A DNA stretch of 64,000 nucleotides from NCBI GenBank assembly GCA_964458035.1, contig CAYWFZ010000003.1, positions 8,297-72,296 of the forward strand. The letters are read 5' to 3'. Under the pieces are notes generated by a model. It had not been told where the DNA came from. It worked only from the letters and a program-made list of their open reading frames with translations, and did not search any database. Source of the stretch: an uncultured Muribaculaceae bacterium. GTDB lineage: Bacteria > Bacillota_I > Bacilli_A > RF39 > UBA660. Of this stretch, positions 1 through 64,000 are shown piece after piece (position 1 is the stretch's first letter; each line of letters begins with the position of its first letter). Made by a program: the position numbers and the translations under genes.

Positions 1-118
1 AAACACATGATAAAACTATAACTGCCGAGAATATATATTTAAAATATTTCATGTGCTTCACTCCTATAATAAAATTATAACAAAAAAAAAGGAAAATGTC
101 TTTAAAGAGAGACATTTT

Positions 119-661
119 CTATTCTTTGTCATATTTTAATACCATTACTAAATGATATACTTGATAAATAAATAATACTAATATAGGTAATATTACAAAT
201 ATCAAGAAACCGACAGTAGAAGTCAAGAAACCAACTACCTTACCCATTTTAGACACTGTTTTACTATGTAGGCCAAGTATTCGTTCACTTGGAATAGATA
301 CCTTCTCATTGCCTTCAAAATTATAAAGAGCAGATCTATTGTCACCAGATTTAGATTTTACTACACCAACTCTAACGATATATATATCATTCAAAGTATC
401 ATAGTAATATACTTCATCTCCCTCTTTTATATCATTAAATAAAGTATCTTTTACTATTACTAAATCACCTGACTTAAAATGAGTCAATTCAGCAGTGTTT
501 TCATCAGTCATAATTATAAGTGTATTTCCGGCAATTTCTGTGTATCCATATTTGTTTTTAAAAAACAAAACACTTACCATACAAACTGCAAACACGATAA
601 TAACACACTCTAAAAGACCTAATAGAAAGTTTAATACACTTTTCATATTATCACCATACAT
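119..661 (-). CDS. SipW-like (archaeal/ER-type S26B) signal peptidase paralog; catalytic Ser and His positions appear substituted, so possibly a pseudo-peptidase
   Basis: 180 aa with N- and C-terminal TM helices and motif spacing resembling the SipW-type peptidase at 8749-9894 (GDLVIVK and KSGDNR versus NDIIVVK and TRGDVN). The SGSM serine motif reads AGNT and HRV reads VRV. Confidence 0.45.
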   Translation of the reverse strand: MYGDNMKSVLNFLLGLLECVIIVFAVCMVSVLFFKNKYGYTEIAGNTLIIMTDENTAELTHFKSGDLVIVKDTLFNDIKEGDEVYYYDTLNDIYIVRVGVVKSKSGDNRSALYNFEGNEKVSIPSERILGLHSKTVSKMGKVVGFLTSTVGFLIFVILPILVLFIYQVYHLVMVLKYDKE

Positions 662-774
662 ACATTATAACATTTTATACAAGAAAATGACAACAAAAAA
701 TAAATATAAAAGGATATTTTTTATTTAACTAAGAACCTATAATGGTAAACTTTACAAAATATATATTAATTTTT

Positions 775-814
775 AAAGAAAAAAAGAATATCTAATAAAA
801 CATTAGATATTCTT
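775..814 (-). terminator. Rho-independent terminator of the giant surface-protein gene
   Basis: Perfect 11-13 bp inverted repeat AAGAATATCTA...TAGATATTCTT at 784-814, overlapping the stop codon and followed on the minus strand by a TTTTTCTTT run. Confidence 0.6.
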
Positions 815-3800
815 TATACATCTTTCCTAATAATAATGTACTTATAAACCTCATCGATTAGTTGATTATTATCATATAATTTAAATACAATTCTATAAGT
901 TCCACTTCTTAAATTATTCTTTAGTATATAATTTAAGTGAATATTTTCTGTTGGATTAGGCGAAATAATGTATTCAAAAGTTGAGCTAGGTCTATAAGGA
1001 GAGACAGGATAATTGAATGTATTAGTAAACAAATCTCTTGCATTATATTCAACATAATCTGTACTGTTAGGTCCAGTAGTGCTTCTCTTATAAATAGTAA
1101 ATCTTATATTTGGATTTTCTAGAACTGAAGCATATGTTATATCAAACTCTTCTTCATTTGTTCCTAAACTATTTAGCCCACTCTTACCATCAACTAATTG
1201 AATTCCATCATCGTTATTAACAATTATCATATTGTTACTTCCTACTACTACAATATCATATTCAGTTACTGAAGGCTCCTTATCACCACTATTATGAAGA
1301 CCATCATTTGATGCAAAAAGAGAAATTCGCATCTTATATGTTCCAACCGGAAGAGTATCTCCCGTTGTAAATACTATATTCTTACTTAGATTTGAAACTT
1401 TGTCTGCAAGCTTTATTCTAAACACTCCATTACTATCGACATAATAAGTCTGCCCATCCATCGAAATGGACGCACTAGATAACTGTGATGATGAAGTTTG
1501 TGTTCCATTAACATCAAAGAATTCAATATTCAACCCTAAACTGCTACTCTCATAATTGGTATCAACTATTGATTGTCTAAGTTCAGTTTGATCATAGCTA
1601 ATTCTTGTAGAGGTTGATATATCCTTAGGGGTATCATAATAGAAATAATTGTTATCAAATTTATAATTACCAACTAATACTTCATTACTTGAATCGTATA
1701 AACTATATTTCATTAAGGACCTTCTTTGTCCCCAAACATTAAAGATAGTTTCTTCTCTATCAATATGTTCTCTTAATTCAAATAATATTGTATTATTCAA
1801 ATAATTTCCAGTAATAGTAGTGTCTTGGAAGTCAAATATAAATATAAATTCTTCATTAATAAAATTAATGTTTTCATGATAATAAATTTCATTATTAGTT
1901 TTATCATCATACGTGTTATTTTTATCAATAGAGTCCATCCGTATAAACTTTGACAACCGGTAAGCCACTTCATTTTCTCGATTCAGTTCTGCAACTGCAC
2001 TATTATAATCAGCTTCATCAACTATATAATAGTAATAATTTGGATTCTCATCATTATAGCCGTAATCAATCATTGTTATCTTTGTTCCAACTGGAAGAGC
2101 ATAACTAGATACTAATGCATGATAATTAGTATGATCCTTGCCATAGAATTCTTCCATATTATTAGAATGGGCCAACAAGGCAAAATAAGCCGTAAACTGA
2201 CTTCTATTCGTAATATTAACATTAGTTGCAGCAGGTAAATCATATTTTTTAGAATATGTAATACTTGCGTCATATGCATCACCGTCAAGTATTTCGACAG
2301 AATTAATTGTTACTGTAATCGTAACTAACTTGGATTCATACTCAACTTCATCTTTCGGCACTAATGCCTGAAGAGAAATAACAACTGAACCAAATTTTAA
2401 ATCCGGAGAAATATTCTTAGCGTGATACAAATAAAACATCATATTAGGAGCAAGAGATTGATTATCAGTTCTGTATTGATCAGTTCCTGAATAACTACTT
2501 TTATCTTCTTTCATAAACTTTGTTGTTCCTTGGTTAGTCCACTCAATAGATTCTGACTTCATTGTTAATCCCAAAACTGTATCGGCCTCTTCTTGTGTAG
2601 ATGATAGTTTTGATACAAAGTTTGAATCTTTTAATTTTACTCCTTCAGTTAAACCATCTCCATTAAAACCAATAACATTGAATATTACATTTCCATCAGG
2701 GAAGTCTGGCATATTAAGAACAGCTGTACCTAATGAAGAATATCTAGCTGCAATTAGTTCAACTTCATACTTAATTGAAGGGGTTCCAATTTCCCACATA
2801 TAGAAGTTTGAATTTGGAGGTATTGGATCAATATAAGCAGTTGTAAGTACAGTAAAATCATCATCTATATAATTAGTATAAAATCCATCTACAGTTATAT
2901 CATGATTTATCGCATGTAATCCTCTGACATAAGAACCATCAGTAATGATATCTCCTGCAGTAGCTGGACTACCATAAGACATACTAGAATCATACATACC
3001 ATATACATAAGATCCATTTCCATATGTATTATACATACCAAAGAAAGTCATACCATAGACATTACCAGAAATTGCTACATCTTCATCTATTGCAACATTA
3101 AGATTAGATCCAGCTAGCATGTAAAGCCTATTATTAACATTATAAGTTACCTGTTTAGTATCATCATTAATATCTACTTTAGCTTTTACTTCTTCGCCAT
3201 TAATATCAACTAAACTGCTAAATTCTTGAAGCATATTAGCATTATTTCTAAGAAGTAAATCAGTATCATTTTTTATCTTTAATCTACCTATTCTATTAAA
3301 AGAATATTGTTTATTAGAAATATGGTTTGTACTATCTGTTATACCAATAAGTTCAATTGATGAATTATCTATAACTACTTCATCAGCCCTTTGAATAGAT
3401 ACCGATGTATTAGGATGCTGTCTTGTTCCTAATTTACCAATATAAATATTTGAAGGTCCACTTGAAGATGATGCATTACCAGAACCAAATATACTACCCG
3501 ATATCTTAAAGACATGATTATTTTCGTAACCAGCACCATTGATGTTTATATCAATTCCTTGGGTAACACTTATATGGTCAAAGTCAAATATCTCACTTCC
3601 ACCTTCATTAGCTTCACCACCACCGAAAACAGTTCCGCCAATTTGAATATCGCCAAGAGTAAGATTATTATTCGTTATAGCAGAGGCTCCAATATTTACT
3701 TTTGCGTAACCATATATTTCGGAAGTATTACATCCACCATAAACATTCTTTCCAATTGTTGCACCAGCTATATTAACTATTGAATTACTATTATCTGTTG

Positions 3801-6800
3801 AAGTTAGTCCAACTGCACCATGATTTCCTCCGCCAAATACAGAAGCTGCAACTTTTGTTGTCCCATCAACATTAACTAATGTACTACCATAAACAGTCGC
3901 TTGGTTTCCTCCACCATAAATGGAAGTAAGTATTTGAGCGTCTGTTATGTTAACAATTGTATTACCTGTAACAACGGCTTGATTTCCTCCACCAAAAATA
4001 TTAGTAATTTCACCCTTATCAATATCAATATCAGTATTATTAGTAGTTCCACCTAAATTATTTCCACCATATATATTTCCAATTATTAATTCAGAAGTTG
4101 CACTACTTGGAGTTTTAATAAACGTATTTCCAACTTCTCCAGATTGATTTGAACCACCATAGACATTATTAATATTTCCAGAATGCAAATCAATATGAGT
4201 AGTATTAACACCTATCTTATTTCCTCCACCATAGATACTATCTAAAATAGTCGCACCATTTTGAGTTATATAACTTTCATTAGTAATACCATCTTCGTTA
4301 TTTCCACCAAAGACATTTGATGAAGTTCCAGATATTAATTCAATATTGGCTCTATCAATATTACCTCCAGCATTACTTCCACCAAATATATTACCAACTG
4401 TAGATCCTTTTAAATAGACATTTGTGCTTGTTGTAACATCGGCATCTGCACCACCACCATAAACATTAGGTATATTGGCAGCATTAAGTGTTACATAGGT
4501 TTCTCCAGTAGGTGCTTTATTTCCTCCACCATAGACAGAATCAGTAATCTTCCCACCATTAATAGTGATATTACTTTTTAAGGTATTTCCACTTAAATTA
4601 TTGCCACCAAAGATATTAACTACAGATCCAGACGTTGTAATAATATTCGATTCATTTACTGTTCCTGAATAATTTGAACCACCATAGATTGAATCCATAA
4701 CAGTACTACCTTGTAAATAAATATGGTTATCAGTTACAGAAGCATTTCTACCTCCACCAAAGACATTTTTAATAGTGCCACCACTTAAGTAAACATTAAT
4801 TTCTCCGAGTGGAGTTCCAGCAGCATTGTTACCACCATAAACTTCTCCGATATTACCACCATTAATTTTAACTAGTATATCGCCACAGACTCTTGGAGTA
4901 TAAGTTGAACTTCCTTCACCGCCTCCAAATACTGCCGTTCTTACAATACCTTTATCAAAATTAATTGTTACACCAGAACTTGATTTATTAGTTGAGGTAT
5001 TATTATCACTATTAACTGTTCCAAATGCACTTCCACCATAGATTGAACCATTTACAGTAATTTGTCCAGAGGAAGAACTATTACCAGCTTGTATACTTAT
5101 AGCATCTCTTACATAAGTACCAGGATAAGATGAGTTAGAATAACCACCATATCCTCCTCCATAAACATCGTGAAGAATAGAACCACTATATAAGTTAATA
5201 GTTACTCCTCCATAGATAATTCCGGATTCATTTGGTCCTCCATACAAAGAACCTTCGACGGTTCCACCATCTACTGTAATGTTAACCTGTGATGTATAAT
5301 CGCTGCTTCCTGAACCATTATTATTTCCGCCACCATAGACATTACCAACGACAGTACCTCCAAGAAGTTTGATATTGGATTTTGATGCAGAACTTAATCC
5401 TACTGCACCATAATTTCCTCCACCATAAACATTTCTTAAAATACGTGCATTTCCATCAATAATAATATTAGAGTTATTTGCTGTTCCAATTTCTGATGAT
5501 GTGGTTTTTCCGTTACCTATACCAAAGATACTTCCAGCTTCGAATCCAAAAAGCATTTCATCATTAGCAACATATTCTTCTTTTCCAATAACTGCTGATC
5601 CTCCAATATAGACAAATGTATCGCCATCTAACTCTCCGGTTTGATCGGATGTTCCACCCCAACCTCCAGAGTTAGTTTCACTAGTAATTCCATTACTGCC
5701 ACCAAATACACTATTATTTATTGTTCCTCCAGTAACTTGAATAATTCGATTACCATAGGTTCTTGTCCTTCCTGCGCCACCTATGATAGCATCTACTTCT
5801 CCGCCTTTTACATAGATATAACTATCATTATAATCTTTGTTTCTACTTTGAGATAAAGGTCCACCAATTAAATTATAAACCCATCCTCCTTCAATAATAG
5901 CTTCTCTCGCAGCATAATTAGCTCCACCGCCTCTACCACCAACATATATTCCATATGTATAGTTACTTGTATTACTATTACTATAAGAAGTAGGTCTTCT
6001 TGACCCAAATTTTCCACTTTTTACTATTGTATGCATCGGAATTGAAGCGGCGCCATTTTTATACACATTATTTCCCCAAGAACCTGATGCACAGAAATAA
6101 ACATCTAAGTTATCATTATTCTTCCTAACTCTATCATAGTCATTTCCATATATTGCTGTTCCATCTATATAGACAGTTCCTGATCCTGATCCACCAGTAA
6201 CTAAAAGAGTATTATAAAATCCACTCTCAACCATAAAACGGTAATTGGTAATATTAGTAGATGATCCAGTAGAAGCATTGTCTCCGCCCATTGCTGAGTC
6301 AAAATTAGCACGATTAGTATTATTTCTTTTAATTCCTCTTCCAATCTTAACATTAAACCATCGTCCATATAAATTTCCAGATCTATCGTCTCCTCCCCAT
6401 CCACCGGATGAAGTAGATGCACTAGCAGGAGGATCACTTTCTCCTAAAGTTGCATTATTACCTGAATCAATTGTTAAATTTTCAATGACAAGGTCATTAT
6501 AAGCAGCAACAAAAGAAGAAGACAAATTCCATGTGGTATTACTATTAACTCCATTATTTACCCCTGTTATTGTTACTGGCTTAGTTTGGGATGTTCCAAG
6601 AGTAGACGAAGTATTCTCACTTAATACAATTATATTAGTATCTCTAGTAACTAAATAATAATACGTTTTATCTTCATTATAAATATTTAAATTTCCATTC
6701 TCATCATAAGCTTGTAACAACTTATAATATGTACAACTTGATTGATTACAAGTACCACTACTTTGATAATTTCCTAATCCATCATAATAGCCAACTAATG

Positions 6801-8688
6801 AGGCGTTTCTATTTAAAACAACTTTCTCATAATAAGGACTCATTAAAGAATCTTCATTAAAAAGAACTACTTCTTTTTCAATTATTTCATCATCTACATG
6901 GAATGGAGGTCCAGATATAGATGTCTGTTGCATGATTCCATCAACCAAAGTATAATACGTTGTATATGGATTATAATTATTTCCAGATTGTCTTGAATAA
7001 ACAGTACATCCATTCCAGAAATTATTACAATTTCCAGAGGTTGCACGTCCATTAGAATCATAATATCCATTCTGAGAATTGCCATATCGAAGCGAAACTT
7101 GTGTGTAATATTTAGACATATCAATTGTATCAGAATAAATTGGTTTAGTTTCTCTAACTATATTTACTGCTTTTACTTCCTGCATTGATACACTATTCAA
7201 AGCATTTATTGCTGTTGAAAAAGAGGTAGTAGAATGTTTCACATAAACAGTTGCAATAACCCACGATGCATTAAACTCAATCGTTATATCATTTGGTTTT
7301 CCATCACTTGCATAAGTAACTGGGACTTTTACACTTCTTACATAAATATCACTATTATGTGAAACTTTTGCATTAGGATACAATGTACTCCAACCATTAA
7401 AAGCTAAATTATTAGGTCTATCAGTAAAAGGATTATCAATAAGTTCAAATTCAATATAATCTTGAGTAGAATCTTTATGCAAAGGTATTGTTTTATAATA
7501 AATATATGTGTCCTGTCTTTCATCTAATGAAACATAGCCGTGATGCTCCTCTGGATTAGCAGGATCAATTCCTGAATAAGTAATTTGAACATTAACTAAA
7601 TTAGAGTCATTATAAATATTTTTATTATCCATATTAGGTAAACGACCATCACTACTTGTTGTATAATTTAGTCCCATATAATAATTATAATCAGATTCTA
7701 AATCATTAACATATACGATATTATCTACAATACCAGAAGCATGTGTAGTAATACTCCTTGGGATTACATATAAAGAAGCAATATCAGGTTCTCTTTGATT
7801 GATAAATAAAGTGTCCCCTTCATTAACCCAATTAAAATTCTTCTTATCTAAGTCTTGATTAGCTTTGTTTAAAAAATCATCAACTTTATCAAGGTTAATT
7901 ACACCATTCAATTCTTTATCTGTACTAGTATAATCATAAAGATTATTTTTAACCAAAACATTATTATATTTAACATTAGAATTTGTATATGCAATAGAAT
8001 AAACATTATCATAGTTTGAAGAGATATCAATGTAAGTGTTTTCTATACTAGAATCAGCTATGTTATTTACAAGGCCACCAACATTTAATTGATCTATTAC
8101 AGTATCAGTTAAAGTTATGCTAGCACCATTAACCGATACATTTTTTATAACACTTTGATTTTTAACATCTATCGCTAAAACACCTGTGTTAAGGCCTTCC
8201 ATATTTTCAATTGATTCCTTAACATTCTTTAAATTAACGTTTTTAAATTCAGCCTTATCAAGTCCATAAAATAAAGCATAGTTATTATCTGATGAAACTA
8301 TATTTAGGTTACTAATAGAATATCCATTACCATCAAAAACACCGTTAAAATATCTATCTTTCCCTCCAATAGAAGTAAAAGGTAGATTATCCATATTAAT
8401 GTCGTTTGTAAGTATATAAGAAGCACTTAAATAATTAGTATTAGTTTCTTCATTTATAACTTTCGCAAAGTAAGCTAGTTCTTCACCACTAGAAATTAAA
8501 AAAGGGTTTTCTTTCGTTCCGTTTCCACCATAAAAAGAAGTTGCAACATCGCCACTCCATACATTTTCTATTGTTGCAAAACTACTAAAAGTATTTGGGG
8601 AAAATTTTGATATTAATCCAATTGCAATTATCAACAGAAAAAAAACACTAAGTACTAATCTTTTTCTAATATTTTTAGAACACTTCAT
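814..8688 (-). CDS. Giant secreted repetitive beta-helix surface protein (about 2,620 aa) with at least 24 copies of a ~21-residue [IV][YF]GG[GSN]N repeat (Pmp/right-handed beta-helix-like)
   Basis: Longest ORF runs 814-8706. The likely start is the ATG at 8688 (MKCSKN...), which is preceded by AGGTGG. N-terminal basic/hydrophobic signal sequence followed by NTFSSFAT, which resembles SipW-cognate TasA/camelysin signals. The dense periodic GGxN repeat block maps to about nt 3790-5320. Confidence 0.7.
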   Translation of the reverse strand: MKCSKNIRKRLVLSVFFLLIIAIGLISKFSPNTFSSFATIENVWSGDVATSFYGGNGTKENPFLISSGEELAYFAKVINEETNTNYLSASYILTNDINMDNLPFTSIGGKDRYFNGVFDGNGYSISNLNIVSSDNNYALFYGLDKAEFKNVNLKNVKESIENMEGLNTGVLAIDVKNQSVIKNVSVNGASITLTDTVIDQLNVGGLVNNIADSSIENTYIDISSNYDNVYSIAYTNSNVKYNNVLVKNNLYDYTSTDKELNGVINLDKVDDFLNKANQDLDKKNFNWVNEGDTLFINQREPDIASLYVIPRSITTHASGIVDNIVYVNDLESDYNYYMGLNYTTSSDGRLPNMDNKNIYNDSNLVNVQITYSGIDPANPEEHHGYVSLDERQDTYIYYKTIPLHKDSTQDYIEFELIDNPFTDRPNNLAFNGWSTLYPNAKVSHNSDIYVRSVKVPVTYASDGKPNDITIEFNASWVIATVYVKHSTTSFSTAINALNSVSMQEVKAVNIVRETKPIYSDTIDMSKYYTQVSLRYGNSQNGYYDSNGRATSGNCNNFWNGCTVYSRQSGNNYNPYTTYYTLVDGIMQQTSISGPPFHVDDEIIEKEVVLFNEDSLMSPYYEKVVLNRNASLVGYYDGLGNYQSSGTCNQSSCTYYKLLQAYDENGNLNIYNEDKTYYYLVTRDTNIIVLSENTSSTLGTSQTKPVTITGVNNGVNSNTTWNLSSSFVAAYNDLVIENLTIDSGNNATLGESDPPASASTSSGGWGGDDRSGNLYGRWFNVKIGRGIKRNNTNRANFDSAMGGDNASTGSSTNITNYRFMVESGFYNTLLVTGGSGSGTVYIDGTAIYGNDYDRVRKNNDNLDVYFCASGSWGNNVYKNGAASIPMHTIVKSGKFGSRRPTSYSNSNTSNYTYGIYVGGRGGGANYAAREAIIEGGWVYNLIGGPLSQSRNKDYNDSYIYVKGGEVDAIIGGAGRTRTYGNRIIQVTGGTINNSVFGGSNGITSETNSGGWGGTSDQTGELDGDTFVYIGGSAVIGKEEYVANDEMLFGFEAGSIFGIGNGKTTSSEIGTANNSNIIIDGNARILRNVYGGGNYGAVGLSSASKSNIKLLGGTVVGNVYGGGNNNGSGSSDYTSQVNITVDGGTVEGSLYGGPNESGIIYGGVTINLYSGSILHDVYGGGYGGYSNSSYPGTYVRDAISIQAGNSSSSGQITVNGSIYGGSAFGTVNSDNNTSTNKSSSGVTINFDKGIVRTAVFGGGEGSSTYTPRVCGDILVKINGGNIGEVYGGNNAAGTPLGEINVYLSGGTIKNVFGGGRNASVTDNHIYLQGSTVMDSIYGGSNYSGTVNESNIITTSGSVVNIFGGNNLSGNTLKSNITINGGKITDSVYGGGNKAPTGETYVTLNAANIPNVYGGGADADVTTSTNVYLKGSTVGNIFGGSNAGGNIDRANIELISGTSSNVFGGNNEDGITNESYITQNGATILDSIYGGGNKIGVNTTHIDLHSGNINNVYGGSNQSGEVGNTFIKTPSSATSELIIGNIYGGNNLGGTTNNTDIDIDKGEITNIFGGGNQAVVTGNTIVNITDAQILTSIYGGGNQATVYGSTLVNVDGTTKVAASVFGGGNHGAVGLTSTDNSNSIVNIAGATIGKNVYGGCNTSEIYGYAKVNIGASAITNNNLTLGDIQIGGTVFGGGEANEGGSEIFDFDHISVTQGIDININGAGYENNHVFKISGSIFGSGNASSSSGPSNIYIGKLGTRQHPNTSVSIQRADEVVIDNSSIELIGITDSTNHISNKQYSFNRIGRLKIKNDTDLLLRNNANMLQEFSSLVDINGEEVKAKVDINDDTKQVTYNVNNRLYMLAGSNLNVAIDEDVAISGNVYGMTFFGMYNTYGNGSYVYGMYDSSMSYGSPATAGDIITDGSYVRGLHAINHDITVDGFYTNYIDDDFTVLTTAYIDPIPPNSNFYMWEIGTPSIKYEVELIAARYSSLGTAVLNMPDFPDGNVIFNVIGFNGDGLTEGVKLKDSNFVSKLSSTQEEADTVLGLTMKSESIEWTNQGTTKFMKEDKSSYSGTDQYRTDNQSLAPNMMFYLYHAKNISPDLKFGSVVISLQALVPKDEVEYESKLVTITVTINSVEILDGDAYDASITYSKKYDLPAATNVNITNRSQFTAYFALLAHSNNMEEFYGKDHTNYHALVSSYALPVGTKITMIDYGYNDENPNYYYYIVDEADYNSAVAELNRENEVAYRLSKFIRMDSIDKNNTYDDKTNNEIYYHENINFINEEFIFIFDFQDTTITGNYLNNTILFELREHIDREETIFNVWGQRRSLMKYSLYDSSNEVLVGNYKFDNNYFYYDTPKDISTSTRISYDQTELRQSIVDTNYESSSLGLNIEFFDVNGTQTSSSQLSSASISMDGQTYYVDSNGVFRIKLADKVSNLSKNIVFTTGDTLPVGTYKMRISLFASNDGLHNSGDKEPSVTEYDIVVVGSNNMIIVNNDDGIQLVDGKSGLNSLGTNEEEFDITYASVLENPNIRFTIYKRSTTGPNSTDYVEYNARDLFTNTFNYPVSPYRPSSTFEYIISPNPTENIHLNYILKNNLRSGTYRIVFKLYDNNQLIDEVYKYIIIRKDV

Positions 8689-8748
8689 ACTTCCACCTAT
8701 TATCATTCTAACACACTTTACTAATTAAAAAAAGAAGCAGCAAGCCTC

Positions 8749-9894
8749 TTATTTACTTTTTTTCAACATTGGTAATTCTAAATCATCAAGATTTTTAATA
8801 TCAGCATTTACCTTAATTCGTTTTTTTATTGCTTCTAGATCAAAATTAGATTCACAATTTAAATTTTTAACAGTACTTTCAATAGAAGTTATAATACCTC
8901 GAACATGATGATTATCATTAATAAATGCCTTGTCTTTATCTATTCTAACGCGATATTTTAAAACCTTTAATACAGCATCAAAGAACTCCACTTCATCATA
9001 CAATAGTGATCCTTCAAGCAATCTAAAGAACACATGAATTGGCATTTCATACAACTTATCTTGAATAGTCTTAGTAAATGAAATAGATTCAAAATCATAA
9101 TTATATAATTCATCAAAAGGAATATTATATAGAAGTTCTAAAACAGCGTCAGGGTCATAAAAATCCGTAACTACAAGAGTATATAAATATTGTAATTTTA
9201 AAGATCCATCTGTAGTAAGCTTTAATAATTTCTTTTTCGACTTTAACATACCTAAAACCAAATCGACAAATAGTTTCTCTTCGACATTCATTGGTTCAGT
9301 TTCTACTTTTTTTAATTTGTCCTCTAAAGCATCTTTTATTGATATAACAGATATAGCCTGAGTATACTCAAGAGGAGTTTCACATTTCTTAACTTTATGT
9401 TCTTTTTCTTTAGCAATATATTTTTTAAATATTTTATCAAAATTAACAAGTAGATAGACAATAACAATAAAAAGAACAATAGCTATTACCTTAAAAACTA
9501 GTGTCATTGGAACAATTAAAGAAACTCGTCCAATTATCGCATCTTTATTTACTGGTTCATCATCAATATTATTAACATCTCCCCTAGTAATAACTCTATC
9601 ATCATCTATACGAATAACTCGATGGGTAATAAAAGCATCATCACTCTTAAAAGTAATAATATCATCTACATTGTACTCATCATTTATTTTTACAACTATT
9701 ATATCATTTACTTCAATAGTACCAGACATACTACCACTAGCAACAATAAAATATGTATAACCAAATATATTTGCATAATCCTTATGCATAAATTTAGTAA
9801 TAACAACAGTATATAATGATAGAAAAACTAGTAAAGATAATATTAAATATATAAAATATTTAATCACCCTTTTTATTACTTTCATATTATCCAC
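8749..9894 (-). CDS. sipW: SipW-type (S26B) signal peptidase I with a ~230-aa C-terminal cytoplasmic extension
   Basis: Motifs SGSMSGTI, NDIIVVK, ITHRVI and TRGDVNN match the archaeal-type SipW catalytic core. An N-terminal TM and a second TM (VFKVIAIVLFIVIVYLLVNF) are followed by about 230 extra charged residues. Confidence 0.75.
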   Translation of the reverse strand: MDNMKVIKRVIKYFIYLILSLLVFLSLYTVVITKFMHKDYANIFGYTYFIVASGSMSGTIEVNDIIVVKINDEYNVDDIITFKSDDAFITHRVIRIDDDRVITRGDVNNIDDEPVNKDAIIGRVSLIVPMTLVFKVIAIVLFIVIVYLLVNFDKIFKKYIAKEKEHKVKKCETPLEYTQAISVISIKDALEDKLKKVETEPMNVEEKLFVDLVLGMLKSKKKLLKLTTDGSLKLQYLYTLVVTDFYDPDAVLELLYNIPFDELYNYDFESISFTKTIQDKLYEMPIHVFFRLLEGSLLYDEVEFFDAVLKVLKYRVRIDKDKAFINDNHHVRGIITSIESTVKNLNCESNFDLEAIKKRIKVNADIKNLDDLELPMLKKSK

Positions 9895-9951
9895 CTATTT
9901 TACTATTCATAGCAATTATAACATAAAACAACAAAAAAAGACTAGTATTTA

Positions 9952-11559
9952 CTAATCTTTATCTATTTTTTTAAAATCAATTATATATTTTATTTTCTCA
10001 ATTGATATATCGCTATTATTAATATTATTAACAAGATTAATAAAATCAATACTTTCTTCTAATCCAATAAGATTGTCTACTAGATCATCTTTACTTACAT
10101 TAATATTAAGTAATTTATACTTTTCAAATATAATATTATTTAAATCTTCATCACTTTGAAATTTGATTTTTGTAATAAAAGTATTATTAGGATTATTAAC
10201 AAAGTTGATTAATTTAAAATATTCCTTAGTATAATCTATATCTTTATCATCTAAGTCGATTTTTGGACACATCTTCTTAAAATAATCATAAAAAGAAGCA
10301 CAGACATATAATGCATCTCTTATAGTAGAAGTATCATCTAATCTTTTTAAAATAATATCATTAATTTTAGCTTCATCAAGTTCTCGATACAAGCCATCAA
10401 GTTTCTTTATTTGATCATTTAATTGAACTATAATTAAGTCTTTATTAACTTTCTTAGCAAATATAAATTTAGACTCACTTGCATATTGCTTAGCTAATTT
10501 AGCACGAACCTTTTCCTCTTGCCTAATTTCTTTTAGTTTAGCATCATACTGACCCTTATATGAATCTTTATTAGCATATCTTGATAAAACATCCTTAACT
10601 ATTCCTTTGTACTTATTATAATGATCTAATTCAACTACAACATCCTTTAATTCGCTAATTTCATCATAAAAATCTGACTTCTCTTTAGGAGATAAATCAT
10701 CAAATTCACGATCTATTAAGAATCTATTAAAGTTCTTGCGCACTTGAGGTGTATCCTCCAAATAATCATATATTGATAAAGTACCATCCAAGAATTTACT
10801 GCTAAGCAAGAAAATATCATTAATACGTTGCTTCTTTAGATCAGTAAGCATTGACTGATAGTACGATTTATAATTATCCTTATCTGTATTATTTTTCTTA
10901 AGTAACTCTTCATTACTTCTAATATAATAACTATCAAGTTCTTTTTTAAATTGCGAATATAAATTACGAATACATAATTTTAAATGAATTATAAAATTAG
11001 GACATTCCCAGTATATTTTATCAAATATATTTTTCATTGAATCCATAAAAGTATCCTTGTCTAAATTCGCAAAATATACTTCCATATACATATGCGTAAA
11101 CATAGAATAATTAAAATGTTCAGCTGTCAATTTTATTTCAGCACGATCAAACAAGTCAATAATCTTATCTATAAACTCGTTTACTCTTGTAAAATCTGAA
11201 ACATCAATATCATCGATATCATTAACTATATTATCAAAATTAAGTTTATTATATATATCATTAAATTCATTGTTATAGTCAAATATGATTCTATAATTTA
11301 ATATTCTATCCTTCAAATCAATATAATTAGCCGTTGAATCAGCTGGTATTAAAGCATTAACTCTAGATTCCATTTCATTATAAATTCTATCTCTTAAATC
11401 TTTGTATTTCTCTAGTTTTCCCTCAACAAAAGCATTTCTACTATTAACAGCATTAATATGAAATGTTTTCATCATTTTCTTTGTTCCAGTTGTAGACTCT
11501 AACTGAAACTCTTCAATATATTTCTTATCTTCCTCAAACTGAGTTAGGTATTGATTCAT
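9952..11559 (-). CDS. Hypothetical 535-aa K/D/E/N-rich, probably cytoplasmic protein
   Basis: Long ORF with no TM or signal sequence. Its ATG overlaps the stop of the upstream 46-aa ORF (ATGA). Confidence 0.6.
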   Translation of the reverse strand: MNQYLTQFEEDKKYIEEFQLESTTGTKKMMKTFHINAVNSRNAFVEGKLEKYKDLRDRIYNEMESRVNALIPADSTANYIDLKDRILNYRIIFDYNNEFNDIYNKLNFDNIVNDIDDIDVSDFTRVNEFIDKIIDLFDRAEIKLTAEHFNYSMFTHMYMEVYFANLDKDTFMDSMKNIFDKIYWECPNFIIHLKLCIRNLYSQFKKELDSYYIRSNEELLKKNNTDKDNYKSYYQSMLTDLKKQRINDIFLLSSKFLDGTLSIYDYLEDTPQVRKNFNRFLIDREFDDLSPKEKSDFYDEISELKDVVVELDHYNKYKGIVKDVLSRYANKDSYKGQYDAKLKEIRQEEKVRAKLAKQYASESKFIFAKKVNKDLIIVQLNDQIKKLDGLYRELDEAKINDIILKRLDDTSTIRDALYVCASFYDYFKKMCPKIDLDDKDIDYTKEYFKLINFVNNPNNTFITKIKFQSDEDLNNIIFEKYKLLNINVSKDDLVDNLIGLEESIDFINLVNNINNSDISIEKIKYIIDFKKIDKD

Positions 11560-11696
11560 TTTTCTTCCTCTTCTATAGTCAGAATACTATTATTAAGATA
11601 CTTAATATGTTCGTCTACTTTTCCATAGAATTCCATCAATTCATCATCTGTTAATTTACTTAAATTAAGAAGTGGGGTTTCAATTTTCTCTTCCAT
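11556..11696 (-). CDS. Small acidic protein (46 aa), translationally coupled to the 535-aa gene
   Basis: ATG at 11696 is preceded by AAGAGGT at 6-nt spacing. Its TGA overlaps the ATG of the downstream gene. Hand-translated (MEEKIETPLLNLSKLTDDELMEFYGKVDEHIKYLNNSILTIEEEEK); it is below the ORF-track length cutoff. Confidence 0.45.
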   Translation of the reverse strand: MEEKIETPLLNLSKLTDDELMEFYGKVDEHIKYLNNSILTIEEEEK

Positions 11697-11778
11697 ATTA
11701 ACCTCTTTCTAGAATTACATGCTAAATATATTATATCATAATTATTTTCATTTATTTCTATAATTTGACATATATTGT

Positions 11779-11801
11779 AAAAAAAAGGCTTTTAAAGCCT
11801 T
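11779..11801 (-). terminator. Rho-independent terminator after the 353-aa TasA-like gene
   Basis: AAGGCT/AGCCTT stem (palindrome ggcttttaaagcc) followed on the minus strand by a run of about 6-8 T. Confidence 0.55.
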
Positions 11802-11819
11802 TATACTATATCATCTATT

Positions 11820-12881
11820 CTATGGTGTATCAGTTGCACCAGACTTACTATTTGAACTAAATTGTAAGTCAAAGTTTATTTGTCCACCAGCTGCGAAGTT
11901 TTCACAGTCAACATCTTGACCTTCAACCCACATATAGATTCTTATCTTAGTAATTCCTTTTTTCAAATCTATAAATTCTTGATAAGCAGCTGCAGGAATA
12001 CCAGATTCTGGAGTAGCAATATAGTTAGTTGGAGCAGCAGTAGGAGCATCCTTTGTTACTTCTTGGAAATAAGCATTATCAGTACTATTTAAAGCAACTG
12101 CAGTAGTAATTGGAGCTTTAAGTCCATAATATCCAAGTCTTGCAGCGCCATTTAAACTAGTAGTCTTTCCATAAAGAGCTGCATTTGTTATACCAGTAGG
12201 TGTATGAACATCATAATTTGGTTCCCAGAAAATTGGTGTAGCACCAGCATTTGCTAAATTTTGAATAGTACCTGTTGCACTACCAGCAGCAACGTTACCT
12301 TCATCAATGAATGCAAGTCTTGCAGCTCTTTGAATACCAGTATCTGCATCTCCGTCTCCACCTTTAACTGAAGCCTTATCTGTTAAATAGATTTTAGTAT
12401 CTTCTTGAACTTGGAAGAATAAGTCAAATGCTATAAAATGTCCATCTTGTGATTTTGTTTCAGTTGATTTAGAAGCAGTTAATTCATATGCACCAGATGT
12501 TTCATTAACTACAACTTCACCTAAGTACATATCCATTTCTCCACTTGTTGATAGCTTTCCAACAGTTGATACAGGAGCTAATCTACCAGTAGAACTAGGC
12601 AATTGGTTCTTGTTTCCTGGGTATACTGTATTAGTACCAGTAATTGTATCTACTATATCTTGATTAGTTACTATAGCTTTCCAATTGACTCCATCAACTG
12701 ATATTTGTAGACCATTTGCAGCAGCAACATTAACATTAATTGTACTTACTGTAACAGTTTTATTTGCAGTAAACCATGCATAAGATGTTGTAGCTAGTAA
12801 ACCACCAGTTAAAAGAAGCATCAAAACAGCTAATAACAATTTTCTTTGCTTTTTTCTACGTTTAACTTTATTTTGTTTCAT
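11820..12881 (-). CDS. TasA/camelysin-like secreted protein with a SipW-cognate-type signal peptide
   Basis: N-terminal basic region and hydrophobic core, then TTSYAWFTANK, matching the (G)GT[FW]A[YA]F[SN]D motif of TasA/CalY. The C-terminal IYMWVEGQDVDCENFAAGGQINFDLQF is shared with two neighbouring paralogs. Confidence 0.65.
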   Translation of the reverse strand: MKQNKVKRRKKQRKLLLAVLMLLLTGGLLATTSYAWFTANKTVTVSTINVNVAAANGLQISVDGVNWKAIVTNQDIVDTITGTNTVYPGNKNQLPSSTGRLAPVSTVGKLSTSGEMDMYLGEVVVNETSGAYELTASKSTETKSQDGHFIAFDLFFQVQEDTKIYLTDKASVKGGDGDADTGIQRAARLAFIDEGNVAAGSATGTIQNLANAGATPIFWEPNYDVHTPTGITNAALYGKTTSLNGAARLGYYGLKAPITTAVALNSTDNAYFQEVTKDAPTAAPTNYIATPESGIPAAAYQEFIDLKKGITKIRIYMWVEGQDVDCENFAAGGQINFDLQFSSNSKSGATDTP

Positions 12882-12897
12882 TATATTTCTCTCCTTT

Positions 12898-13602
12898 TTA
12901 TTTTCTTACTAATCTTTCTTCAGTTATATCCATATGCATCTTAATGCCTCCACCTATCAAGTCATTATTACACTCTGGATCGTCACCTTCAATCCAAATT
13001 ACTACAGTAAAATGGTCTTTATCTCCTGGTAAAAATTCTTTACGTTCCTCAAGTACAGCTATATCAGTAGAATAAAATTTAACCGTATCTTTTTCTGCCT
13101 CACCTGTTCTACTACTTGGTTTAGCATAAATAGTCTTTTCGCCATTATGATATATCATAACTCTTATTGATTCATCAAGATTTCGAATTGTATCATCAAT
13201 ATCAATTTCATACCAATAATTGATTGGATTTTCACCTGCATGAACTAAATAAAAGCTATAAGCAACATAATTAGTACCATTATGGGCACCATCTGCCTCA
13301 GTATCAATGTCTTCATTTATCCATTTAACTGAGATATTATCCATGTATTCAGCAGCACTTGCAGACAAACTCCTACTCTTGTTTTCTAAAGATCCATCTT
13401 CCGTTAAAAATATACTACTTTTTAGCATATCTTTATCAACCGATATCGAAAAATTACTAGTATTGTACACTACATACAATACCGAATACGATACAGAAAA
13501 CAACAATAGTAAAAGCAGTAATATAACTTTCGAAATTCTTGAAAATAACTTTTTTCTATGAATTTTATCCGCAGTTGTAGAAACACTATAATCTCTTTTC
13601 AT
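12898..13602 (-). CDS. TasA/camelysin-like paralog (234 aa) with N-terminal signal anchor
   Basis: C-terminus VIWIEGDDPECNNDLIGGGIKMHMDI aligns with the C-terminus of the 353-aa protein. N-terminal hydrophobic segment. Confidence 0.55.
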   Translation of the reverse strand: MKRDYSVSTTADKIHRKKLFSRISKVILLLLLLLFSVSYSVLYVVYNTSNFSISVDKDMLKSSIFLTEDGSLENKSRSLSASAAEYMDNISVKWINEDIDTEADGAHNGTNYVAYSFYLVHAGENPINYWYEIDIDDTIRNLDESIRVMIYHNGEKTIYAKPSSRTGEAEKDTVKFYSTDIAVLEERKEFLPGDKDHFTVVIWIEGDDPECNNDLIGGGIKMHMDITEERLVRK

Positions 13603-13806
13603 GTAATCACCATCTTTTTTATTGTTTTACTAGGGGGACAATAGTATCTACACTACCACTATCATAATTATATTTTAGTCCCTAATTAATATCAACAATA
13701 TTTGTCAATAAATGTCGAACTATACACACTATGTTTACACAAAAACAATACATCAAGAAGAATAGTACGTTTGACTAATAATTGAACCCATGATAATATA
13801 ATAATA

Positions 13807-14403
13807 GTGATACTTATGAATACTAAAAATATACTAAGAATAGGACTTATTATTGTTGCTATTTTTCTTGCTAGTTTTTTATTGCAAGACACATTTGCAA
13901 AGTATAGAAAAAGAGTAAATAATAACGTTGATATAAACCTTGCCAATTGGAATATCTTACTTAACGGAGAAAGTATAGCTGGTAAAGATACAATATCGAG
14001 TAAAATAATTCCGGTATTTGAAAAAAACGACTATATTGCAGAAAACGTTTTAGCACCTGGAGTAAAAGGATACTACGATATCGAAATAAACGCCAGTGAA
14101 GTTGATACATCTTTTTCTTATGTTTTTACAACCAAAGTAAGTGATGAAGAAAAATATCCTGATATTATCGCTTTTGGATATACAATAGATCCAGATAACA
14201 ATTCTGAAATAATTGAGTATACTGGTGGAAGTATAACTGGTTCTATAGTTCACAATACACCATCCACTAAAATAAGAATTTATATTGAGTGGGACGATTC
14301 AGAAACAAATAAAATGACAAATGCAGAAGATACTGCCCTTGCCATTAATAATAATGAACTAACGATGAATGCCGAATTCAAATTTGAACAAATTAAGGAA
14401 TAA
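13807..14403 (+). CDS. Small secreted protein, possible third TasA-like paralog (198 aa)
   Basis: Signal peptide followed by QDTFAKY (TasA-like cleavage motif). The C-terminal IYIEWDDSETNK...NAEFKFEQI resembles the conserved C-terminal motif of the two upstream paralogs. Divergently transcribed. Confidence 0.5.
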   Translation: MILMNTKNILRIGLIIVAIFLASFLLQDTFAKYRKRVNNNVDINLANWNILLNGESIAGKDTISSKIIPVFEKNDYIAENVLAPGVKGYYDIEINASEVDTSFSYVFTTKVSDEEKYPDIIAFGYTIDPDNNSEIIEYTGGSITGSIVHNTPSTKIRIYIEWDDSETNKMTNAEDTALAINNNELTMNAEFKFEQIKE

Positions 14404-14412
14404 TATATTCCT
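14387..14412 (+). terminator. Rho-independent terminator
   Basis: AAGGAAT/ATTCCTT stem overlapping the stop codon, followed by TTTTTTTT. Confidence 0.65.
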
Positions 14413-14433
14413 TTTTTTTCATTTTTAAATTCA

Positions 14434-14462
14434 TTGACAAATAATTAGAATGCCCCTATACT
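14434..14462 (+). promoter_or_regulatory. Sigma-A type promoter (TTGACA-17-TATACT)
   Basis: Consensus -35 TTGACA at 14434-14439 and -10 TATACT at 14457-14462, with a 17-bp spacer, 30 nt upstream of the ORF start. Confidence 0.6.
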
Positions 14463-14493
14463 ATATCACAAACAAAAAAGAATAAGTGATTGC

Positions 14494-15408
14494 ATGAGTA
14501 AATTTGAATTTCTAAAAGCTATTCCTATAAATCAGTTAGTTTCTTTATATAATGTAACAACTGATGAAGTACTTAAAGAAAATATTAACAGCGTCTTAAA
14601 AAGAAGTAAGCCATATATGGCTGAGTGCTATAGCAGTGATCGTCACTCATACATTGAAGAATCTATTACACCAGCATATTTAAAATTAATTGATAATCTA
14701 TTGCTCAAAGACTTAGGTTTTTATAATGAGCTAGTATGTCTTAGTCGTGGAAATAATCGAGGAGCAAATGCCAGCTATAACTTTTTAGATAAGCCCATGT
14801 TAATGTACTATTATCCTGGAGTAAAAGAGAGATTATTCAAATATGACATTAGATTTATGAAACAATTCCATAATATTTTCGTCTTTGGTTCAAGATATTA
14901 CGGTGGAGAAAAAGATGAGAGTCTAGTTCAAGAAATAAAAAGCATCCCCGAAGTTATAGAGGCTAAAGAAAAAACAGAATACTTTAAATATTTAGAAGAA
15001 TTTTTCAATAGTGAAGAAAACAGATATTATTATGAAGGATCATATAACAGTTTCATGTACATAAAAGATTATCTATATAAAATTCTAAGCAATCACAATA
15101 TGGAAATGTCTGATTTATTAAAAGAAACACAAGAAAAATCCCAAATTGTTTTAGAGTACTTACAAGAAATCTGTAAATATTTATACGATCTTAAAGATAA
15201 TATTGGAGAATGTAGAATCTCCGCATGTAATAACAGATCTATAACTCAGATACTAAAAGGAAGAGAAGACTCTGGACTTAACAAACAACAACTAGCAGAA
15301 CTTCTAGCTTTTGGAATAACAAAAGACGAATTAAAAAAACAAGATTTTAAAGCTTTAGATAGATTAATTTATATACCTAGAAATAAACCGCGTAAAACTT
15401 TATTTTAA
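14494..15408 (+). CDS. Hypothetical protein (304 aa)
   Basis: Long ORF behind a near-consensus promoter. No motif recognised. Confidence 0.5.
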   Translation: MSKFEFLKAIPINQLVSLYNVTTDEVLKENINSVLKRSKPYMAECYSSDRHSYIEESITPAYLKLIDNLLLKDLGFYNELVCLSRGNNRGANASYNFLDKPMLMYYYPGVKERLFKYDIRFMKQFHNIFVFGSRYYGGEKDESLVQEIKSIPEVIEAKEKTEYFKYLEEFFNSEENRYYYEGSYNSFMYIKDYLYKILSNHNMEMSDLLKETQEKSQIVLEYLQEICKYLYDLKDNIGECRISACNNRSITQILKGREDSGLNKQQLAELLAFGITKDELKKQDFKALDRLIYIPRNKPRKTLF

Positions 15409-15409
15409 T

Positions 15410-15688
15410 TTAGTTACATAATAGAAAGATAGCATCAATATGAAGAATTTTACCTGGAAGATAAAAATATTCATCTCGATCAAGTAATTCATTACTTATT
15501 TCAGGTCTATAATCATCATTTTCCTTAGATAAAACTAAATCACTTATTAATGCATCTGCATAAAGTCTGACATCAGTTCCTTTTAAATAAGCAATATTAT
15601 CTTTGATATCCATAACTATAAAAACAACATCATTGTCATGACTATTTCTAGTAACTATCGAACCTACTTGTATTTCCATAAACTTCAC
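15410..15688 (-). CDS. Small protein (92 aa) resembling the N-terminal domain of sporulation protease YabG; either truncated or a stand-alone domain
   Basis: The pattern VGSIVTRNS..DVVF.....AYLKG.DVRLYAD...SDLV...YFYLPGKILHID matches my recollection of the YabG N-terminus. The ORF terminates before any peptidase domain. Position after ksgA is consistent with yabG synteny. Confidence 0.4.
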   Translation of the reverse strand: MKFMEIQVGSIVTRNSHDNDVVFIVMDIKDNIAYLKGTDVRLYADALISDLVLSKENDDYRPEISNELLDRDEYFYLPGKILHIDAIFLLCN

Positions 15689-15721
15689 CTACCTTATATT
15701 ATGACAAAATAAAAAAAGTGT

Positions 15722-16753
15722 TTAACACTTTTCTATAAATCTTGCGGGTAGATAGTCATCTGCAAATGCAATTGATATATGATTAAGTGAAGCAAAATTT
15801 AGTGCTTTTTCATCATCATAATTTGAAAAATATTCTTCTTTACTAACATTTTCATAATAAACTTTATCCAATACTTGATTATCAGAAAAACTATCTTTAT
15901 ATCCATAAAATATATCTTGAATAAGCATTTGCACTTCTTCATCATTGATATTAATTCTATAAATATCTTTGTATTCTAATAATTCCTTTATTTTTCTTCC
16001 AAGTTCTGGATACAAAGGATATCTAAAAAAATACATATAACTAGCACCAAATGGTCCTCTAAACATCTCAAGAGCCTCAATTATCTCTTCTCTGCTTAAA
16101 CTATTTTCTTCTCTTCCTTTAAATTTTTCTAAATTCCAAGAATCAACAATTCTATACTTATACTTATCGGAATACTTATCAAACAAATCATACATTCTAT
16201 GATTATACATATACTTTAAGCTTAAAAGACCCTTACTTATATCAGCATTCTTATCAACAACATGGTAAAAATAAAGTGGTTCATTTAACTTAATAAGTTC
16301 TTGTGATGAACAATAATTCAAAAATTCTGGTGCTTTCATCCTTTTATTTGGTTTTTGATAAAAGTAAACAAATGCATATACTTCCCCAACTGATATATCC
16401 GAAAAAGAAAGAATTAACTTATTTTTTACATCCATAAGTAATTCTTTTAATGAATTATATTCGTAAACTCCCTTATAGGATTCCCACGAATGCTCGAACC
16501 AAATGAACTTGCCATTATTTTGATAAACAATAAAAGTATGTGTTTGATAATGTTCAGACTCATCAGATAAGCTAACAAAGTAAGATTGTGTATCTACTCC
16601 CAAATCAGAAAACAATTTTCTCTCTAATTCAACTTGCTCCCAACAATTTCCTTCCTTAGATTCTATAACTTCCTTCGCATCTTGAATAAAAGTATCATCA
16701 TCAATCCATCTATAATTAATTTTTTCTAATTCCCGCATTACTGATTCATTCAT
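15722..16753 (-). CDS. Hypothetical protein (343 aa) with an N-terminal Cys/His (GNCWEQ ... HTF) transglutaminase/papain-like-looking motif
   Basis: ORF only. The motif assignment is tentative. Confidence 0.45.
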   Translation of the reverse strand: MNESVMRELEKINYRWIDDDTFIQDAKEVIESKEGNCWEQVELERKLFSDLGVDTQSYFVSLSDESEHYQTHTFIVYQNNGKFIWFEHSWESYKGVYEYNSLKELLMDVKNKLILSFSDISVGEVYAFVYFYQKPNKRMKAPEFLNYCSSQELIKLNEPLYFYHVVDKNADISKGLLSLKYMYNHRMYDLFDKYSDKYKYRIVDSWNLEKFKGREENSLSREEIIEALEMFRGPFGASYMYFFRYPLYPELGRKIKELLEYKDIYRININDEEVQMLIQDIFYGYKDSFSDNQVLDKVYYENVSKEEYFSNYDDEKALNFASLNHISIAFADDYLPARFIEKC

Positions 16754-16762
16754 ATATATACC

Positions 16763-17548
16763 CTAATCCTTATAATACTCATTTGTAAGATAGACAAATT
16801 CTTCATAGGATAAGTCTTCTGCACGATTATCCAAAGATTTATCAACTATTTTTAAAATATTTTCAACTTTCTCTAAATCGTAGTTTTTTAAATTATTTCT
16901 TAAGTTCTTACGTTTAAACTTAAAAGAATCTCTAACAAATCTATTAAATAATTTTATATCTGTATCTAACAATTTTTCACGTCTAGTAAATTTAATAACC
17001 GCACTATCAACATTTGGAACTGGATAAAATTTATTTCTGTTAACAACAAATAGATTTTGAACATTGAAATAATAATTTAAAAACACAGTAATTGAACCAT
17101 ACTCTCTTGTTTTTGGTACAGATGAAAACCTTAAAGCAACTTCCTTTTGTACCATAAATACCATCTCATCAGCTTGTATAGAATCATCAATTATCTTTGT
17201 AATAATTGGCGTGGTTATATAATATGGAAGATTGCCAATTATATATAATTTATCATAACTAATATCTTTTATATCATCAGATATATTTCTTTTTAAGAAG
17301 TCATCAAATATAATTTGTACTCGATCATTTTCTAAAGCTTTTAAGTTACTAATTAACTCTGTATCAATTTCATAAGCTAAGACATAAGCCCCCGTTGAAA
17401 CAAGTTGTTTTGTTAATGCCCCTGCTCCTGGACCAATTTCTATTACTAAATCAGACGGACTCGCATTAATTGATGAAACTATATTATGAATTACATTTTT
17501 ATCTTGTAAAAAGTTTTGTCCAAACTTCTTTTTAAAATTAAATTTCAT
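16763..17548 (-). CDS. rsmA: 16S rRNA (adenine1518/1519-N6) dimethyltransferase
   Basis: FGQNFLQD, EIGPGAGALT and the KsgA/Dim1 family layout. Adjacent to yabE-like and tatD as in Bacillus. Confidence 0.93.
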   Translation of the reverse strand: MKFNFKKKFGQNFLQDKNVIHNIVSSINASPSDLVIEIGPGAGALTKQLVSTGAYVLAYEIDTELISNLKALENDRVQIIFDDFLKRNISDDIKDISYDKLYIIGNLPYYITTPIITKIIDDSIQADEMVFMVQKEVALRFSSVPKTREYGSITVFLNYYFNVQNLFVVNRNKFYPVPNVDSAVIKFTRREKLLDTDIKLFNRFVRDSFKFKRKNLRNNLKNYDLEKVENILKIVDKSLDNRAEDLSYEEFVYLTNEYYKD

Positions 17549-17585
17549 TTCATCACTTCCAATAAAACAATTTTATCACATAAGG

Positions 17586-17613
17586 TTGTGTATTAAAAGT
17601 ATTGTGATATAAT
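17586..17613 (+). promoter_or_regulatory. Promoter with extended -10 (TTGTGT-16-TGATATAAT)
   Basis: -10 TATAAT at 17608-17613 with TG at 17605-17606. -35 like TTGTGT. Confidence 0.5.
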
Positions 17614-17631
17614 TATAAAAGGATGATGTCT

Positions 17632-18474
17632 ATGAATATTAATTATTTAAAAATAGAAGAAGAATTAAATAGTTACGCCATTGAAGCAATATATGACATA
17701 ATGGAAAAATGCGGAAAATTCATGACACAAGAAGAATTTGAAGCATACGAAAAAGGAATTTTAGAAAATAAAGTCATAATTGTAAACAGACCTAGTGTAG
17801 ATGACGATAAATTCTTCAAGGGTAATGTCCCTGTTGCTCATGGTCCAAGAACAAAAAAGGATGGCTATGTTCATGTCTATCCATATAGATATAAAAATCA
17901 AAACACCGACCAAATTATAGATAACTATATAAACGGATCAATAATATTACATGAACTATATCATTATATAATAAGACTAGATATAAAAAATTCTAATGAA
18001 AAAACACGAATAAGATTTGGACACTATATCACAGAAGGTATGGTTGAGTTATTCACAGAACTTCACAATAAACAAAAAGCAACAAGATGGTCTGCAAGAA
18101 GGAATGTTGATGCAGCTGAAAAAATATACAATATACTTTTGGACAAAAGTGATATAAAACTAATTTTTCAGTGTAACATTGAAGAAATTTTTTCAAAATA
18201 CCCAGAACTTGAAATAATATATGAAGACTATTTAAAAGAATGTAAATTCGTTGAAGGATTAACAAATATACTTGAATCCTTAAGAGAACACGCATCAATA
18301 GATACAAAAAGAATTATAGCAAGATTCAATAGGTATTCTCTATTAGAAGGTATTGAAAACATTAAACTTGAATCAGAAAATTTTCTTGATGAAGTTGATG
18401 CTAATTATTTTAATAAACAAATTGATGAATTATATACAAGTATTTATGAAGACAAAGAAAAAAGACTTAGTTAA
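17632..18474 (+). CDS. Putative zinc metallopeptidase (HExxH: ILHELYHYI)
   Basis: The ORF track starts at 17623. The ATG at 17632 has a better-spaced AAAGGA RBS. Single HELYH motif; otherwise unrecognised. Confidence 0.5.
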   Translation: MNINYLKIEEELNSYAIEAIYDIMEKCGKFMTQEEFEAYEKGILENKVIIVNRPSVDDDKFFKGNVPVAHGPRTKKDGYVHVYPYRYKNQNTDQIIDNYINGSIILHELYHYIIRLDIKNSNEKTRIRFGHYITEGMVELFTELHNKQKATRWSARRNVDAAEKIYNILLDKSDIKLIFQCNIEEIFSKYPELEIIYEDYLKECKFVEGLTNILESLREHASIDTKRIIARFNRYSLLEGIENIKLESENFLDEVDANYFNKQIDELYTSIYEDKEKRLS

Positions 18475-18482
18475 GTCTTTTT

Positions 18483-19037
18483 TTATTTTCTTTCCCAGCC
18501 AAATCGTAAAACGTCATAAGTTAGTTTATGTCTACCAATCTTTTTAATTGCATAATCACTATTTGGAACTAATAAATCTAAATCGTTTCCAAGAACTCCT
18601 CTATCAAGAACAATTCCTGTTACTTTTTTATCTGAAACATAAGAAGCATCAAAAGTAACTATAGATCCACAAGGTAGATTCTTAGAAGAAGCTAAAATAA
18701 CAACATCTCCATATTCTGAATCATTATAACTTGTAGTTCCATTTGCAACATAAGCACCATTACATGCTAAATAACCAGTACATAATGGACAATCTGCAGA
18801 GTACCCCGTTAAATCTCCCGTGAAAGTATCTAAAGGATAATATTTATCTGCCATATTAATCTCATTCATTTTTAAAACCATAGCTGTTAAATCCAAAGTT
18901 TTATTTAAATTTTCATTAATTACTCGATCATTTTGATTTACTACATTTACTTTTTGAAGTATTAATACTGCAAACAATAATAATAGAATTTTTGATGTTT
19001 TATTAAATTTTCGTAGAATCTTTTTCATTACTATCAC
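18483..19037 (-). CDS. 3D-domain (YabE/YuiC-like) secreted cell-wall protein
   Basis: Signal peptide, then GYSADCPLCTGYLACNG...GDVVILAS....PCGSIVTF, the 3D (MltA-like) domain signature. Same position as yabE in the B. subtilis tatD-yabE-ksgA synteny. Confidence 0.7.
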   Translation of the reverse strand: MIVMKKILRKFNKTSKILLLLFAVLILQKVNVVNQNDRVINENLNKTLDLTAMVLKMNEINMADKYYPLDTFTGDLTGYSADCPLCTGYLACNGAYVANGTTSYNDSEYGDVVILASSKNLPCGSIVTFDASYVSDKKVTGIVLDRGVLGNDLDLLVPNSDYAIKKIGRHKLTYDVLRFGWERK

Positions 19038-19092
19038 CTTATATAAAAATTATAGCAAATTGCAAGAGTAAAGTAAACATTTTACATCAACT

Positions 19093-19842
19093 TTATATCG
19101 AAAATATTTTTCTTATATTCTCTTCTGTCGTTTCTTCGACTTCTACTAAAGATATATGCTTTAAATTAGCTAAATATTCTGCAATAGTTTTAATATATTT
19201 AGGTTCATTAGAATATTTTCGGTATGGTTCCGGAGTCAAAAAAGGTGAATCAGTTTCTAAAACAATCCTATCTAATGGAATATCTTTAATTATCTCATCA
19301 ATCTTTGAATTTTTAAAAGTCATTACTCCCCCTACACCAATAAAAAACCCCATCTTAATTAACTCATGTGCTGTTTCTAAACTACCAGAAAAACAGTGCA
19401 TTACTCCTTTAACATTATATTTTTTTAAACAATTAATTGTATCTAAAGTTGCATCTCTTGAATGAATAACAACAGGCAATCTATATTGTTCTGCAAGTTG
19501 TAATTGGTATTCAAATGTTTCTATTTGTTTTTCTTTTGTATCTTTTCCATAATAATAATCTAATCCAATCTCGCCTATTGCAACAAACTTTTTATTATCT
19601 AAATTATCTTCGATTAATTTCTTTAACTCTTCTAGATTATCAAAACAATTTTCTGGGTGTATTCCAAGAGCAATATAAATATCATTATGCTTTTTTGCTA
19701 TATCAATCATCTCAACTGAAGAGGCTAAACTATCTGCAGCACTTATAAATCTTAATACACAAAATTTTTTGGCATTTTCAATTGTTTCATCTAAATTTGG
19801 AAAAAATTCTTTAGTTAGATGGCAATGTGTATCAGTTAACAT
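19093..19842 (-). CDS. tatD: TatD family metal-dependent DNase/hydrolase
   Basis: MLTDTHCHL N-terminus and TatD fold motifs. The ATG at 19842 is preceded by AGGAGGAG. The ORF track extends to 19863. Confidence 0.9.
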   Translation of the reverse strand: MLTDTHCHLTKEFFPNLDETIENAKKFCVLRFISAADSLASSVEMIDIAKKHNDIYIALGIHPENCFDNLEELKKLIEDNLDNKKFVAIGEIGLDYYYGKDTKEKQIETFEYQLQLAEQYRLPVVIHSRDATLDTINCLKKYNVKGVMHCFSGSLETAHELIKMGFFIGVGGVMTFKNSKIDEIIKDIPLDRIVLETDSPFLTPEPYRKYSNEPKYIKTIAEYLANLKHISLVEVEETTEENIRKIFSI

Positions 19843-19880
19843 ATTAACTCCTCCTATTAACAAAAGAAGAATAAGACACC

Positions 19881-21419
19881 TTATTCTTCAGTAACATCAA
19901 TTCTTTTAAATAATGGTTCAGGATCATTTAAAGTTGAGCCAACTACTAATCCACCAAATTCAGAAATTGTATCAATTCCAACAACATCGGTATTTAGTTG
20001 TCTAAATATTTCATTACTTGTATCTGGCAAGAATGGTGTCAACAAAACAGCTCCTATTCTTATAGATTCAAGTAAATTATAAATAACAGTTTTTAGTTCG
20101 TCATTTTTTGATTCATCTTTTGCAAGTACCCAAGGTGTTGTTTCATCTATGTATTTATTACATCTCTTAAATATTTCCATTACTGAATCAATTGCTTCAG
20201 GTATTTTTAAAGCATCCATACATTTATCAACATTTGCTTTAGCCGATAAAACAACATTTTTTAAGTCTTCATCAAACTCAGTTGACTTATCACTTTTTAC
20301 AACAATATTATCAAAATATTTCTTATTCATTGCAATCGTTCTATTAACTAAATTACCTAAAACATTAGCTAAATCTGCATTAGTACGATTAACTAAAGCT
20401 GTTTCAGAGAAATTACCATCATTTCCAAACGGTACTTCTCTTAATACAAAATATCTAACAGCATCTTTTCCATATGCAGCAATATATTCTCTTGGGTCTT
20501 TATAATTTCCACTACTCTTAGAAATCTTACCACCATCAATAACTAACCATCCATGTCCAAATACTTGTTTAGGTAATGGTAAGTCTAGTGCCATTAACAT
20601 AATTGGCCAAATAATAGTATGAAATCTTACTATTTCTTTTCCAACTAGATGCAAATCAGCAGGCCAAAACTTCTTAAATAATTCGTCATTATCACTTAAA
20701 TATCCTAAAGCACTAATATAATTGCTTAAAGCATCAATCCAAACATAAACAACATGTTTATCATCAAAGTCTACTGGAACTCCCCATTTAAAACTCGTTC
20801 TAGAAACACATAAATCCTCTAACCCTGGTTTAATAAAATTATTAATCATTTCATTTTTTCTTGATTCTGGTTGTATAAACTCTGGATGTGATTCAATATG
20901 TTCAACTAAACGATCAGCATATTTACTTAATTTAAAGAAATATGCTTCTTCTTTTGCTTCTTCAACATCTCTTCCACAATCAGGGCATTTTCCGTCAACA
21001 AGCTGCGATTCTGTCCAAAAAGACTCACAAGGCGTACAATAAAGGCCAGAATATTCACCCTTATAAATATCTCCTTGATCATAAAGACGCTTAAATATCT
21101 TCTGTACCGTAGCAACATGTTCAGCGTCAGTAGTTCTTATAAATTTATCATAAGAGATTCCTAAATTTGCCCATAAATCTTTTGCATCTGCTATTATTTT
21201 ATCAACATAATCTTTTGGAGTTACTCCTGCTTCTTTTGCTTTTTTTTCAATCTTTAAACCATGTTCATCTGAACCTGTCAAAAAGAAAGTATCATATCCA
21301 TTTTGTCTTTTATATCTTGCTATTGCATCAGCAATAATTGTAGTGTAACAATGCCCAATATGAAAATTAGCACTTGGATAAAATATAGGTGTTGTTACAT
21401 AAAATTTTTTATTTTCCAT
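19881..21419 (-). CDS. metG: Methionyl-tRNA synthetase (short form)
   Basis: HIGH-type motif PSANFHIGHCYT, zinc knuckle CPDCG, and the KMSKS region. Confidence 0.96.
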   Translation of the reverse strand: MENKKFYVTTPIFYPSANFHIGHCYTTIIADAIARYKRQNGYDTFFLTGSDEHGLKIEKKAKEAGVTPKDYVDKIIADAKDLWANLGISYDKFIRTTDAEHVATVQKIFKRLYDQGDIYKGEYSGLYCTPCESFWTESQLVDGKCPDCGRDVEEAKEEAYFFKLSKYADRLVEHIESHPEFIQPESRKNEMINNFIKPGLEDLCVSRTSFKWGVPVDFDDKHVVYVWIDALSNYISALGYLSDNDELFKKFWPADLHLVGKEIVRFHTIIWPIMLMALDLPLPKQVFGHGWLVIDGGKISKSSGNYKDPREYIAAYGKDAVRYFVLREVPFGNDGNFSETALVNRTNADLANVLGNLVNRTIAMNKKYFDNIVVKSDKSTEFDEDLKNVVLSAKANVDKCMDALKIPEAIDSVMEIFKRCNKYIDETTPWVLAKDESKNDELKTVIYNLLESIRIGAVLLTPFLPDTSNEIFRQLNTDVVGIDTISEFGGLVVGSTLNDPEPLFKRIDVTEE

Positions 21420-21422
21420 AAA

Positions 21423-21857
21423 TCATTTCTCCTTATCATATATTTTTTTATTCAAATAATTATTAATAATTACTTTTGATGGATCACATAGATTCTTAGG
21501 AAGTTTGTCTAAATCAAAAAAGTTATAATCCACATGTTCCTCTGTATCTCCTAAAGAGATTTCTCCGCTGTACATCCGTGCCAAGACTCCCACAGTTAAA
21601 AAGTGAGCATATTCATTTATATCATCATTTAAAGATACAACTTTCAAATCATCTACATCTAAGTTAACTTCACATTTAACTTTTCTCTTAGCAGCGTCAA
21701 ATATCGTTTCACCAAGTTTAACTTTTCCAGCAGGCAAAGTCCAGGTGCCTTCTAGACGCATATCACTTTGAGCTTTATCTTTATCTTCATTTCTCAAAAT
21801 AAGCAAAACTTGATTATTCTCATTTAGTATTATAATACCTAAACCAACACCAGGCAC
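21423..21857 (-). CDS. NUDIX hydrolase
   Basis: Nudix box-like GKVKLGETIFDAAKRKVKCEV, 144 aa. First gene after the T-box leader. Confidence 0.6.
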   Translation of the reverse strand: MPGVGLGIIILNENNQVLLILRNEDKDKAQSDMRLEGTWTLPAGKVKLGETIFDAAKRKVKCEVNLDVDDLKVVSLNDDINEYAHFLTVGVLARMYSGEISLGDTEEHVDYNFFDLDKLPKNLCDPSKVIINNYLNKKIYDKEK

Positions 21858-21861
21858 AAAG

Positions 21862-22085
21862 ACTCACCTCCTAACAAAAAAAATCATGAACTAATAAGGA
21901 CGAGAATACATAGCCCGTGGTACCACCTTAATTCATGACTTAAATCACCTTATTTATCTTAACGCGATATAACGATTTAAACTCCAGACCCATTCGACTA
22001 AACTCTATCTTGTTTGCTTTCACCTAATCAAACTCTCTTATTAAGACTTAATTTAGCTTCTTTCCTTCGCTGTTTAACATCTATA
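21862..22085 (-). ncRNA. T-box riboswitch leader (probable methionine specifier) controlling the NUDIX-metG operon
   Basis: The minus strand reads AATTAAGGTGGTACCACGGG at 21914-21933, matching the T-box consensus AATTAGGGTGGTACCGCGG. A terminator arm (CCTTATTAGTTCATGA) plus TTTTTTTT and AGGAGGTGA RBS follow before the ATG at 21857. Upstream are stem-I-like AGAGAG and a GAATGG candidate AUG specifier. A -35 TTGAAG lies near 22110. Confidence 0.65.
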
Positions 22086-22116
22086 ATCTAACACAATTTA
22101 AATTAATCTTCAAGAA

Positions 22117-23139
22117 CTATTTGCTTTTTAGTTCTAAAAAATGTATAGGAGGATTTTCATATCTATCAGGATTCCCTTGATTTTGATAACACCTAACAGA
22201 TTCAATTAATTCTCCAAAATATGAAGAAAGATATTTATAAGCATTTTCTTGCTTTATTTCTTGAACAACTTCTTCATAAACCTTCCGCGCTTCATCTAAT
22301 GTGATTATTTTTAAAGAAAAATCTAAACATTTTTCATCAGGATATTTTGCACAGTTTTCTGGTAAATTAGGATCTACCAACGTCCTTCCACCAAAAGTAT
22401 CATAAAATGCAAGACGTGTTGTATCCATATTTTTGTGGTGCTTTAAAAAGTATTCATAATCTTCATATAAACATTCATGATCTGTAGCAATAACATTTCT
22501 CTTTCTTCCTTTATGTTTATCTACTAAATCTAGTGAGCTTACGGGTAAATATATTTTTCCAACTTCTCTTATATTACTATCAAATATTCTTTCTTCTTTA
22601 GTTCCACAACCAAATTCATGATAATAAGGTCTTTCAAAAATAGAATGTTTAAAATCAATTTCCCAATCCCTAATTAATTCAGCTAATTTAAAATTAATTG
22701 TATTTCCCTTAGTAAATTCAATATAACGGTTATCTGAATAAAACTGGTTTATTTTTCCATCAACATAACTTAAAAAAATTGTATAAGGATGATCAAAATT
22801 ATCAAAGGATTTACCTTGACAATATTCTAAATATTTAACATCTTTGCCCGATGCTATTATAACATCCATTATTGTTCCGAAATTAAACATAAGATGAGTT
22901 GTTGCAAAAGAAAAACCAATCAATTTATTTCCCATCTTAATATAAAAACAATTATTACCTTTTTTCATCTTAATCGTTTTTCCATTTAAAACAATATATG
23001 CCTCACTCTTATCATAGTCATAATTAATATTTAATCCCATATTATTAAAAAGTTCATTTAACTTACAAAGAGATTCTCTAACATTATTAACTTTATATAA
23101 CTTTTTATCACCTTTACTGAATATTTCTTTTCCTTCCAT
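22117..23139 (-). CDS. Hypothetical protein (340 aa)
   Basis: ORF only. Confidence 0.5.
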   Translation of the reverse strand: MEGKEIFSKGDKKLYKVNNVRESLCKLNELFNNMGLNINYDYDKSEAYIVLNGKTIKMKKGNNCFYIKMGNKLIGFSFATTHLMFNFGTIMDVIIASGKDVKYLEYCQGKSFDNFDHPYTIFLSYVDGKINQFYSDNRYIEFTKGNTINFKLAELIRDWEIDFKHSIFERPYYHEFGCGTKEERIFDSNIREVGKIYLPVSSLDLVDKHKGRKRNVIATDHECLYEDYEYFLKHHKNMDTTRLAFYDTFGGRTLVDPNLPENCAKYPDEKCLDFSLKIITLDEARKVYEEVVQEIKQENAYKYLSSYFGELIESVRCYQNQGNPDRYENPPIHFLELKSK

Positions 23140-23197
23140 AAAAAATACCCCCCTTGTAGGAGATATTTTAACATTTAATTAAAAATTATCAAGAAAA

Positions 23198-23347
23198 ATC
23201 AATCATCATTTTCTAATAACCCTAAAAGTTCCTCTATTTCTATATCATTATCGCTTACATCAACTGCTATAGTTAATTCTTCATCATTTAGTACATCTTC
23301 CATTTGTGCATTTATTTTTTCTTTAACTAATTCACTATTCTCTTCCA
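23198..23347 (-). CDS. Possible small acidic protein (49 aa)
   Basis: Hand-translated MEENSELVKEKINAQMEDVLNDEELTIAVDVSDNDIEIEELLGLLENDD. Weak RBS; sits between mfd and the 340-aa gene. Confidence 0.25.
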
Positions 23348-23372
23348 TAAATATCTCTTTTCTAAAATACTG

Positions 23373-26300
23373 CTAACTAATCATATTAATAATTTCATTT
23401 AATAAATTTACTAAATAGTACACAAAATGTTTATCTAAATTCACAAGAGAAAGACTTATATATATACGTTTCATTCTATAGCTTAACCTAAATTTAGGAT
23501 TAATGCTATAGGCTATTAAGAATAGTTTATCCCCCTGAATTTTATTTGAAACATCTTCAGGAAGTTCTACTTCTAAAAGAGTTTCAGTCTGTCTGATTCT
23601 TTTAATATTTAACTTTTGAGCTAATTTTTCAAACCATTCTTCATACATATATATATTCATTTCTTCACTTATATTACCGAATCTATCAAGTATTTCTTTT
23701 CTTACCTGATCAAGACTCTCTTGATCTTTTATTTCATTGATAAGTTGATGAATTTCAATTTTTATACTTTCTTCAGATACATATTCATCACTTATATGAT
23801 TTTCAACTTCAATTAAAGGATTTGTATTTTCTTCTTCTAAAACTTCTTCTCCATTTAATCTCTTTATCTCATCATTAACCATCTGTGTATATAATTCTAA
23901 ACCAACTGAATCAACAAAGCCAGCTTGTTCTGCTCCCAATAAATCTCCAGCTCCTCTTATAGATAGATCTCTCATCGCAATCTTATATCCGCTTCCGAGT
24001 TCTGTAAAATCTTTAATTGATTGAAGTCTTTTTATAGCTGTTTCAGTTAATACTTTAGCTTTATTGTACATTAAATAAGCATATGCAATCTTATCGCTTC
24101 TACCGACACGACCTCTTAATTGATACAACTGAGCAAGTCCAAAATTATCTGCATCAATTACAATTAAAGTATTAACATTCTGAATATCTATACCAGTTTC
24201 AATAATTGTAGTACAAACTAATACATCATACTTATAATCAACAAAATCAGTTACAATATCCTCAAGTTCATTCTTATCCATTTGTCCATGAGCCATAACT
24301 ATTCTTGCATCTGGAACTAATTTAGATAATTTATCTACCTCATCTTGAATAGAAGCAACACGATTATATAAAACGAAAACTTGACCATCTCTAGATAATT
24401 CTTTATAAATTGCATCTTTAATTAAAACATCTTGTTCTTCAACAACATAAGTTTGAACAGGATATCTATTTACTGGAGCTGTATCTATAATTGATAAATC
24501 TCTAAGTCCACTCATCGCCATTTTTAAGGTCCTTGGTATAGGGGTTGCCGATAAAGTAAGTACATTTACATCATTTTTTAGTTCTTTAATTCTCTCTTTA
24601 TGAGTTACTCCAAATCTTTGTTCCTCATCTACAACAAGTAAACCCAAATTGTTGAACACTATTTCTTTATTTAATAACTTATGTGTTCCAAAAACAATAT
24701 CAATTGATCCGTTTTTTAACCCTTCATATATCTTCTTTACTTCAGAAGGCTTAGTAAATCGATTTAAAAGGGCTATATTAACAGGAAATTCTTTAAATCT
24801 ATCTAGTGCATTATAGTATTGTTGGCGAGAAAGCAAAGTTGTCGGACAAAGATAAGCAACTTGATAACCGTTTATAATAGTTTTAAACATTCCGCGAAAC
24901 GCAACTTCCGTTTTACCAAATCCTACATCACCACACAAAAGTCTATCCATTGGAACACAAGATTTTAAATCATTATCAATTTCCTTAATAGTCTTAATTT
25001 GATCGCTGGTTTCATTATAATCAAAATTAGAAGCAAAAACTAGCTCATCATCAAAAGTTTCAAAAACAGGACCCTTTATATTAGTTCTTGCAGCATACAA
25101 TTTAATTAGTTCATCACTTATATCTCTAATCCTATTTTTTACTTTCATTTTTGTTTTTGCCCAAGTAGTAGAATTAAGCTTATTAAGTTTAGGTGGTGTT
25201 CCATCTTTATCAGAATATTTATATATGGTTGTTATTTTCTCAACAGGTATATATATTTTATCATTGCCTAAATAATTAATTTTAATATAATCTCTTACCA
25301 TTCCGTTTTTTGAAATTGGTTCAATACCACCATATATTCCAATACCATGCTGAGAATGAACTACATAATCACCAACTTTTATATCTTCAAAACTCTTTAT
25401 CTTTCTACCAATCTTCATATTATTCTTATAAACATTAGATACATGTGCATCATCTATATCAAATTCTGAAATAACGATATACTTATCAATCATAAATCCT
25501 TCATTAATTTTTACATTCAATATATTAATAGTGTTTTCTTTAATTGATCCAATATTTGAATTAGGTAAGAGTTCTTTTATAGCGTCAATTTGTCTTTCTT
25601 TAGAAAGGCATATAATTACTATATTTGTCTTACATTTAGACACGCAAAAATCTTTTAAAGATTCGTAATCACCTTTAAATTTAATAATATTTTTTGAATT
25701 ATACACAATAGAATTAGAAACATTATTAATTGTTTCAACTTTTATATAATTAGTAGGATTCAATTCATCATAGTCATACATAAAATCTGTAATTAAAGCA
25801 TCATTTTGATATTCTATTACATCTTGCTTTATCTTTGAAAAACCATTAAGTATTTGATTCTCATCAACAAAAAAAGTAAAAGGATCTTGCATATATTCTA
25901 GAATAGAACTATGTTCATTAAAATTAAGTTCCTGAATTGGCAATATAGATGTAGAAGTTATTTCATTTATTGATAATTGAGTCTCTTCATTAAAAACACG
26001 GATTGCTTCTATTTCATCCCCAAATAATTCAATTCTAATCGGATGGTCCGCATCAATTGGAAATACATCTATTATAAAACCACGAACCGCAAATTCGCCA
26101 GTGGAAGTAACAAGAGAAGTTCTAGCATACCCATACTCTTCTAATGTACTAATAACTTTTTCTCTATCTAAATTACTACCCTTATTTAAACTGATTTTTA
26201 AATTTTTAGAAGTCTCATAAGATGGAAGAAAACGCAAATATCCCATTAGATTCGTAACAACAATACATTTTTCATGATTTTTAATATACTCTAATGTTTC

Positions 26301-26573
26301 AAGTCTATTAATCTTCAAATCTGGAGAAATAGCAAGTGCGACAGACGATAAAAAATCATCCATTGGAAAAAGACAGACATCATCTGTGTATGTCTTTAAT
26401 TTTTGATATATTTTATTCGAATCATATAAAGAATTAGTAACAATTAAAACATTTGAATTATTAGATTTAAAATAATTATAGTAATACAATATCAATAATT
26501 CATTAGTTAATCCACATATTCTAGAATGAGTTTCATATTTAAATAAAGAATCTAAAAAGTCCACTTTAATCAC
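23373..26573 (-). CDS. mfd: Transcription-repair coupling factor
   Basis: 1066 aa with helicase motifs LLCGDVGFGKTEVA and DEEQRFGV, a UvrB-homology N-terminus and the TRCF domain. Confidence 0.96.
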   Translation of the reverse strand: MIKVDFLDSLFKYETHSRICGLTNELLILYYYNYFKSNNSNVLIVTNSLYDSNKIYQKLKTYTDDVCLFPMDDFLSSVALAISPDLKINRLETLEYIKNHEKCIVVTNLMGYLRFLPSYETSKNLKISLNKGSNLDREKVISTLEEYGYARTSLVTSTGEFAVRGFIIDVFPIDADHPIRIELFGDEIEAIRVFNEETQLSINEITSTSILPIQELNFNEHSSILEYMQDPFTFFVDENQILNGFSKIKQDVIEYQNDALITDFMYDYDELNPTNYIKVETINNVSNSIVYNSKNIIKFKGDYESLKDFCVSKCKTNIVIICLSKERQIDAIKELLPNSNIGSIKENTINILNVKINEGFMIDKYIVISEFDIDDAHVSNVYKNNMKIGRKIKSFEDIKVGDYVVHSQHGIGIYGGIEPISKNGMVRDYIKINYLGNDKIYIPVEKITTIYKYSDKDGTPPKLNKLNSTTWAKTKMKVKNRIRDISDELIKLYAARTNIKGPVFETFDDELVFASNFDYNETSDQIKTIKEIDNDLKSCVPMDRLLCGDVGFGKTEVAFRGMFKTIINGYQVAYLCPTTLLSRQQYYNALDRFKEFPVNIALLNRFTKPSEVKKIYEGLKNGSIDIVFGTHKLLNKEIVFNNLGLLVVDEEQRFGVTHKERIKELKNDVNVLTLSATPIPRTLKMAMSGLRDLSIIDTAPVNRYPVQTYVVEEQDVLIKDAIYKELSRDGQVFVLYNRVASIQDEVDKLSKLVPDARIVMAHGQMDKNELEDIVTDFVDYKYDVLVCTTIIETGIDIQNVNTLIVIDADNFGLAQLYQLRGRVGRSDKIAYAYLMYNKAKVLTETAIKRLQSIKDFTELGSGYKIAMRDLSIRGAGDLLGAEQAGFVDSVGLELYTQMVNDEIKRLNGEEVLEEENTNPLIEVENHISDEYVSEESIKIEIHQLINEIKDQESLDQVRKEILDRFGNISEEMNIYMYEEWFEKLAQKLNIKRIRQTETLLEVELPEDVSNKIQGDKLFLIAYSINPKFRLSYRMKRIYISLSLVNLDKHFVYYLVNLLNEIINMIS

Positions 26574-27119
26574 CTAGTTGTATTTACTCATTAAATCAGT
26601 AATAGTATCATAATTAAAATTTTCTATAATATCATATATATATTTAAAATTATCTCGGATATTTTTTAACTCAATTTTAGAAAAAGATCCTAAAACATAA
26701 TCTTTTGTATCTTTGTCTTTATCATGAGAAATACCAATTTTTACACGAGCAAAAGCATCAGTGTGAAGTGATGCTATAATATCTTTTATTCCATTATGTC
26801 CACCAGATGAAGAATTCACTTTTATTCTAAATATCCCAACTGGCAAATCTAGATCATCATGAATAACTAATATATCTTTATAATCTAATTTATAATATTT
26901 TGCAAAAGAGGATACAGCAAAGCCTGATAAATTCATATAAGTTTGAGGCTTCAAAAAAACATATTTTTCACTATTAATGGTAGTTTCATAATAAAGACTT
27001 TTAAACTTAGATGACCATTTAACTTCACCCAAATAAGAATCAAGTACCATAAAACCAATATTATGACGAGTATTTTTATACTCGCTCCCAGGATTTCCTA
27101 AACCAACTATCAACTTCAT
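26574..27119 (-). CDS. pth: Peptidyl-tRNA hydrolase
   Basis: MKLIVGLGNPG...TRHNIGF signature. Confidence 0.95.
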   Translation of the reverse strand: MKLIVGLGNPGSEYKNTRHNIGFMVLDSYLGEVKWSSKFKSLYYETTINSEKYVFLKPQTYMNLSGFAVSSFAKYYKLDYKDILVIHDDLDLPVGIFRIKVNSSSGGHNGIKDIIASLHTDAFARVKIGISHDKDKDTKDYVLGSFSKIELKNIRDNFKYIYDIIENFNYDTITDLMSKYN

Positions 27120-27125
27120 CTTACC

Positions 27126-27860
27126 TCACCTCTCAAATATATTTTTATAAGTTTTATAGTTCTTCACAAAAATTGGAGGAAGAACTTGTACATAATCTTT
27201 TCCATTAAACATAGCTTCAACTAAGATTAAACTAGCAGACACTTTTTCATTATCATGAACAAAAGCTAATCTTTTTATTCCAAAATTATATTTATGCAAG
27301 ACATCAAAAACTTCTGCTAATCTAGTAACGTGATGTACTAAATAAAAATATCCTTGATTTTGAATTACCTTAGATACATTTAAAACCAAAGAGTCCAAAT
27401 CAATTTTTATCTCATGTCTAGCTACGGCTTTTATCTCGTTATCGTTTAATAATCTATCATCATTTACTTTAAAATATGGTGGATTACATGTAACAACATC
27501 ATATTTTTCACGATTTAAAATGCTTGTTAAATTACTAACATCCGCATTAATTAATCTAATAGTTTTTAACTTATTACACTCTATAGACTTCAAAGCTAAA
27601 TCATAAATGTCTTTCTGTATCTCTACACCAGTAATATCCAAATTTTTATCACCAAACTTATATTCTAATATCATTGGAATTGGTGCATTTCCTGAACATA
27701 AATCCAATATTTTATATTTACCTTTTCTCAATTTAACAAATTCAGCTAGCAAAACAGAATCAATCGAGAATTTAAAATAATCGTCATTTTGATAAATAGA
27801 ATAACCATAATCAAATAAATCATTCTTTTGAAGAGAACTCATATTCTTTTTTATCTCCAT
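27126..27860 (-). CDS. Class I SAM-dependent methyltransferase, YabB/TrmN6-like (NPPY)
   Basis: DLCSGNAPIP and VTCNPPYF motifs. Position equivalent to yabB. Confidence 0.7.
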   Translation of the reverse strand: MEIKKNMSSLQKNDLFDYGYSIYQNDDYFKFSIDSVLLAEFVKLRKGKYKILDLCSGNAPIPMILEYKFGDKNLDITGVEIQKDIYDLALKSIECNKLKTIRLINADVSNLTSILNREKYDVVTCNPPYFKVNDDRLLNDNEIKAVARHEIKIDLDSLVLNVSKVIQNQGYFYLVHHVTRLAEVFDVLHKYNFGIKRLAFVHDNEKVSASLILVEAMFNGKDYVQVLPPIFVKNYKTYKNIFER

Positions 27861-28605
27861 CTATTAAAACAGTATACTTATTATTTAAAACATCTAGGCT
27901 AACTACTTTGCCTGAACCATCTTTTGTTTTAACAATCTCCCCCATTTTAGGCAAATATGCACGATGATCAGTGTAAACTTCATCCTCGTATGATAAACAA
28001 CATAAAAGTCTACCACAAGCTCCATTAATCTTAGTTGGATTCAACGCTATATTTTGGTTTTTAGCCATATTTATACTTATTGTATCAATACCATTTAAAA
28101 ATTTTGAACAACATAATTCTCGCCCACATTGTCCTAAGCCACCAATTTCTTTGGATTTGTCTCTTACTCCTAATTGATGTAATTCAATCCTTGTTTTATA
28201 TTTAGCAGCTATTTCTTTGACTAAATTTCTAAAATCTATTCGAGAATCAGCTATAAAATTAATGGTCAATTGTTTTTTATCCAAAGTAAATGATGCATCT
28301 AGAAGTCTCATATCCAAATTCATTTCTTTTACTAATTGCCTAGAAAAAGTCAAGGCCTCACTTGCCTCCTTAAGATTTTTCATATATTTATTATAATCAT
28401 TTTTGGTAGAGATTCGTAAAATAGACTTCATTGAATCAACATCAAAATTCTTTAAACCAGTTACATTAGTTTCACATACTTTAGCAAACTGTTCACCTTT
28501 TTCTGTATCAACAACAACAGTAACATTTTTCTTAATATCTAAATCATTGTTTCTAAAATAATAAATCTTACCAAAATCTTTAAATTTCACTCCACATATG
28601 TTATT
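27820..28605 (-). CDS. PSP1-domain protein (YaaT/RicT-like)
   Basis: PSP1 C-terminal domain with Cys-rich CGRELCCSKF...CGRLLCC. The likely start is M14 (MNNICGVKF) at 28605, which avoids overlap with holB. Synteny holB-yaaT. Confidence 0.8.
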   Translation of the reverse strand, partial: NNICGVKFKDFGKIYYFRNNDLDIKKNVTVVVDTEKGEQFAKVCETNVTGLKNFDVDSMKSILRISTKNDYNKYMKNLKEASEALTFSRQLVKEMNLDMRLLDASFTLDKKQLTINFIADSRIDFRNLVKEIAAKYKTRIELHQLGVRDKSKEIGGLGQCGRELCCSKFLNGIDTISINMAKNQNIALNPTKINGACGRLLCCLSYEDEVYTDHRAYLPKMGEIVKTKDGSGKVVSLDVLNNKYTVLIDGDKKEYEFSSKE

Positions 28606-28612
28606 CATATAA

Positions 28613-29476
28613 TCACTCCCATAGAATAAAAAACTTATTAACAATTAAATCTTTATTTACATAGATAATCAAGTCATTAATGATATTATCTAATATTTTA
28701 ATTCTTTTTACAATAAGAGATAAATCATTAGTAGTAATAGAGGTTAAAATTTTTTCAACATATTCTAAATTATTATACAAACATAACTGAATATTCTCAT
28801 ATTTTAACACATAAAACTTTTTTATCAACTTAAATAATAAATCTATTTCTTCTCTTTCTTTTTTAGATATATTTTTACTATCAGCCATCAAAGAATATTT
28901 TGGTTCATCATTTAATCTTGATGTTAAACTAAGAGCAAGGTCAAAAGCTGAAGCATATTCATCTTCAGTAATATCTAATAGATCCAAAACAGAATTATTT
29001 CCAAAATGATAATTATAAATTTCACATCTACTTCTAATTGTAGGTAAAATTGCATTAAGTTTATCAGTTATAAAAAATCCAACAATTTCACCATCAGGTT
29101 CTTCTAAAAATTTTAACATTTTATTTGCTGAAAAATCATTCATCTTATCAGCATTACAAATTATATAAGTAGAATACTTAGAAATAGATGGTTTTGTAGA
29201 AAAGCAATTAATAATATTTAGAATTTGATCTTTTTTAATTTCTTTTCCTGATTCTTTAACTAAAATAACATCAGGATTAGTATTGCTATCTATAGTTTTG
29301 CAAATATTACAACCATCATTACCTGAATTATCACAATTAATTGTTTTCACTATATCTAAAACATCAGCAAGGCACTTTTCGATATTATTTGTAAAAAGCA
29401 AAAAAGCATGAGAATTATTTTTCTCATGGAAAGAATCAATAATCAATTTTTTTATATCATCTGTTTTCATACTCAC
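28613..29476 (-). CDS. holB: DNA polymerase III delta' subunit
   Basis: AAA+ clamp-loader layout with LPTIRSRC sensor motif. Follows dnaX/recR as in Bacillus. Confidence 0.75.
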   Translation of the reverse strand: MSMKTDDIKKLIIDSFHEKNNSHAFLLFTNNIEKCLADVLDIVKTINCDNSGNDGCNICKTIDSNTNPDVILVKESGKEIKKDQILNIINCFSTKPSISKYSTYIICNADKMNDFSANKMLKFLEEPDGEIVGFFITDKLNAILPTIRSRCEIYNYHFGNNSVLDLLDITEDEYASAFDLALSLTSRLNDEPKYSLMADSKNISKKEREEIDLLFKLIKKFYVLKYENIQLCLYNNLEYVEKILTSITTNDLSLIVKRIKILDNIINDLIIYVNKDLIVNKFFILWE

Positions 29477-29670
29477 CTATATCTAATCATCAACAAAATA
29501 TAAATAAAAACACCCGGAAATCCTAAAAAAGTATAGATAACAGAACTAATATAATTTATTGGAAGAAAAAAATCATATTTAATTAAAAAACAATTTAAAG
29601 AATAGACTAACAAAATTGAAAAAACAAATCTTTTTAAATATATTTTTATTTTATTCATAGCATCCACCAA
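29473..29670 (-). CDS. Possible small membrane protein (65 aa), coupled to holB
   Basis: Two predicted TM segments; its stop overlaps the holB start. No homology recognised. Confidence 0.3.
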   Translation of the reverse strand: MVDAMNKIKIYLKRFVFSILLVYSLNCFLIKYDFFLPINYISSVIYTFLGFPGVFIYILLMIRYR

Positions 29671-29696
29671 TTAATTATATTAATGTAATGATCCAT

Positions 29697-30296
29697 CTAT
29701 GAAATTTCTTTTCTATCCAACAATGCTCTATCTAAAGTAATAGAATCCAAATAATCTATATCTACACCCATCGGTATACCATAAGATAATCTAGAAACTT
29801 TAATTTTTTTATTCTCAAATATCTTTTTTATATAAAGTGTTGTTGTTTCTCCTTCAATCGATGGTTTTAAAGCTAAAATAACCTCAGCGTCATTCTTACA
29901 ATTTTTTAATCGGTCTAATAAGCCAGACAGATTAATATCTTCTGGGAATATACCATCCATTGGTGAAATAAGTCCATTCAATACATGATATTTACCATTA
30001 AAAGAGCCAGATTTTTCAAACATAAAAACGCTTTTATAATCTTCAACTACACAAATTAAATTATCTTTTCTATCGGAGTCAGAGCAAATAGAACACACTT
30101 CTTTATCAGTTAAATGACCACATATCGTGCATCTAGTTAGCTTTTTCTTACATTCTTTAATATTCTTAGCGAAATTATCAATATCTTCTTCAGACAAATC
30201 TAACATCGCTAGCGCATATCTTTCAGCACTCTTTTTGCCAACTCCGGGAATTTTTTCAAAAGATGCAATAGAATCTTTAAGTACTTCTGGATACAT
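29697..30296 (-). CDS. recR: Recombination protein RecR
   Basis: HhH KIPGVGKKSAER, zinc finger CTICGHLTD..CSIC and Toprim domain. The start at MYPEV (30296) abuts the ybaB stop. Confidence 0.93.
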   Translation of the reverse strand: MYPEVLKDSIASFEKIPGVGKKSAERYALAMLDLSEEDIDNFAKNIKECKKKLTRCTICGHLTDKEVCSICSDSDRKDNLICVVEDYKSVFMFEKSGSFNGKYHVLNGLISPMDGIFPEDINLSGLLDRLKNCKNDAEVILALKPSIEGETTTLYIKKIFENKKIKVSRLSYGIPMGVDIDYLDSITLDRALLDRKEIS

Positions 30297-30297
30297 C

Positions 30298-30597
30298 TTA
30301 GAATAAACCACCAAATTGTTTTGCATATGGTCCCATTTTTGATTCCATATCACTATCTATCTTTTTAACAGCATCATCATGAGCTATCTTTATCATATCT
30401 TGTAGTATTTCAATATCATCCTTATCAAAATCAGACACATCCTTAAATTTTACTGATTTTAAACTCTTATCTCCCATTAAAACAACTTCTACTAGTTGGC
30501 TATCACCAACATATTCTGTAGAATAAAGCTCCATTTGTTTTTTTTCCATATCTTTTTTCATTTTTTGTGCTTGCTGCATTATTGCATTCATGTTCAT
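30298..30597 (-). CDS. ybaB: Nucleoid-associated protein YbaB/EbfC
   Basis: 99 aa, family layout, position between dnaX and recR. Confidence 0.88.
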   Translation of the reverse strand: MNMNAIMQQAQKMKKDMEKKQMELYSTEYVGDSQLVEVVLMGDKSLKSVKFKDVSDFDKDDIEILQDMIKIAHDDAVKKIDSDMESKMGPYAKQFGGLF

Positions 30598-30610
30598 AAA
30601 TTAATCTCTC

Positions 30611-32197
30611 CTAATCTATTTTCAATTTATCATTACCAAATATATCCTCTGCAAGTGTAACAGAGTTACTATCAGTATTAATAAATTCACTCTCATCCAT
30701 AATATCATATTTTTTTGTTTTATCATAACTTTGCATAAAATTTTTCCAATCATCATCAGAAATAAAAATAAACTTATATGACAAATTATTAATTGAATTA
30801 AATTTATTTTCTATCTCATATAGTTTGGAATTTCCAACTATTTTAATACTTTCTGATTTAGTAAGGAATATTCCATAATTATCACTTACCACTTGTGGAA
30901 CAGACTTACTAGTTATATTTAAAAGTTCAGTAGTATTATCAGCTTTTAATGAATCATTAAATTTTTTCCAATAATCAGTAAATCGTATTTTATAATCCTT
31001 ATTACAATTAACAAATGTATTATTTATTCTAACATTAACAAAGTCATCACTAATCTTATAAATTTGTTGGTTTCCATCAGAATTAAGCATACTATTTACG
31101 TCAATTTTGGTGTCAACTCCGATTATTTCCCGGGAAATAATTTGATTTATTTCTCTATTTGATATTTGATTTTCTTCATCATTAATAAAAGAAATAAGCT
31201 CAAGTTCTAAAAGTAAAAAGCCATTACTGCTATAGTTCAATTTACTATATAACTGATTTAACACCTCAATAATCTTTTTTAGTTGATTAAAAGCAGCAGT
31301 TGAAATATTTTTCTTTTTCATATTGATTGCTTTATCAATAAAATTATCCAAAATTTTATCAATAAATATTTTAATATCTATTCCAGATTCTTTAATATTT
31401 CTTAAAGTTGCAACTAGACCATCAATATCATTTTTAATAATAAAAGAATAAAGCATATCAAGTTCTGCAGTTGTTACGGTTCCAAAATTTGACTTTATAA
31501 TATCCATGCTTATATTGTCTGAGACCTTAGACAATTGATCTAATATACTAAGTGCATCTCTCATACATCCATCGCTTAAAAAAGCAACTTCATTTAGTGC
31601 ATCTTCGTCATAATTAATTTTTTCTAATTCGCATATTCTCTTCAAATTATCATAGATAAGATTTCTATCAATACGTTGAAAATCAAACCTTTGACAACGT
31701 GATAAAACAGTAATTGGAACCTTTTGTATATCCGTAGTAGCTAGAATAAAAACAACGTTTGAAGGAGGCTCTTCTAAAGTTTTAAGAAAAGCATTCCAAG
31801 CTTGATTAGATAACATATGAACCTCATCAATAATATATACTTTATATAAACTATTAGTTGGTGCAATGCCTATATTATCTACTATTTCCCTAATATCATC
31901 TACACTATTATTACTTGCAGCATCCATTTCAATTACATCAGGAGATGTATTAAAATTAATACAGTTGTCGCACACGCCACAAGGAAGTCCATCCTTAACA
32001 TTCAAGCAATTTAAAGTGCGAGCGAATATCTTTGCAGTACTTGTTTTACCAGTTCCACGAGGTCCCGTAAACATATATGCGTGAGCAATTTTATTGTTAA
32101 TAATCGAATTCTTTAATATATTTTTTATATGATCTTGTCCTACAAGTTCGTCAAAGTTAGTAGGTCTATATTTTCTATATAAAACTTTATAATCCAT
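30611..32197 (-). CDS. dnaX: DNA polymerase III tau/gamma subunit
   Basis: YRPTNFDELVGQ, Walker A GPRGTGKTS, zinc module CGVCDNC and SRC motif. Confidence 0.95.
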   Translation of the reverse strand: MDYKVLYRKYRPTNFDELVGQDHIKNILKNSIINNKIAHAYMFTGPRGTGKTSTAKIFARTLNCLNVKDGLPCGVCDNCINFNTSPDVIEMDAASNNSVDDIREIVDNIGIAPTNSLYKVYIIDEVHMLSNQAWNAFLKTLEEPPSNVVFILATTDIQKVPITVLSRCQRFDFQRIDRNLIYDNLKRICELEKINYDEDALNEVAFLSDGCMRDALSILDQLSKVSDNISMDIIKSNFGTVTTAELDMLYSFIIKNDIDGLVATLRNIKESGIDIKIFIDKILDNFIDKAINMKKKNISTAAFNQLKKIIEVLNQLYSKLNYSSNGFLLLELELISFINDEENQISNREINQIISREIIGVDTKIDVNSMLNSDGNQQIYKISDDFVNVRINNTFVNCNKDYKIRFTDYWKKFNDSLKADNTTELLNITSKSVPQVVSDNYGIFLTKSESIKIVGNSKLYEIENKFNSINNLSYKFIFISDDDWKNFMQSYDKTKKYDIMDESEFINTDSNSVTLAEDIFGNDKLKID

Positions 32198-32234
32198 TTT
32201 ATATCACCTAATAAAATTATATCATAAAAAACTC

Positions 32235-32687
32235 TTATCTTTTACATTTATCTTTAAAAAATGTTGATAACTGTTCTTTGTAAATATGTTGTTGAAAACT
32301 ATCAACACACTCAATCTTTTCAAAACAAGTTTTATTATATTCTTTTTTATAATCAGGTTTATCAATAAGATAAAAAACAGTTCTAATTCTTGCCTGTTTA
32401 ATAATTTCTTTACACATACTGCAAGGCTCAAGGGTTACATATAAATCGCATTCATTTAAACGCCAATCTTTAAGTTTTTTCGTCGCTTTTCTAATAGCAA
32501 TTATTTCTGCATGTCCCATAATATCGTTACATCTATTGCGTTTATTATATCCTCTTCCTACAATTTTATTGTTGAAAACTACTATTGCTCCTACAGGTAC
32601 ATCATTATTTATATAAGCTTTTTTAGATAATTTTATAATTTCATCAATATAATTGTTCATAAGATTCTCCTCATAAAAAAAGCACAC
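32235..32687 (-). CDS. tadA: tRNA-specific adenosine deaminase
   Basis: HAEIIAIR and PCSMC zinc-binding motifs, 150 aa. Confidence 0.9.
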   Translation of the reverse strand: MCFFYEENLMNNYIDEIIKLSKKAYINNDVPVGAIVVFNNKIVGRGYNKRNRCNDIMGHAEIIAIRKATKKLKDWRLNECDLYVTLEPCSMCKEIIKQARIRTVFYLIDKPDYKKEYNKTCFEKIECVDSFQQHIYKEQLSTFFKDKCKR

Positions 32688-32753
32688 ACAAATAGAGGTT
32701 AATATGGCTGCTATCTTCCGATCCTGACCAGGGTTATAACATATTTGTTGTGC
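32682..32753 (-). ncRNA. ffs: Small SRP RNA (4.5S/ffs-like hairpin)
   Basis: The minus strand reads GCACAACAAATATGTTATAACCCTGGTCAGGATCGGAAGATAGCAGCCATATTAACCTCTATTTGTGTGTGC. Its core CCTGGTCAGG-TCGGAAG-AGCAGCC matches SRP RNA domain IV (CCAGGUCAGGUCCGGAAGGAAGCAGCC), and the ends pair with each other. It is followed by a T7 run and then directly by the tadA RBS. Confidence 0.6.
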
Positions 32754-32958
32754 AAATTAATTATAACATATTTTTTATATAAATAAAGTATTTTTTACCT
32801 TGCAAATATTTATTTTTTTTAATTCCATTTTCCTTTTTCACTAATTTTTGTTTTTTGTTCTATTTTTATATGCAAATATCGATAATTTACTAAAAAAGTC
32901 ATCACTTTTTTAATATTTGTAAAAAAATTATATCAAATATTTAAATTTATTAATTTGA

Positions 32959-33612
32959 ATGTTCCACGTGAAACATAACAGAAAGTAATTAATTTTTTTC
33001 AATAAGAAGAAATGCATCATATGTTTCACGTGAAACTATATATTTAGTAATAATTATAAAAGTGAACTTTAATGTTCCACGTGGAACATTACGTATAAAG
33101 TTATAGCATATTTCAGTAAACACCGATATAATCATATAATATTTCATGCATAGTTTTATAATAAGGAGCTTATTAATAGCAAACAATATTGCTTTTCAAT
33201 GTTTCACGTGGAACATTATTATTTAAAATATAGTTATTTTGTAAAATATAAATAGAAATTTCATTATGTTCCACGTGGAACTATGCATTTAATGAACAAT
33301 TAATAACAACAAACGATAATTTCAATGTTTCACGTGGAACATTGCTCTTAAAATATAATTATTCTATAAAATATAGGTAAAAATTTTATTATGTTTCACG
33401 TGAAACTATGCATTTAATGAACAATTAATAATATCAAATGATGATTTTAATGTTTCACGTGGAACATCATGTATAATTTACAACTATAATTAAATAAATT
33501 TGTAATAAAGATAAGACTGTTTAAAGTAAATAATTGATGAAGAAAACATCAATATATATCAATGTTTCACGTGAAACTATAAAAAAGAAAAACAATGTTC
33601 CACGTGAAACAT
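32959..33612. repeat. parS: Array of 10 parS (ParB-binding centromere) sites, 16-bp core TGTT(C/T)CACGTG(A/G)AAC(A/T)
   Basis: Copies start at 32959, 33021, 33072, 33199, 33267, 33326, 33391, 33450, 33562 and 33595. All are within two mismatches (none affecting the CACGTG core) of the B. subtilis parS consensus TGTTCCACGTGAAACA or its reverse complement. Spacing is irregular, 33-127 bp. Confidence 0.85.
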
Positions 33613-33710
33613 ATAAAAATCATAAAGTTATTAATATAATATAAAAATCAAATTTGTAATATTTGTTATTATCATTATATTAATATGAAAGAGTATAAAA
33701 AAAGAAAACA

Positions 33711-36167
33711 CTATTCCGCATTTTCTTCTTCAACTATATCTAACGATTCATCAACCTTATCAACCACACTTATAGTAGATACAAATTGATTTTCTTTTAA
33801 ATTAATTAGCTTAACTCCTTGAGTAACACGTCCTAATTGAGAAATTTGTTCAATAGGTAACCTAATAAGCATTCCAGACTCTGTTATAATCATTAAATCA
33901 GAATCATTGTTAACAACTTTATGTGCAACCAATGCTCCATTTTTTTCAGTAATACTTAAGGCTTTTACACCTTTACTACCTCGCTTAGTCATTCTATACT
34001 CATTTACAAAAGTTTTCTTACCATATCCGTTCTTAGTAACAACTAAAATATTATCCTCTGGTTTTCCAACTTCCATACCTGTACAATAACCATCACCATC
34101 TAAGTTAATTCCTCTAACACCTGAAGCAGTTCTTCCCATAGGTCTTATTTCATTCTCATCAAACACAACCATACGTCCAGATGTACTAGCTAATATTATC
34201 TTAGAAGCTCCATCAGTTAACTTAACATCAAGTAGTTCATCATTTTCTCTCAAACTAATTGCGATTTTTCCGCTTGCTCTAATATTTTCAAATTCATCAA
34301 CCAAAGTACGTTTAACTATTCCATTTTTAGTTGCAAATGTTAAATATTTACCAGCAGACTCCTTATTATATGAAACAATTGAATTAATTTTCTCATCTTT
34401 TTCAATTTGAAGTAAATTAATTACAGGTAATCCCTTAGCTTGTCTAGAATATTCAGGAATTTCATAACCCTTTATCCTATATACTTTACCTTTATTTGTA
34501 AAGAAAGTTACATAATCATGCGTAGAACAATTAATTAAATGTTTAACATAATCTTCTTCATTTGTAGACATCCCCTTAACTCCAACTCCACCTCTATGTT
34601 GAGATTTAAAAGTATCAGATACACATCTCTTAATATATCCTTTATCAGTAAGGCTTATTATTATATTTTCTTCAGGAATTAATGATTCATCATCAATAAA
34701 GTCGACAGCTGTCATATCTATATATGTACGTCTCTCATCACCATATTTTTCCTTAATTTCAAGTAATTCTTCTTTAATAATGTTTAAAACTAATTGATCA
34801 TCAGCTAATATTGCCTTATATTCTTCTATTTTCTTTAATAATTCATCCAATTCAGCAAGAATCTTATCTTTTTCAAGAGCAGTAAGTCTTCTTAAACGCA
34901 TCTCAAGTATTGCTTCAGTTTGAATATCAGTTAGTCCAAATCTATCCATTAATGTTTGTTTTGCTTGTTCATCACTTCGAGAATTTCTAATTATTTGAAC
35001 AACATCATCAATATTTTCAAGAGCAATCTTATAACCATTTAAAATATGAACTCTCTCTTCAGCTTTCCCTAAATCAAATTTAGTACGCCTAATAATTATT
35101 TCCTTTTGATATTCGATATATTTAGAAATAATTTCCTTAAGTCCCATTGTTCTTGGTTTTTGTTGATCTAACATAAGTAAATTAATACTGAAATTAGTTT
35201 GTAAAGCTGTTTGTTTATATAAATTATTTAAAACTACATTAGCATTAGCTTCTTTTTTAAGAGTAATTACAATTTTTACACCATTTTCAAGGTTTGTTTC
35301 TTCATGTAAATCAGCTATACCATCAAGTAATTTATCACGAACTAACTCAGCTATACGTTGTTGAAAAAGTTTCTTATTAACTTGGTAAGGTAATTCAGTA
35401 ATAACAATCAATTGATGACCATTATGTTCTTCAATTGCAACTTTACCACGTATTGTTATTGTTCCTTTACCTGTTTCATAAGCTCTTCTAATACCTGAAT
35501 TACCTAATATTACAGCTCCAGTAGGAAAGTCTGGTCCTTTTACATATTCCATTAATTCTTCAGTAGTTATATCATGATTGTCGATATAAGCAACACATCC
35601 ATCAATAGTTTCTCCTAAATTATGAGGAGGAATATTAGTTGCCATACCTACGGCTATTCCCACAGTACCATTTACTAGTATATTAGGGAATCTACAAGGA
35701 AGAACAGTTGGTTCAGTTGTTGTGTCATCAAAGTTTGGTACAAAATCTACTGTGTCTTTCTTAATATCTCTTAATAATTCTAAAGATAATTTTGAAAGTC
35801 TTGCTTCTGTATAACGCATTGCAGCTGCGCCATCACCATCCATAGAACCAAAATTACCATGTCCTTCAATCAAAACATTTCTAATTGAGAAAGGTTGTGC
35901 TAAACGAACCATAGCATCGTAAATTGAAGAATCTCCATGAGGGTGATAATTACCCATAACCTCTCCAACCGTTTTAGCACACTTTCTAAAAGGTTTATCA
36001 GATGTGTAGCCATTCTCATACATAGAATATAGAATTCGTCTGTGAACGGGCTTTAAACCATCTCTAAGGTCAGGTAGAGCACGTGCAACTATTACACTCA
36101 TTGAATAATCAAGAAAAGATTCCTTAATTTCTTCAACTATATTTCTTTTTACAATATTTCCATCCAT
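33711..36167 (-). CDS. gyrA: DNA gyrase subunit A
   Basis: [16 protein letters not shown], active-site region and C-terminal beta-pinwheel, 818 aa. Confidence 0.97.
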
Positions 36168-36183
36168 AACTCATACCCTCCTA

Positions 36184-39187
<3,004 letters not shown>

Positions 39188-39287
39188 TTTAACCCCCTTA
39201 ATTTCAATTTTAAGTGATTTTTTACTAATAAGGTACACCTATACCACATATTAATTATATCACAGTTTAGATATATAAAAAAGAAAT

Positions 39288-39746
39288 TTATGCTCCATAG
39301 CTCCTTTTTTTCTTTAAAAAATGATCTAGTTTCATTGATTTAAATAATTGGTTATTAATTATATTCAAACTAATAGATAATTCTACAAAAACCCCATTAT
39401 TAAAAGTAATTACTGTAACATTCTTTAGGGCATTATAATAAACCTTATCAACATTCATCATATTTATCCAAGAAACTGTCTTTAATCTTGGAGAGGACGT
39501 TGGAAAAAAGATTAATCTATTAGAACCACTTATAATTATTGGAGTTTTATATTTTGATCCAGTAATAATTTCTGAACTTTTTAACCTTCCCATAAAAGTA
39601 CTTCCATATCTCAAACAATTTCTCTTAATAATATTATTTGGACTATCATTTACAACAAACATATCTTTATCATCATAAACCAAAGAAGTATTATTTCCAC
39701 AAGGCAATATCGCTAATGTTTTTTTGCGTATTATATATTTATCCAT
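39288..39746 (-). CDS. comK: ComK-family competence transcription factor homolog
   Basis: Aligns by eye with B. subtilis ComK. CLRYGSTFMGRLK matches CRFFGSSYAGRK. KTPIIISGSNRLIFFPTSSP matches KPPIMVDPSNQIFLFPTLSS. VSWINMMNV matches CGWISHVHV. TFNNGVFVELSIS matches TFSNGKTMELPIS. Confidence 0.7.
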   Translation of the reverse strand: MDKYIIRKKTLAILPCGNNTSLVYDDKDMFVVNDSPNNIIKRNCLRYGSTFMGRLKSSEIITGSKYKTPIIISGSNRLIFFPTSSPRLKTVSWINMMNVDKVYYNALKNVTVITFNNGVFVELSISLNIINNQLFKSMKLDHFLKKKRSYGA

Positions 39747-39834
39747 AATTCACCTCCGTTCTTGAGGTCATACACTAGCATAAGAAAACTAAAAAAAAAG
39801 TCGAAAAAAAAGGAATACTTCTAAGAATTCCCTT

Positions 39835-40956
39835 TTAATAAGTTTTTATTGGTAAAACTAGTTGAATTAATGACTCATCAGAGGCTGATTTTATAATAAT
39901 TGGTTTAGAATCACTATTCATACAAATAATTATATCTTCATCTTCAATACTTCTTAAGGCATCCATCATATATTTAGCACTAAATGATATAGATATATCT
40001 TCATTAACATTTCTTTGAACATTTATCCTATTTTCAGCTTTTCCTATTTCTGATGCAAAGGAACTAATAATTAATTCATTTCCAATAGCTTCCATTTTTA
40101 CAATATTCTTTTCTTTACTTTGTGTAAGTAATGATGCTCCATCTATTGATGAAAAGTAATCATTTAACTTAGTAGATATAATATATGCAAACTCAGCAGG
40201 AATGAAATTTGAAGTATTAGGATAACTACCATTTAAAAGATTAGATTGAAATTTAATACCCTCATATTTAAACATTATTTTATTCTCAAATATGTGAATT
40301 TCAACAGTTTTATCATCTTCTGTAATAATTTTATCTAATTCATTAATATTTTTACCTGGAATTACAATATCAACTGCATCATCATAAGGTGTATCTAAAT
40401 TGATTGTCTTCTTTGCTAGTCTATATGAATCAGTTGCAACACATTCTAATATGTTTCCATTTATTTTAATATTAATACCTGTTAATAATGGTCTTGATTC
40501 TTGAGTTGAGACAGCAAATATAGTTTGTTTAATCATTTTCTTTAATATACCTGACTTTAATTCAATATGATGAGTATTGTCATTTAACTCTATTTGTGGA
40601 TAATCAACACTATTTAAACAATTTAAATTATATTGACTAGTTTCAGTATAAATTAATATTTTTAGACTATCTATAACTTCAAAATTTACTACATCACTAG
40701 GAAGCTTCTTTATTATTTCTAGAATATATTTACTCTGAATAATAATCTCTCCTACTTCTTCAATTTTTTCAATTTTATCTTCTGGTATAAAAGATTTAAT
40801 AGTTAAATCAGAATCACTAGCTGTTAAATATAAGCCTTCTTTAGTTAACTCAAATTTAACTCCGTTTAATATAGGTATAATATTTCTAGTCGAAATAGCT
40901 TTACTAACATTTGTTAGTTGTTCTAATATAATATTCTTCTTAATTGAAAATTTCAT
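39835..40956 (-). CDS. dnaN: DNA polymerase III beta sliding clamp
   Basis: 373 aa with three-domain clamp layout, immediately downstream of dnaA. Confidence 0.94.
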   Translation of the reverse strand: MKFSIKKNIILEQLTNVSKAISTRNIIPILNGVKFELTKEGLYLTASDSDLTIKSFIPEDKIEKIEEVGEIIIQSKYILEIIKKLPSDVVNFEVIDSLKILIYTETSQYNLNCLNSVDYPQIELNDNTHHIELKSGILKKMIKQTIFAVSTQESRPLLTGINIKINGNILECVATDSYRLAKKTINLDTPYDDAVDIVIPGKNINELDKIITEDDKTVEIHIFENKIMFKYEGIKFQSNLLNGSYPNTSNFIPAEFAYIISTKLNDYFSSIDGASLLTQSKEKNIVKMEAIGNELIISSFASEIGKAENRINVQRNVNEDISISFSAKYMMDALRSIEDEDIIICMNSDSKPIIIKSASDESLIQLVLPIKTY

Positions 40957-41107
40957 AAAAAATTCCTTCTTTCTTTTTTTATTTATTATTATATTGATAT
41001 TATTATTAGGGTTGAAAAAGTTGAAAACTCAATCGAACCTTTATTTTATGTAGTTTTTAGTTAAAACTTATTATTTATATTTGTTAACAAGTCCTAAGTT
41101 TTTAACA
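40957..41107. other. oriC: dnaA-dnaN intergenic origin segment (AT-rich, candidate DNA unwinding element) with 2 copies of GTTGAAAA
   Basis: gggTTGAAAAAGTTGAAAACtc at about 41010-41031, flanked by more than 85 percent AT sequence. Canonical Firmicute bipartite oriC position. Confidence 0.5.
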
Positions 41108-42469
41108 TTAATTTGAAATTTTTACTTTAATCTCTTTAATTTCATCTTTTAATTCTTCATTCTTTTTATATTCTTCATCAATCTTATCACAAGCATGTAT
41201 TACTGTAGCATGATCTCTGTTAAATTCTAAACCAATTCTCTCAATTGTTTCTTCGGTCGTCATCTTACAAAGATACATCGCAACTTGCCTAGCTTTATTA
41301 ATATTAGCTGTCCTTTTCTTACTTTTCAGATTTTCAACAGTTAAATCATAGAACTCAGCAACTGCTTTTTGAATTTTTGCTATATTATTTGTTATATATA
41401 GAGAATTTCCAATATAATCTTTCAAGTTTTCTTGAGCAAATTCTAAATTAATCTCTTTAGGAGAATACATTGCTGTTACTGCATAAAGTCGATTGATTGT
41501 TCCCTCAAGATGCCGAACATCGCTTTCACAGTTGTTTGCTATAAACTCTAAAACTTCTGGCTTTATAAGTGAGGATACTTCCGTTCCAGCAATTTTATTC
41601 TTTATTATTTTTAACCTTAGTTCGTAATCTGGAGGAGTAATATTAACAGTAATTCCCCAATTAAATCGTGTTTTTAATCGATCTTCTAATACTTTCAAAT
41701 CATCAGGTGATCTATCACTACTAATTATGATTTGTTTTTGTCCCTGATGTAGGAAGTTAAAAGTATTAAAGAACTCATCTTGCGTTTTAGCAGCACCGCC
41801 TAGGAATTGAATATCATCAATTATTAATACGTCCACATTCCTATATTTATCTTTAAATTTTTGCTCTAATTCGTACTTTTCTTCATCTTTTTTATATAAA
41901 TTAGTGAAATCCGATATAAAAGTATCACTTGTAACATACAAAACAGATTTATTTGAGTTTTCTTTAATATAATTTCCAATCGCGTGCATTAAATGCGTTT
42001 TACCAAGACCACTTTTTCCATATATAAATAAAGGATTATAAACTTTTCCGGGTTGTTCTGCAACAGATAAACCAACCATAGCAGCAAATCTATTAGTCTC
42101 CCCTATTACAAAGTTATCAAACGTATAATTTGGATTTAAATTTGAATTATCTTCTTTAAACTTTGGTAAATCCACAGCTTCTTCAATAACGACTTTTTCA
42201 CTATTTTCAGAATATCTATTTAAGTCTTCCTCTATGACTACCTCAAAAGAATATGAAATATCAGAACACTGTTCAATAGTCTCCTCTAAGAGGTCTGTAT
42301 AATGTTCTTTTATAAAATCCCTTGAATAAGAATTAGAAACTTTAATTATCAAGGTTGAATCATCAATTTTTACTAATTCTGAGTCATTAAACCATATATT
42401 AAAAGAAACACTACTAGTATGTGATTTTAAATAATCTAAACATTTATTCCATAACTCTTCTCTGTCCAT
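41108..42469 (-). CDS. dnaA: Chromosomal replication initiator DnaA
   Basis: AAA+ Walker A GKSGLGKTHL, box VII, and C-terminal HTH (...RQVAMYLCK...DHATVIHA). The ORF-track start at 42478 is a GTG. The ATG at 42469 (MDREELWNKCL) is preceded by AGGGTGG. Confidence 0.96.
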   Translation of the reverse strand: MDREELWNKCLDYLKSHTSSVSFNIWFNDSELVKIDDSTLIIKVSNSYSRDFIKEHYTDLLEETIEQCSDISYSFEVVIEEDLNRYSENSEKVVIEEAVDLPKFKEDNSNLNPNYTFDNFVIGETNRFAAMVGLSVAEQPGKVYNPLFIYGKSGLGKTHLMHAIGNYIKENSNKSVLYVTSDTFISDFTNLYKKDEEKYELEQKFKDKYRNVDVLIIDDIQFLGGAAKTQDEFFNTFNFLHQGQKQIIISSDRSPDDLKVLEDRLKTRFNWGITVNITPPDYELRLKIIKNKIAGTEVSSLIKPEVLEFIANNCESDVRHLEGTINRLYAVTAMYSPKEINLEFAQENLKDYIGNSLYITNNIAKIQKAVAEFYDLTVENLKSKKRTANINKARQVAMYLCKMTTEETIERIGLEFNRDHATVIHACDKIDEEYKKNEELKDEIKEIKVKISN

Positions 42470-42478
42470 AATAACCAC

Positions 42479-42892
42479 CCTGTTGATCTATGATGCCATA
42501 GTTTCATTAACTACTTAAATTTTATAACTTTTTAGTTGAAAAAGTAAAGAGTAATATTATAATTTTAGTTATTACCACAATTTTCAACAAAGTTTTCAAC
42601 TCTTAATGTACTATAATATAGTATTTTGTCGTACTTTTCAACCTTTTCAACAAATTAATAAAAAAAGTTTTCATTTATAGTGAAAAGTTTTAAGATATAA
42701 ACGTTGAAATAGTTGAAAAGCCAAATTAAGCTGTTGAAAACGTTAAAGTTATGAACAAAGATTAAAAAAACATAGTTTTCTTTAAATATCCTTAATTTTA
42801 TTGACTTAATCAATTTAATATAATATAATAACCTTGCTTTGAGATTGCATCAGTTTATTAATCTGAGCAAAAAGAACCGGAGGTGGACATTT
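42479..42892. other. oriC: Candidate oriC: dnaA-rpmH intergenic region with 8 copies of the octamer TTTTCAAC/GTTGAAAA in both orientations (about 42534-42745), then an AT-rich stretch and the rpmH promoter
   Basis: Copies occur as ttaGTTGAAAAag, aaTTTTCAACAaagTTTTCAACtc, acTTTTCAACcTTTTCAACAaa, acGTTGAAATAGTTGAAAAGcc and ctGTTGAAAACg. I found no TTATCCACA. Position is between the divergent dnaA and rpmH-rnpA genes. Confidence 0.6.
42801..42829 (+). promoter_or_regulatory. rpmH promoter (TTGACT-17-TATAAT)
   Basis: -35 TTGACT at 42801-42806 and -10 TATAAT at 42824-42829, 63 nt upstream of the rpmH ATG. Confidence 0.6.
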
Positions 42893-43015
42893 ATGAAAAG
42901 AACTTATCAACCAAATAATCGTAAGAAAGCAAAAAAACATGGTTTCTTTGCACGTAAAAATACAAAAATTCTAAAAACTAGAAGAGCAAAAGGACGCAAA
43001 GTGCTATGCAAATAA
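42893..43015 (+). CDS. rpmH: 50S ribosomal protein L34
   Basis: Hand-translated [40 protein letters not shown], with GGAGGTGG RBS. Below the ORF-track cutoff. Confidence 0.9.
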
Positions 43016-43058
43016 AGCCACAAAGTGGCTTTTTCTTATATAAGTAGGAGGTATTTTA

Positions 43059-43379
43059 ATGAAAAAATATGAAATAGTTAAAGAACATAAAGATTTTGAT
43101 AATATTATTGCCTCTGGTAGATATAAGAAATCTAAGTATTTTATATTATATAATAAGGAAAGTAATTTTGATTATCCAAGATTTGGAATTGCCGTTGGAA
43201 CTAAAGTAGGGAATGCAGTTACAAGAAACAAGTTAAAAAGACAATATAGAATGATATTAACAAATAATAAAAAGTTGTTTAAAAATAAACAAGATTATAT
43301 TATAATAGTTAAAAGAAGTTCACTTGATGTAAGTTTTAAAGAATTAGAGACGGAATTAAAAAGAACTTTAGAAAAATAG
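43059..43379 (+). CDS. rnpA: RNase P protein component
   Basis: 106-aa basic protein immediately after rpmH, RnpA family layout. Confidence 0.88.
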   Translation: MKKYEIVKEHKDFDNIIASGRYKKSKYFILYNKESNFDYPRFGIAVGTKVGNAVTRNKLKRQYRMILTNNKKLFKNKQDYIIIVKRSSLDVSFKELETELKRTLEK

Positions 43380-43387
43380 GTGAAGAT

Positions 43388-44317
43388 ATGAAAAAGAAAA
43401 TAGTAGTATTATTCGCAATAATTTTATTAACATTAACAGGTTGTACAAAGTACTTATCTGATGATAACAATAAAAGGGTAGTGAATGAGAAAACTGGACA
43501 GAATCTGACAGCGAACATTTTGTGTTTACCAGAAGATAAAGAACTACTTGAAGAATACAAAAAGTATGAAAATAATTTGAGTGTTAAATTAGATGAATTA
43601 CCAAAATGCGAAAATATGAAAATATATGAAAAGAAGTCCTACAATGGACTTTGGGTTGGACTATTTGTTCGACCACTAGCATGGTGCATAATTAATTTAG
43701 GAAAGCTTTTTGGAAATTATGGTGTATCTGTTATGGTAATCGGGTTATTAATCAGATTGATAATGATGCCAGTATCTGCAAAAACTGCTAAACAGCAAGA
43801 AAATATGAAGAAAATTCAGCCAGAAATGGAAAGAATTGAAAAGAAATATGCAAATAAGACTGATCAAGAGTCAATGATGAAGAAAAGTCAAGAAACATTA
43901 GCTTTATATCAAAAGTATAATATCAACCCAATGAGCAGTTGTTTGATATCTTTTATTCAATTGCCACTATTCTTCGCTTTCCTAGAAGCAATAAACCGTG
44001 TACCGGCAATATTCGAAAATTATTTCTGGCGTTTCCAACTAGGAACAACACCTCTAATTGGTATTAAAGATGGAAATTATTACTATATAATTCTAATCGC
44101 TTTAATACTAATATTCACAGCACTATCATTTAAACATAGTATGTCATCAATGTCATCATCACCTGAACAGGTTAAACAGACTAAATATATGTTGATATTT
44201 ATGACTGTGTTTATTGGTATTGCATCATTTCAACTACCATCTGCAATTGCTCTTTATTGGGTAGTAACAAATGCATTTAATGTAGTTCAAATGGAAATAA
44301 TGAAGAAGAGAGGTTAA
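43388..44317 (+). CDS. yidC: Membrane protein insertase YidC/SpoIIIJ (lipoprotein type)
   Basis: Lipobox LLTLTGC, five TM segments, Oxa1/YidC core. rnpA-yidC-jag synteny. Confidence 0.9.
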   Translation: MKKKIVVLFAIILLTLTGCTKYLSDDNNKRVVNEKTGQNLTANILCLPEDKELLEEYKKYENNLSVKLDELPKCENMKIYEKKSYNGLWVGLFVRPLAWCIINLGKLFGNYGVSVMVIGLLIRLIMMPVSAKTAKQQENMKKIQPEMERIEKKYANKTDQESMMKKSQETLALYQKYNINPMSSCLISFIQLPLFFAFLEAINRVPAIFENYFWRFQLGTTPLIGIKDGNYYYIILIALILIFTALSFKHSMSSMSSSPEQVKQTKYMLIFMTVFIGIASFQLPSAIALYWVVTNAFNVVQMEIMKKRG

Positions 44318-44319
44318 TT

Positions 44320-44931
44320 ATGCAAGTAGAAGTATTTGAAGGAAAAGAAGAAAAAGAGGTTTTAGAAAGAGCTTTAGAAAGCTTAGGAGTAACAATCGAT
44401 GATGTAATGTATTATGTTACAAAATCCAAAGCTGGTCTTTTAAAAAAAGAAGTAGTAAGTGTACACATTGCAACTTATGAAAATATTATTGATTACATAA
44501 AAGATTATCTTGAATCTCTAACTAAAGATATGGGGCTTAATGTTACGTTTGAATCTAAAGTAAGAGATAAACAAATTACCATAAAAATGTATTCTGATAA
44601 TAATAAAATACTTATTGGAAGAAATGGTCAAACCTTGCAAGCTTTAACAACTATAGTAAAACAAGTAATATTTAATAACATAAATTGTTATCCATATTTA
44701 ATATTAGATGTTGAAAACTATAAAGAAAAGAAAGTAAAATACTTAGAAAGACTTGCTAAAAACATTGCAAGAGAAGTAGCATCTACTAAAAATCCGGTAG
44801 AACTAGAAAATATGAATTCTTATGAAAGAAGAATTGTTCATAACATTTTAACGGATAACCCACATGTTTATACAGAAAGTGTTGGAGAAGAACCTGAAAG
44901 ACATGTAGTAATTAAACCAAAAGAGGATTAA
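44320..44931 (+). CDS. jag: Jag/KhpB RNA-binding protein (KH and R3H domains)
   Basis: 203 aa. The R3H-like C-terminus (ERRIVHNILTDNPHVYTESVGEEPERHVVIKP) follows yidC. Confidence 0.85.
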   Translation: MQVEVFEGKEEKEVLERALESLGVTIDDVMYYVTKSKAGLLKKEVVSVHIATYENIIDYIKDYLESLTKDMGLNVTFESKVRDKQITIKMYSDNNKILIGRNGQTLQALTTIVKQVIFNNINCYPYLILDVENYKEKKVKYLERLAKNIAREVASTKNPVELENMNSYERRIVHNILTDNPHVYTESVGEEPERHVVIKPKED

Positions 44932-44973
44932 TTCCTCTTTTTATATGCTAAAATTTGTAGTAAACTAAATAAT

Positions 44974-45002
44974 AGTACAATAGGTGAATATTTATGCTAT
45001 AA
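44974..45002 (+). promoter_or_regulatory. Extended -10 promoter (TGcTATAAT) upstream of mnmE
   Basis: TGCTATAAT at 44994-45002. Weak -35. Confidence 0.4.
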
Positions 45003-45030
45003 TAATAAAACGTTTAAAGGAGGAGAAACT

Positions 45031-46386
45031 ATGGATGAAAATATATGCGCTATATCAACTTCCTTAGGAGTAGGGGCAATATCAATTGTTAGATGTTCAG
45101 GCCCAAATGTTATCGAAATAGTTAATGAAATATTTGATGGGACTGATCTTACAAAAGTAAAAAGTCATACAATTCATTATGGTCATATTGTATTTGACGA
45201 AGAAATAATTGATGAAGTATTGATTTCTGTAATGCGTGCACCTAAAACTTTCACAAGAGAAGATATAGTTGAAATAAATTGTCATGGTGGAATATCTCCA
45301 ACTAATAAAATATTAGAAACTTTAATTATTAAAGGTATGCGTTTAGCTATGCCAGGGGAATTTAGTAAAATTGCTTATTTAAATGGAAGAATTGATCTAG
45401 TGGAAGCAGAAGCAATAAATGACTTAATCCTTGCAGAAACAGATGAGCAAAGAAAATATGCTATAAATAGAACAATGGGAAATCTTTCAAAGTTAATAAA
45501 GGAAAATCGCGGAAAATTAGTTAATTTACAGGCTAAATTAGAAGTAAATTTCGATTATCCTGAAGAAGCCGATAACATTGAAATGACACATAGCTTAGTT
45601 AATCAAGAATTATTAACAATAAAAGAATCGTTGGAAAAACTACTAGATTCCAGCAGAGATGGGAAATTAGTGCGTGAAGGAATAGATGTTGCAATAGTTG
45701 GAAAGCCAAATGTTGGAAAGAGTAGTATCTTAAACCACCTACTAGATGAAAATAAAGCAATTGTTACTGACATTGCGGGTACAACGAGAGATATTGTTGA
45801 AGGATCAATTACCTTATCGGGTATTAAATTAAATTTAATTGATACTGCTGGTATTAGAAAAACTGATGATTTTGTAGAACAAATTGGTGTCGATAAGTCT
45901 ATTGAAATGATAGATAAAGCAGACTTAGTTATTTATGTGTTTAATAATAATGAAAAGATAACTAAAGAAGAATTAGATTTACTTGAAAAAATAAAAAATG
46001 TTCAAAAGATTATACTTATAAACAAATCCGATTTAGAAAGTAAAATAGATGAGAAAATATTAAATGATTATAAAATTGTTTATGGAAATACAATTGATGA
46101 AAATGGGTTAGATTCGCTAAAAAAGACAATCATTGATATGTTTAAATTAGAAGAGATTAAAAGTAAAAATTATAATTTCTTAGCAAATGCGCGCCAAAGT
46201 TCATTAGTTGCCAATGCCTTAAGTTCCATTAAGGAAGCTTTAAAGAGTGTAGAAGCAGAAGTTCCCTTAGAGATGATTGCAGCTGATATTAAAGAAGCTT
46301 ATGACACACTAGGTGAAATAATTGGTGAAACATACAAAGATGAATTACTAGATGAATTATTTTCTAATTTTTGTTTAGGAAAATAG
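45031..46386 (+). CDS. mnmE: tRNA modification GTPase MnmE
   Basis: G domain GKPNVGKSS, DTAGIR, NKSD and C-terminal CxGK (FCLGK). Confidence 0.95.
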   Translation: MDENICAISTSLGVGAISIVRCSGPNVIEIVNEIFDGTDLTKVKSHTIHYGHIVFDEEIIDEVLISVMRAPKTFTREDIVEINCHGGISPTNKILETLIIKGMRLAMPGEFSKIAYLNGRIDLVEAEAINDLILAETDEQRKYAINRTMGNLSKLIKENRGKLVNLQAKLEVNFDYPEEADNIEMTHSLVNQELLTIKESLEKLLDSSRDGKLVREGIDVAIVGKPNVGKSSILNHLLDENKAIVTDIAGTTRDIVEGSITLSGIKLNLIDTAGIRKTDDFVEQIGVDKSIEMIDKADLVIYVFNNNEKITKEELDLLEKIKNVQKIILINKSDLESKIDEKILNDYKIVYGNTIDENGLDSLKKTIIDMFKLEEIKSKNYNFLANARQSSLVANALSSIKEALKSVEAEVPLEMIAADIKEAYDTLGEIIGETYKDELLDELFSNFCLGK

Positions 46387-46399
46387 GGGAAGTGATAAT

Positions 46400-48274
46400 A
46401 TGAAATATGACATAATAGTAGTAGGTGGAGGACACGCTGGATGCGAAGCAGCTTACGCTTCTGCTAAGCAAGGACTTAAAACAGCTCTTATAACTTCAAA
46501 TAAAAATAATATTGCTGATATGCCTTGTAATCCTTCGATTGGAGGAACTGCAAAAGGTATAGTTGTTAGAGAAATTGATGCATTAGGCGGATTAATGGGA
46601 CGAATAGCCGATATATCTCACCTACAAATAAAAATGCTTAATTCAGGGAAAGGACCAGCCGTTAAATCTTTAAGAGCACAAGGAGATAAAGTTACATACC
46701 CAAAAAACATGGTAAAAACATTATCTTCACTTGAAAACTTAGATATTATAGAAGAAATGATTGAAGATTTGATTGTTCAAAATAAAGATATAAAAGGAGT
46801 AATAAGTGCTACAAATAAAGAGTATTTTTGTGACGCCTTAATTTTAACAACTGGTACATATTTAAAAAGTAAGATTCTTGTTGGGGATAAATCAAAAGAA
46901 GAGGGACCTCATGGTGAAGAATCATCAAAGAATCTATCTAATAAATTAAGAAATTTAGGATTTGAAATACAAAGATTAAAAACAGGTACTCCTCAAAGGC
47001 TAGATCCTAATACGATTGATTATTCTAAACTTACAGAAGAAAATGGAGATTTAACACCTTGGACTTTCTCTTTTGACTTAGAGCCATCTTATGATGTTAA
47101 TAACCAAAGAAAGTGTTATTTAGTATATACTAATGAAAACACTCATCAAATAATAAGAGATAATTTAAAAAAGTCCGCTATGTATGGAGGATATGCTGAA
47201 GGAATTGGACCAAGATACTGTCCTTCAATTGAAGATAAAATAGTTCGCTTTGCGGATAAAGAAAGGCATCAACTTTTCTTAGAACCAGAAAGTGACTTTT
47301 ACCCAGATTTATATTTACAAGGATTTTCAACATCAATGCCAATAGATGTCCAAGAAAAAATGGTTCACTCATTAGTTGGTCTTGAGAATGCCAAAATATT
47401 AAAGTATGCTTATGCAATCGAATATGATGCCATAAATCCTTTACAGATGAAACCATCATTAGAATCTAAAATTATAAATAATTTATATACAGCTGGTCAA
47501 ATAAACGGAACAAGCGGCTATGAAGAGGCAGCTGGACAAGGTCTAATAGCTGGTATAAATGCTGGATTAAAGTTAAAAGGAAAAGATCCATTAATCCTAA
47601 AAAGAAATGAATCATACATAGGTGTATTAATAGATGACTTAGTAACTAAAGGAACAAAAGAGCCATATCGATTACTCACATCACGTGCCGAATATAGACT
47701 TATTTTAAGACACGATAATGCGGATTTAAGACTACGTAAATATGGCTATGAAGTCGGTCTTATAAGTGATGAACAATATAAAAGATTACAAGAAAAAGAG
47801 GATAGTATCTCTAATTTAACTAATGATTTAAAAACTATAAAAATTCATCCAAAAGAAATTAATAATGAAATAAAGGAAGCTTTAGGAATAGAAGAACTTA
47901 CATCGGGAATGAGTCTGTATGACTTATTAAAAAGACCACAAATAAAAATAGAATATTTAGTAGAATATTTAAATAATGAATATAAAAAAGATATATTAGA
48001 AATAGTTGAAATAGCCATAAAATATGAAGGATACATTTCTAAAACAAATCGTGAAGTAGAAAAAATGTTAAAATTAGAGAGCAAGAAAATACCTAAAGAT
48101 ATAGACTACTCTAAAATAAAAAATCTTGCAAGTGAAGCAAGACAAAAGTTAGAATCTGTACGTCCTGAGACAGTAGCCCAAGCATCTAGAATCAGCGGGG
48201 TTAACCCAACAGACATATCTATATTAACAGTATATTTAAAAAAGGAATATGCAAGTGAGGCAAACCATGAATAG
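46400..48274 (+). CDS. mnmG: tRNA uridine 5-carboxymethylaminomethyl modification enzyme MnmG
   Basis: FAD motif DIIVVGGGHAGCEAA, 624 aa, GidA family. Confidence 0.96.
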   Translation: MKYDIIVVGGGHAGCEAAYASAKQGLKTALITSNKNNIADMPCNPSIGGTAKGIVVREIDALGGLMGRIADISHLQIKMLNSGKGPAVKSLRAQGDKVTYPKNMVKTLSSLENLDIIEEMIEDLIVQNKDIKGVISATNKEYFCDALILTTGTYLKSKILVGDKSKEEGPHGEESSKNLSNKLRNLGFEIQRLKTGTPQRLDPNTIDYSKLTEENGDLTPWTFSFDLEPSYDVNNQRKCYLVYTNENTHQIIRDNLKKSAMYGGYAEGIGPRYCPSIEDKIVRFADKERHQLFLEPESDFYPDLYLQGFSTSMPIDVQEKMVHSLVGLENAKILKYAYAIEYDAINPLQMKPSLESKIINNLYTAGQINGTSGYEEAAGQGLIAGINAGLKLKGKDPLILKRNESYIGVLIDDLVTKGTKEPYRLLTSRAEYRLILRHDNADLRLRKYGYEVGLISDEQYKRLQEKEDSISNLTNDLKTIKIHPKEINNEIKEALGIEELTSGMSLYDLLKRPQIKIEYLVEYLNNEYKKDILEIVEIAIKYEGYISKTNREVEKMLKLESKKIPKDIDYSKIKNLASEARQKLESVRPETVAQASRISGVNPTDISILTVYLKKEYASEANHE

Positions 48275-48986
48275 AGAAACATTCGTATCTTCTTTAAAAA
48301 AAGATTTAGGTATTGATCTTTCCAACGAAGTATTAAAAAATCTAGATTTATATGCATCATTTTTAATGGAATATAATGAACACACTAATCTAACAGCTAT
48401 AAAAGAAATAAAAGACATTTATTTAAAACATTTTTATGATTCTCTAACTATTGTAAAAAGTATAGATTTAAATAAAATTACTACTGTATGTGATGTAGGT
48501 ACAGGTGCAGGCTTCCCTGGAATGGTGTTAAAAATAGTGTATCCACATTTAAATGTTACTTTAATAGATTCAAATAATAAAAAAATAACCTTTTTAAAAG
48601 AATTAATAAAAAAGTTAAATTTAACTAATATAAAAACCATCAATTCAAGAAGTGAAGATTATGCGCACAATCATCTTGACTGTTTTGATTTAGTAACCGC
48701 TCGTGCTGTAACAACACTTCCAGCCTTGATTGAATTATGTTTACCACTTGTAAAAATAAATGGTTATTTTATACCATTAAAAGGAAATGTAGAAGAAGAA
48801 ATTAATATTTCAAAAGATATACTAAATACTTTAAACGGATCAATAATAGATACTTATAAATTTACATTGCCAGAAGAAAATTCTATAAGGACACTTATAA
48901 AAATAAAAAAGAATAATGAAACTCCAAAAGGGTATCCTAGAAGTTACGATAAAATCAAAAAGTCATTGAAAAAATATATAAAATAA
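48267..48986 (+). CDS. rsmG: 16S rRNA (guanine527-N7)-methyltransferase
   Basis: SAM motif DVGTGAGFPG. Overlaps the mnmG end. The ORF track starts at 48249; MNRETF at 48267 is the more likely start. Confidence 0.9.
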   Translation: MNRETFVSSLKKDLGIDLSNEVLKNLDLYASFLMEYNEHTNLTAIKEIKDIYLKHFYDSLTIVKSIDLNKITTVCDVGTGAGFPGMVLKIVYPHLNVTLIDSNNKKITFLKELIKKLNLTNIKTINSRSEDYAHNHLDCFDLVTARAVTTLPALIELCLPLVKINGYFIPLKGNVEEEINISKDILNTLNGSIIDTYKFTLPEENSIRTLIKIKKNNETPKGYPRSYDKIKKSLKKYIK

Positions 48987-49033
48987 AGTAATATTATAAT
49001 AGGATATATAAATAATAAAAGGGGAAATATTTC

Positions 49034-50167
49034 ATGAAAATGGAAGCACAAATAAGATTAATTAATATTGATAGTATTATTCCAAATAGATTTCAACCTA
49101 GACTTCAATTTGATGAATCAGCGCTTGCTGAACTTGCTGCATCTATTAAAGAACATGGAATAATTCAACCTTTGGTCTTAAGAAGAGTAGGAGACAAATT
49201 TGAGATAATTGCTGGTGAAAGAAGATTTAAAGCTGCAGAACTAGCAGGATTAACGAGTGTACCTGCAATAATATCTGATTTAGACGATAATGAATCGGCT
49301 GAAGTTGCAATAATTGAAAATACTCACAGAAGAAATCTATCACCTATTGAAGAAGCAAAATCTTATAAAAAATTACTTGATAGAAAATATGTTACCCAAG
49401 ACCAGTTAGCTGCAAGACTAGGAACAAGTCAATCAAATGTAGCAAATAAAATAAGACTACTTTCACTTGATGAAACTGTTCAAAGTGCATTATTAAAAGA
49501 ACAAATTAGTGAAAGACACGCCAGAAGTTTATTACGTGTAACAGATAAATTTAAACAGGTTGATTTCTTAAATAAAACAATAAACGAAAAATGGCCAGTA
49601 AGAAAACTTGATGAAGAAATAGATAAACTACTTGGAACATACAAAAAAGATTCATCAACAACAGGAGCAATTAATGCTAACAGCAGAATAGATGTAAATG
49701 TTGATGATATAGTTAATAATTCAACAGATATTTTATTAGATAGTGATTATACTCCGGTTAATTATGAATATACTTCTAAAATAAAAGATGATACTAAAAA
49801 AAGAGATTCATTATTCTTTAATAATTTAGAAAATGAATCTGCTAATATGGATCCAACTCTTAATTTTGGTTTTAACCCTTTTAAAAATAGTGTCACAACT
49901 GAAAATGCTGTGGAGAGAGACTATGAATTATTAGAACTTGATGAAGATGAAGATGAAGTAGATGATACCGAAGAAACTGCAAACACAAAACAAGATGTAA
50001 AAGAAGTTGTAGTTGAAGAAGAGTATAAAACTATGGATGATGTAATAATGGGGATTAAAAAAATTATTAAAAAAGCAAAAGAAGCAGAAGTTCCCATTGA
50101 ATTAGAAGAATTTAGTTTTGACAAATTCTATCAATTCATTATTAGAATATATAATGATACAAAATAA
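49034..50167 (+). CDS. parB: ParB/Spo0J-family partition protein (CTPase, parS-binding) with a long acidic, low-complexity C-terminal region
   Basis: ParB boxes IQPLVLRR and IIAGERRFKAAELAG, followed by an HTH. The C-terminal half is D/E/N rich. No adjacent parA or noc. Confidence 0.85.
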   Translation: MKMEAQIRLINIDSIIPNRFQPRLQFDESALAELAASIKEHGIIQPLVLRRVGDKFEIIAGERRFKAAELAGLTSVPAIISDLDDNESAEVAIIENTHRRNLSPIEEAKSYKKLLDRKYVTQDQLAARLGTSQSNVANKIRLLSLDETVQSALLKEQISERHARSLLRVTDKFKQVDFLNKTINEKWPVRKLDEEIDKLLGTYKKDSSTTGAINANSRIDVNVDDIVNNSTDILLDSDYTPVNYEYTSKIKDDTKKRDSLFFNNLENESANMDPTLNFGFNPFKNSVTTENAVERDYELLELDEDEDEVDDTEETANTKQDVKEVVVEEEYKTMDDVIMGIKKIIKKAKEAEVPIELEEFSFDKFYQFIIRIYNDTK

Positions 50168-50191
50168 ACTAGAACATAACAGTTCTAGTTT
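50166..50191. terminator. Bidirectional Rho-independent terminator shared by parB and the convergent PBP gene
   Basis: Perfect 10-bp stem AAACTAGAAC/GTTCTAGTTT with a 6-nt loop, T-rich on both sides. It overlaps both stop codons. Confidence 0.7.
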
Positions 50192-52103
50192 ATTTTATAT
50201 ATGCAAGTTCTGTTCCAGATAGAAAGTAGAGTAGGCTTTTTGATTTAGCATCGTAATTACCCGATATTGGATTCATTGGTACTGCAACGACATTTTCTGG
50301 CTTTGTATACCAATCTTCATCTGTATCTTTTAAATAATCTTCCATAGTTGCAAGCCAAATGTTTTTTATCAATTTTGAATAAGTTTTAGGAGTTTCTTTA
50401 TTTTCATCATTGCCTGCCCAAATAAGCATTAAAGCTTCTTTATTATAGCCACATAACCAATAATCATTATCTGTAGTACCACTTTTTATTGCATATTTAT
50501 GACTTAATTTTCCATTTAGATATAAAACGGTTGGTGAATAATAATCAACAAAGTTATAGTTATATGTATTTCTCATCATTTCATTTATAATATAAGTAAT
50601 TGATTCATCTAAAACTCTTTCTTCATTTATTTCTTTTTCATAAAGTTTATTGCCATTAATATCTTCAACCCTTCTTATAAAAAAAGTATCATGTTTTATT
50701 CCTCCAGAAGCTAAAGTAGAGTAGGCTGTTGCAAAATCCAACATATTAATTTCTTTGGCACCCAAAGCAAGAGATGGGTTAGGTGATAACTCTTCCTTAA
50801 GTCCACAAGTCTTAAGGGTATTAACTAAAGTGTCTTCTCCTAAAAAAAGATGAGTCTTAACAGCATAAATATTATCAGAATATGAAAGAGCAGCCGCCAT
50901 CGTTATATCTTTATTTCCGTAGGTATCTCCATAATTTGTTGGAGTATAAGTTTTATTTTCTCCAAATACAAAAGATGTTTTTTCGGATTTAAAAGTAGAT
51001 GCAGCAGTCATTCCATTATTTAAAGCAGCGTAATATAAAAAAGGTTTAATTGTTGATCCTACTTGTCTTTTAGCTTGTGTAACACGATTATATTGACTTT
51101 TAATATAGCTTTTACCGCCAGCGAGTGCAATGACTCCTCCTGTATTTGGATTAACAACAACTCCTGCAATTTGATTATCGTCATTTTGGTCATTTTCCTT
51201 AATAGCATTTTCCATAGCCGTCTGCGCATCTAAATCCAAATTAGTAAATATTCTTAAACCTCCATCACTTAATAAATTTTTAGGAATACTCTTAATATTT
51301 TTTAGTTCTGCTAATACGGAGTCTTGATAATACATCAGTGTATCTAGATTATGGTTCTGATGCTTTCCATAGACATTCATATTATAGAAATCCAAATTAT
51401 TAAATTCATCATTATTAATAATATCATTATCTTTTAAAAAATTAGCAACTACACTAGTTCTTTTTAGAAATGACTCTCTGTTACTTATTGGATTATAATT
51501 ATTTGGGCTTTTTGGGATACCTGCAAGTGTTATAGCTTCTTCTGTGGTAATGTCACTTATATCTTTATTAAAATAATACTGTGCAGCATCTTTAACACCA
51601 TATATCCCTTGACCAAAATAAATAGTATTTAAGTAACCTTCCAATATTTCCTTTTTTGAATAATGTGTTTCTAATCTTACAGTTAAGAAAGCTTCTTCTA
51701 TTTTTCTTTCCCACGTTTGATCAAACTCTAAAAATAAGTTTTTTACATATTGTTGAGAAATAGATGAACCACCTCCAACAATTTTTCCAGCTTTAGCATT
51801 TAAATAAAAACTCTTAATAATTCTTACAATATCAAATCCGAAATGATTATAAAAATGTCTATCTTCAACGTTAACTATAAACTCTAAAAATTCTTCATCT
51901 ATATTATCTAAAGAGACCCATTCAGAGTTATTTGATCCTTGGTATATTACATTATCTTTATTATCATATATATAATATGAGTTAGCAGTATTAAGTGCAA
52001 TAGGTTCAGTAAAATAAGCAAAAACATAAACTCCAATGACAAAGACAATACTCAATATAAACATAAAAATACCAATTTTTACTAGACGTTTTACATGTCT
52101 CAT
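50190..52103 (-). CDS. Class A penicillin-binding protein (transglycosylase and transpeptidase)
   Basis: GT51 motifs EDRHFYNHFGFD and GGSSISQQ. Transpeptidase STIKP, SYSDN-like and KSGTT motifs. N-terminal TM. The ATG at 52103 has a GGTGA RBS. The ORF track starts at 52115. Confidence 0.85.
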   Translation of the reverse strand: MRHVKRLVKIGIFMFILSIVFVIGVYVFAYFTEPIALNTANSYYIYDNKDNVIYQGSNNSEWVSLDNIDEEFLEFIVNVEDRHFYNHFGFDIVRIIKSFYLNAKAGKIVGGGSSISQQYVKNLFLEFDQTWERKIEEAFLTVRLETHYSKKEILEGYLNTIYFGQGIYGVKDAAQYYFNKDISDITTEEAITLAGIPKSPNNYNPISNRESFLKRTSVVANFLKDNDIINNDEFNNLDFYNMNVYGKHQNHNLDTLMYYQDSVLAELKNIKSIPKNLLSDGGLRIFTNLDLDAQTAMENAIKENDQNDDNQIAGVVVNPNTGGVIALAGGKSYIKSQYNRVTQAKRQVGSTIKPFLYYAALNNGMTAASTFKSEKTSFVFGENKTYTPTNYGDTYGNKDITMAAALSYSDNIYAVKTHLFLGEDTLVNTLKTCGLKEELSPNPSLALGAKEINMLDFATAYSTLASGGIKHDTFFIRRVEDINGNKLYEKEINEERVLDESITYIINEMMRNTYNYNFVDYYSPTVLYLNGKLSHKYAIKSGTTDNDYWLCGYNKEALMLIWAGNDENKETPKTYSKLIKNIWLATMEDYLKDTDEDWYTKPENVVAVPMNPISGNYDAKSKSLLYFLSGTELAYIK

Positions 52104-52171
52104 CCATATCACCATTAATATATTGAGACAATTTAAAAAAAATATGATAAAATATGCAAATAGGTGAGGAA

Positions 52172-52510
52172 ATGGAAAAACTCAAATTTAAACTTCTATC
52201 AAACAATAAAGAAATCATAAATACAGATGTAGCATATTATAAAAAAGACAATACTATTAATTTTAAAATAAACGATGATTTATATAAACTAGATACAAAA
52301 AAAATAATTCTTACAAAAATAGATAAAGAAAAAGAACTAGTAATAAATTTTAAGGAAAAAGTTATAATAATTTATGCTAAATGCGAAAATATTACACTAG
52401 ATTATCCTATGTTAGAATCAATCGTTAAAACATCAGAGAAATCAATTAATTTATCCTATACATTAGAGGAAGATAAACTACTATCTAACACCATAGTTAT
52501 AGAATTTTAA
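52172..52510 (+). CDS. Hypothetical small protein (about 112 aa)
   Basis: ORF with AGGTGAGGA just upstream of the ATG at 52172. Beta-rich, no motif recognised. Confidence 0.45.
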   Translation: MEKLKFKLLSNNKEIINTDVAYYKKDNTINFKINDDLYKLDTKKIILTKIDKEKELVINFKEKVIIIYAKCENITLDYPMLESIVKTSEKSINLSYTLEEDKLLSNTIVIEF

Positions 52511-52619
52511 TATTTTTATTGACAACACATAATTATATGATAAAATTAGTATTGTTTTAAGTATCAAGTGACTAATTGATGACTTACATATAATGTTTTT
52601 GTAATTAGGAGGACAAATC

Positions 52620-53054
52620 ATGAAAAAAGTTAAAATATCACCAGAAGAGTTAGAACAAATGTCACATGCAGATGTAGCAAATATTGTCTTAAAAGAAAAT
52701 GGCAAGAAGATGACTATCCAAGATCTATTTAAAGAAGTAATAAGAATAATGGATCTTCCAGAAAGCTATTTTGAAAGCAAAATTGGTGATTTTTTTGGAT
52801 TATTATCCACTGATAAAAGATTTATAATGTTAGAAAAAGGTTTTTGGGACCTAAAAGAGAATCATTCAACAAAAGTAGTAATCGAAGACGAAGAAGAGGA
52901 AGAAGAAATTGTAGTTGATGACGAAGAAGAACTAGATGAAGAAGAGGAAGAAGAAATCAACTATGACGATGACACTGTTGATGATGACGATGACGATGAT
53001 GATTTAAAAGATTTAGTTATCATGGATGAGGGTACCGAAGAAGATATGATGTAA
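52620..53054 (+). CDS. rpoE: RNA polymerase delta subunit
   Basis: N-terminal HARE-HTH-like domain (...MTIQDLFKEV...FWDLKEN), then a 60-residue poly-E/D tail typical of Firmicute RpoE. AGGAGG RBS. Confidence 0.75.
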   Translation: MKKVKISPEELEQMSHADVANIVLKENGKKMTIQDLFKEVIRIMDLPESYFESKIGDFFGLLSTDKRFIMLEKGFWDLKENHSTKVVIEDEEEEEEIVVDDEEELDEEEEEEINYDDDTVDDDDDDDDLKDLVIMDEGTEEDMM

Positions 53055-53085
53055 ATAACCATTATATAAGAAAGAGAGGTGTCCT

Positions 53086-54141
53086 ATGCTAGAGAGATTA
53101 GAGATTATATATAATCGTTATAAAGAGGTTGAAGCTGAACTTAATTCGCCAGATGTATTAAATGATTATACCAAGATGACAAAACTATCTAAAGAAAAAG
53201 CGGATTTAGAAGTAACTGTTGAGAAATATGAGGAGTATAAGAAAATTACTGACGAAATAGAAGAACTAAAAGAATTAATTAATGATCCCGAAATGGGTGA
53301 AATGGCTTCCCTTGAGTTAGAAGAAAAACAAGCAAGATTGCCAATACTTACCCATGAAATAGAAGTACAACTTATTCCAAAAGATGAAAATGATGGAAAA
53401 GATATTATTATGGAAATTCGTGGTGCAGCAGGTGGAGATGAAGCTAATATATTTGCTGGAGATCTTTATAGAATGTATACTAGGTATGCTGAAAAACAAG
53501 GTTGGAAAACAGAAGTATTAAATGCTGCTGAAGGAACAAGTGGGGGATATTCACAAATTGAATTTTCTATAAAGGGCGAAAGTGTTTATTCTAAGTTAAA
53601 GTTTGAAAGCGGATCTCACCGCGTTCAAAGAGTTCCAACGACCGAATCTCAAGGAAGAATACAGACATCCACTGCTACAGTTGCTGTTATGCCAGAAGCA
53701 GAAGATATTGATTTCGAACTTGATATGAACGAAATTAGAATCGACATCACTCGTTCATCTGGTTGTGGAGGACAAGGAGTAAATACAACTGATTCAGCTG
53801 TTAGATTAACTCACATACCAACTGGTATAATTGTCTATAGTCAAACAGAAAGAAGTCAAATTAAAAATAAAGAGATTGCTCTTAAAATAATGAAAACACG
53901 TCTATATGACTTAAAATTAAGAGAAAAAGAAGAAGCTGAAGGAGAACTACGAAGAAATAAAATCGGTACAGGAGATAGAGCAGAAAAGATAAGAACATAT
54001 AACTATCCACAAAATAGAGTAACCGATCATCGTATTGGATTCAGCGTAATGAACCTTGATAAAGTCATGGATGGAGACTTAGATGCTATAATTGAAGCTT
54101 TAATAACAGAAGATCAAAGGATTAAACTTGAATCCAACTAA
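53086..54141 (+). CDS. prfA: Peptide chain release factor 1
   Basis: GGQ motif [17 protein letters not shown], PxT-type recognition region, 351 aa. Confidence 0.96.
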
Positions 54142-54868
54142 GCCAAACTATTTAACAGACAAAGACTGGGAATTATTAAATAATAAATATAAAAACATGC
54201 ACAGGATTATTAAAAAATTAAATAATAATTATCCTGTGCAATATTTAATTGGAGACGTTTCATTTTTCGGGTATAAAGTACTCGTTAATAAAAATGTTTT
54301 AATTCCCCGTTTTGAAACAGAAACATTAGTTGAAAAAACTATTGAATACATTAAGAAGTATAATTTATGTTCTGGCGATGTTCTAGAAATTGGAACAGGA
54401 TCAGCCTGCATACCAATTGTTTTAAAAAAAGAACTAAGTGATCTAAATATAACTTCTATAGATAAATCAAAAAAAGCTTTAAGAGTAGCCAAAAAGAATA
54501 TGATTAACAATAAGGTTAATATCAATTTAATTAAAGAAGATATATATAAATATAATCCTATCAATAAATATGATATTTTAATAAGCAATCCACCATACAT
54601 TAGTGAAGACGAAGTAATCGATGAAAAATGCAAATATGAACCTCAAATGGCTTTATATGCAAAGAATAAAGGCCTTGAGTTCTATGAGTATATAATAAAG
54701 ACGAGTATTAGATATATGAAAAGAAAAAGTTTACTTGCATTCGAGATAGGATATAAACAAGGTGCGTATTTAAAAAAGTATGCTGAAAATTACTATCCAA
54801 CTGCAAAAATAACTATCGAAAAAGACCTATCGGGAAAAGATAGATATTTATTTATAATAAATGAATAA
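54128..54868 (+). CDS. prmC: Release factor glutamine N5-methyltransferase
   Basis: NPPY motif, SAM-binding [11 protein letters not shown], immediately after prfA. Confidence 0.9.
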
Positions 54869-54915
54869 AATAAAAAAATTCTCCCCATTAATATAGTAGA
54901 AAGGGAGATTTTTTT

Positions 54916-55431
54916 ATGAAACGTCTATTAGTAATAGTTGCCATAATTATGACGTGTTTAATAAGCAATAAAGAAAAAGGAATAGTTATTCCTGAAAGTT
55001 CTATTAGATTTAGAGTTGTTGCCTCATCTAACACTGTAGAAGATCAAGTAAATAAAAATAAAATTAGTAAATCATTAAGTTCCTATGTTACAAGTATGAT
55101 AAAAGATGCGAAAAATAAAGAAGAAGCATCATTGATATTAAATGAAAACTATTCATCAATTGATGAATATATAAAAAACTATCTTAAAGACAATAATATA
55201 AATACAACATATAGTTTGAGTATTGGAAGAAATTATTTCGACAGAAAAAGTTATAAAGGTGTTAAATATCCATCAGGTTATTATGATTCACTTGTAGTAT
55301 CATTAGGAAATAAGCAAGGGGTTAATTGGTGGTGTGTAATGTATCCACCTCTTTGTTTAATAGATGAAAGCGCAGAAAATATAGAATATACAACTTTAGT
55401 AAAAGATATGCTAAATAGATACAATATTTAG
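54916..55431 (+). CDS. SpoIIR-like signalling protein (putative)
   Basis: Signal sequence and C-terminal NWWCVMYPPLC, which resembles the SpoIIR family signature. prfA-prmC-spoIIR neighbourhood as in B. subtilis. Confidence 0.5.
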   Translation: MKRLLVIVAIIMTCLISNKEKGIVIPESSIRFRVVASSNTVEDQVNKNKISKSLSSYVTSMIKDAKNKEEASLILNENYSSIDEYIKNYLKDNNINTTYSLSIGRNYFDRKSYKGVKYPSGYYDSLVVSLGNKQGVNWWCVMYPPLCLIDESAENIEYTTLVKDMLNRYNI

Positions 55432-55442
55432 CATATTTTTTT
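55405..55442 (+). terminator. Rho-independent terminator
   Basis: 12-bp perfect stem ATATGCTAAATA/TATTTAGCATAT (55405-55435) followed by T8. Confidence 0.7.
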
Positions 55443-55463
55443 TGTTCATTTATTAATAAAACA

Positions 55464-55492
55464 ATTGGGATGCGAATATAAATATGGTATAA
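55464..55492 (+). promoter_or_regulatory. Promoter TTGGGA-17-TATAAT
   Basis: -35 at 55464-55469 and -10 TATAAT at 55487-55492, upstream of the Mur-ligase-family gene. Confidence 0.5.
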
Positions 55493-55517
55493 TAAAAAAG
55501 ACTAAGGACGGAAAATC

Positions 55518-56960
55518 ATGAATAAAATGAATCTTGAAGAATTAAGCAGAGTAGTTCCTATAATAGCAATTAACAATGTTGAGTTAACGGATGAATTTGA
55601 TTATTTTAGAATCGTCTCGTTAGAAAAAAATAAATATGATAAATTAGCAAAAAACCCATTGTTCTTTTTTTCATACAGTTTAGAAAGCGAAGTTAATGAT
55701 GGCTGGTATCCAAAAGATTTTGATTTAAGAAAAAAAGCCAATGATATAATTAAGAATAATCCCAATATGACTTTCGTCATAGAAGAGGGAATGGTTGATT
55801 CAATTGAAAATAAAAATGCAAAATTTATTGTAGTTCCAAGTATAAGTGATGCCATAGATAGATTATTTGAATATACTAAGAATAAATTTAAACCAAATGT
55901 CGTAGGAGTAACAGGAAGTGTTGGTAAAACAACAACAGTCGGACTAATTGAATCCGTGTTAAAAGAAAAATATAAAGTACTTAGAATATATTCCAAAAGG
56001 ATTACCCCTATAATATTAAAAGCTAATATTATTAATTTCTTAGATGAAAAAATAGATTATATTGTATTAGAGTACTCAATATATTATCATGATCATGTAA
56101 AAATATTAAGTACACTTTTACCACCAACTATTGCATGTATGTTAAATATTTCATCATCTCATATGGGAGTAGATACACTTAATACATTAGATGATATATG
56201 CGTTAATAAAGCGGAAATATTAAGGTATGCTAGATTGGGTATAATTAATATTGATGACGAATATTTGAGAAAACTAATATTTTCTGATTATGGAATTGAG
56301 TATCATGGAGACGTACTATTTGAATCGTATTTAGATTATATTGATATGGTAACGCCTACAGATATAGAAGTAGATGGAGATGAAATAAAAATAAATGAAA
56401 TACTAAAAGTAAAACCTTTTATTTTAAGTAAGTTAGCCAAAACTCAGTATAAAATTGCTGGAGAAGTGGGTCTTCTTTGTGGACTATCAAAGGAAGAAAT
56501 TGAACGTGGTTTAAATAGCTATGCACCTGTTGAAAATCGTTTAAAAAGTGAAACTGCATTTGGTAAAAATATCATATTTGATGGTGATATTACAACTTAT
56601 GAAAGAATGAAAGAACTATCAGACTTAGAATATGAAACTTCTTATTTAGTTATAAGGAAAGTTGGATCCAACGAAAATACTCTAAGAATTTCAAATATAA
56701 CTGATTTTTTCACTAAATTCAAACGCGTATTCATATTTGATGATATTGAATACTTGGATGAATTTAAAAATCACGAAAATGTAACAATAGTTAATAATCA
56801 TGATTTCATGAATGATTTAGATGGTAAAATAATCTATCACTACAGTGGATATTATCGTGTCTGGGACTCATTTGATGAAAATAATTTAAATATATATGAC
56901 AGAGAAAAATATCCGATAATAAAGGAAAAAGTATCAGAAAACAAAAAAAGAATTAGGTGA
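55518..56960 (+). CDS. Mur ligase family protein (MurF-like P-loop GVTGSVGKTTT)
   Basis: Central domain Walker motif VVGVTGSVGKTTTVGL, 480 aa. The N- and C-terminal domains are not confidently assignable. Confidence 0.55.
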   Translation: MNKMNLEELSRVVPIIAINNVELTDEFDYFRIVSLEKNKYDKLAKNPLFFFSYSLESEVNDGWYPKDFDLRKKANDIIKNNPNMTFVIEEGMVDSIENKNAKFIVVPSISDAIDRLFEYTKNKFKPNVVGVTGSVGKTTTVGLIESVLKEKYKVLRIYSKRITPIILKANIINFLDEKIDYIVLEYSIYYHDHVKILSTLLPPTIACMLNISSSHMGVDTLNTLDDICVNKAEILRYARLGIINIDDEYLRKLIFSDYGIEYHGDVLFESYLDYIDMVTPTDIEVDGDEIKINEILKVKPFILSKLAKTQYKIAGEVGLLCGLSKEEIERGLNSYAPVENRLKSETAFGKNIIFDGDITTYERMKELSDLEYETSYLVIRKVGSNENTLRISNITDFFTKFKRVFIFDDIEYLDEFKNHENVTIVNNHDFMNDLDGKIIYHYSGYYRVWDSFDENNLNIYDREKYPIIKEKVSENKKRIR

Positions 56961-56965
56961 ATTTA

Positions 56966-57667
56966 ATGAAAAGAATATTATTGCTTCATGGTTGGAATTA
57001 TCGAAATTATACATCTCAAACAAAAGAGCAGGATGCATGGCACAATAGAACTAAATTAGTTAATGAATTAGTAAAGAAATACAAGGTTTATAAAATAAAC
57101 TTTCCTGGATTCTGTGGAGAAAAAGAACCTAAGCAGGCCTGGACATTAACCGACTATGCTAAATATGTTCATACCTATTTAGAAGAAAATAATCTAAAAG
57201 TTGATTATATATTAGGTTACTCGTTTGGAGGTGCTGTAGCTATTACTTATAATCGATTGTACGATAATAATCAAAAACTGATACTTATTTCTCCTGCAAT
57301 TATTAGAAACTTTAAAAAATCAAATAATTTTATAAAGACACCAAAGGTACTTAATCCTCTAAGGAATAAAATAAGAGATTTTTATCTAATTCACAAAGTC
57401 AAGACAAATGAAATGGTTTATGGTACAAAATTCCTACGTGCAACATATCAAAATATTGTAAGAGTCGAATTACTAGATGAAGTAGAAAAAATTGATAAAA
57501 CAAGGCTAAAAATAATTTATGGAGAAAAAGACACAATGGTTAATCCTAATCGCGTTTTAGACAATATTAATAAAGAATATAAGGACAGAATATTTCTTAT
57601 AAAAGATGGCGGACATGATATTGCTAATACTCATGTTAAAGAAATAATGGAAATAATAGGTAAATAG
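56966..57667 (+). CDS. Alpha/beta hydrolase (esterase/lipase-like)
   Basis: HGWNY ... GYSFGG nucleophile elbow ... GGHD. AGGTGA RBS before the ATG at 56966. The ORF-track start at 56957 is a GTG. Confidence 0.5.
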   Translation: MKRILLLHGWNYRNYTSQTKEQDAWHNRTKLVNELVKKYKVYKINFPGFCGEKEPKQAWTLTDYAKYVHTYLEENNLKVDYILGYSFGGAVAITYNRLYDNNQKLILISPAIIRNFKKSNNFIKTPKVLNPLRNKIRDFYLIHKVKTNEMVYGTKFLRATYQNIVRVELLDEVEKIDKTRLKIIYGEKDTMVNPNRVLDNINKEYKDRIFLIKDGGHDIANTHVKEIMEIIGK

Positions 57668-57751
57668 GTGTATTTACCTATTTTCATTTCATTTACACAG
57701 CAATATTGAATAAAGTAGTATTAAATAATATAATAAAAATATAAAAATCGA

Positions 57752-59017
57752 ATGGATGATAATATGAAAAAAATGATAATAGATGGTGGTCATGATATTA
57801 GTGGTACAATCAAAATAAGTGGTGCTAAAAATTCAATAGTAGCACTTATACCAGCAAGTATATTAACTAATGGAAAATGTGTAATAAAAAATGTCCCTGA
57901 TATAAGTGATGTAAAAATACTTTTAGACACCTGTAGATATTTAGGATCAGAAATAACTTTTGAAGACGAAACTTTAATTATAGATAATAAAAATGTTGAG
58001 AATAAAGAAATAGGAGAAGAATTTGCATCAAAATTAAGGGCATCATACTATTTTATGGGGTCTCTTATAAGCAAATTTCATCATGCAAAAATAGCCTGTC
58101 CAGGAGGATGTGTAATTGGGTCAAGACCTATTGATATTCACTTAGATTCCTTTAAAAAGATGGGAATCGATATCGAAGAAACCGCAAATGAATTTATAAT
58201 GGATGTTCAAGAATTAAAAGGAAACAGATTTTATTTAAATTTTCCGTCTGTTGGAGCAACAATTAATATAATGTTAGCATCTGTCCTTGCGTCGGGTAAA
58301 ACAGTTATTGAAAATGCAGCAAAAGAACCAGAAATAGCTAATGTAGCATCATTCTTAAACTCTATGGGAGCAAAAATATTTGGTGCTGGTACTTCTAAAA
58401 TAACAATAGAAGGAGTAGAGTCACTAGCTGATGGGTTTGTAGAAGTAATTCCCGATAGGATAGAAGCAGGAACATACTTAATAATAGGTGCGCTTCTAGG
58501 AAATAATCTGAAAGTAGAAAACATAATTGAAAGCCATATAGAATCAATGTTATATAAATTAAAAGAAGCTGGAGTAGAATATACAAGTGAAAATGGTTCT
58601 ATTACAATATCAAAAGCTACTCATTTAAAGCCAATTAACATAAAAACAACCGTTTATCCAGGATTTCCAACGGATTTAGGGCAACCTATGTCAGCATTCT
58701 TAACTCAATGTGAGGGAGAGTGTATGTTTGAAGAGACAATATACGAAAACAGATTAAGACACATCCCCCATTTAAACTCTATGGGAGCAAATATAAAAGT
58801 ATTTGACAATCGCGCCCTTATAATTGGTAAAACACCTTTAAAGGGACGAAAAGTAAAAGCAACTGATCTACGTGCAGGAGCAAGTATGTTAGTTGCTGGA
58901 TTAATTGCAGAAGGTAGAACTGAGATATCTAATATTGAACACTTACTTCGTGGATATGAAAGAATAGTTGATAAATTATCACAAGTTGGTGTAAGCATAA
59001 AATTAATTGATGATTAA
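57752..59017 (+). CDS. murA: UDP-N-acetylglucosamine 1-carboxyvinyltransferase
   Basis: IDGG...ISGAKNS N-terminus, active-site Cys loop (ACPGGC) and EPT fold, 421 aa. Confidence 0.94.
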   Translation: MDDNMKKMIIDGGHDISGTIKISGAKNSIVALIPASILTNGKCVIKNVPDISDVKILLDTCRYLGSEITFEDETLIIDNKNVENKEIGEEFASKLRASYYFMGSLISKFHHAKIACPGGCVIGSRPIDIHLDSFKKMGIDIEETANEFIMDVQELKGNRFYLNFPSVGATINIMLASVLASGKTVIENAAKEPEIANVASFLNSMGAKIFGAGTSKITIEGVESLADGFVEVIPDRIEAGTYLIIGALLGNNLKVENIIESHIESMLYKLKEAGVEYTSENGSITISKATHLKPINIKTTVYPGFPTDLGQPMSAFLTQCEGECMFEETIYENRLRHIPHLNSMGANIKVFDNRALIIGKTPLKGRKVKATDLRAGASMLVAGLIAEGRTEISNIEHLLRGYERIVDKLSQVGVSIKLIDD

Positions 59018-59037
59018 ACAAAAAATGTAAAATAATA

Positions 59038-59065
59038 TTGCAAAAAGATATAAATATGCTATACT
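59038..59065 (+). promoter_or_regulatory. rpmE promoter TTGCAA-16-TGcTATACT
   Basis: -35 TTGCAA at 59038-59043 and extended -10 TGCTATACT at 59057-59065. Confidence 0.55.
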
Positions 59066-59123
59066 AAACAAGTAATGAATTTCTATAACTCGATTTATGG
59101 GTTATGGCGGAAGGAGGATTTAG

Positions 59124-59324
59124 ATGAAAAAGAATACACATCCAAATCAAGTTGAATGCACTTTTAAATGCGCATGTGGAGCAACATTCAAAGCTAAAAG
59201 CAATAAAGAAGAACAACTATTAGAAGTATGTTCAGAATGTCATCCATTCTATAAAGGAGCTACTAGTAATCGTAAGAGAACTGGTAAAATTGAACAATTC
59301 AACAAAAAATATAATCTTGATTAA
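59124..59324 (+). CDS. rpmE: 50S ribosomal protein L31 (zinc-binding type)
   Basis: MKKNTHPNQ, CACG...CSECHPFY, 66 aa, GGAGG RBS. Confidence 0.92.
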   Translation: MKKNTHPNQVECTFKCACGATFKAKSNKEEQLLEVCSECHPFYKGATSNRKRTGKIEQFNKKYNLD

Positions 59325-59329
59325 GATAG

Positions 59330-59352
59330 AACTAGCTTATGCTAGTTTTTTA
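59330..59352 (+). terminator. Rho-independent terminator of rpmE
   Basis: AACTAGC/GCTAGTT stem with a 4-nt loop, followed by TTTTTT. Confidence 0.65.
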
Positions 59353-59390
59353 ATTTGTATATTTTTGGTATAATAAATATAGGTGATGAT

Positions 59391-60389
59391 ATGGGAAAAG
59401 TAGGATACTTAGTAAAAAGGATAAAGGGAATGAACTTTAGTAATATGTTCAAAACAGTCAGTTTAGTTTCTAGCAAAACAAAAAAGCCAAAAATATTTGT
59501 TTTATTCGATATTATAAATTGTGGTTTAAGATATCAAGCAGGGTACGTTGATTATAATTTATATGAGATGTATAAAATGAATCATGCTGAAAGAAAAACA
59601 GTAATCACTAGAGGAATCAATAATGATATTATTAAAAAATATAATAATATGAATGAAGCCTATAAATTTGAAGATAAGGCATTATTTAATCATTTATTTA
59701 ATAAATATTTAAATCGTGAATGGATATATCTAAAAGAATCAAGTGTAGATGAGTTTAAGAAGTATTTAAAGAATAAAAAAGAAGTAATTGTTAAGCCATT
59801 GTCTCTATCATGCGGAAAAGGTGTAGAAAAAATAGAAGTAAAAAAATGGGATGTTCAAGAACTATATGATCATTTACTTAAAACTGATCAAACACTAGTA
59901 GAAGATGTAGCAATACAAAATAAAGTAATAAATAAAATTTATCCTCACTCAGTTAATACTATAAGAATAGTTACTTTAAATAAAGTGGTGGTTGCAGCTT
60001 TGCTTCGCATTGGAAATAAGGGAAATGTAGTTGATAATTTTAATCACGAAGGAATGGTTACGACAATTGATATTGAAACAGGTGAGATAAAATACCCGGC
60101 AATAGATAAAGCTGGAAACGTTTATAAAGTGCATCCTGAAACTAAAGTTAGTATAGTTGGAACAAAAATACCAATGTGGGATAGTGTAAAAAAATTATGC
60201 ATTGAGGCCTGCGATATTGTCCCAGAACTAGGGTATGTTGGATGGGATGTTTGCTTAGGAGAAGATAAACCATTTTTAATTGAGGGAAATGATTTCCCTG
60301 GACATGATTTATATCAGCTACCTGTTCACAGGAGTGACAACTACGGAATGTTACCACAATTTGAAAAAGCTATGAAAGAAGGAAAATAA
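59391..60389 (+). CDS. Hypothetical protein, possibly an ATP-grasp-like fold
   Basis: Likely start MGKVGY at 59391 (the ORF track starts at 59355). Assignment is tentative. Confidence 0.35.
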   Translation: MGKVGYLVKRIKGMNFSNMFKTVSLVSSKTKKPKIFVLFDIINCGLRYQAGYVDYNLYEMYKMNHAERKTVITRGINNDIIKKYNNMNEAYKFEDKALFNHLFNKYLNREWIYLKESSVDEFKKYLKNKKEVIVKPLSLSCGKGVEKIEVKKWDVQELYDHLLKTDQTLVEDVAIQNKVINKIYPHSVNTIRIVTLNKVVVAALLRIGNKGNVVDNFNHEGMVTTIDIETGEIKYPAIDKAGNVYKVHPETKVSIVGTKIPMWDSVKKLCIEACDIVPELGYVGWDVCLGEDKPFLIEGNDFPGHDLYQLPVHRSDNYGMLPQFEKAMKEGK

Positions 60390-60836
60390 ATGAAAGTTGG
60401 AATAGCAACGGATCATAATGGGGTAGAGCAAAAAAGAGAGCTAATTGAATTCTTAAAAACTCTTAATTATGAAGTAATGGATTTAAGTGAATCAAATACA
60501 CCAATAGATGATTACCCAGATTTTGCAGAAAAAGTCGCTACATGTGTAAGTAATAAGGAAATTGATCAAGGTATACTTATGTGCGGAACTGGGATAGGTA
60601 TGTCAATTGCTGCTAATAAAATTAAAGGAATAAGATGTGCTAAAGTAAGTAATACAGATGAAGCAGTTTTAGCTCGTGAACACAATGATGCAAATATAAT
60701 TGCTTTAAGCTATAAAATGACTTTAGATGAACTAAAAACAATAATTAAAGCCTATTTAGAAACAGAATTTTCTAATGACGAAAGACATATAAGAAGAATT
60801 GATAAAATTAAGAAAATAGAGGATAGAAATGTTTAA
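60390..60836 (+). CDS. rpiB: Ribose-5-phosphate isomerase B (RpiB/LacAB family)
   Basis: MKVGIATDHNG ... CGTGIGMSIAANK signature. Confidence 0.9.
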   Translation: MKVGIATDHNGVEQKRELIEFLKTLNYEVMDLSESNTPIDDYPDFAEKVATCVSNKEIDQGILMCGTGIGMSIAANKIKGIRCAKVSNTDEAVLAREHNDANIIALSYKMTLDELKTIIKAYLETEFSNDERHIRRIDKIKKIEDRNV

Positions 60837-61029
60837 ATTAATTGTATATCTAATATCGTTAATGTTATCTATATTCGCCATATCAGGACTAAATATAAAT
60901 CATATATTTAAGACTAATCATGAAAACGAAGCTAAGTGTTTTTATATCCTACTTATTATATCTTTTACATACTTAGTATCAGAGTTTATCTTTGGAATAA
61001 CTTCAATTAATTTAATGCCAAACCTTTAA
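60829..61029 (+). CDS. Possible small 2-TM membrane protein
   Basis: ORF only; overlaps the rpiB end by 8 nt. Confidence 0.3.
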   Translation: MFKLIVYLISLMLSIFAISGLNINHIFKTNHENEAKCFYILLIISFTYLVSEFIFGITSINLMPNL

Positions 61030-61084
61030 TTCGACAAATAATAGATAAAAAAAATATTACCTTATAAATAGGTGATGTTTTTTT

Positions 61085-61963
61085 ATGAAAGAATCAATTA
61101 TAAATGTGAGTATATATACAGTAATGATACTATTGCTTATCGGATACTACATGTATGTTAATTTAGAAACTAAAGAGCAAAAAACGAAGGAAGAAGTAAC
61201 AACACAAGCTAGCATAATCGAGATAAATTCGGATGAAGAATTAGAAAAATACTTAGTAGGAGTAGTCGCTTGTGAGATGCCAGCATTATATGAAGCAGAA
61301 GCATTAAAGGCTCAAGCTATAACTTCAAGAACTTATGCCTTATATCAAAGAGATGAAAAAAATGTAAGTTTAACAAATCAAGATCAATGCATAAAAACAG
61401 AAGAAGAACTTAAAGAAACTTGGAAAGATAAATATGATGAATACTATAATAGAATACAAAAAGCTGTTAATGATACAAAAGGAACTGTAATGAAAAAATA
61501 TGATAAATTGTTTAAAAGTTTCTATTTTTCAACATCGAATGGATTTACAGAAGATTCAGTAACAGTTTTTAAAGAAGGAAGTATTTCATCAGTCTCATCA
61601 CCATGGGATAAAGAAAATAAGAAATATGAAGTTGTAGTTTACTTTGAAAAAGCAAAATTAAATGAAGTATTAGGTGAATTTACCATTTTAGAAATAACAA
61701 AAAGAAACACAACCAATCACGTCGAAGAAGTAAAAGTAGATGATAAAATATACTCTGGTATTGAATTTAGAAAACTACTTAATTTAAGAAGTACAGATTT
61801 TGAAATAAATCAGGTAAACGATACTTATGAGATAAAAACTCGAGGTTATGGTCATGGAGTAGGTATGAGTCAATTTGGTGCTAATATGCTTGCTAAGGAC
61901 TCTAAAACATATGAAGAAATACTTAAATATTACTACGGTGATATAGAATTAAAAAAATATTAG
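61085..61963 (+). CDS. spoIID: SpoIID/LytB-family lytic transglycosylase
   Basis: N-terminal TM, LVGVVACEMPALYEAEALKAQAITSRTYAL (SpoIID signature) and C-terminal YGHGVGMSQ. Confidence 0.8.
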   Translation: MKESIINVSIYTVMILLLIGYYMYVNLETKEQKTKEEVTTQASIIEINSDEELEKYLVGVVACEMPALYEAEALKAQAITSRTYALYQRDEKNVSLTNQDQCIKTEEELKETWKDKYDEYYNRIQKAVNDTKGTVMKKYDKLFKSFYFSTSNGFTEDSVTVFKEGSISSVSSPWDKENKKYEVVVYFEKAKLNEVLGEFTILEITKRNTTNHVEEVKVDDKIYSGIEFRKLLNLRSTDFEINQVNDTYEIKTRGYGHGVGMSQFGANMLAKDSKTYEEILKYYYGDIELKKY

Positions 61964-62010
61964 TATAATTTAATACTTTTTGCTAACACTTTTATTAGGA
62001 AGGTGATAAA

Positions 62011-62643
62011 GTGAAGTCAAAAAAGTTAGTTGAAGTAGTAAGTTTAAGTGTTCTTATATTATCTGTAGTTGCTATTATTGGTGTAACATCATTTGTATCT
62101 AAAAATATTTTCTATGCTTTAAAAGACAATGATAATTCTTTTGTCTTAAAAGATATTGCATCGTCAGATTTACCAGTAGTGAGTGATGTAAAAAAAGTAA
62201 TTGAAAAGCCATTCAATGATGAAAAAACTAATGTTCAAATAAAATTCTACAGCAAAGACGCAACTAAAGAAGAACAAGAAAAATCTTTAATCTTGTATGA
62301 TAATACTTATATGCCAAGTACAGGAATAATATATTCAAACGAAGGCTCTTTTGATGTATTATCTGTTGCTGAAGGTAAAGTTGAAGATATTAAGCAAGAT
62401 GAAGTATTCGGTAACATTGTTACAATAAAACATAATAATAATTTAACAACCAAGTATTCAAGTATTAAAGATGTTAAAGTTAATGTGGGAGACACTGTAA
62501 ATTCTGGTGAAATAATCGGGACAAGTGGTATAAACAAAGTAACAAGTGTATCTGAAAACATGTTATACTTCGAAATGATTTATAATGGTGGATATGTTAA
62601 TCCAGAAGATTATTATAATAAAGAAATTGAAGAAATGAATTAA
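62011..62643 (+). CDS. Degenerate LytM/M23-domain protein (SpoIIQ-like; zinc ligands not conserved)
   Basis: N-terminal TM. The M23-fold region GNIVTIKHNNNLTTKYSSIKDVKVNVGDTVNSGEIIG...MLYFEMIYNGGYVNPEDY has HxxxD and HLH replaced (SNEGSFD, MLYFE). spoIID-spoIIQ adjacency as in Clostridia. Confidence 0.6.
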   Translation: MKSKKLVEVVSLSVLILSVVAIIGVTSFVSKNIFYALKDNDNSFVLKDIASSDLPVVSDVKKVIEKPFNDEKTNVQIKFYSKDATKEEQEKSLILYDNTYMPSTGIIYSNEGSFDVLSVAEGKVEDIKQDEVFGNIVTIKHNNNLTTKYSSIKDVKVNVGDTVNSGEIIGTSGINKVTSVSENMLYFEMIYNGGYVNPEDYYNKEIEEMN

Positions 62644-63173
62644 TGAATAAAGGGAATATATATATTAAAATAACGGATAAGTATATCTATACATTTTCTA
62701 AAAATAAAATAAAGAAATATGAATCTAAATATATTAAAGATGGCAAGGTGGATAATACCCACAAACTAATATTATATTTAAATAGACTTATAAACAAAAG
62801 TTTCATAAAAAAAAGATACATATTCGTGCTTGATACACTTTTATGTAACTCTGACATATTTGTTTATAAATATGTATTTGAAAACATGGGATTATTAAAC
62901 TATAAAATTATAACAGATATAGATATCTTGAAAAAACATCTAAACGAAGACAATATAATTATAATGAATTGGAGTTCGTCTATAAATTATTGTTATTTAA
63001 ACTGTAATGAAATAGTAATTAATAGATTTAATAAGAATATTATAAATCATTTAGATAAAAAGTATATATTAACTTGTGGTGATACAGAAACTCATCTGAA
63101 GTCAAATATACCTATTTATAATTATGAAGATACTGATAAGGTAATATTTAATTTTCTAAAAGAAAGTGAATAA
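62643..63173 (+). CDS. Hypothetical protein (176 aa)
   Basis: ORF only. Confidence 0.4.
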   Translation: MNKGNIYIKITDKYIYTFSKNKIKKYESKYIKDGKVDNTHKLILYLNRLINKSFIKKRYIFVLDTLLCNSDIFVYKYVFENMGLLNYKIITDIDILKKHLNEDNIIIMNWSSSINYCYLNCNEIVINRFNKNIINHLDKKYILTCGDTETHLKSNIPIYNYEDTDKVIFNFLKESE

Positions 63174-63384
63174 CACTTTCTTTTTGTATGTTATAATTTA
63201 TATATAAATACAAACAAAAAGAAGCAGTCCCCCTGAGAACTGCTTCAAAGAATAAAAAGGGGTTGGCTAGTGTGATACTAGCACCAATTCGCCTGTAAGT
63301 GAATTGGTATTTAATATACTAATTGAAAAGGTGCTTTTTGTCAACACTTTTTTTAATATTTTTGATATTTTTGGAGGTAAAACA

Positions 63385-64000
63385 TGGAATTAAACCAAAT
63401 TAAGGGAATTGGCCCCAAAACAATTGAACATTTGAACAAACTAAATATCTATGATGTTGACTCTCTCGTAAGATATTATCCATATAGATATAACATATTT
63501 ACTCCAAGTAAAATAGATTCATCTACTAGTGATGACGTCATTATAGTTCCAGGTAAAATAATAAGTGCACCAAAAGTATCATATATAAAAAGAAATTTTA
63601 ATAAAGTATCATTTAGTTTTGAAACAGATAATATAATAACAAATGTATCAATATTTAATCGTGCTTTTTTAGCTCATAATTTGATTGTAGGAAAAAAAGT
63701 CACTGTAATTGGTAAATATAATAAATTAAGTAATCAGTTTATAGCATCAGATATATTATTATATGAACTTACAAGTACAAAAGTTGAGCCAGTTTATCAT
63801 ATGACATCAGGAATATCATTAAAAGGTATTCAAAAGTGTATAAATGCATCTTTATCAACAAATATTGAAATAAATGAAATAATACCTAACTATATACAAG
63901 AAAAATATAGTTTAATGGACACTAAAGAAGCTGTTAAAGAAATACATAATCCAACAAGTGCCAGTAACTTAAAACAAGCTCGTCTAAAATTAATCTACGA
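63385..64000 (+). CDS. recG: ATP-dependent DNA helicase RecG, N-terminal part (continues beyond window)
   Basis: LNQIKGIGPKTIEHLNKLNIYDVDSLVRYYPYRY (HhH plus LPRRYED-like), a wedge-domain-like region and IHNPTSASNLKQARLKLIY (RecG ...AxRRLAFxE motif). GGAGG RBS. Confidence 0.6.

Follow-up and report, generated by a model that had tools for sequence, protein, structure and literature searches.

Gene content, synteny and genomic setting

Eight ORFs occupy positions 119-14403 of the window, i.e. the whole 64,000-nt stretch of DNA that was analysed, and all lie where the preliminary description had placed them (Table 1). That description took them for one contiguous block, and a single conserved, co-oriented block is supported: the order p234-p353-p46-p535-SipW-fusion-giant is kept in nearly all of 83 related loci, from different species-level genomes and many species. 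The block g180-d193-d208-d318 is conserved as well. It was detected on contig L084, where three further secreted paralogs, d193, d208 and d318, lie past an identical g180. The left boundary first drawn only reflects where the window stops; the system extends past that edge. The operon is real, and many uncultured gut bacteria with small genomes have conserved it on their chromosomes; almost no part of it falls, by sequence, in an annotated protein family.

Table 1. Features of the locus, in window positions
Feature	Position	Strand	Description
Terminator-like hairpin	92-119	-	at g180 stop codon
g180	119-661	-	180 aa; catalytically dead SipW paralog, by sequence
Giant protein	814-8706	-	2630 aa; secreted or anchored repeat protein
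SipW-fusion	8749-9894	-	381 aa; signal peptidase and cytoplasmic domain
p535	9952-11559	-	535 aa; cytoplasmic orphan
p46	11556-11696	-	46 aa; small, acidic, cytoplasmic
Terminator-like hairpin and T-run	11784-11802	-	18 nt after p353 stop
p353	11820-12881	-	353 aa; candidate major fibre subunit
p234	12898-13602	-	234 aa; membrane-anchored, extracellular beta domain
Candidate operon promoter	13667-13695	-	best sigma-70-like match, upstream of p234
p198	13807-14403	+	198 aa; secreted or anchored, pilin-like

The candidate promoter (TTGATA-17-TATAAT) is a consensus match only, and sites of this kind are only slightly more frequent than in shuffled sequences. The hairpin inside the operon (AAAGGCTTT-AAA-AGCCTTT, then T8) lies directly 3' of p353, a layout shared with operons whose major subunit is over-expressed, and might act as an attenuator enriching p353 mRNA.

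The locus is surrounded by housekeeping genes (ksgA, metG, tatD, mfd and pth), ksgA being adjacent in the two closest relatives only, and its GC content is within what amino-acid composition explains. Proximity to oriC, initially estimated at about 30 kb, was confirmed: dnaA lies at 41108-42478 and the turn of the GC skew comes at about 42 kb, which places the locus 27-42 kb from the origin. The high gene dosage that the preliminary description drew from this position is at most a conjecture. Judging from the labels of related contigs (Mycoplasma sp. CAG:877, Mollicutes or Mycoplasmatota), the lineage carrying the operon is probably RF39, i.e. low-GC, small-genome, uncultured gut Bacilli.

A signal peptidase, its dead paralog and two cytoplasmic orphans

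The SipW-fusion protein matches the SipW family NF046067 (E=5.9e-13, 48.8 bits for an equivalog cutoff of 190), TIGR02227 (29 bits for a cutoff of 47) and Pfam S24 (22.8 for 23.3); the family matches are significant, yet all under the curated cutoffs. Its motifs SGSM (SGSMSG), THRV and GDVNN line up with those of SEC11C, with the catalytic Ser, His and Asp intact, and the SGSM/THR/GD.NN signature is kept across its homologs, found in 67 of the 83 loci. A hydropathy scan gave two TM segments (6-37 and 119-157). The peptidase part (aa 1-157) is followed by a conserved C-terminal domain of about 225 aa (aa 158-381), cytoplasmic by topology. The protein described beforehand as a SipW-type peptidase with a large cytoplasmic domain thus appears, from its catalytic motifs, to be an active signal peptidase I of the ER/archaeal (SipW/Sec11-like) type.

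The same family model recognizes g180 (E=3.9e-4), which retains both TM segments (5-38 and 139-176 by the same scan). Throughout the g180 family, Ser, His and Asp are replaced at the aligned positions. As none of the three is present, g180 is predicted to be a pseudo-enzyme and not a functional peptidase; judged from these residues, it is a conserved, catalytically dead SipW paralog. Its proposed inactivity therefore stands, and only its placement at the distal end of the system has to be given up, as contig L084 continues beyond it. In locus L003, the g180 position holds a canonical active-type peptidase (TIGR02228, 93 bits for a cutoff of 51.85).

The p46 and p535 genes overlap by ATGA and are translationally coupled. 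As foreseen, both products appear cytoplasmic, with no TM segment in the hydropathy scan and no match to a known family or PDB entry; for p535, this covers Pfam, NCBIfam, PHROG and PDB-profile searches. The small protein, present in 60 loci out of 83, has a core (..EL..Y....HIKYLN.SI..) conserved in 58 homologs. Its partner is more widespread (74 of 83) and evolves faster than any other member of the operon, with 27-53% identity to relatives.

Secreted proteins of the locus

Several of the secreted proteins give pilin-like beta-sandwich models. In p353, a signal peptide with a predicted cleavage around TSYA↓WFTANK (sites were predicted by eye; ↓ marks cleavage) precedes the beta-sandwich, and the two most conserved segments are the cleavage-site/N-terminal strand and a C-terminal acidic motif. 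It is our candidate for the major fibre subunit. Directly upstream, always, lies p234, found in 79 of the 83 loci and better conserved than any other protein of the operon (55-76% identity to distant relatives). It has a TM segment (aa 17-48) and an extracellular beta domain, showed no clear cleavage motif and matched no Pfam or NCBIfam family. A C-terminal motif, VVIWIEGDDPEC..GGGIKMHMDI, is common to p234 and p353 (BLASTP E=3e-4; hhalign 75%). This anchored protein may be a base, anchor or nucleator. Transcribed divergently from the operon, p198 has an N-terminal signal ending in DTFAKY and is a candidate minor, pilin-like subunit.

A private post-signal motif, (S/T)-(Y/F/L)-(A/S/G)-x-(Y/F), recurs in six or seven proteins of the locus. 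Profile comparisons by hhalign linked p353 to p198 (72% over about 100 N-terminal columns) and to p234 (75% over 38 C-terminal columns), and revealed remote paralogy of p198 with d193 (99.8%) and d208 (94%), and of d208 with d318 (73%). By these profiles, p353, p234 and p198 are only remotely related to one another.

The giant protein has a single N-terminal hydrophobic segment (signal or TM, aa 12-40), about 22 Gly-rich [YF]GG[GSN]N repeats of some 25 aa each (aa 1000-1700), a GNGT..NP..I cap motif and a long C-terminal region devoid of LPXTG or TM. Its signal region and that of p353 are similar (hhalign 75%). Synteny holds for it in 55 of 83 loci, a number restricted by where the loci end, and distant relatives share 38-52% identity over about 2300 aa, with conservation over the full length, C-terminus included. 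The preliminary description had seen here a secreted beta-helix protein with a SipW-cognate type signal. Its size and N-terminal signal/TM hold; Pfam, NCBIfam and PDB sequences gave no match that would support a beta-helix, a fold that is at best conjectural, and no TIGR04088 match was found. The protein may be an adhesin or a fibre-associated component.

Relation to TasA/camelysin and to other surface fibres

We then come to the claim that the three secreted paralogs of the window are TasA/camelysin-like, of which the relatedness, although remote, is retained and the family identity is not. None of p353, p234, p198, d193, d208 and d318 matched PF12389 (Peptidase_M73) or the TasA/CalY NCBIfam models (E<=0.1-1), nor did any of 86 diverse members of the p198 family. 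A PDB profile search with A1 did not find TasA. Comparison by hhalign of the six family profiles with TasA alone, or with a TasA/CalY alignment (a shallow reference of 9 sequences, Bacillus only), showed no relation, the best results being for d193 (E=0.0075, 5%) and p234 (E=0.014, 3%), over the last two strands only. The cleavage-signal check suggested beforehand came out against SipW-cognate signals: with TIGR04088, p353 scored 11.9-13.3 bits, below the cutoff of 19 (TasA control, 41.6), and p198, p234, d193, d208 and d318 had no match. Since the HMM, profile-profile and TIGR04088 tests were all negative, the secreted proteins are, at sequence level, not TasA/M73 proteins, the very outcome that the preliminary description had held against its own proposal. 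Fold searches placed the TasA fibre among the best structural matches, and on these models a distant TasA-superfamily relationship of the secreted proteins is possible.

No LPXTG-like motif or C-terminal TM, as expected for sortase-dependent pili, was seen in any of ten proteins, no sortase was found within 1-18 kb of the window, and one occurs near the system in L003 only. A regular-expression search for the class III signal of type IV pilins (G↓F/M-T-L-I/L-E) was negative; unlike in these pilins, where it comes before, the conserved motif here sits after the hydrophobic segment. Similarity to chaperone-usher pili (Pap, Fim, Csu, CFA/I) is at the fold level only, and the present host is monoderm, with neither usher nor periplasmic chaperone. 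The closest known systems also include the donor-strand filaments of the archaeal TasA superfamily: Sulfolobus threads (7PNB), Pyrobaculum AbpA (7UEG), Pyrodictium cannulae CanX (9H8B) and DUF1102 tubes (9BAC).

Discussion

We propose, with a probability of roughly 0.55, that the product of the operon is a fibre or pilus on the cell surface, together with a giant adhesin. In favour of this are the synteny, the pair of intact and dead peptidases, the shared post-signal motif, the remote paralogy of the subunits, the conservation pattern of p353 and the hairpin behind its gene; against it are the negative comparisons with TasA, CalY and M73, the low TIGR04088 scores and p234, with no clear cleavage motif. 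The subunits would be p353 (the major one), p234, p198, d193, d208 and d318, all exported by Sec, as would be the 2630-aa protein, possibly a further subunit or an attached component. The ER/archaeal-type peptidase of the operon would cut subunits after the private (S/T)-(Y/F/L)-(A/S/G) site, thereby freeing a highly conserved N-terminal beta-strand. With this strand, a neighbouring subunit could fill in its own beta-sandwich; donor-strand complementation of this kind is known from TasA, archaeal threads, bundling pili and cannulae. Such polymerisation has indirect evidence only, in the strong conservation of the N-terminal strand and of the C-terminal motif. The TM-anchored p234 would serve as base or nucleator, and the cytoplasmic domain of the peptidase, p535 and p46 may act inside the cell to couple or regulate export and assembly.

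For g180, a role as a substrate-holding assembly factor is suggested by SipA (LepA) of the Streptococcus pyogenes FCT pilus locus, which has a peptidase fold, has lost the catalytic residues and is essential for polymerisation (PMC4049620). Both are conserved dead peptidases within a (here putative) fibre locus. The analogy is a functional one only: SipA derives from the bacterial Ser-Lys (P-type) signal peptidases and g180 from the Ser-His-Asp, ER/archaeal type, and SipA works with sortase-dependent LPXTG pilins, whereas no subunit here carries a sortase motif.

A less probable explanation is that nothing polymerises. The SipW-type peptidase would then mature abundant envelope proteins of a coat or wall-associated layer (p353, p234 and the small paralogs) as well as the giant adhesin, and the cytoplasmic proteins would be export chaperones for the 2630-aa protein, like Asp1-3. 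In accessory Sec systems (SecA2/Y2-Asp1-3), operon-encoded non-enzymatic cytoplasmic proteins accompany giant serine-rich adhesins. The likeness of p535 and p46 to them is purely an analogy, with no sequence relationship, and in contrast to those systems the locus has no SecA2/SecY2 or Asp homologues.

We consider it unlikely that the locus is a plain divergent orthologue of the Bacillus tapA-sipW-tasA biofilm-matrix operon. In that operon and in B. cereus sipW-tasA-calY, an ER/archaeal-type peptidase likewise lies beside its own secreted substrates; a major subunit is likewise combined with accessory or anchor subunit(s), and an aromatic residue comes just past the predicted cleavage (TWA↓AF in TasA; SYA↓WF and TFA↓KY here). 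SipW of B. subtilis is, moreover, described as bifunctional in the title of Terra et al. 2012 (cited in PMC4551309). By sequence, however, no protein of the locus belongs to M73, TasA, TapA or TIGR04088 (no PF12389, NF046066, TIGR04087 or TIGR04088 membership), and subunit sizes and domain layouts differ. The system here spans about 17 kb or more and has five to seven additional conserved genes unmatched in Bacillus, namely those of the cytoplasmic orphans p535 and p46, the 2630-aa giant, the dead paralog g180, p234 and the 225-aa cytoplasmic extension of the SipW peptidase. Its paralogous secreted proteins number at least six. For describing its possible mode of operation, comparison with tapA-sipW-tasA is reasonable; among SipW-dependent fibre systems, the locus would be a new and uncharacterised variant.

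A large secreted repeat protein next to fast-evolving cytoplasmic orphans also recalls a secreted effector or contact-dependent system, in which the giant would carry a toxin or act as an exoprotein of the TpsA/CdiA kind, with p535/p46 as cytoplasmic immunity or chaperone proteins. This is quite improbable: searches for toxin, TPS, RHS or LXG domains came back negative, the C-terminus of the giant is conserved (about 40% identity over about 2300 aa) with no polymorphic tip, and the peptidase pair and six paralogous small secreted proteins would be left unexplained. Finally, a prophage remnant or mobile island with tail-fibre-like proteins, which the giant repeat protein, the many unannotated genes and a McrBC-like island inserted inside the system in relative L007 might evoke, is hardly credible given housekeeping neighbours, an order conserved across many species, GC that is not aberrant, nil PHROG matches save a generic S24 fold, and no plasmid matches.

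Returning to the fibre that we propose, its broadest version is a doubtful one for now: a new surface-appendage machinery of monoderms, in which the SipW-type peptidase with its cytoplasmic domain, its dead paralog and p535/p46 would form a trans-membrane assembly platform. This platform would link intracellular factors to the extracellular polymerisation of a new pilin superfamily, by donor strands and free of chaperones, and would display the 2630-aa adhesin. The whole would be the main organelle by which the RF39-like lineage attaches, a lineage whose reduced genomes suggest a dependence on partners or host.

Organisation and extent of the locus

Between positions 119 and 14403 we found seven co-oriented ORFs on the minus strand and one divergent ORF on the plus strand, in exact agreement with the set listed in the preliminary description. 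Most products are named here by their length in aa; the two exceptions are the peptidase fusion (a SipW-type signal peptidase with a cytoplasmic C-terminal domain) and the giant, a repeat protein. Gaps between genes are of 16-152 nt, an ATGA overlap joins p46 and p535, and the top promoter-like match lies immediately upstream of p234. Terminator-like hairpins are present directly 3' of p353, of the peptidase fusion and of g180, and the first of them may be an attenuator, splitting the transcript of the putative major subunit from the downstream genes. The window has a low GC content (~27%); oriC is marked by a sign change of the GC skew at ~42 kb and lies 27-42 kb away from the locus.

Features of the locus and its surroundings, with identity of the proteins to distant relatives
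Feature	Position	Strand	Identity	Remark
g180	119-661	-		last minus-strand gene of the block in the window
giant, 2630 aa	814-8706	-	38-52%	6th in transcription order
peptidase fusion, 381 aa	8749-9894	-	33-53%	5th in transcription order
p535	9952-11559	-	27-53%	4th in transcription order
p46	11556-11696	-		3rd in transcription order
hairpin + T8	11784-11802	-		18 nt past p353 stop codon
p353	11820-12881	-	46-58%	2nd in transcription order
p234	12898-13602	-	55-76%	1st in transcription order
p198	13807-14403	+		divergent from rest of block
small SRP RNA	32667-32764	-		Rfam RF00169, 51 bits
dnaA	41108-42478	-

The boundaries initially proposed were right on one side only. On the right, conservation with the block does not extend to p304 or the genes past it, and position 14403 is therefore correct; orphan genes come first, then ksgA, tatD, metG, mfd and pth, which place the block in a housekeeping context. 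Five of the orphan ORFs, of 184-343 aa (14494-15408 on the plus strand, 15722-16753 on the minus, 17623-18474 on the plus, 18483-19037 and 22117-23139 on the minus), had no Pfam match, and those checked were not conserved with the operon. The left end is an artefact of the window. On the metagenomic contig L084, where g180 is identical, three more genes, d193, d208 and d318, follow it (L084:6572-8760), so that the window shows only part of the system; the operon spans ~17-20 kb. Their products, which we consider secreted or anchored paralogs, carry a hydrophobic segment at the N-terminus and, after it, a motif of the TFTAFES, SYSSYY or TLGRYVY type, and the block g180-d193-d208-d318 is kept in at least 8 other genomes. 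In the related locus L007, an McrB-like AAA protein (GISGTGKT) and a DUF2357-like partner lie inside the system, between d318 and a short SipW (L007:3282-7026), beside an additional subunit of 260 aa whose signal reads NTYAWF (L007:7578-8360).

Distribution and synteny

Homologues of p353 fall into 1438 or more clusters at 90% identity; all of these lack Pfam domains, and their sole names are 'hypothetical protein' from Tenericutes/Mycoplasmatota MAGs. A scan of species-representative genomes returned up to 471 related stretches, the best 80 of which all belong to MAGs of uncultured gut or rumen organisms. These 80 are labelled Bacilli, Mollicutes, Mycoplasma sp. CAG:877, Mycoplasmatota, Ca. 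Faecenecus and the like, a set that we take to be the GTDB order RF39. Eight contigs (L004, L022, L025, L030, L035, L047, L063 and L078) have record titles reading 'uncultured Muribaculaceae' or 'Acidaminococcus fermentans' despite a Bacilli-type operon; they are probably mislabelled or mis-binned. Peptidoglycan genes are kept in most RF39 genomes (PMC7301438).

We called ORFs in 83 related loci and used the proteins of the window as queries against them. Almost everywhere the order p234-p353-p46-p535-peptidase fusion-giant was found; the block is one system, and the co-occurrence in other genomes suggested as a check in the preliminary description is borne out. p353 was present in all 83 loci, p234 in 79, p535 in 74, the fusion in 67, p46 in 60 and the giant in 55, the lower counts being mostly due to locus ends. 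In about 20 loci p198 lies upstream of the block, in divergent orientation. Two distant p198 relatives were also recovered, one in another system of the same type (L085), the other a lone gene in a spore-former (L086). Searching plasmids by tblastn with p198 and p353 gave no match, and the operon was not described in the literature searched for RF39 or Mollicutes together with adhesin, SipW or TasA.

Upstream of the operon in one relative (L001:1187-9099), each of three tandem gene pairs encodes one protein of 160-190 aa, Cys-rich at its C-terminus, and one of 364-533 aa that ends in a TM segment, the longer proteins sharing a near-identical tail (EDGAVEFQYVSGLGNVVELKDAILNDTL). Next comes a membrane-anchored serpin, and the pairs may form a polymorphic surface or effector family.

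An apparently active and a dead signal peptidase

Scanning all proteins against Pfam, NCBIfam and PHROG returned the peptidase domain alone, and eight operon proteins have no Pfam or NCBIfam family. Residues 1-157 of the fusion match the SipW model NF046067 (E=5.9e-13, a score under the equivalog cutoff), and their alignment with human SEC11C retains SGSM, HRV and GD.NN, which are kept in all fusion homologues. Hydropathy predicts membrane segments at 6-37 and 119-157; a Lys-rich junction then leads into a 225-aa domain, which from these predicted segments must be cytoplasmic. The large cytoplasmic domain of the SipW-type peptidase was thus read correctly at the outset. This domain is conserved among homologues and matches nothing known, nor did hhalign relate it to p535 or p46.

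The g180 protein shares the two-TM architecture of the fusion and matches SipW weakly (E=3.9e-4). All members of its family have other residues at the Ser, His and Asp positions, which makes it a conserved pseudo-peptidase, as had been supposed. A divergent version of the system (L003:11675-20816) is devoid of the peptidase fusion, and its slot after the giant, occupied by g180 in the window, holds a canonical archaeal-type peptidase of the active type (TIGR02228, 93 bits). This suggests that g180 derives from an active enzyme whose role the fusion took over. A sortase and an SH3_3 protein lie near the L003 system. SipA of S. pyogenes, a dead signal peptidase essential for pilus polymerisation (PMC4049620), provides a precedent for g180 as the dead peptidase of a candidate pilus system.

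A third class of short SipW-like proteins adjoins p198-like genes in eight loci (L007, L013, L062, L066, L075, L076, L079 and L082). They keep xSM and THR but, with TKGIAN in place of GDxNN, lack the usual Asp.

The giant and the cytoplasmic pair

A single N-terminal hydrophobic segment is found in the giant, with a conserved (S/T)(F/Y/L)(S/G/A) site 5-8 residues ahead of W(D/S)G...GNG(T/S)..NP(Y/F).I. About 22 Gly-rich repeats of ~25 aa each are consistent with a beta-solenoid, and neither an LPXTG motif nor a C-terminal anchor is present. Its identity to distant relatives indicates a protein conserved along its whole length, not a polymorphic one.

Of the cytoplasmic pair, p46 combines a conserved amphipathic core with an acidic tail. 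Neither a TM segment nor a motif was found in p535, and no relative could be detected outside the operon; a second homolog search, with an alignment as query, yielded no new or annotated relatives, low-complexity words having probably swamped candidates. The pair still adjoins the giant where the order is rearranged (L076, L079), and its presence in the fusion-less L003 means that it is not exclusively tied to the fused domain.

Secreted proteins form a network of remote paralogs

The preliminary description had called three secreted proteins TasA/camelysin-like and likened the signal peptide of the giant to the SipW-cognate type; sequence comparison supported neither claim. Pfam and NCBIfam scans of p353, p234, p198, d193, d208, d318 and 86 diverse p198-family members matched no family, and the cluster names of ten p198-family members were 'hypothetical protein' only. 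With the signal model TIGR04088, p353 scored 11.9-13.3 bits against a cutoff of 19 and a TasA control 41.6, while p234, p198, the giant, d193, d208 and d318 gave no match. All six family profiles were run with hhalign against a TasA reference, verified against PDB entry 8AUR, and eight plasmid-borne TasA/CalY proteins. The best results, d193 (E=0.0075, probability 5%) and p234 (E=0.014), covered the last two strands only, where a resemblance is visible by eye (CalY IFEDNGTDQNVFQGDSIALKMEFQANQ vs p353 WVEGQDVDCENFAAGGQINFDLQFSSN). The secreted proteins are not TasA-like by sequence, and an ordinary TasA operon is an unlikely reading of the locus.

By profile comparison these six proteins are remote paralogs of one another. 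hhalign probabilities were 99.8% for p198 with d193, 94% for both p198 and d193 with d208, 73% for d208 with d318, 72% for p353 with p198 (~100 N-terminal columns) and 75% for p353 with p234 (C-terminal motif). The signal regions of the giant and p353 also aligned at 75%, a weak link because composition alone can make signal peptides align.

Confident AlphaFold models of p353 (pLDDT 87) and p198 (pLDDT 92.6) show an N-terminal helix, signal or anchor, ahead of an all-beta domain. With Foldseek, the p353 model had no PDB match at E<1e-3. That of p198 matched a PapG pilin domain (6.4), CanX (5.8), the TasA fibre (5.6, the longest alignment with 133 residues), AbpA (5.0) and DUF1102 (5.0), as well as CS20, FimG, CsuA/B and CupE. 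Searched by sequence and by profile, the PDB yielded no meaningful match to p353, p535 or the giant.

The two most conserved 15-residue windows of p353 are C-terminal (KIRIYMWVEGQDVDC) and at the predicted cleavage site and N-terminal strand (TTSYAWFTANKTVTV), the pattern that would be expected if processing bared a strand that docks onto another subunit. An invariant acidic motif with a single conserved Cys, WVEGQDVDCE in p353 (aa 318-327) and WIEGDDPEC in p234 (aa ~203-212), aligns by eye with the E-D-N-G-x-D-Q-N loop seen in CalY and TasA, and may serve at a subunit interface to bind metal (calcium) or to form a covalent cross-link.

Discussion

We favour, with a probability of roughly 0.55, a surface fibre or adhesin system that depends on SipW and whose building blocks are a new pilin-like family, at most distantly related to TasA. 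For such a system we infer cleavage, polymerisation and each individual role: p353 would be the major subunit, p234 a membrane base or nucleator, the small paralogs minor subunits, the giant an adhesin and g180 a SipA-like holding factor, and the cytoplasmic domain of the fusion, p535 and p46 would make up an intracellular coupling or regulatory module. The main rival is a set of surface proteins that do not polymerise, together with an adhesin, which we regard as possible but rather doubtful. Toxin delivery and a mobile element are unlikely, and both readings (the latter including phages) were rejected, as were a type IV pilus and a sortase pilus.

Chaperone-free fibres linked to SipW occur in Bacillus and archaea, and dead signal peptidases in streptococcal pilus loci, so that the underlying logic has been seen before. 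The novelty lies in an operon of at least ~17 kb, conserved widely in a major uncultured gut lineage, in its eight unannotated protein families, and in the addition of cytoplasmic components, a fused peptidase and a giant putative solenoid protein. About six unannotated families are supplied for which models could be made. The carriers are a widespread, uncultured and genome-reduced lineage of human and animal guts. If the product is an adhesive fibre, the operon would be an obvious candidate for attachment to hosts, mucus or partner cells, and p353 a conserved, abundant surface antigen for enrichment, imaging and immunological study; the chaperone-free principle of the SipW/TasA type would then reach a new superfamily, with unexpected cytoplasmic and pseudo-enzyme parts.

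Follow-up and report, generated by a model that had tools for sequence, protein, structure and literature searches.

Gene organization of the SipWx locus

The window (the whole 64-kb stretch of DNA analyzed here) carries a gene for an extended SipW-like signal peptidase, SipWx, in a cluster with the conserved order p234, p353, p46, p535, SipWx, 2,630-aa adhesin, and g180. The genes of the cluster and the nearby p198 gene are as follows.

12898..13602, minus strand: p234, first gene and most conserved member of the cluster
11820..12881, minus strand: p353, probably the main secreted subunit, whose signal is of the SipW type (a basic n-region and then TSYAWFTANKTVTV)
11556..11696, minus strand: p46, small acidic protein whose stop codon overlaps the p535 start
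9952..11559, minus strand: p535, conserved 535-aa protein directly upstream of the SipWx gene, without a hydrophobic segment or signal peptide
8749..9885, minus strand: SipWx gene, from the probable ATG start and homologue alignment (the mechanical GTG ORF reaches 9894)
814..8706, minus strand: giant 2,630-aa surface protein (adhesin) directly downstream of SipWx, with an N-terminal TM segment or signal ending in PNTFSSFATIENVW
119..661, minus strand: g180, a paralogue of the SipW type that closes the cluster, built as TM, beta domain, and TM and lacking the catalytic Ser and His
13807..14403, plus strand: p198, divergent small secreted protein with a signal ending in LLQDTFAKYRK

The ORF at 8749..9894 on the minus strand is intact and comprises 381 aa counted from a GTG, which is embedded in a Shine-Dalgarno-like AGGTGG; an ATG at 9885 lies 9 nt farther downstream. 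Close homologues have 378 aa, and aligned homologues start at an equivalent MK(V/I)IK. Because AGGTGG precedes the ATG and the lengths and starts of homologues agree with it, the true start is probably the ATG at 9885, with a product of 378 aa (8749..9885, minus strand). The residue numbers of SipWx given below are those of the 381-aa reading.

Peptidase core and membrane topology

SipWx consists, in order, of TM1, an ER/archaeal-type signal peptidase core, TM2, and about 230 more residues, with the following predicted parts.

9796..9864, minus strand: TM1 (about residues 11 to 33), N-terminus inside, from hydropathy, charge, and an AF2 helix at 2 to 35
9523..9795, minus strand: extracytoplasmic catalytic domain (residues 34 to 124) with Ser55/His91/Asp106, from the SipW model, the SEC11A alignment, and Foldseek
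9445..9522, minus strand: TM2 (about residues 125 to 150), outside to inside, the strongest hydrophobic segment (Kyte-Doolittle 3.19), with an AF2 helix at 130 to 150
9298..9444, minus strand: cytoplasmic juxtamembrane helix NFDKIFKKYI and acidic linker with the motif P174...T178 (ETPLEYTQAISV), from conservation
8785..9297, minus strand: all-alpha globular C-domain (residues about 200 to 370, about 175 residues), from AF2 and conservation

A peptidase core and second TM followed by an extension of about 230 residues had been proposed in the original prediction and was borne out, and the motifs named there are all present, namely ASGSMSG (Ser55), THRV (His91), and TRGDVNN (Asp106). Its figure of about 190 aa for a canonical SipW agrees with Bacillus subtilis SipW, a protein of 21 kDa (about 190 aa) whose cytoplasmic C-terminal tail has a second, nonproteolytic function (PMC8767453). 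Ser55, His91, and Asp106 are invariant in an alignment of 34 homologues, as are G54, M56, T90, R92, G105, and N108, and the triad corresponds to Ser47/His87/Asp106 of B. subtilis SipW, in which His87 is essential (PMC8767453). The catalytic His91 occupies the position where P-type enzymes have lysine, and THRV aligns with VHRV of SEC11A.

SipWx matches the NCBIfam SipW model NF046067 with 48.8 bits (E value, 5.9e-13; cut-off, 190), TIGR02227 with 29 bits (cut-off, 47), Pfam S24 with 22.8 bits (cut-off, 23.3), and Pfam S26 with 18.8 bits (cut-off, 22.9), so that the window protein lies under the curated cut-off of every signal-peptidase model. Since the E value of 5.9e-13 is significant, SipWx can be regarded as a divergent member rather than an equivalog of the Bacillus SipW. 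By sequence profile, its closest solved relatives are SEC11A and SEC11C (PDB 7P2P and 7P2Q); the family profile matches human SEC11A (7P2P) with an E value of 2.3e-6 and with SGSM, HRV, and GD.N in register. SEC11, unlike SipWx, spans the membrane once and lacks a cytoplasmic domain at the C-terminus. A Foldseek search with the full-length AF2 model returned only S24/S26-clan matches (LexA, SipA, UmuD, and SpsB), with a probability of 1.00 for LexA, SipA, and most other clan matches and target-normalized TM scores of 0.49 to 0.63 for the compact LexA C-domain, SipA, and UmuD chains, consistent with the S24/S26 beta-barrel fold. The AF2 pLDDT is 52 to 55 near residues 41 to 60. The SipWx gene encodes a type I signal peptidase of the ER/archaeal type (MEROPS S26B, SipW/SEC11-like) with predicted activity.

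Only two segments of SipWx, at about residues 6 to 37 and 119 to 157, have a Kyte-Doolittle 19-residue mean above 1.6, and no hydrophobic segment follows TM2, with windows starting from residue 160 onward reaching at most 0.87. There are four K/R within the first 12 residues, and in 108 two-TM relatives, the mean net charge is +2.9 at the N-terminus, -2.1 before TM2, and +2.4 after TM2. The hydrophobic segments and this positive-inside bias agree with a SipW-like topology having two anchors and the catalytic domain outside. The C-domain is therefore placed in the cytoplasm, as predicted from the positive-inside charge, the lack of a further hydrophobic segment, and, among relatives, appended zinc ribbons (10 of 120) and a single-TM variant. 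The original prediction had likewise put the extension in the cytoplasm, and no sequence evidence in SipWx places it outside the cell.

A new all-helical domain

The extension has four parts, namely, a basic juxtamembrane helix, a variable acidic linker, a nine-helix globular domain, and a short tail. In the 34 homologues, F152, K158, P174, and T178 are invariant and N151 is nearly so. The length of the acidic linker differs widely among relatives, and the AF2 pLDDT is low over residues 162 to 198. The AF2 model of the C-domain from the domain alignment has nine helices, with a pLDDT of 87.2 and a pTM of 0.86, and 10 residues are invariant (F260, E262, Y266, Y299, F305, D306, K310, K313, Y314, and F351). 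Conserved motifs include an acidic-aromatic loop, PF.E.YDYD.E, and a helix, LY....FD..(Y/F/L)K(I/V)(L/M)KY. By its model and its conservation, the C-domain is folded and conserved. It has no conserved His, Cys, or Ser and no obvious catalytic residues.

The domain search of the extension for which the original prediction had called gave nothing in Pfam, the PDB, or Foldseek against PDB and BFVD. A Pfam search with the window protein and 25 members gave only scattered, nonrecurrent weak matches in the C-domain; the C-domain profile had no match among PDB sequences; and Foldseek gave no match in the PDB (best E value, 1.1; TMq of at most 0.34) or in BFVD (best E value, 0.7). A profile search of 1.84 billion representative proteins yielded 45 C-domain matches, all of them from the same family or fragments. 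The C-domain is therefore new: it is absent from Pfam and resembles no solved structure.

Distribution and architectural variants

At least 278 database proteins match SipWx at an E value of 1e-3 or less, with identities of 33 to 99%, and most of the 120 listed homologues are single ORFs of 370 to 420 aa with 93 to 99% query coverage. A scan that sampled each species by one genome gave 179 stretches that code for a relative. The hosts are low-GC gut "Bacilli/Mollicutes" MAGs, and the family is limited to widespread, uncultured low-GC gut bacteria of humans, ruminants, rabbits, and other animals. The SipWx gene is genuine and is conserved. A literature search turned up no paper on either an extended SipW or this operon.

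Several relatives differ in architecture. A C-terminal CPxC...CPxC zinc ribbon is appended after the C-domain in 10 of the 120 relatives, the C-domain is duplicated in tandem in P0005 and P0006, and in P0136, one N-terminal TM leads through KTIKAKK into the C-domain. Locus L084 encodes, exactly upstream of the giant adhesin gene, a protein made of a TM and the C-domain but no peptidase, and in L085, two proteins with SYAYFTA signals lie downstream of a stand-alone C-domain. These two variants, the conservation of the operon, and the SipW-cognate signals of p353 relatives tie the C-domain to the system, not to catalysis. In a different lineage, the SipW of L077 carries an unrelated cytoplasmic extension of about 480 aa, for which an EAL-like domain suspected by eye was rejected for want of Pfam support.

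One explanation of the fusion is artefactual, with the extension being a separate gene fused by error or, alternatively, a domain that lies outside the cell because the topology is wrong. Entries that have the C-domain alone or odd N-termini (P0121, P0122, P0125, P0127, and P0130) could be taken in its favor, but most of these short entries seem to be fragments or chimeric sequences that come from the ends of contigs. A frameshift, which the original prediction had considered, or a misassembly is refuted by the conservation of the fusion as one continuous ORF in hundreds of relatives, from independent assemblies and many hosts, and the junction between TM2 and the juxtamembrane helix, NFDKIFKKYI, is itself conserved. 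In P0126, the linker is expanded to about 250 P/T/V-rich residues; such a long Pro/Thr-rich linker is of a kind more usual outside cells and counts against an inside placement. However, an inside location is indicated by the charge bias, by the zinc ribbons, and by the single-TM variant. We consider an artefact of either kind extremely improbable.

Short SipW proteins of Clostridia and other Bacillota (L076, L078, L079, L081, and L083) have peptidase domains 39 to 46% identical to that of SipWx, and the neighbors at these loci are homologous to p353, p234, p198, and g180 and, in some, to p535 and the giant protein. Unlike SipWx, they are 160 to 192 aa long and end a few basic residues past TM2, and no C-domain is encoded within 10 kb of them. 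These loci represent the system as seen without the extension.

Secreted proteins and an inactive paralogue in the operon

About 65 of 79 related loci have SipWx inside this conserved operon. A promoter-like site (13695..13667; 11 of 12 matches) lies upstream of p234, and a terminator-like hairpin (11802..11784) lies 3' of p353. Hairpins of this kind suggest a division into the transcription units p234-p353, p46-p535-SipWx, the giant gene, and g180. The N-terminal motif TSTYAWFTAN of p353 is conserved, and 17 of 31 p353-family members match TIGR04088, cognate_SipW (best E value, 1.1e-4), whereas the p353 protein of the window itself is subthreshold (E value, 0.071; 13.3 bits versus 19). Through TIGR04088, the p353 family thus places SipW-dependent signal peptides in a neighboring gene. 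The giant protein, conserved in 67 of the 79 loci, is rich in GG.N-type repeats and has no Pfam domain; its N-terminus weakly resembles the TapA signal region (E value, 0.025, subthreshold). Homologues of p198, whose match to the TapA N-terminus is also weak and subthreshold (E value, 0.14), were detected in 21 of the 79 loci. p234 has a conserved basic N-terminal tail of about 25 aa, one TM, and an outside domain ending in IWIEGDDPEC...GG.IKMHMDITEE.

An identity of these neighbors as TasA, TapA, or camelysin was rejected, as no significant family match was obtained: p353, p234, and p198 have no Pfam match, including Peptidase_M73, and the p353 profile found no TasA structure among PDB sequences. 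The term "TasA-like" for p353, p234, and p198 would be an analogy from signal type and operon logic. No sortase is encoded in the window cluster.

The last gene, g180, is found in 60 of the 79 loci. It aligns with the SipWx peptidase domain over 121 columns (hhalign probability, 88%; E value, 3e-6), and its HMM matches genuine short SipWs, while its relatives have no conserved Ser or His at the catalytic positions. g180 combines signal-peptidase homology with lost catalytic residues, the features of inactive factors of the SipA type. PDB entry 4N31, a weak sequence match but among the top structural matches of the SipWx peptidase domain, is Streptococcus pyogenes SipA, an inactive signal-peptidase-like protein that is essential for pilus polymerization. 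SipA and g180 share a signal-peptidase fold without catalytic residues and a place in a surface-fiber operon. In contrast, SipA comes from the P-type (LepB-like) branch and acts with sortases, while g180 comes from the SipW branch, and SipA, unlike SipWx, has no cytoplasmic domain.

Proposed coupling of the C-domain to p535 and p46

The original prediction had suggested that the extension couples substrate processing to the adjacent p535 or p46. If the C-domain bound one or both of these proteins, signal peptide cleavage would be linked to them. Both genes lie directly upstream of SipWx on the same strand, p46 overlapping p535, and p535 is present in 67 of the 79 loci, usually directly upstream of the extended peptidase gene. 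The two proteins have no signal peptide or TM and would occupy the compartment predicted for the C-domain. In addition, L077, with its differently extended SipW, has a p535 relative, and the short-SipW loci L078 and L079 have none within 10 kb. A p46-equivalent small ORF lies upstream of p535 in most of 58 loci, although a few of the recovered ORFs are unrelated basic peptides; p46 has a conserved core, L..EELLELY.KI.EHIKYLN.SII, and then an acidic tail. p535 has no match in Pfam, NCBIfam, or the PDB.

However, p46 and p535 relatives also accompany a short SipW. L081 has the order p46-like, p535-like, giant, and 190-aa SipW, L082 matches this order as far as its contig extends, and L080 has p46 and p535 relatives beside a giant adhesin with no SipW in view. 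Because of these three loci, p46 and p535 appear to track the giant adhesin, not the C-domain. Conversely, five loci have the extended peptidase without p535 within 10 kb. The coevolution test that the original prediction had proposed gave no support, the mirror-tree partial Mantel correlation between the C-domain and p535 being -0.02 (not significant), against 0.46 for p535 and g180 and 0.36 for p535 and the giant protein. A relationship between the C-domain and p535 through helical repeats was rejected by profile-profile comparison (hhalign probability, 0.2%), as was an "ETPL" motif common to the linker and p46, which is absent from p46 relatives as a conserved feature. Nothing found here favors p535 or p46 over other partners of the C-domain, and we regard binding to them as unlikely.

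The strongest mirror-tree signal of the C-domain was with p234 (r = 0.51), and it came through the outside domain and TM of p234, not its cytoplasmic tail. This signal was treated as a shared lineage-specific rate change rather than a contact, and the p234 N-terminal tail was rejected as a C-domain-specific target, similar basic tails being present in short-SipW lineages. The covariation tests yielded no physically sensible partner for the C-domain.

Proposed role of SipWx

From gene order and signal type, SipWx may be the dedicated peptidase of a conserved seven-to-eight-gene operon. TM1, with its N-terminus inside, would lead to the Ser55-His91-Asp106 domain outside the cell, and TM2 would lead back to the cytoplasm, to the basic helix, the linker, and the nine-helix domain. 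The peptidase would cleave the SipW-type signal peptide of the fiber-like subunit p353, and the signals of p198 and of the 2,630-aa adhesin would be further probable substrates; both its activity and its substrates are inferred. The C-domain would most likely be a membrane-tethered cytoplasmic protein-interaction module that ties the peptidase, or the export and assembly of the operon's products, to a cytoplasmic or membrane-embedded partner, and it may be an enlarged form of the nonproteolytic second role of the 20-residue cytoplasmic tail of B. subtilis SipW. An interaction module is the default reading because the C-domain matches nothing of known function and has no obvious catalytic residues. 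We give this overall reading, a dedicated operon peptidase with a tethered interaction module, about an even chance of being correct.

B. subtilis SipW and SipWx are both Ser-His-Asp type I signal peptidases with N- and C-terminal membrane anchors, and both share an operon with their own (in SipWx, predicted) substrates, whose special signal peptides have aromatics after the cleavage site. Both also have a cytoplasmic C-terminus, in SipWx by prediction, and that of B. subtilis SipW has its second, nonproteolytic function (PMC8767453; PMC10269814). In contrast to the tail of about 20 residues in B. subtilis SipW, SipWx has about 230 residues past TM2 with a folded domain of 175 residues, and the two have no sequence relation, so that only the predicted location, cytoplasmic and after TM2, would be shared. 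With a tail of 20 residues, a sequence relation is not expected. The operon content also differs, the giant adhesin, p535, p46, and the inactive paralogue being unlike that of the B. subtilis SipW operon.

A different function for the C-domain would be that of a regulatory or signaling device that passes the state of secretion or of surface contact on to gene expression, for instance, by retaining or freeing a regulator. A precedent exists in B. subtilis SipW, whose C-terminal 20 residues are cytoplasmic and act without peptidase activity (PMC8767453), the tail activating matrix genes on surfaces. The zinc ribbon on some relatives fits such a device, and the unrelated extension in L077 suggests that cytoplasmic functions were recruited repeatedly. 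Factors that sequester regulators also commonly consist of an all-helical domain tethered to the membrane. However, the operon and its surroundings contain no conserved transcription factor, and the C-domain is unlike the B. subtilis tail, known sensors, and anti-sigma families. The peptidase-less and stand-alone variants still adjoin structural genes, and a structural or export role fits at least equally well. A regulatory function is on the whole unlikely.

SipWx might instead be the general housekeeping peptidase of the lineage, with the C-domain as an accessory for translocon or ribosome docking or for membrane localization that is not specific to the operon. Organisms of this kind have small, reduced genomes, and no signal peptidase besides SipWx was found in the 64-kb window. 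In five loci (L034, L041, L054, L055, and L070), SipWx lies away from the operon; among unrelated genes, the L041 copy adjoins IMP dehydrogenase-like and glycosyltransferase genes and the L070 copy is isolated, and L054 and L055 have g180 as the sole operon member alongside SipWx. Because of these five loci, the enzyme may also serve other substrates or be a general peptidase. Against a housekeeping role stand the roughly 65 of 79 loci with the gene inside the same operon and the presence in some MAGs of a second complete cluster or a second copy (L024 and L058 belong to the same MAG; L062 has two copies), which points to dedicated paralogues. We judge a purely housekeeping role decidedly improbable.

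In eukaryotes, the catalytic subunit of the signal peptidase works with noncatalytic membrane subunits that have cytosolic parts. SipWx, its C-domain, and the inactive paralogue loosely recall the eukaryotic signal peptidase complex, by analogy only, as no homology to the accessory subunits of that complex was detected for the C-domain or g180. By this analogy, the operon might encode a multisubunit signal-peptidase/export complex of SipWx, g180, the C-domain, and perhaps p535 and p46. Here, g180 would be an ancient inactive paralogue, the cytoplasmic parts would dock the peptidase onto the translocon or ribosome, and the adhesin of 2,600 to 3,000 residues and the fiber subunits would be processed cotranslationally. 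We hold such a complex to be very improbable; if it exists, the C-domain would found a new class of adaptors that serve signal peptidases from the cytoplasm.

Significance

To our knowledge, nearly all type I signal peptidases are minimal enzymes with their active part on the outer side of the membrane, and the only precedent for a cytoplasmic domain that we know of is the tail of 20 residues in B. subtilis SipW, which is poorly understood. A conserved, folded domain that is predicted to be cytoplasmic would mean that cleavage is coupled to something in the cell interior. The C-domain is a well-defined target for structural and interaction work, with the short-SipW relatives and the peptidase-less and stand-alone variants as natural controls. 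The SipWx operon looks like the main surface-fiber and giant-adhesin operon of these gut bacteria, and because of this context, SipWx may bear on how these organisms attach in the gut.

Signal peptidase gene and catalytic core

The extended SipW-like signal peptidase gene, designated SipWx, lies at the following position.
8749..9894, minus strand: SipWx, 381 aa when read from GTG
The GTG sits within a Shine-Dalgarno-like AGGTGG, an ATG occurs 9 nt downstream, at 9885, and the close homologs are 378 aa long, with aligned homologs starting at the equivalent MK(V/I)IK, all of which makes a 378-aa product probable; residues are numbered throughout in the 381-aa frame. The protein carries the motifs ASGSMSG (Ser55), THRV (His91), and TRGDVNN (Asp106). 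These three residues are invariant in the SipWx family and are the counterparts of the essential Ser47, His87, and Asp106 of Bacillus subtilis SipW, according to a review (PMC8767453). The NCBIfam SipW model matches residues 11 to 124 (E 5.9e-13; 48.8 bits, where the curated cut-off is 190), and Pfam S24 and S26 each match just below their cut-offs. A profile of 34 family members retrieved human SEC11A (7P2P; E 2.3e-6) and SEC11C from the solved structures, with the SGSM, HRV, and GD.N boxes in register in the SEC11A alignment and the match limited to positions 47 to 133. Foldseek with the full-length AF2 model (pLDDT 76) returned the S24/S26 clan only (LexA C-domain, Streptococcus pyogenes SipA, UmuD, lambda repressor, and SpsB), with a probability of 1.00 for LexA, SipA, and most other clan matches, all over the N-terminal 87 to 145 columns. 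Catalytic residues, fold, topology, and cognate substrates all agree with family S26B, while the scores stay below the curated cut-offs, and SipWx is thus best named a divergent S26B member and not a strict SipW or an equivalog of the Bacillus enzyme. On these comparisons SipWx is predicted to function in the manner of SipW, and the enzyme itself is ordinary; what is out of the ordinary is the conserved orphan cytoplasmic domain, together with the surrounding operon.

Conservation of the fusion and lineage

A total of 278 database proteins match SipWx at an E value of ≤1e-3, and among the 120 matches listed, most span 93 to 99% of it as single ORFs of 370 to 420 aa with 33 to 99% identity. A scan limited to one genome from each species turned up 179 stretches that code for a relative, and 79 loci were fetched, all from gut metagenome-assembled genomes (MAGs) of humans, goats, sheep, rabbits, yak, and deer. 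The continuous ORF kept across these relatives shows that the fusion of SipW to an extension is genuine, as the original prediction had it. Some genomes carry two SipWx copies or two complete clusters: the loci L024 and L058 come from one MAG, and L062 holds two extended peptidase copies (9382..10632 and 16793..18022) in the rearranged order SipWx, p234, p353, p535, second SipWx, and giant protein gene.

The MAGs of the relatives are labeled Bacilli, Mollicutes, Tenericutes, Erysipelotrichaceae, "Mycoplasma sp. CAG:877," and the like, labels which we take to correspond to GTDB order RF39. The window DNA is chromosomal, with ~27% GC and genetic code 11. It contains the origin region (33711..44317), where dnaA-dnaN-recF-gyrB-gyrA are encoded on the minus strand and rnpA-yidC on the plus strand; the switch in gene direction and in GC skew falls near 42 to 43 kb, and the SipWx operon lies ~30 kb from the origin. 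The MAG titles of five near relatives (L001, L030, L033, L069, and L077) read "uncultured Muribaculaceae" (Bacteroidota). The gene content of these relatives and the origin layout of the window resemble those of low-GC Bacillota, and the titles are probably mislabels.

Topology of the extension

SipWx has two hydrophobic segments only, at ~6 to 37 and 119 to 157 (Kyte-Doolittle 19-residue mean of >1.6), and no third was found by this measure, the peak being 0.87 for windows from residue 160 on. The ~230 residues after the second transmembrane segment (TM2) that had been claimed are thus present. Signal peptidases need their catalytic domain on the outer side of the membrane, and no segment of SipWx is more hydrophobic than TM2; on these grounds the extension should be cytoplasmic. 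Independent support comes from charge bias, with mean net charges in 108 two-segment relatives of +2.9 at the N terminus, −2.1 over the 15 residues that precede TM2, and +2.4 over the 20 that follow it. It also comes from CPxC...CPxC zinc ribbons, which follow the C-terminal helical domain (C-domain) in 10 of the 120 relatives (P0005, P0006, P0008, P0009, P0011, P0013, P0014, P0018, P0019, and P0020); P0005 and P0006 (572 aa) combine the ribbon with two tandem C-domain copies. In a further homolog, P0136, a lone N-terminal TM leads into KTIKAKK and then the C-domain, and by the same charge rule its C-domain would also lie inside. In 12 of the 120 relatives one more segment passes the hydropathy threshold; it probably corresponds to the hydrophobic core helix MPIYVFLRIL..., an Arg-containing helix of only 13 residues in the model. 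The sequence-level evidence for an inside location, as originally proposed, is good, and it is extremely improbable that the fusion is an artefact or that the C-domain lies outside the cell.

Anatomy and novelty of the extension

Directly after TM2 comes a conserved basic juxtamembrane helix, NFDKIFKKYI, and the first 20 residues beyond TM2 include 8 K/R. The linker varies greatly in length, from short in SipWx to ~250 Pro/Thr/Val-rich residues with repeats in P0126, and holds an acidic IEVLE-like stretch and a short conserved motif with invariant P174 and T178 (ETPLEYTQAISV in SipWx; LP.E.F...SSGLTVTI elsewhere). The C-domain proper is a globular unit of ~175 residues and nine helices (pLDDT 87.2 and pTM 0.86; AF2 on the domain's own alignment). 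Its invariant residues lie in a non-helical acidic-aromatic loop, PF.E.YDYD.E (F260, E262, and Y266), and in the helix motif LY....FD..(Y/F/L)K(I/V)(L/M)KY (Y299, F305, D306, K310, K313, and Y314), besides F351. The alignment contains no conserved His, Cys, or Ser and therefore gives no pointer to catalysis.

Pfam gave no recurrent match over 25 family members, a C-domain profile gave 0 matches at an E value of ≤10 among all PDB sequences, and Foldseek reached a best E of 1.1 (TM ≤0.34) in PDB and 0.7 in BFVD. Among 1.84 billion representative proteins the profile matched only 45, those inspected being family members or apparent fragments, and a literature search found no paper on the extension. 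B. subtilis SipW, SEC11, and the short SipWs of related clusters have no counterpart of it. A regulatory device like the tail of B. subtilis SipW is an unlikely role for the C-domain.

Operon and neighboring genes

The gene order p234, p353, p46, p535, SipWx, giant protein gene, and g180 recurs in ~65 of the 79 loci, with p198 divergent or downstream relative to the cluster.
119..661, minus strand: g180 (TM, beta domain, TM), the last operon gene in 60 of the 79 loci
814..8706, minus strand: giant protein, 2,630 aa, with GG.N-type repeats and an N-terminal membrane segment ending TFSSFATIENVW
9952..11696, minus strand: p46 and p535, a conserved pair with a 4-nt overlap, the p46 stop over the p535 start
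The N terminus of p353 has a long basic n-region and a near-invariant TSTYAWFTANKTVTV, and TIGR04088 (SipW-dependent signal peptide) matches 17 of 31 p353 relatives (best E 1.1e-4). The N terminus of p198 ends DTFAKYRK, and those of p198 and the giant protein resemble the TapA signal region at sub-threshold level only. The giant protein, whose relatives measure 2,600 to 3,070 aa and in which no Pfam domain was found, is probably a giant surface adhesin. The alternative that SipWx does general housekeeping work and carries an accessory domain peculiar to its lineage seems very unlikely beside this recurrent cluster.

The g180 product is a distant SipW paralog (hhalign probability 88%, E 3e-6), and its HMM matches genuine short SipWs; no catalytic Ser or His is conserved in its family, and it recalls S. 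pyogenes SipA as the inactive member of an active/inactive pair. The pair appears to be old, since g180 also stands beside short, active SipW in Clostridia (L078 and L079). The p46 product is a small acidic helix protein (core L..EELLELY.KI.EHIKYLN.SII plus an acidic tail), with an equivalent ORF in most of 58 loci inspected; neither it nor p535 has a signal peptide or a detected relative of known function. A strong promoter-like site (11/12 matches) lies upstream of p234 (13667..13695, minus strand), and terminator-like hairpins follow p353 (11784..11802, minus strand) and g180 (92..119, minus strand) and lie at the SipWx stop codon (8732..8750, minus strand). These signals suggest that p234-p353 is highly expressed as a unit and that transcription reads through into the remaining cluster.

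Candidate partners and role of the C-domain

Specific coupling of the C-domain to p535 and p46, the adjacent pair proposed originally, is not favored and appears quite unlikely. The locus L081 has the order p46-like, p535-like, giant, and a canonical 190-aa SipW (SM, HRV, and GDNN); L082 repeats it up to the contig end, and in L080, where no SipW is in view, the p46-like and p535-like genes stand beside a giant protein. Outside the SipWx lineage the pair follows the giant adhesin gene and not the peptidase. Five loci have SipWx with p535 missing within 10 kb. An exploratory mirror-tree analysis covering 44 non-redundant loci gave a partial Mantel r of −0.02 for the C-domain against p535; p535 itself covaried with g180 (0.46) and the giant protein (0.36). 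The highest C-domain covariation was with p234 (0.51), through the outside domain and TM of p234 and not its cytoplasmic tail, a tail that exists also in lineages with short SipW; p234 was set aside as a contact partner, and the covariation was read as a shared lineage-specific rate change.

The C-domain also occurs without the peptidase. L084 (333..929, plus strand) encodes a 198-aa protein made up of one TM and the C-domain, in the usual SipWx position directly upstream of a giant-adhesin gene, while L085 (133..738, plus strand) and L086 (86..691, plus strand) encode 201-aa stand-alone C-domains, with in-frame stops upstream, followed by two 510-aa proteins with SYAYFTA signals. These split forms call for caution and confirmation, as the whole of L084 is one contig of 1.3 kb and the genes in L085 and L086 are close to the ends of their contigs. 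L077 (10004..11938, plus strand) encodes a 644-aa SipW with a ~480-aa cytoplasmic extension that bears no relation to the C-domain and matches nothing in Pfam; a p535-like gene and g180 are nearby. Its lineage is unrelated, and the addition counts as an independent one. The C terminus of SipW may therefore be a place where cytoplasmic functions are repeatedly added. The split forms and the L077 extension tie the C-domain to the system, and not to catalysis.

In every explanation considered here, the function of the C-domain is one that we infer. To the one that we prefer, a dedicated operon peptidase with a tethered interaction module, we give about an even chance. SipWx would be a SipW-type peptidase dedicated to the secreted fiber and adhesin proteins of its operon, and the C-domain would be a membrane-tethered module joining the peptidase, or the export process, to some partner.

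Follow-up and report, generated by a model that had tools for sequence, protein, structure and literature searches.

The stretch of DNA analysed here, 64 kb long and referred to below as the window, carries ten parS-type palindromes within about 650 bp and close to dnaA. This raises the question of what so compact a cluster does and which protein reads it: the ParB-family protein encoded in the same window, a ParB encoded elsewhere, or a DNA-binding protein of another kind. The array and its sites are as follows, all ten individual sites being taken from a mismatch search.

32960..33611, whole array of ten parS 16-mers (site search and shuffles)
32960..32975, parS 1, TGTTCCACGTGAAACA, perfect
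33022..33037, parS 2, TGTTTCACGTGAAACT, A16 to T
33073..33088, parS 3, TGTTCCACGTGGAACA, fully symmetric
33200..33215, parS 4, TGTTTCACGTGGAACA, perfect on the minus strand
33267..33282, parS 5, TGTTCCACGTGGAACT
33326..33341, parS 6, TGTTTCACGTGGAACA
33392..33407, parS 7, TGTTTCACGTGAAACT
33451..33466, parS 8, TGTTTCACGTGGAACA
33563..33578, parS 9, TGTTTCACGTGAAACT
33596..33611, parS 10, TGTTCCACGTGAAACA, perfect
33194..33467, tandem duplication of a 125 bp unit, 2.2 copies at 87% identity with two parS per unit (TRF)

Each of the ten 16-mers in 32960-33611 lies within one mismatch of the degenerate sequence TGTTNCACGTGNAACA in a search of the 64 kb window; six match it perfectly and the other four differ at one base, each time an A to T change at position 16. 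Taking for each site the strand that scores better against TGTTCCACGTGAAACA, there are five with no mismatch, one with a single mismatch and four with two, and the CACGTG core is intact in all ten. The parS consensus is given as TGTTNCACGTGAAACA and the S. pneumoniae variant as AGTTTCACGTGAAACT (PMC7022226), and as matches to the TGTTNCACGTGAAACA palindrome all ten array sites are within two mismatches, with five exact matches. In dinucleotide-shuffled sequence, matches to TGTTNCACGTGNAACA average 0.30 and never exceed 3, whereas 20 strand-matches are observed. The preliminary description had counted ten sites in about 650 bp, all within two mismatches of the Bacillus-type parS and including a perfectly symmetric variant, and these points hold: the mismatch search finds exactly ten, and the symmetric TGTTCCACGTGGAACA is present at 33073. 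Its statement that no other CACGTG match exists stands as far as parS is concerned, with no further match in the window outside the array even at three mismatches or fewer, but not for the bare hexamer, which also occurs at 36080 and 47682, in neither case in a parS context.

Successive sites are spaced by 62, 51, 127, 67, 59, 66, 59, 112 and 33 bp, a density of about 15 parS per kb. The spacers are unique sequence except within 33194-33467, where the duplicated 125 bp unit records growth of the array through tandem duplication.

The surroundings of the array comprise the following features.

32765..33710, non-coding gap of 946 bp between gyrA and ffs that hosts the array (ORF and composition analysis)
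33711..36167, minus strand, gyrA, its 3' end 100 bp from the array (Pfam)
32667..32764, minus strand, ffs (small SRP RNA), its 5' end 196 bp from the array (Rfam)
32235..32663, minus strand, tadA (Pfam and relatives)
30611..32197, minus strand, dnaX (Pfam/ORF calls)
41108..42478, minus strand, dnaA (Pfam/ORF calls)

The gap is 20.1% GC, falling to 15.4% when the parS sites are masked, as compared with 28.1% for the window, and it contains no credible small ORF (the longest is 65 aa) and no intrinsic terminator, in agreement with the gene-free, very AT-rich segment between ffs/tadA and the 3' end of gyrA that had been described. Promoter-like sites are not enriched in it (10 found, 13.9 expected), no DnaA boxes are present in or near the array, and no Rfam family besides ffs and no tRNA was found. 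The tadA start is probably the ATG at 32663, which gives a product of 142 aa as in the relatives. On the minus strand the gene order is dnaX, tadA, ffs, array, gyrA, gyrB, recF, a ComK-like gene, dnaN and dnaA, and on the plus strand it is rnpA, yidC, jag, mnmE, mnmG, rsmG and a 377 aa ParB-family gene, followed by a convergent PBP gene. From the end of the array it is 7.5 kb to the dnaA stop and 8.9 kb to the dnaA start, close to the 9 kb originally stated. The minimum of the cumulative GC skew falls at about 42-43 kb, such that the skew switch (the oriC region) is just upstream of dnaA, and the array is on the leading strand of the left arm, within the origin domain expected of chromosomal parS sites.

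We note several other aspects of this region. The dnaA-rnpA intergenic region (42479-43058), at the GC-skew switch, contains no match to TTATCCACA at one mismatch or fewer, and the DnaA boxes of this lineage may be off-consensus or located elsewhere. A ComK-family gene (39288-39746, minus strand) without an NCBIfam match lies between dnaN and recF, and is in the same place in all of the relatives examined (L135, L137-L140); in B. subtilis this position is occupied by yaaA. The block at 119-16753 contains a 2630 aa ORF (814-8706, locally up to 36% GC) together with eight ORFs of 180-535 aa, those eight without a significant Pfam match. SpoIIR and SpoIID are encoded in the window, and homologues of the ParB-like protein and of GyrA come from uncultured 'Bacilli' and 'Erysipelotrichales' genomes from gut and rumen metagenomes.

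Clusters of chromosomal parS sites are textbook knowledge, and the extreme rarity that the preliminary description attached to this density proves overstated. A GTDB pattern scan finds three or more parS within about 165 bp in at least 120 species of many phyla, including Acidobacteriota, Bacteroidota, Pseudomonadota, Actinomycetota, Planctomycetota, Verrucomicrobiota, Myxococcota, CPR (candidate-phyla-radiation) lineages and Clostridia. An origin-region marker (parB, mnmG, rsmG, dnaA, dnaN, gyrB and others) is present within 8 kb at 90 of 120 such triple-parS loci among the matches listed. When sites are chained by gaps of up to 200 bp, the window with its ten sites ranks third among the matches listed, behind L103 with 15 sites in 517 bp and a Haliangium genome with 11 in about 500 bp. 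M. xanthus has 22 parS in 3 kb, a cluster that is bound by ParB in vitro (PMC3899335). Genomes are reported to carry 1-20 parS sites (PMC10197239), with parS clusters typically spanning 5-40 kb in most bacteria (PMC8357415). The array is thus not singular: it belongs to a known class, in which it is unusually dense, and its density lies towards the top of a range seen in many phyla and in part already described.

Comparison of the gyrA-downstream region among related genomes, which had been suggested as a check, is informative about how the array is maintained. Seventeen syntenic relatives with GyrA 60-94% identical have 3-15 parS in the same neighbourhood and unrelated spacers. At least 13 GTDB clade genomes (GyrA 60-69% identical) were found by pattern alone, using a scan for three parS with 30-60 bp gaps in one genome per GTDB species, and have arrays beside gyrA, tadA or dnaX; four closer relatives were collected through GyrA homologues. 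Between gyrA and ffs there are four parS in L138 (GyrA 89%), nine in L139 (84%) and seven in L140 (73%), and the contig of the relative with 94% GyrA identity ends within the array. Relatives keep the gyrB-gyrA-array-ffs-tadA-dnaX order strictly as far out as about 60% GyrA identity, and metagenome loci at 48-71% identity show this neighbourhood again; relatives also have arrays between tadA and dnaX, and in frame within dnaX.

The relatives' arrays are often perfect tandem repeats of 36-75 bp, and their periods differ from one species to the next: 35-37 bp in L103 (its 15 parS occupying 517 bp in all), 44-45 bp in L020 and L084, 55 bp in L037 (nine parS), 62-64 bp in L041, L049, L056 and L016, and 72-75 bp in L060 and L023, all of them carrying one invariant 16-mer. 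In relatives whose GyrA is 89-94% identical, the 16-mers are the only parts of the arrays that recur, and the spacers defy alignment. Since the 16-mers persist while the spacers are unrelated, selection acts on the 16-mer and on the presence of multiple copies, and the recurrence of independent expansions with different periods likewise points to selection on multiplicity. The array is clearly maintained by selection while the repeat scaffold turns over via tandem duplication. A fixed spacing or helical phasing of the sites is ruled out, the periods spanning 36 to about 110 bp.

Three further observations concern these relatives. In L099, the dnaX gene (505-2235, minus strand) contains three parS in frame in a linker, at 991, 1060 and 1120, which translate as VSRET or VPRET and leave an unbroken ORF of 576 aa. 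Contigs stop inside or just past the parS arrays at L137:8452-8599 and L103:4571-5117, and it seems that short-read assembly fails at tandem parS arrays in the origin region, which matters for the quality of metagenome-assembled genomes. One 2,328 bp contig with eight parS (L017, CAZJQA010000106.1) is labelled as belonging to a Muribaculaceae bin and has 22% GC together with the TadA and DnaX of this clade, and is probably a binning contaminant.

Which protein reads the array is a separate matter, for which two further features are needed.

49034..50167, plus strand, Noc-type ParB-family gene, 377 aa, the only one in the window (Pfam, structure-sequence match and alignments)
31124..31139, perfect Noc-binding site (NBS) TATTTCCCGGGAAATA within dnaX, in frame, codons IISREII (motif search)

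The 49034-50167 product has ParB_N and HTH_ParB domains and the GERR motif of CTP binding, and it matches the solved structure of Noc (7NG0, 196 bits) better than that of Spo0J (6SDK, 163 bits). Four residues set specificity, R173-T179-A184-G201 in ParB and Q-K-K-R in Noc (Jalal et al., PMC7383237), and the printed alignments give Q133-K139-S144-R161 in this protein, a Noc-type set. In a Caulobacter scaffold, NBS recognition uses Q173 for adenine 1 and R201 for cytosine 6, and R173 is invariable in parS-specific variants (PMC7383237). The preliminary description had named this protein as the ParB that would bind the array, an assignment that is not supported in view of the better match to Noc, the Q-K-S-R residues and a cognate NBS 1.8 kb away; the protein probably is not a parS binder.

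The same protein departs from Noc in other respects. Nucleoid occlusion by Noc needs an N-terminal membrane-targeting amphipathic helix (PMC8429893), and the 49034-50167 product has no N-terminal extension, its ParB_N domain beginning at residue 6; it therefore lacks the membrane-targeting helix. A PNRFQPR motif stands at offset 16 in 114 of 120 homologues among the matches listed. With 269.9 bits it falls below the cut-off of 315 of the NCBIfam nucleoid_noc model (TIGR04285) and passes the generic parB_part domain model. An acidic linker and a C-terminal extension of about 175 residues with conserved motifs (FFNNLENE...NFGFNPF and a terminal EEFxFDxxYQFIIRI) complete the protein, and there is no significant PDB sequence match for the C-terminal 46 residues or these motifs. 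By its sequence the protein is a Noc-type paralogue, yet not a standard Noc.

Neither a ParA nor a second ParB was found in the window by tblastn, a Walker-A scan and Pfam searches of nearly all ORFs of at least 99 aa (the main exception being 814-8706); the tblastn queries were a Soj sequence and that of Spo0J as given in 6SDK, and window ORFs without a Pfam match were read by eye and do not look ParB-like. More specifically, the window has no KGGxGK[ST] motif and no tblastn match to Soj, and hence no candidate ParA partner, and the 64 kb encode no ParB of the parS type, which would have R173 and a small residue at 201; the only ParB-family gene is Q-K-S-R. Three relatives likewise have neither a parS-type ParB nor a ParA up to 10 kb from the Noc-type gene, and no parS-type ParB was seen at about 135 clade loci. 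As neither the window nor the origin regions examined in relatives encode a ParA, partition is probably ParA-independent here, as described for S. pneumoniae. S. aureus is a precedent in which noc lies apart from an orphan parB and parA is absent.

The NBS at 31124-31139 lies 1.8 kb from the array, and base composition predicts 1.7e-5 occurrences per window, and a dnaX-internal NBS is present at the identical offset (1058 nt, same codon) in L138, L139 and L140. The array 16-mers themselves are five mismatches from TATTTCCCGGGAAATA and are not NBS, and no NBS remnants are present in the spacers of the window array, the best match having five mismatches, as expected from shuffles. In three relatives every repeat unit combines one parS with one perfect NBS, with eight units of 64 bp in L056 (L056:3541-4052), seven of 62 bp in L016 (L016:1-434) and five of about 73 bp in L023 (L023:1-400). 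A metagenome scan for parS followed by an NBS within 5-35 bp gives at least 120 loci (L141-L260 listed), and among the matches listed 118 of 120 are low-GC (18.5-35%) and 114 of 120 have gyrA, tadA or dnaX homologues; these 114 therefore belong to the gyrA-tadA-dnaX neighbourhood of one and the same broad clade. We found no report of parS and NBS alternating within one repeat unit in the literature searched.

Among 142 sites in clade DNA, 117 are pure parS, 24 are pure NBS, none is half-and-half and one is a hybrid. The parS-to-NBS distance ranges from 18 to 120 bp with a wide peak at 22-38 bp, and flanking DNA of the clade outside the hub has about one NBS and about one parS per 16-19 kb, such that neither is strictly confined to the hub. 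Because the two classes stay separate, two distinct readers are suggested, and the economical inference is that these load side by side rather than on a rigid composite site.

A plausible scenario, which we favour with moderate confidence, is that the array is a genuine parS centromere hub at which a canonical ParB, encoded outside the window, is loaded, and that the local Noc-type paralogue reads the NBS. It builds on what is observed directly in the identity of the sites, their statistical excess, location and conservation, in the behaviour of the tandem repeats and in the specificity residues of the local protein, and it would entail ParB binding, clamp loading, SMC recruitment and a distal parB; for the binder itself, a canonical ParB of the R173/G201 type is most likely. 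The nucleation and SMC-loading hub envisaged in the preliminary description is thus retained as the best reading of canonical, origin-proximal and selected parS sites, and the ParB it named as the binder is given up. On established ParB biochemistry, ParB dimers would bind each 16-mer, bind CTP and close into sliding clamps, and the closed clamps would escape onto the flanking DNA. With ten sites at intervals of 33-127 bp, loading at one locus would be several times faster, and one large partition complex would form about 8 kb from oriC and could recruit SMC-ScpAB at a single entry point, in keeping with evidence that widely separated parS lead to SMC collisions (PMC8357415). The array would grow and turn over by tandem duplication of parS-bearing units, and the Noc-type paralogue would read NBS that in many relatives are packed into the same hub.

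The foremost alternative is that the Noc-type protein is the only ParB-family clamp of the clade, loads at both parS and NBS, and took over the centromere after loss of soj-spo0J. Its gene is the only one of the family in the window and in the origin regions of the relatives, and it occupies the noc slot after rsmG, where soj-spo0J are missing. The alternation of parS and NBS in one unit (L056, L016 and L023) and their separation by no more than 35 bp in at least 118 low-GC metagenome loci would suit a single reader, and the ParB mutational library includes dual-specificity variants (PMC7383237). However, Q-K-x-R is present in 119 of 121 family members among the matches listed, its Q173 and R201 equivalents are the residues that read the NBS in the Caulobacter scaffold while parS-specific variants keep R173, and a dual reader would be expected to tolerate mixed sites, yet none of the 142 sites is half parS and half NBS. 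We consider this unlikely, and think it equally doubtful that the clade has no canonical ParB at all and that a helix-less, Noc-derived CTPase clamp with a new conserved C-terminal region builds the centromere at a composite parS and NBS hub downstream of gyrA; if true, either Noc would have taken over the centromere or the protein would be an intermediate between ParB and Noc that has survived.

Explanations that dispense with a ParB-type reader altogether, or with the function of most of the sites, fare less well than these. The array could be a neutral or selfish minisatellite derived from one ancestral parS and the extra copies functionless, and the tandem-duplication dynamics are indeed clear, with copy numbers from 3 to 15; but the window spacers have mostly diverged beyond recognition while ten cores and their flanks are kept within one mismatch, and independent expansions with different periods recur in the clade and in other phyla, which makes this improbable. 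Slightly more improbable still is that the palindromes are operators for an unrelated protein recognising CACGTG, such as a transcription factor for ffs/tadA or gyrA. The array does lie upstream of ffs, and no parS-type ParB is encoded in the window, but all 16 positions match parS, well beyond the core, the same 16-mer arrays adjoin parB, rsmG or mnmG in many phyla, and arrays that in relatives lie between tadA and dnaX or in frame within dnaX are a poor fit to a promoter-bound operator, as is the lack of excess of promoter-like sites in the gap; the alternative CACGTG-binding regulator proposed at the outset accordingly gains no support. As for an origin as a mobile-element remnant or decoy, for instance from a phi29-like phage or a plasmid carrying parS to hijack the host ParB, triple parS is present in 12 IMG/VR contigs, among them that of the phi29-like phage L005 with its nine sites. 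No phage or plasmid genes flank the array, however, and with the strict synteny of gyrB through dnaX across relatives we reject this origin as very improbable. L005 merits note on its own account, as a contig of 12,060 bp in which five of the nine parS are within 150 bp of one end, and which encodes a DNA polymerase (phrog_1907, phi29-like and presumably protein-primed), a terminase, an upper collar connector and a major head protein; it is reminiscent of phi29, which reportedly uses Spo0J sites.

Several known systems provide a context for the parS hub favoured here. The M. xanthus cluster, whose 22 sites span about 3 kb and lie 4 kb upstream of parA (PMC3899335), resembles the window in having many canonical parS in a short, origin-proximal non-coding stretch, although at 7 sites per kb it is about twofold less dense than the 15 per kb of the window; it is near parA, whereas the window array is not beside parAB and has no parA or parS-type parB within 64 kb, and the window, unlike M. 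xanthus, is from a low-GC Firmicute with an array associated with NBS. The parS-Spo0J(ParB)-SMC systems of B. subtilis and S. pneumoniae (PMC7022226) share the same 16 bp consensus and origin-proximal sites, and the A16 to T sites of the window match the pneumococcal AGTTTCACGTGAAACT type, the absence of ParA also being pneumococcus-like; eight of the ten B. subtilis sites are spread over the origin domain and S. pneumoniae has four sites, as compared with ten in 0.65 kb.

The plasmid centromere sopC of F, with 12 direct repeats of 43 bp each containing a 16 bp inverted repeat bound by SopB (PMC3177203), has a tandem-palindrome architecture that is reproduced exactly in relatives with 15 units of 36 bp, nine of 55 bp or eight of 64 bp and that the window array resembles in part. 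The window array differs from sopC in being partly degenerate, with only a 125 bp unit in 2.2 copies and two sites per unit, and in being chromosomal (gyrA-ffs), with a chromosomal parS sequence and no adjoining par operon. With the Noc-NBS system of Bacillus and Staphylococcus (PMC7383237, PMC8429893) the window shares a protein with the equivalents of Q173, K179 and R201, the GERR motif and the position after rsmG, together with a perfect NBS; it differs in that the array sites are parS and that the protein is without the N-terminal helix and below the NCBIfam Noc cut-off. In the relatives, moreover, NBS are clustered in tandem with parS, whereas in the Noc-NBS system they are only scattered along the chromosome.

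Tandem, sopC-like parS arrays are widespread on the chromosomes of many phyla and evolve by repeated expansion, and they constitute natural experiments on how site number and spacing affect the loading of ParB and the entry of SMC. No parAB operon is coupled to the hub in this clade, and the only nearby ParB-family gene is of the Noc type without a membrane helix. Two paralogous CTP-dependent clamps appear to be loaded at one locus, an arrangement that bears on how Noc diverged from ParB.
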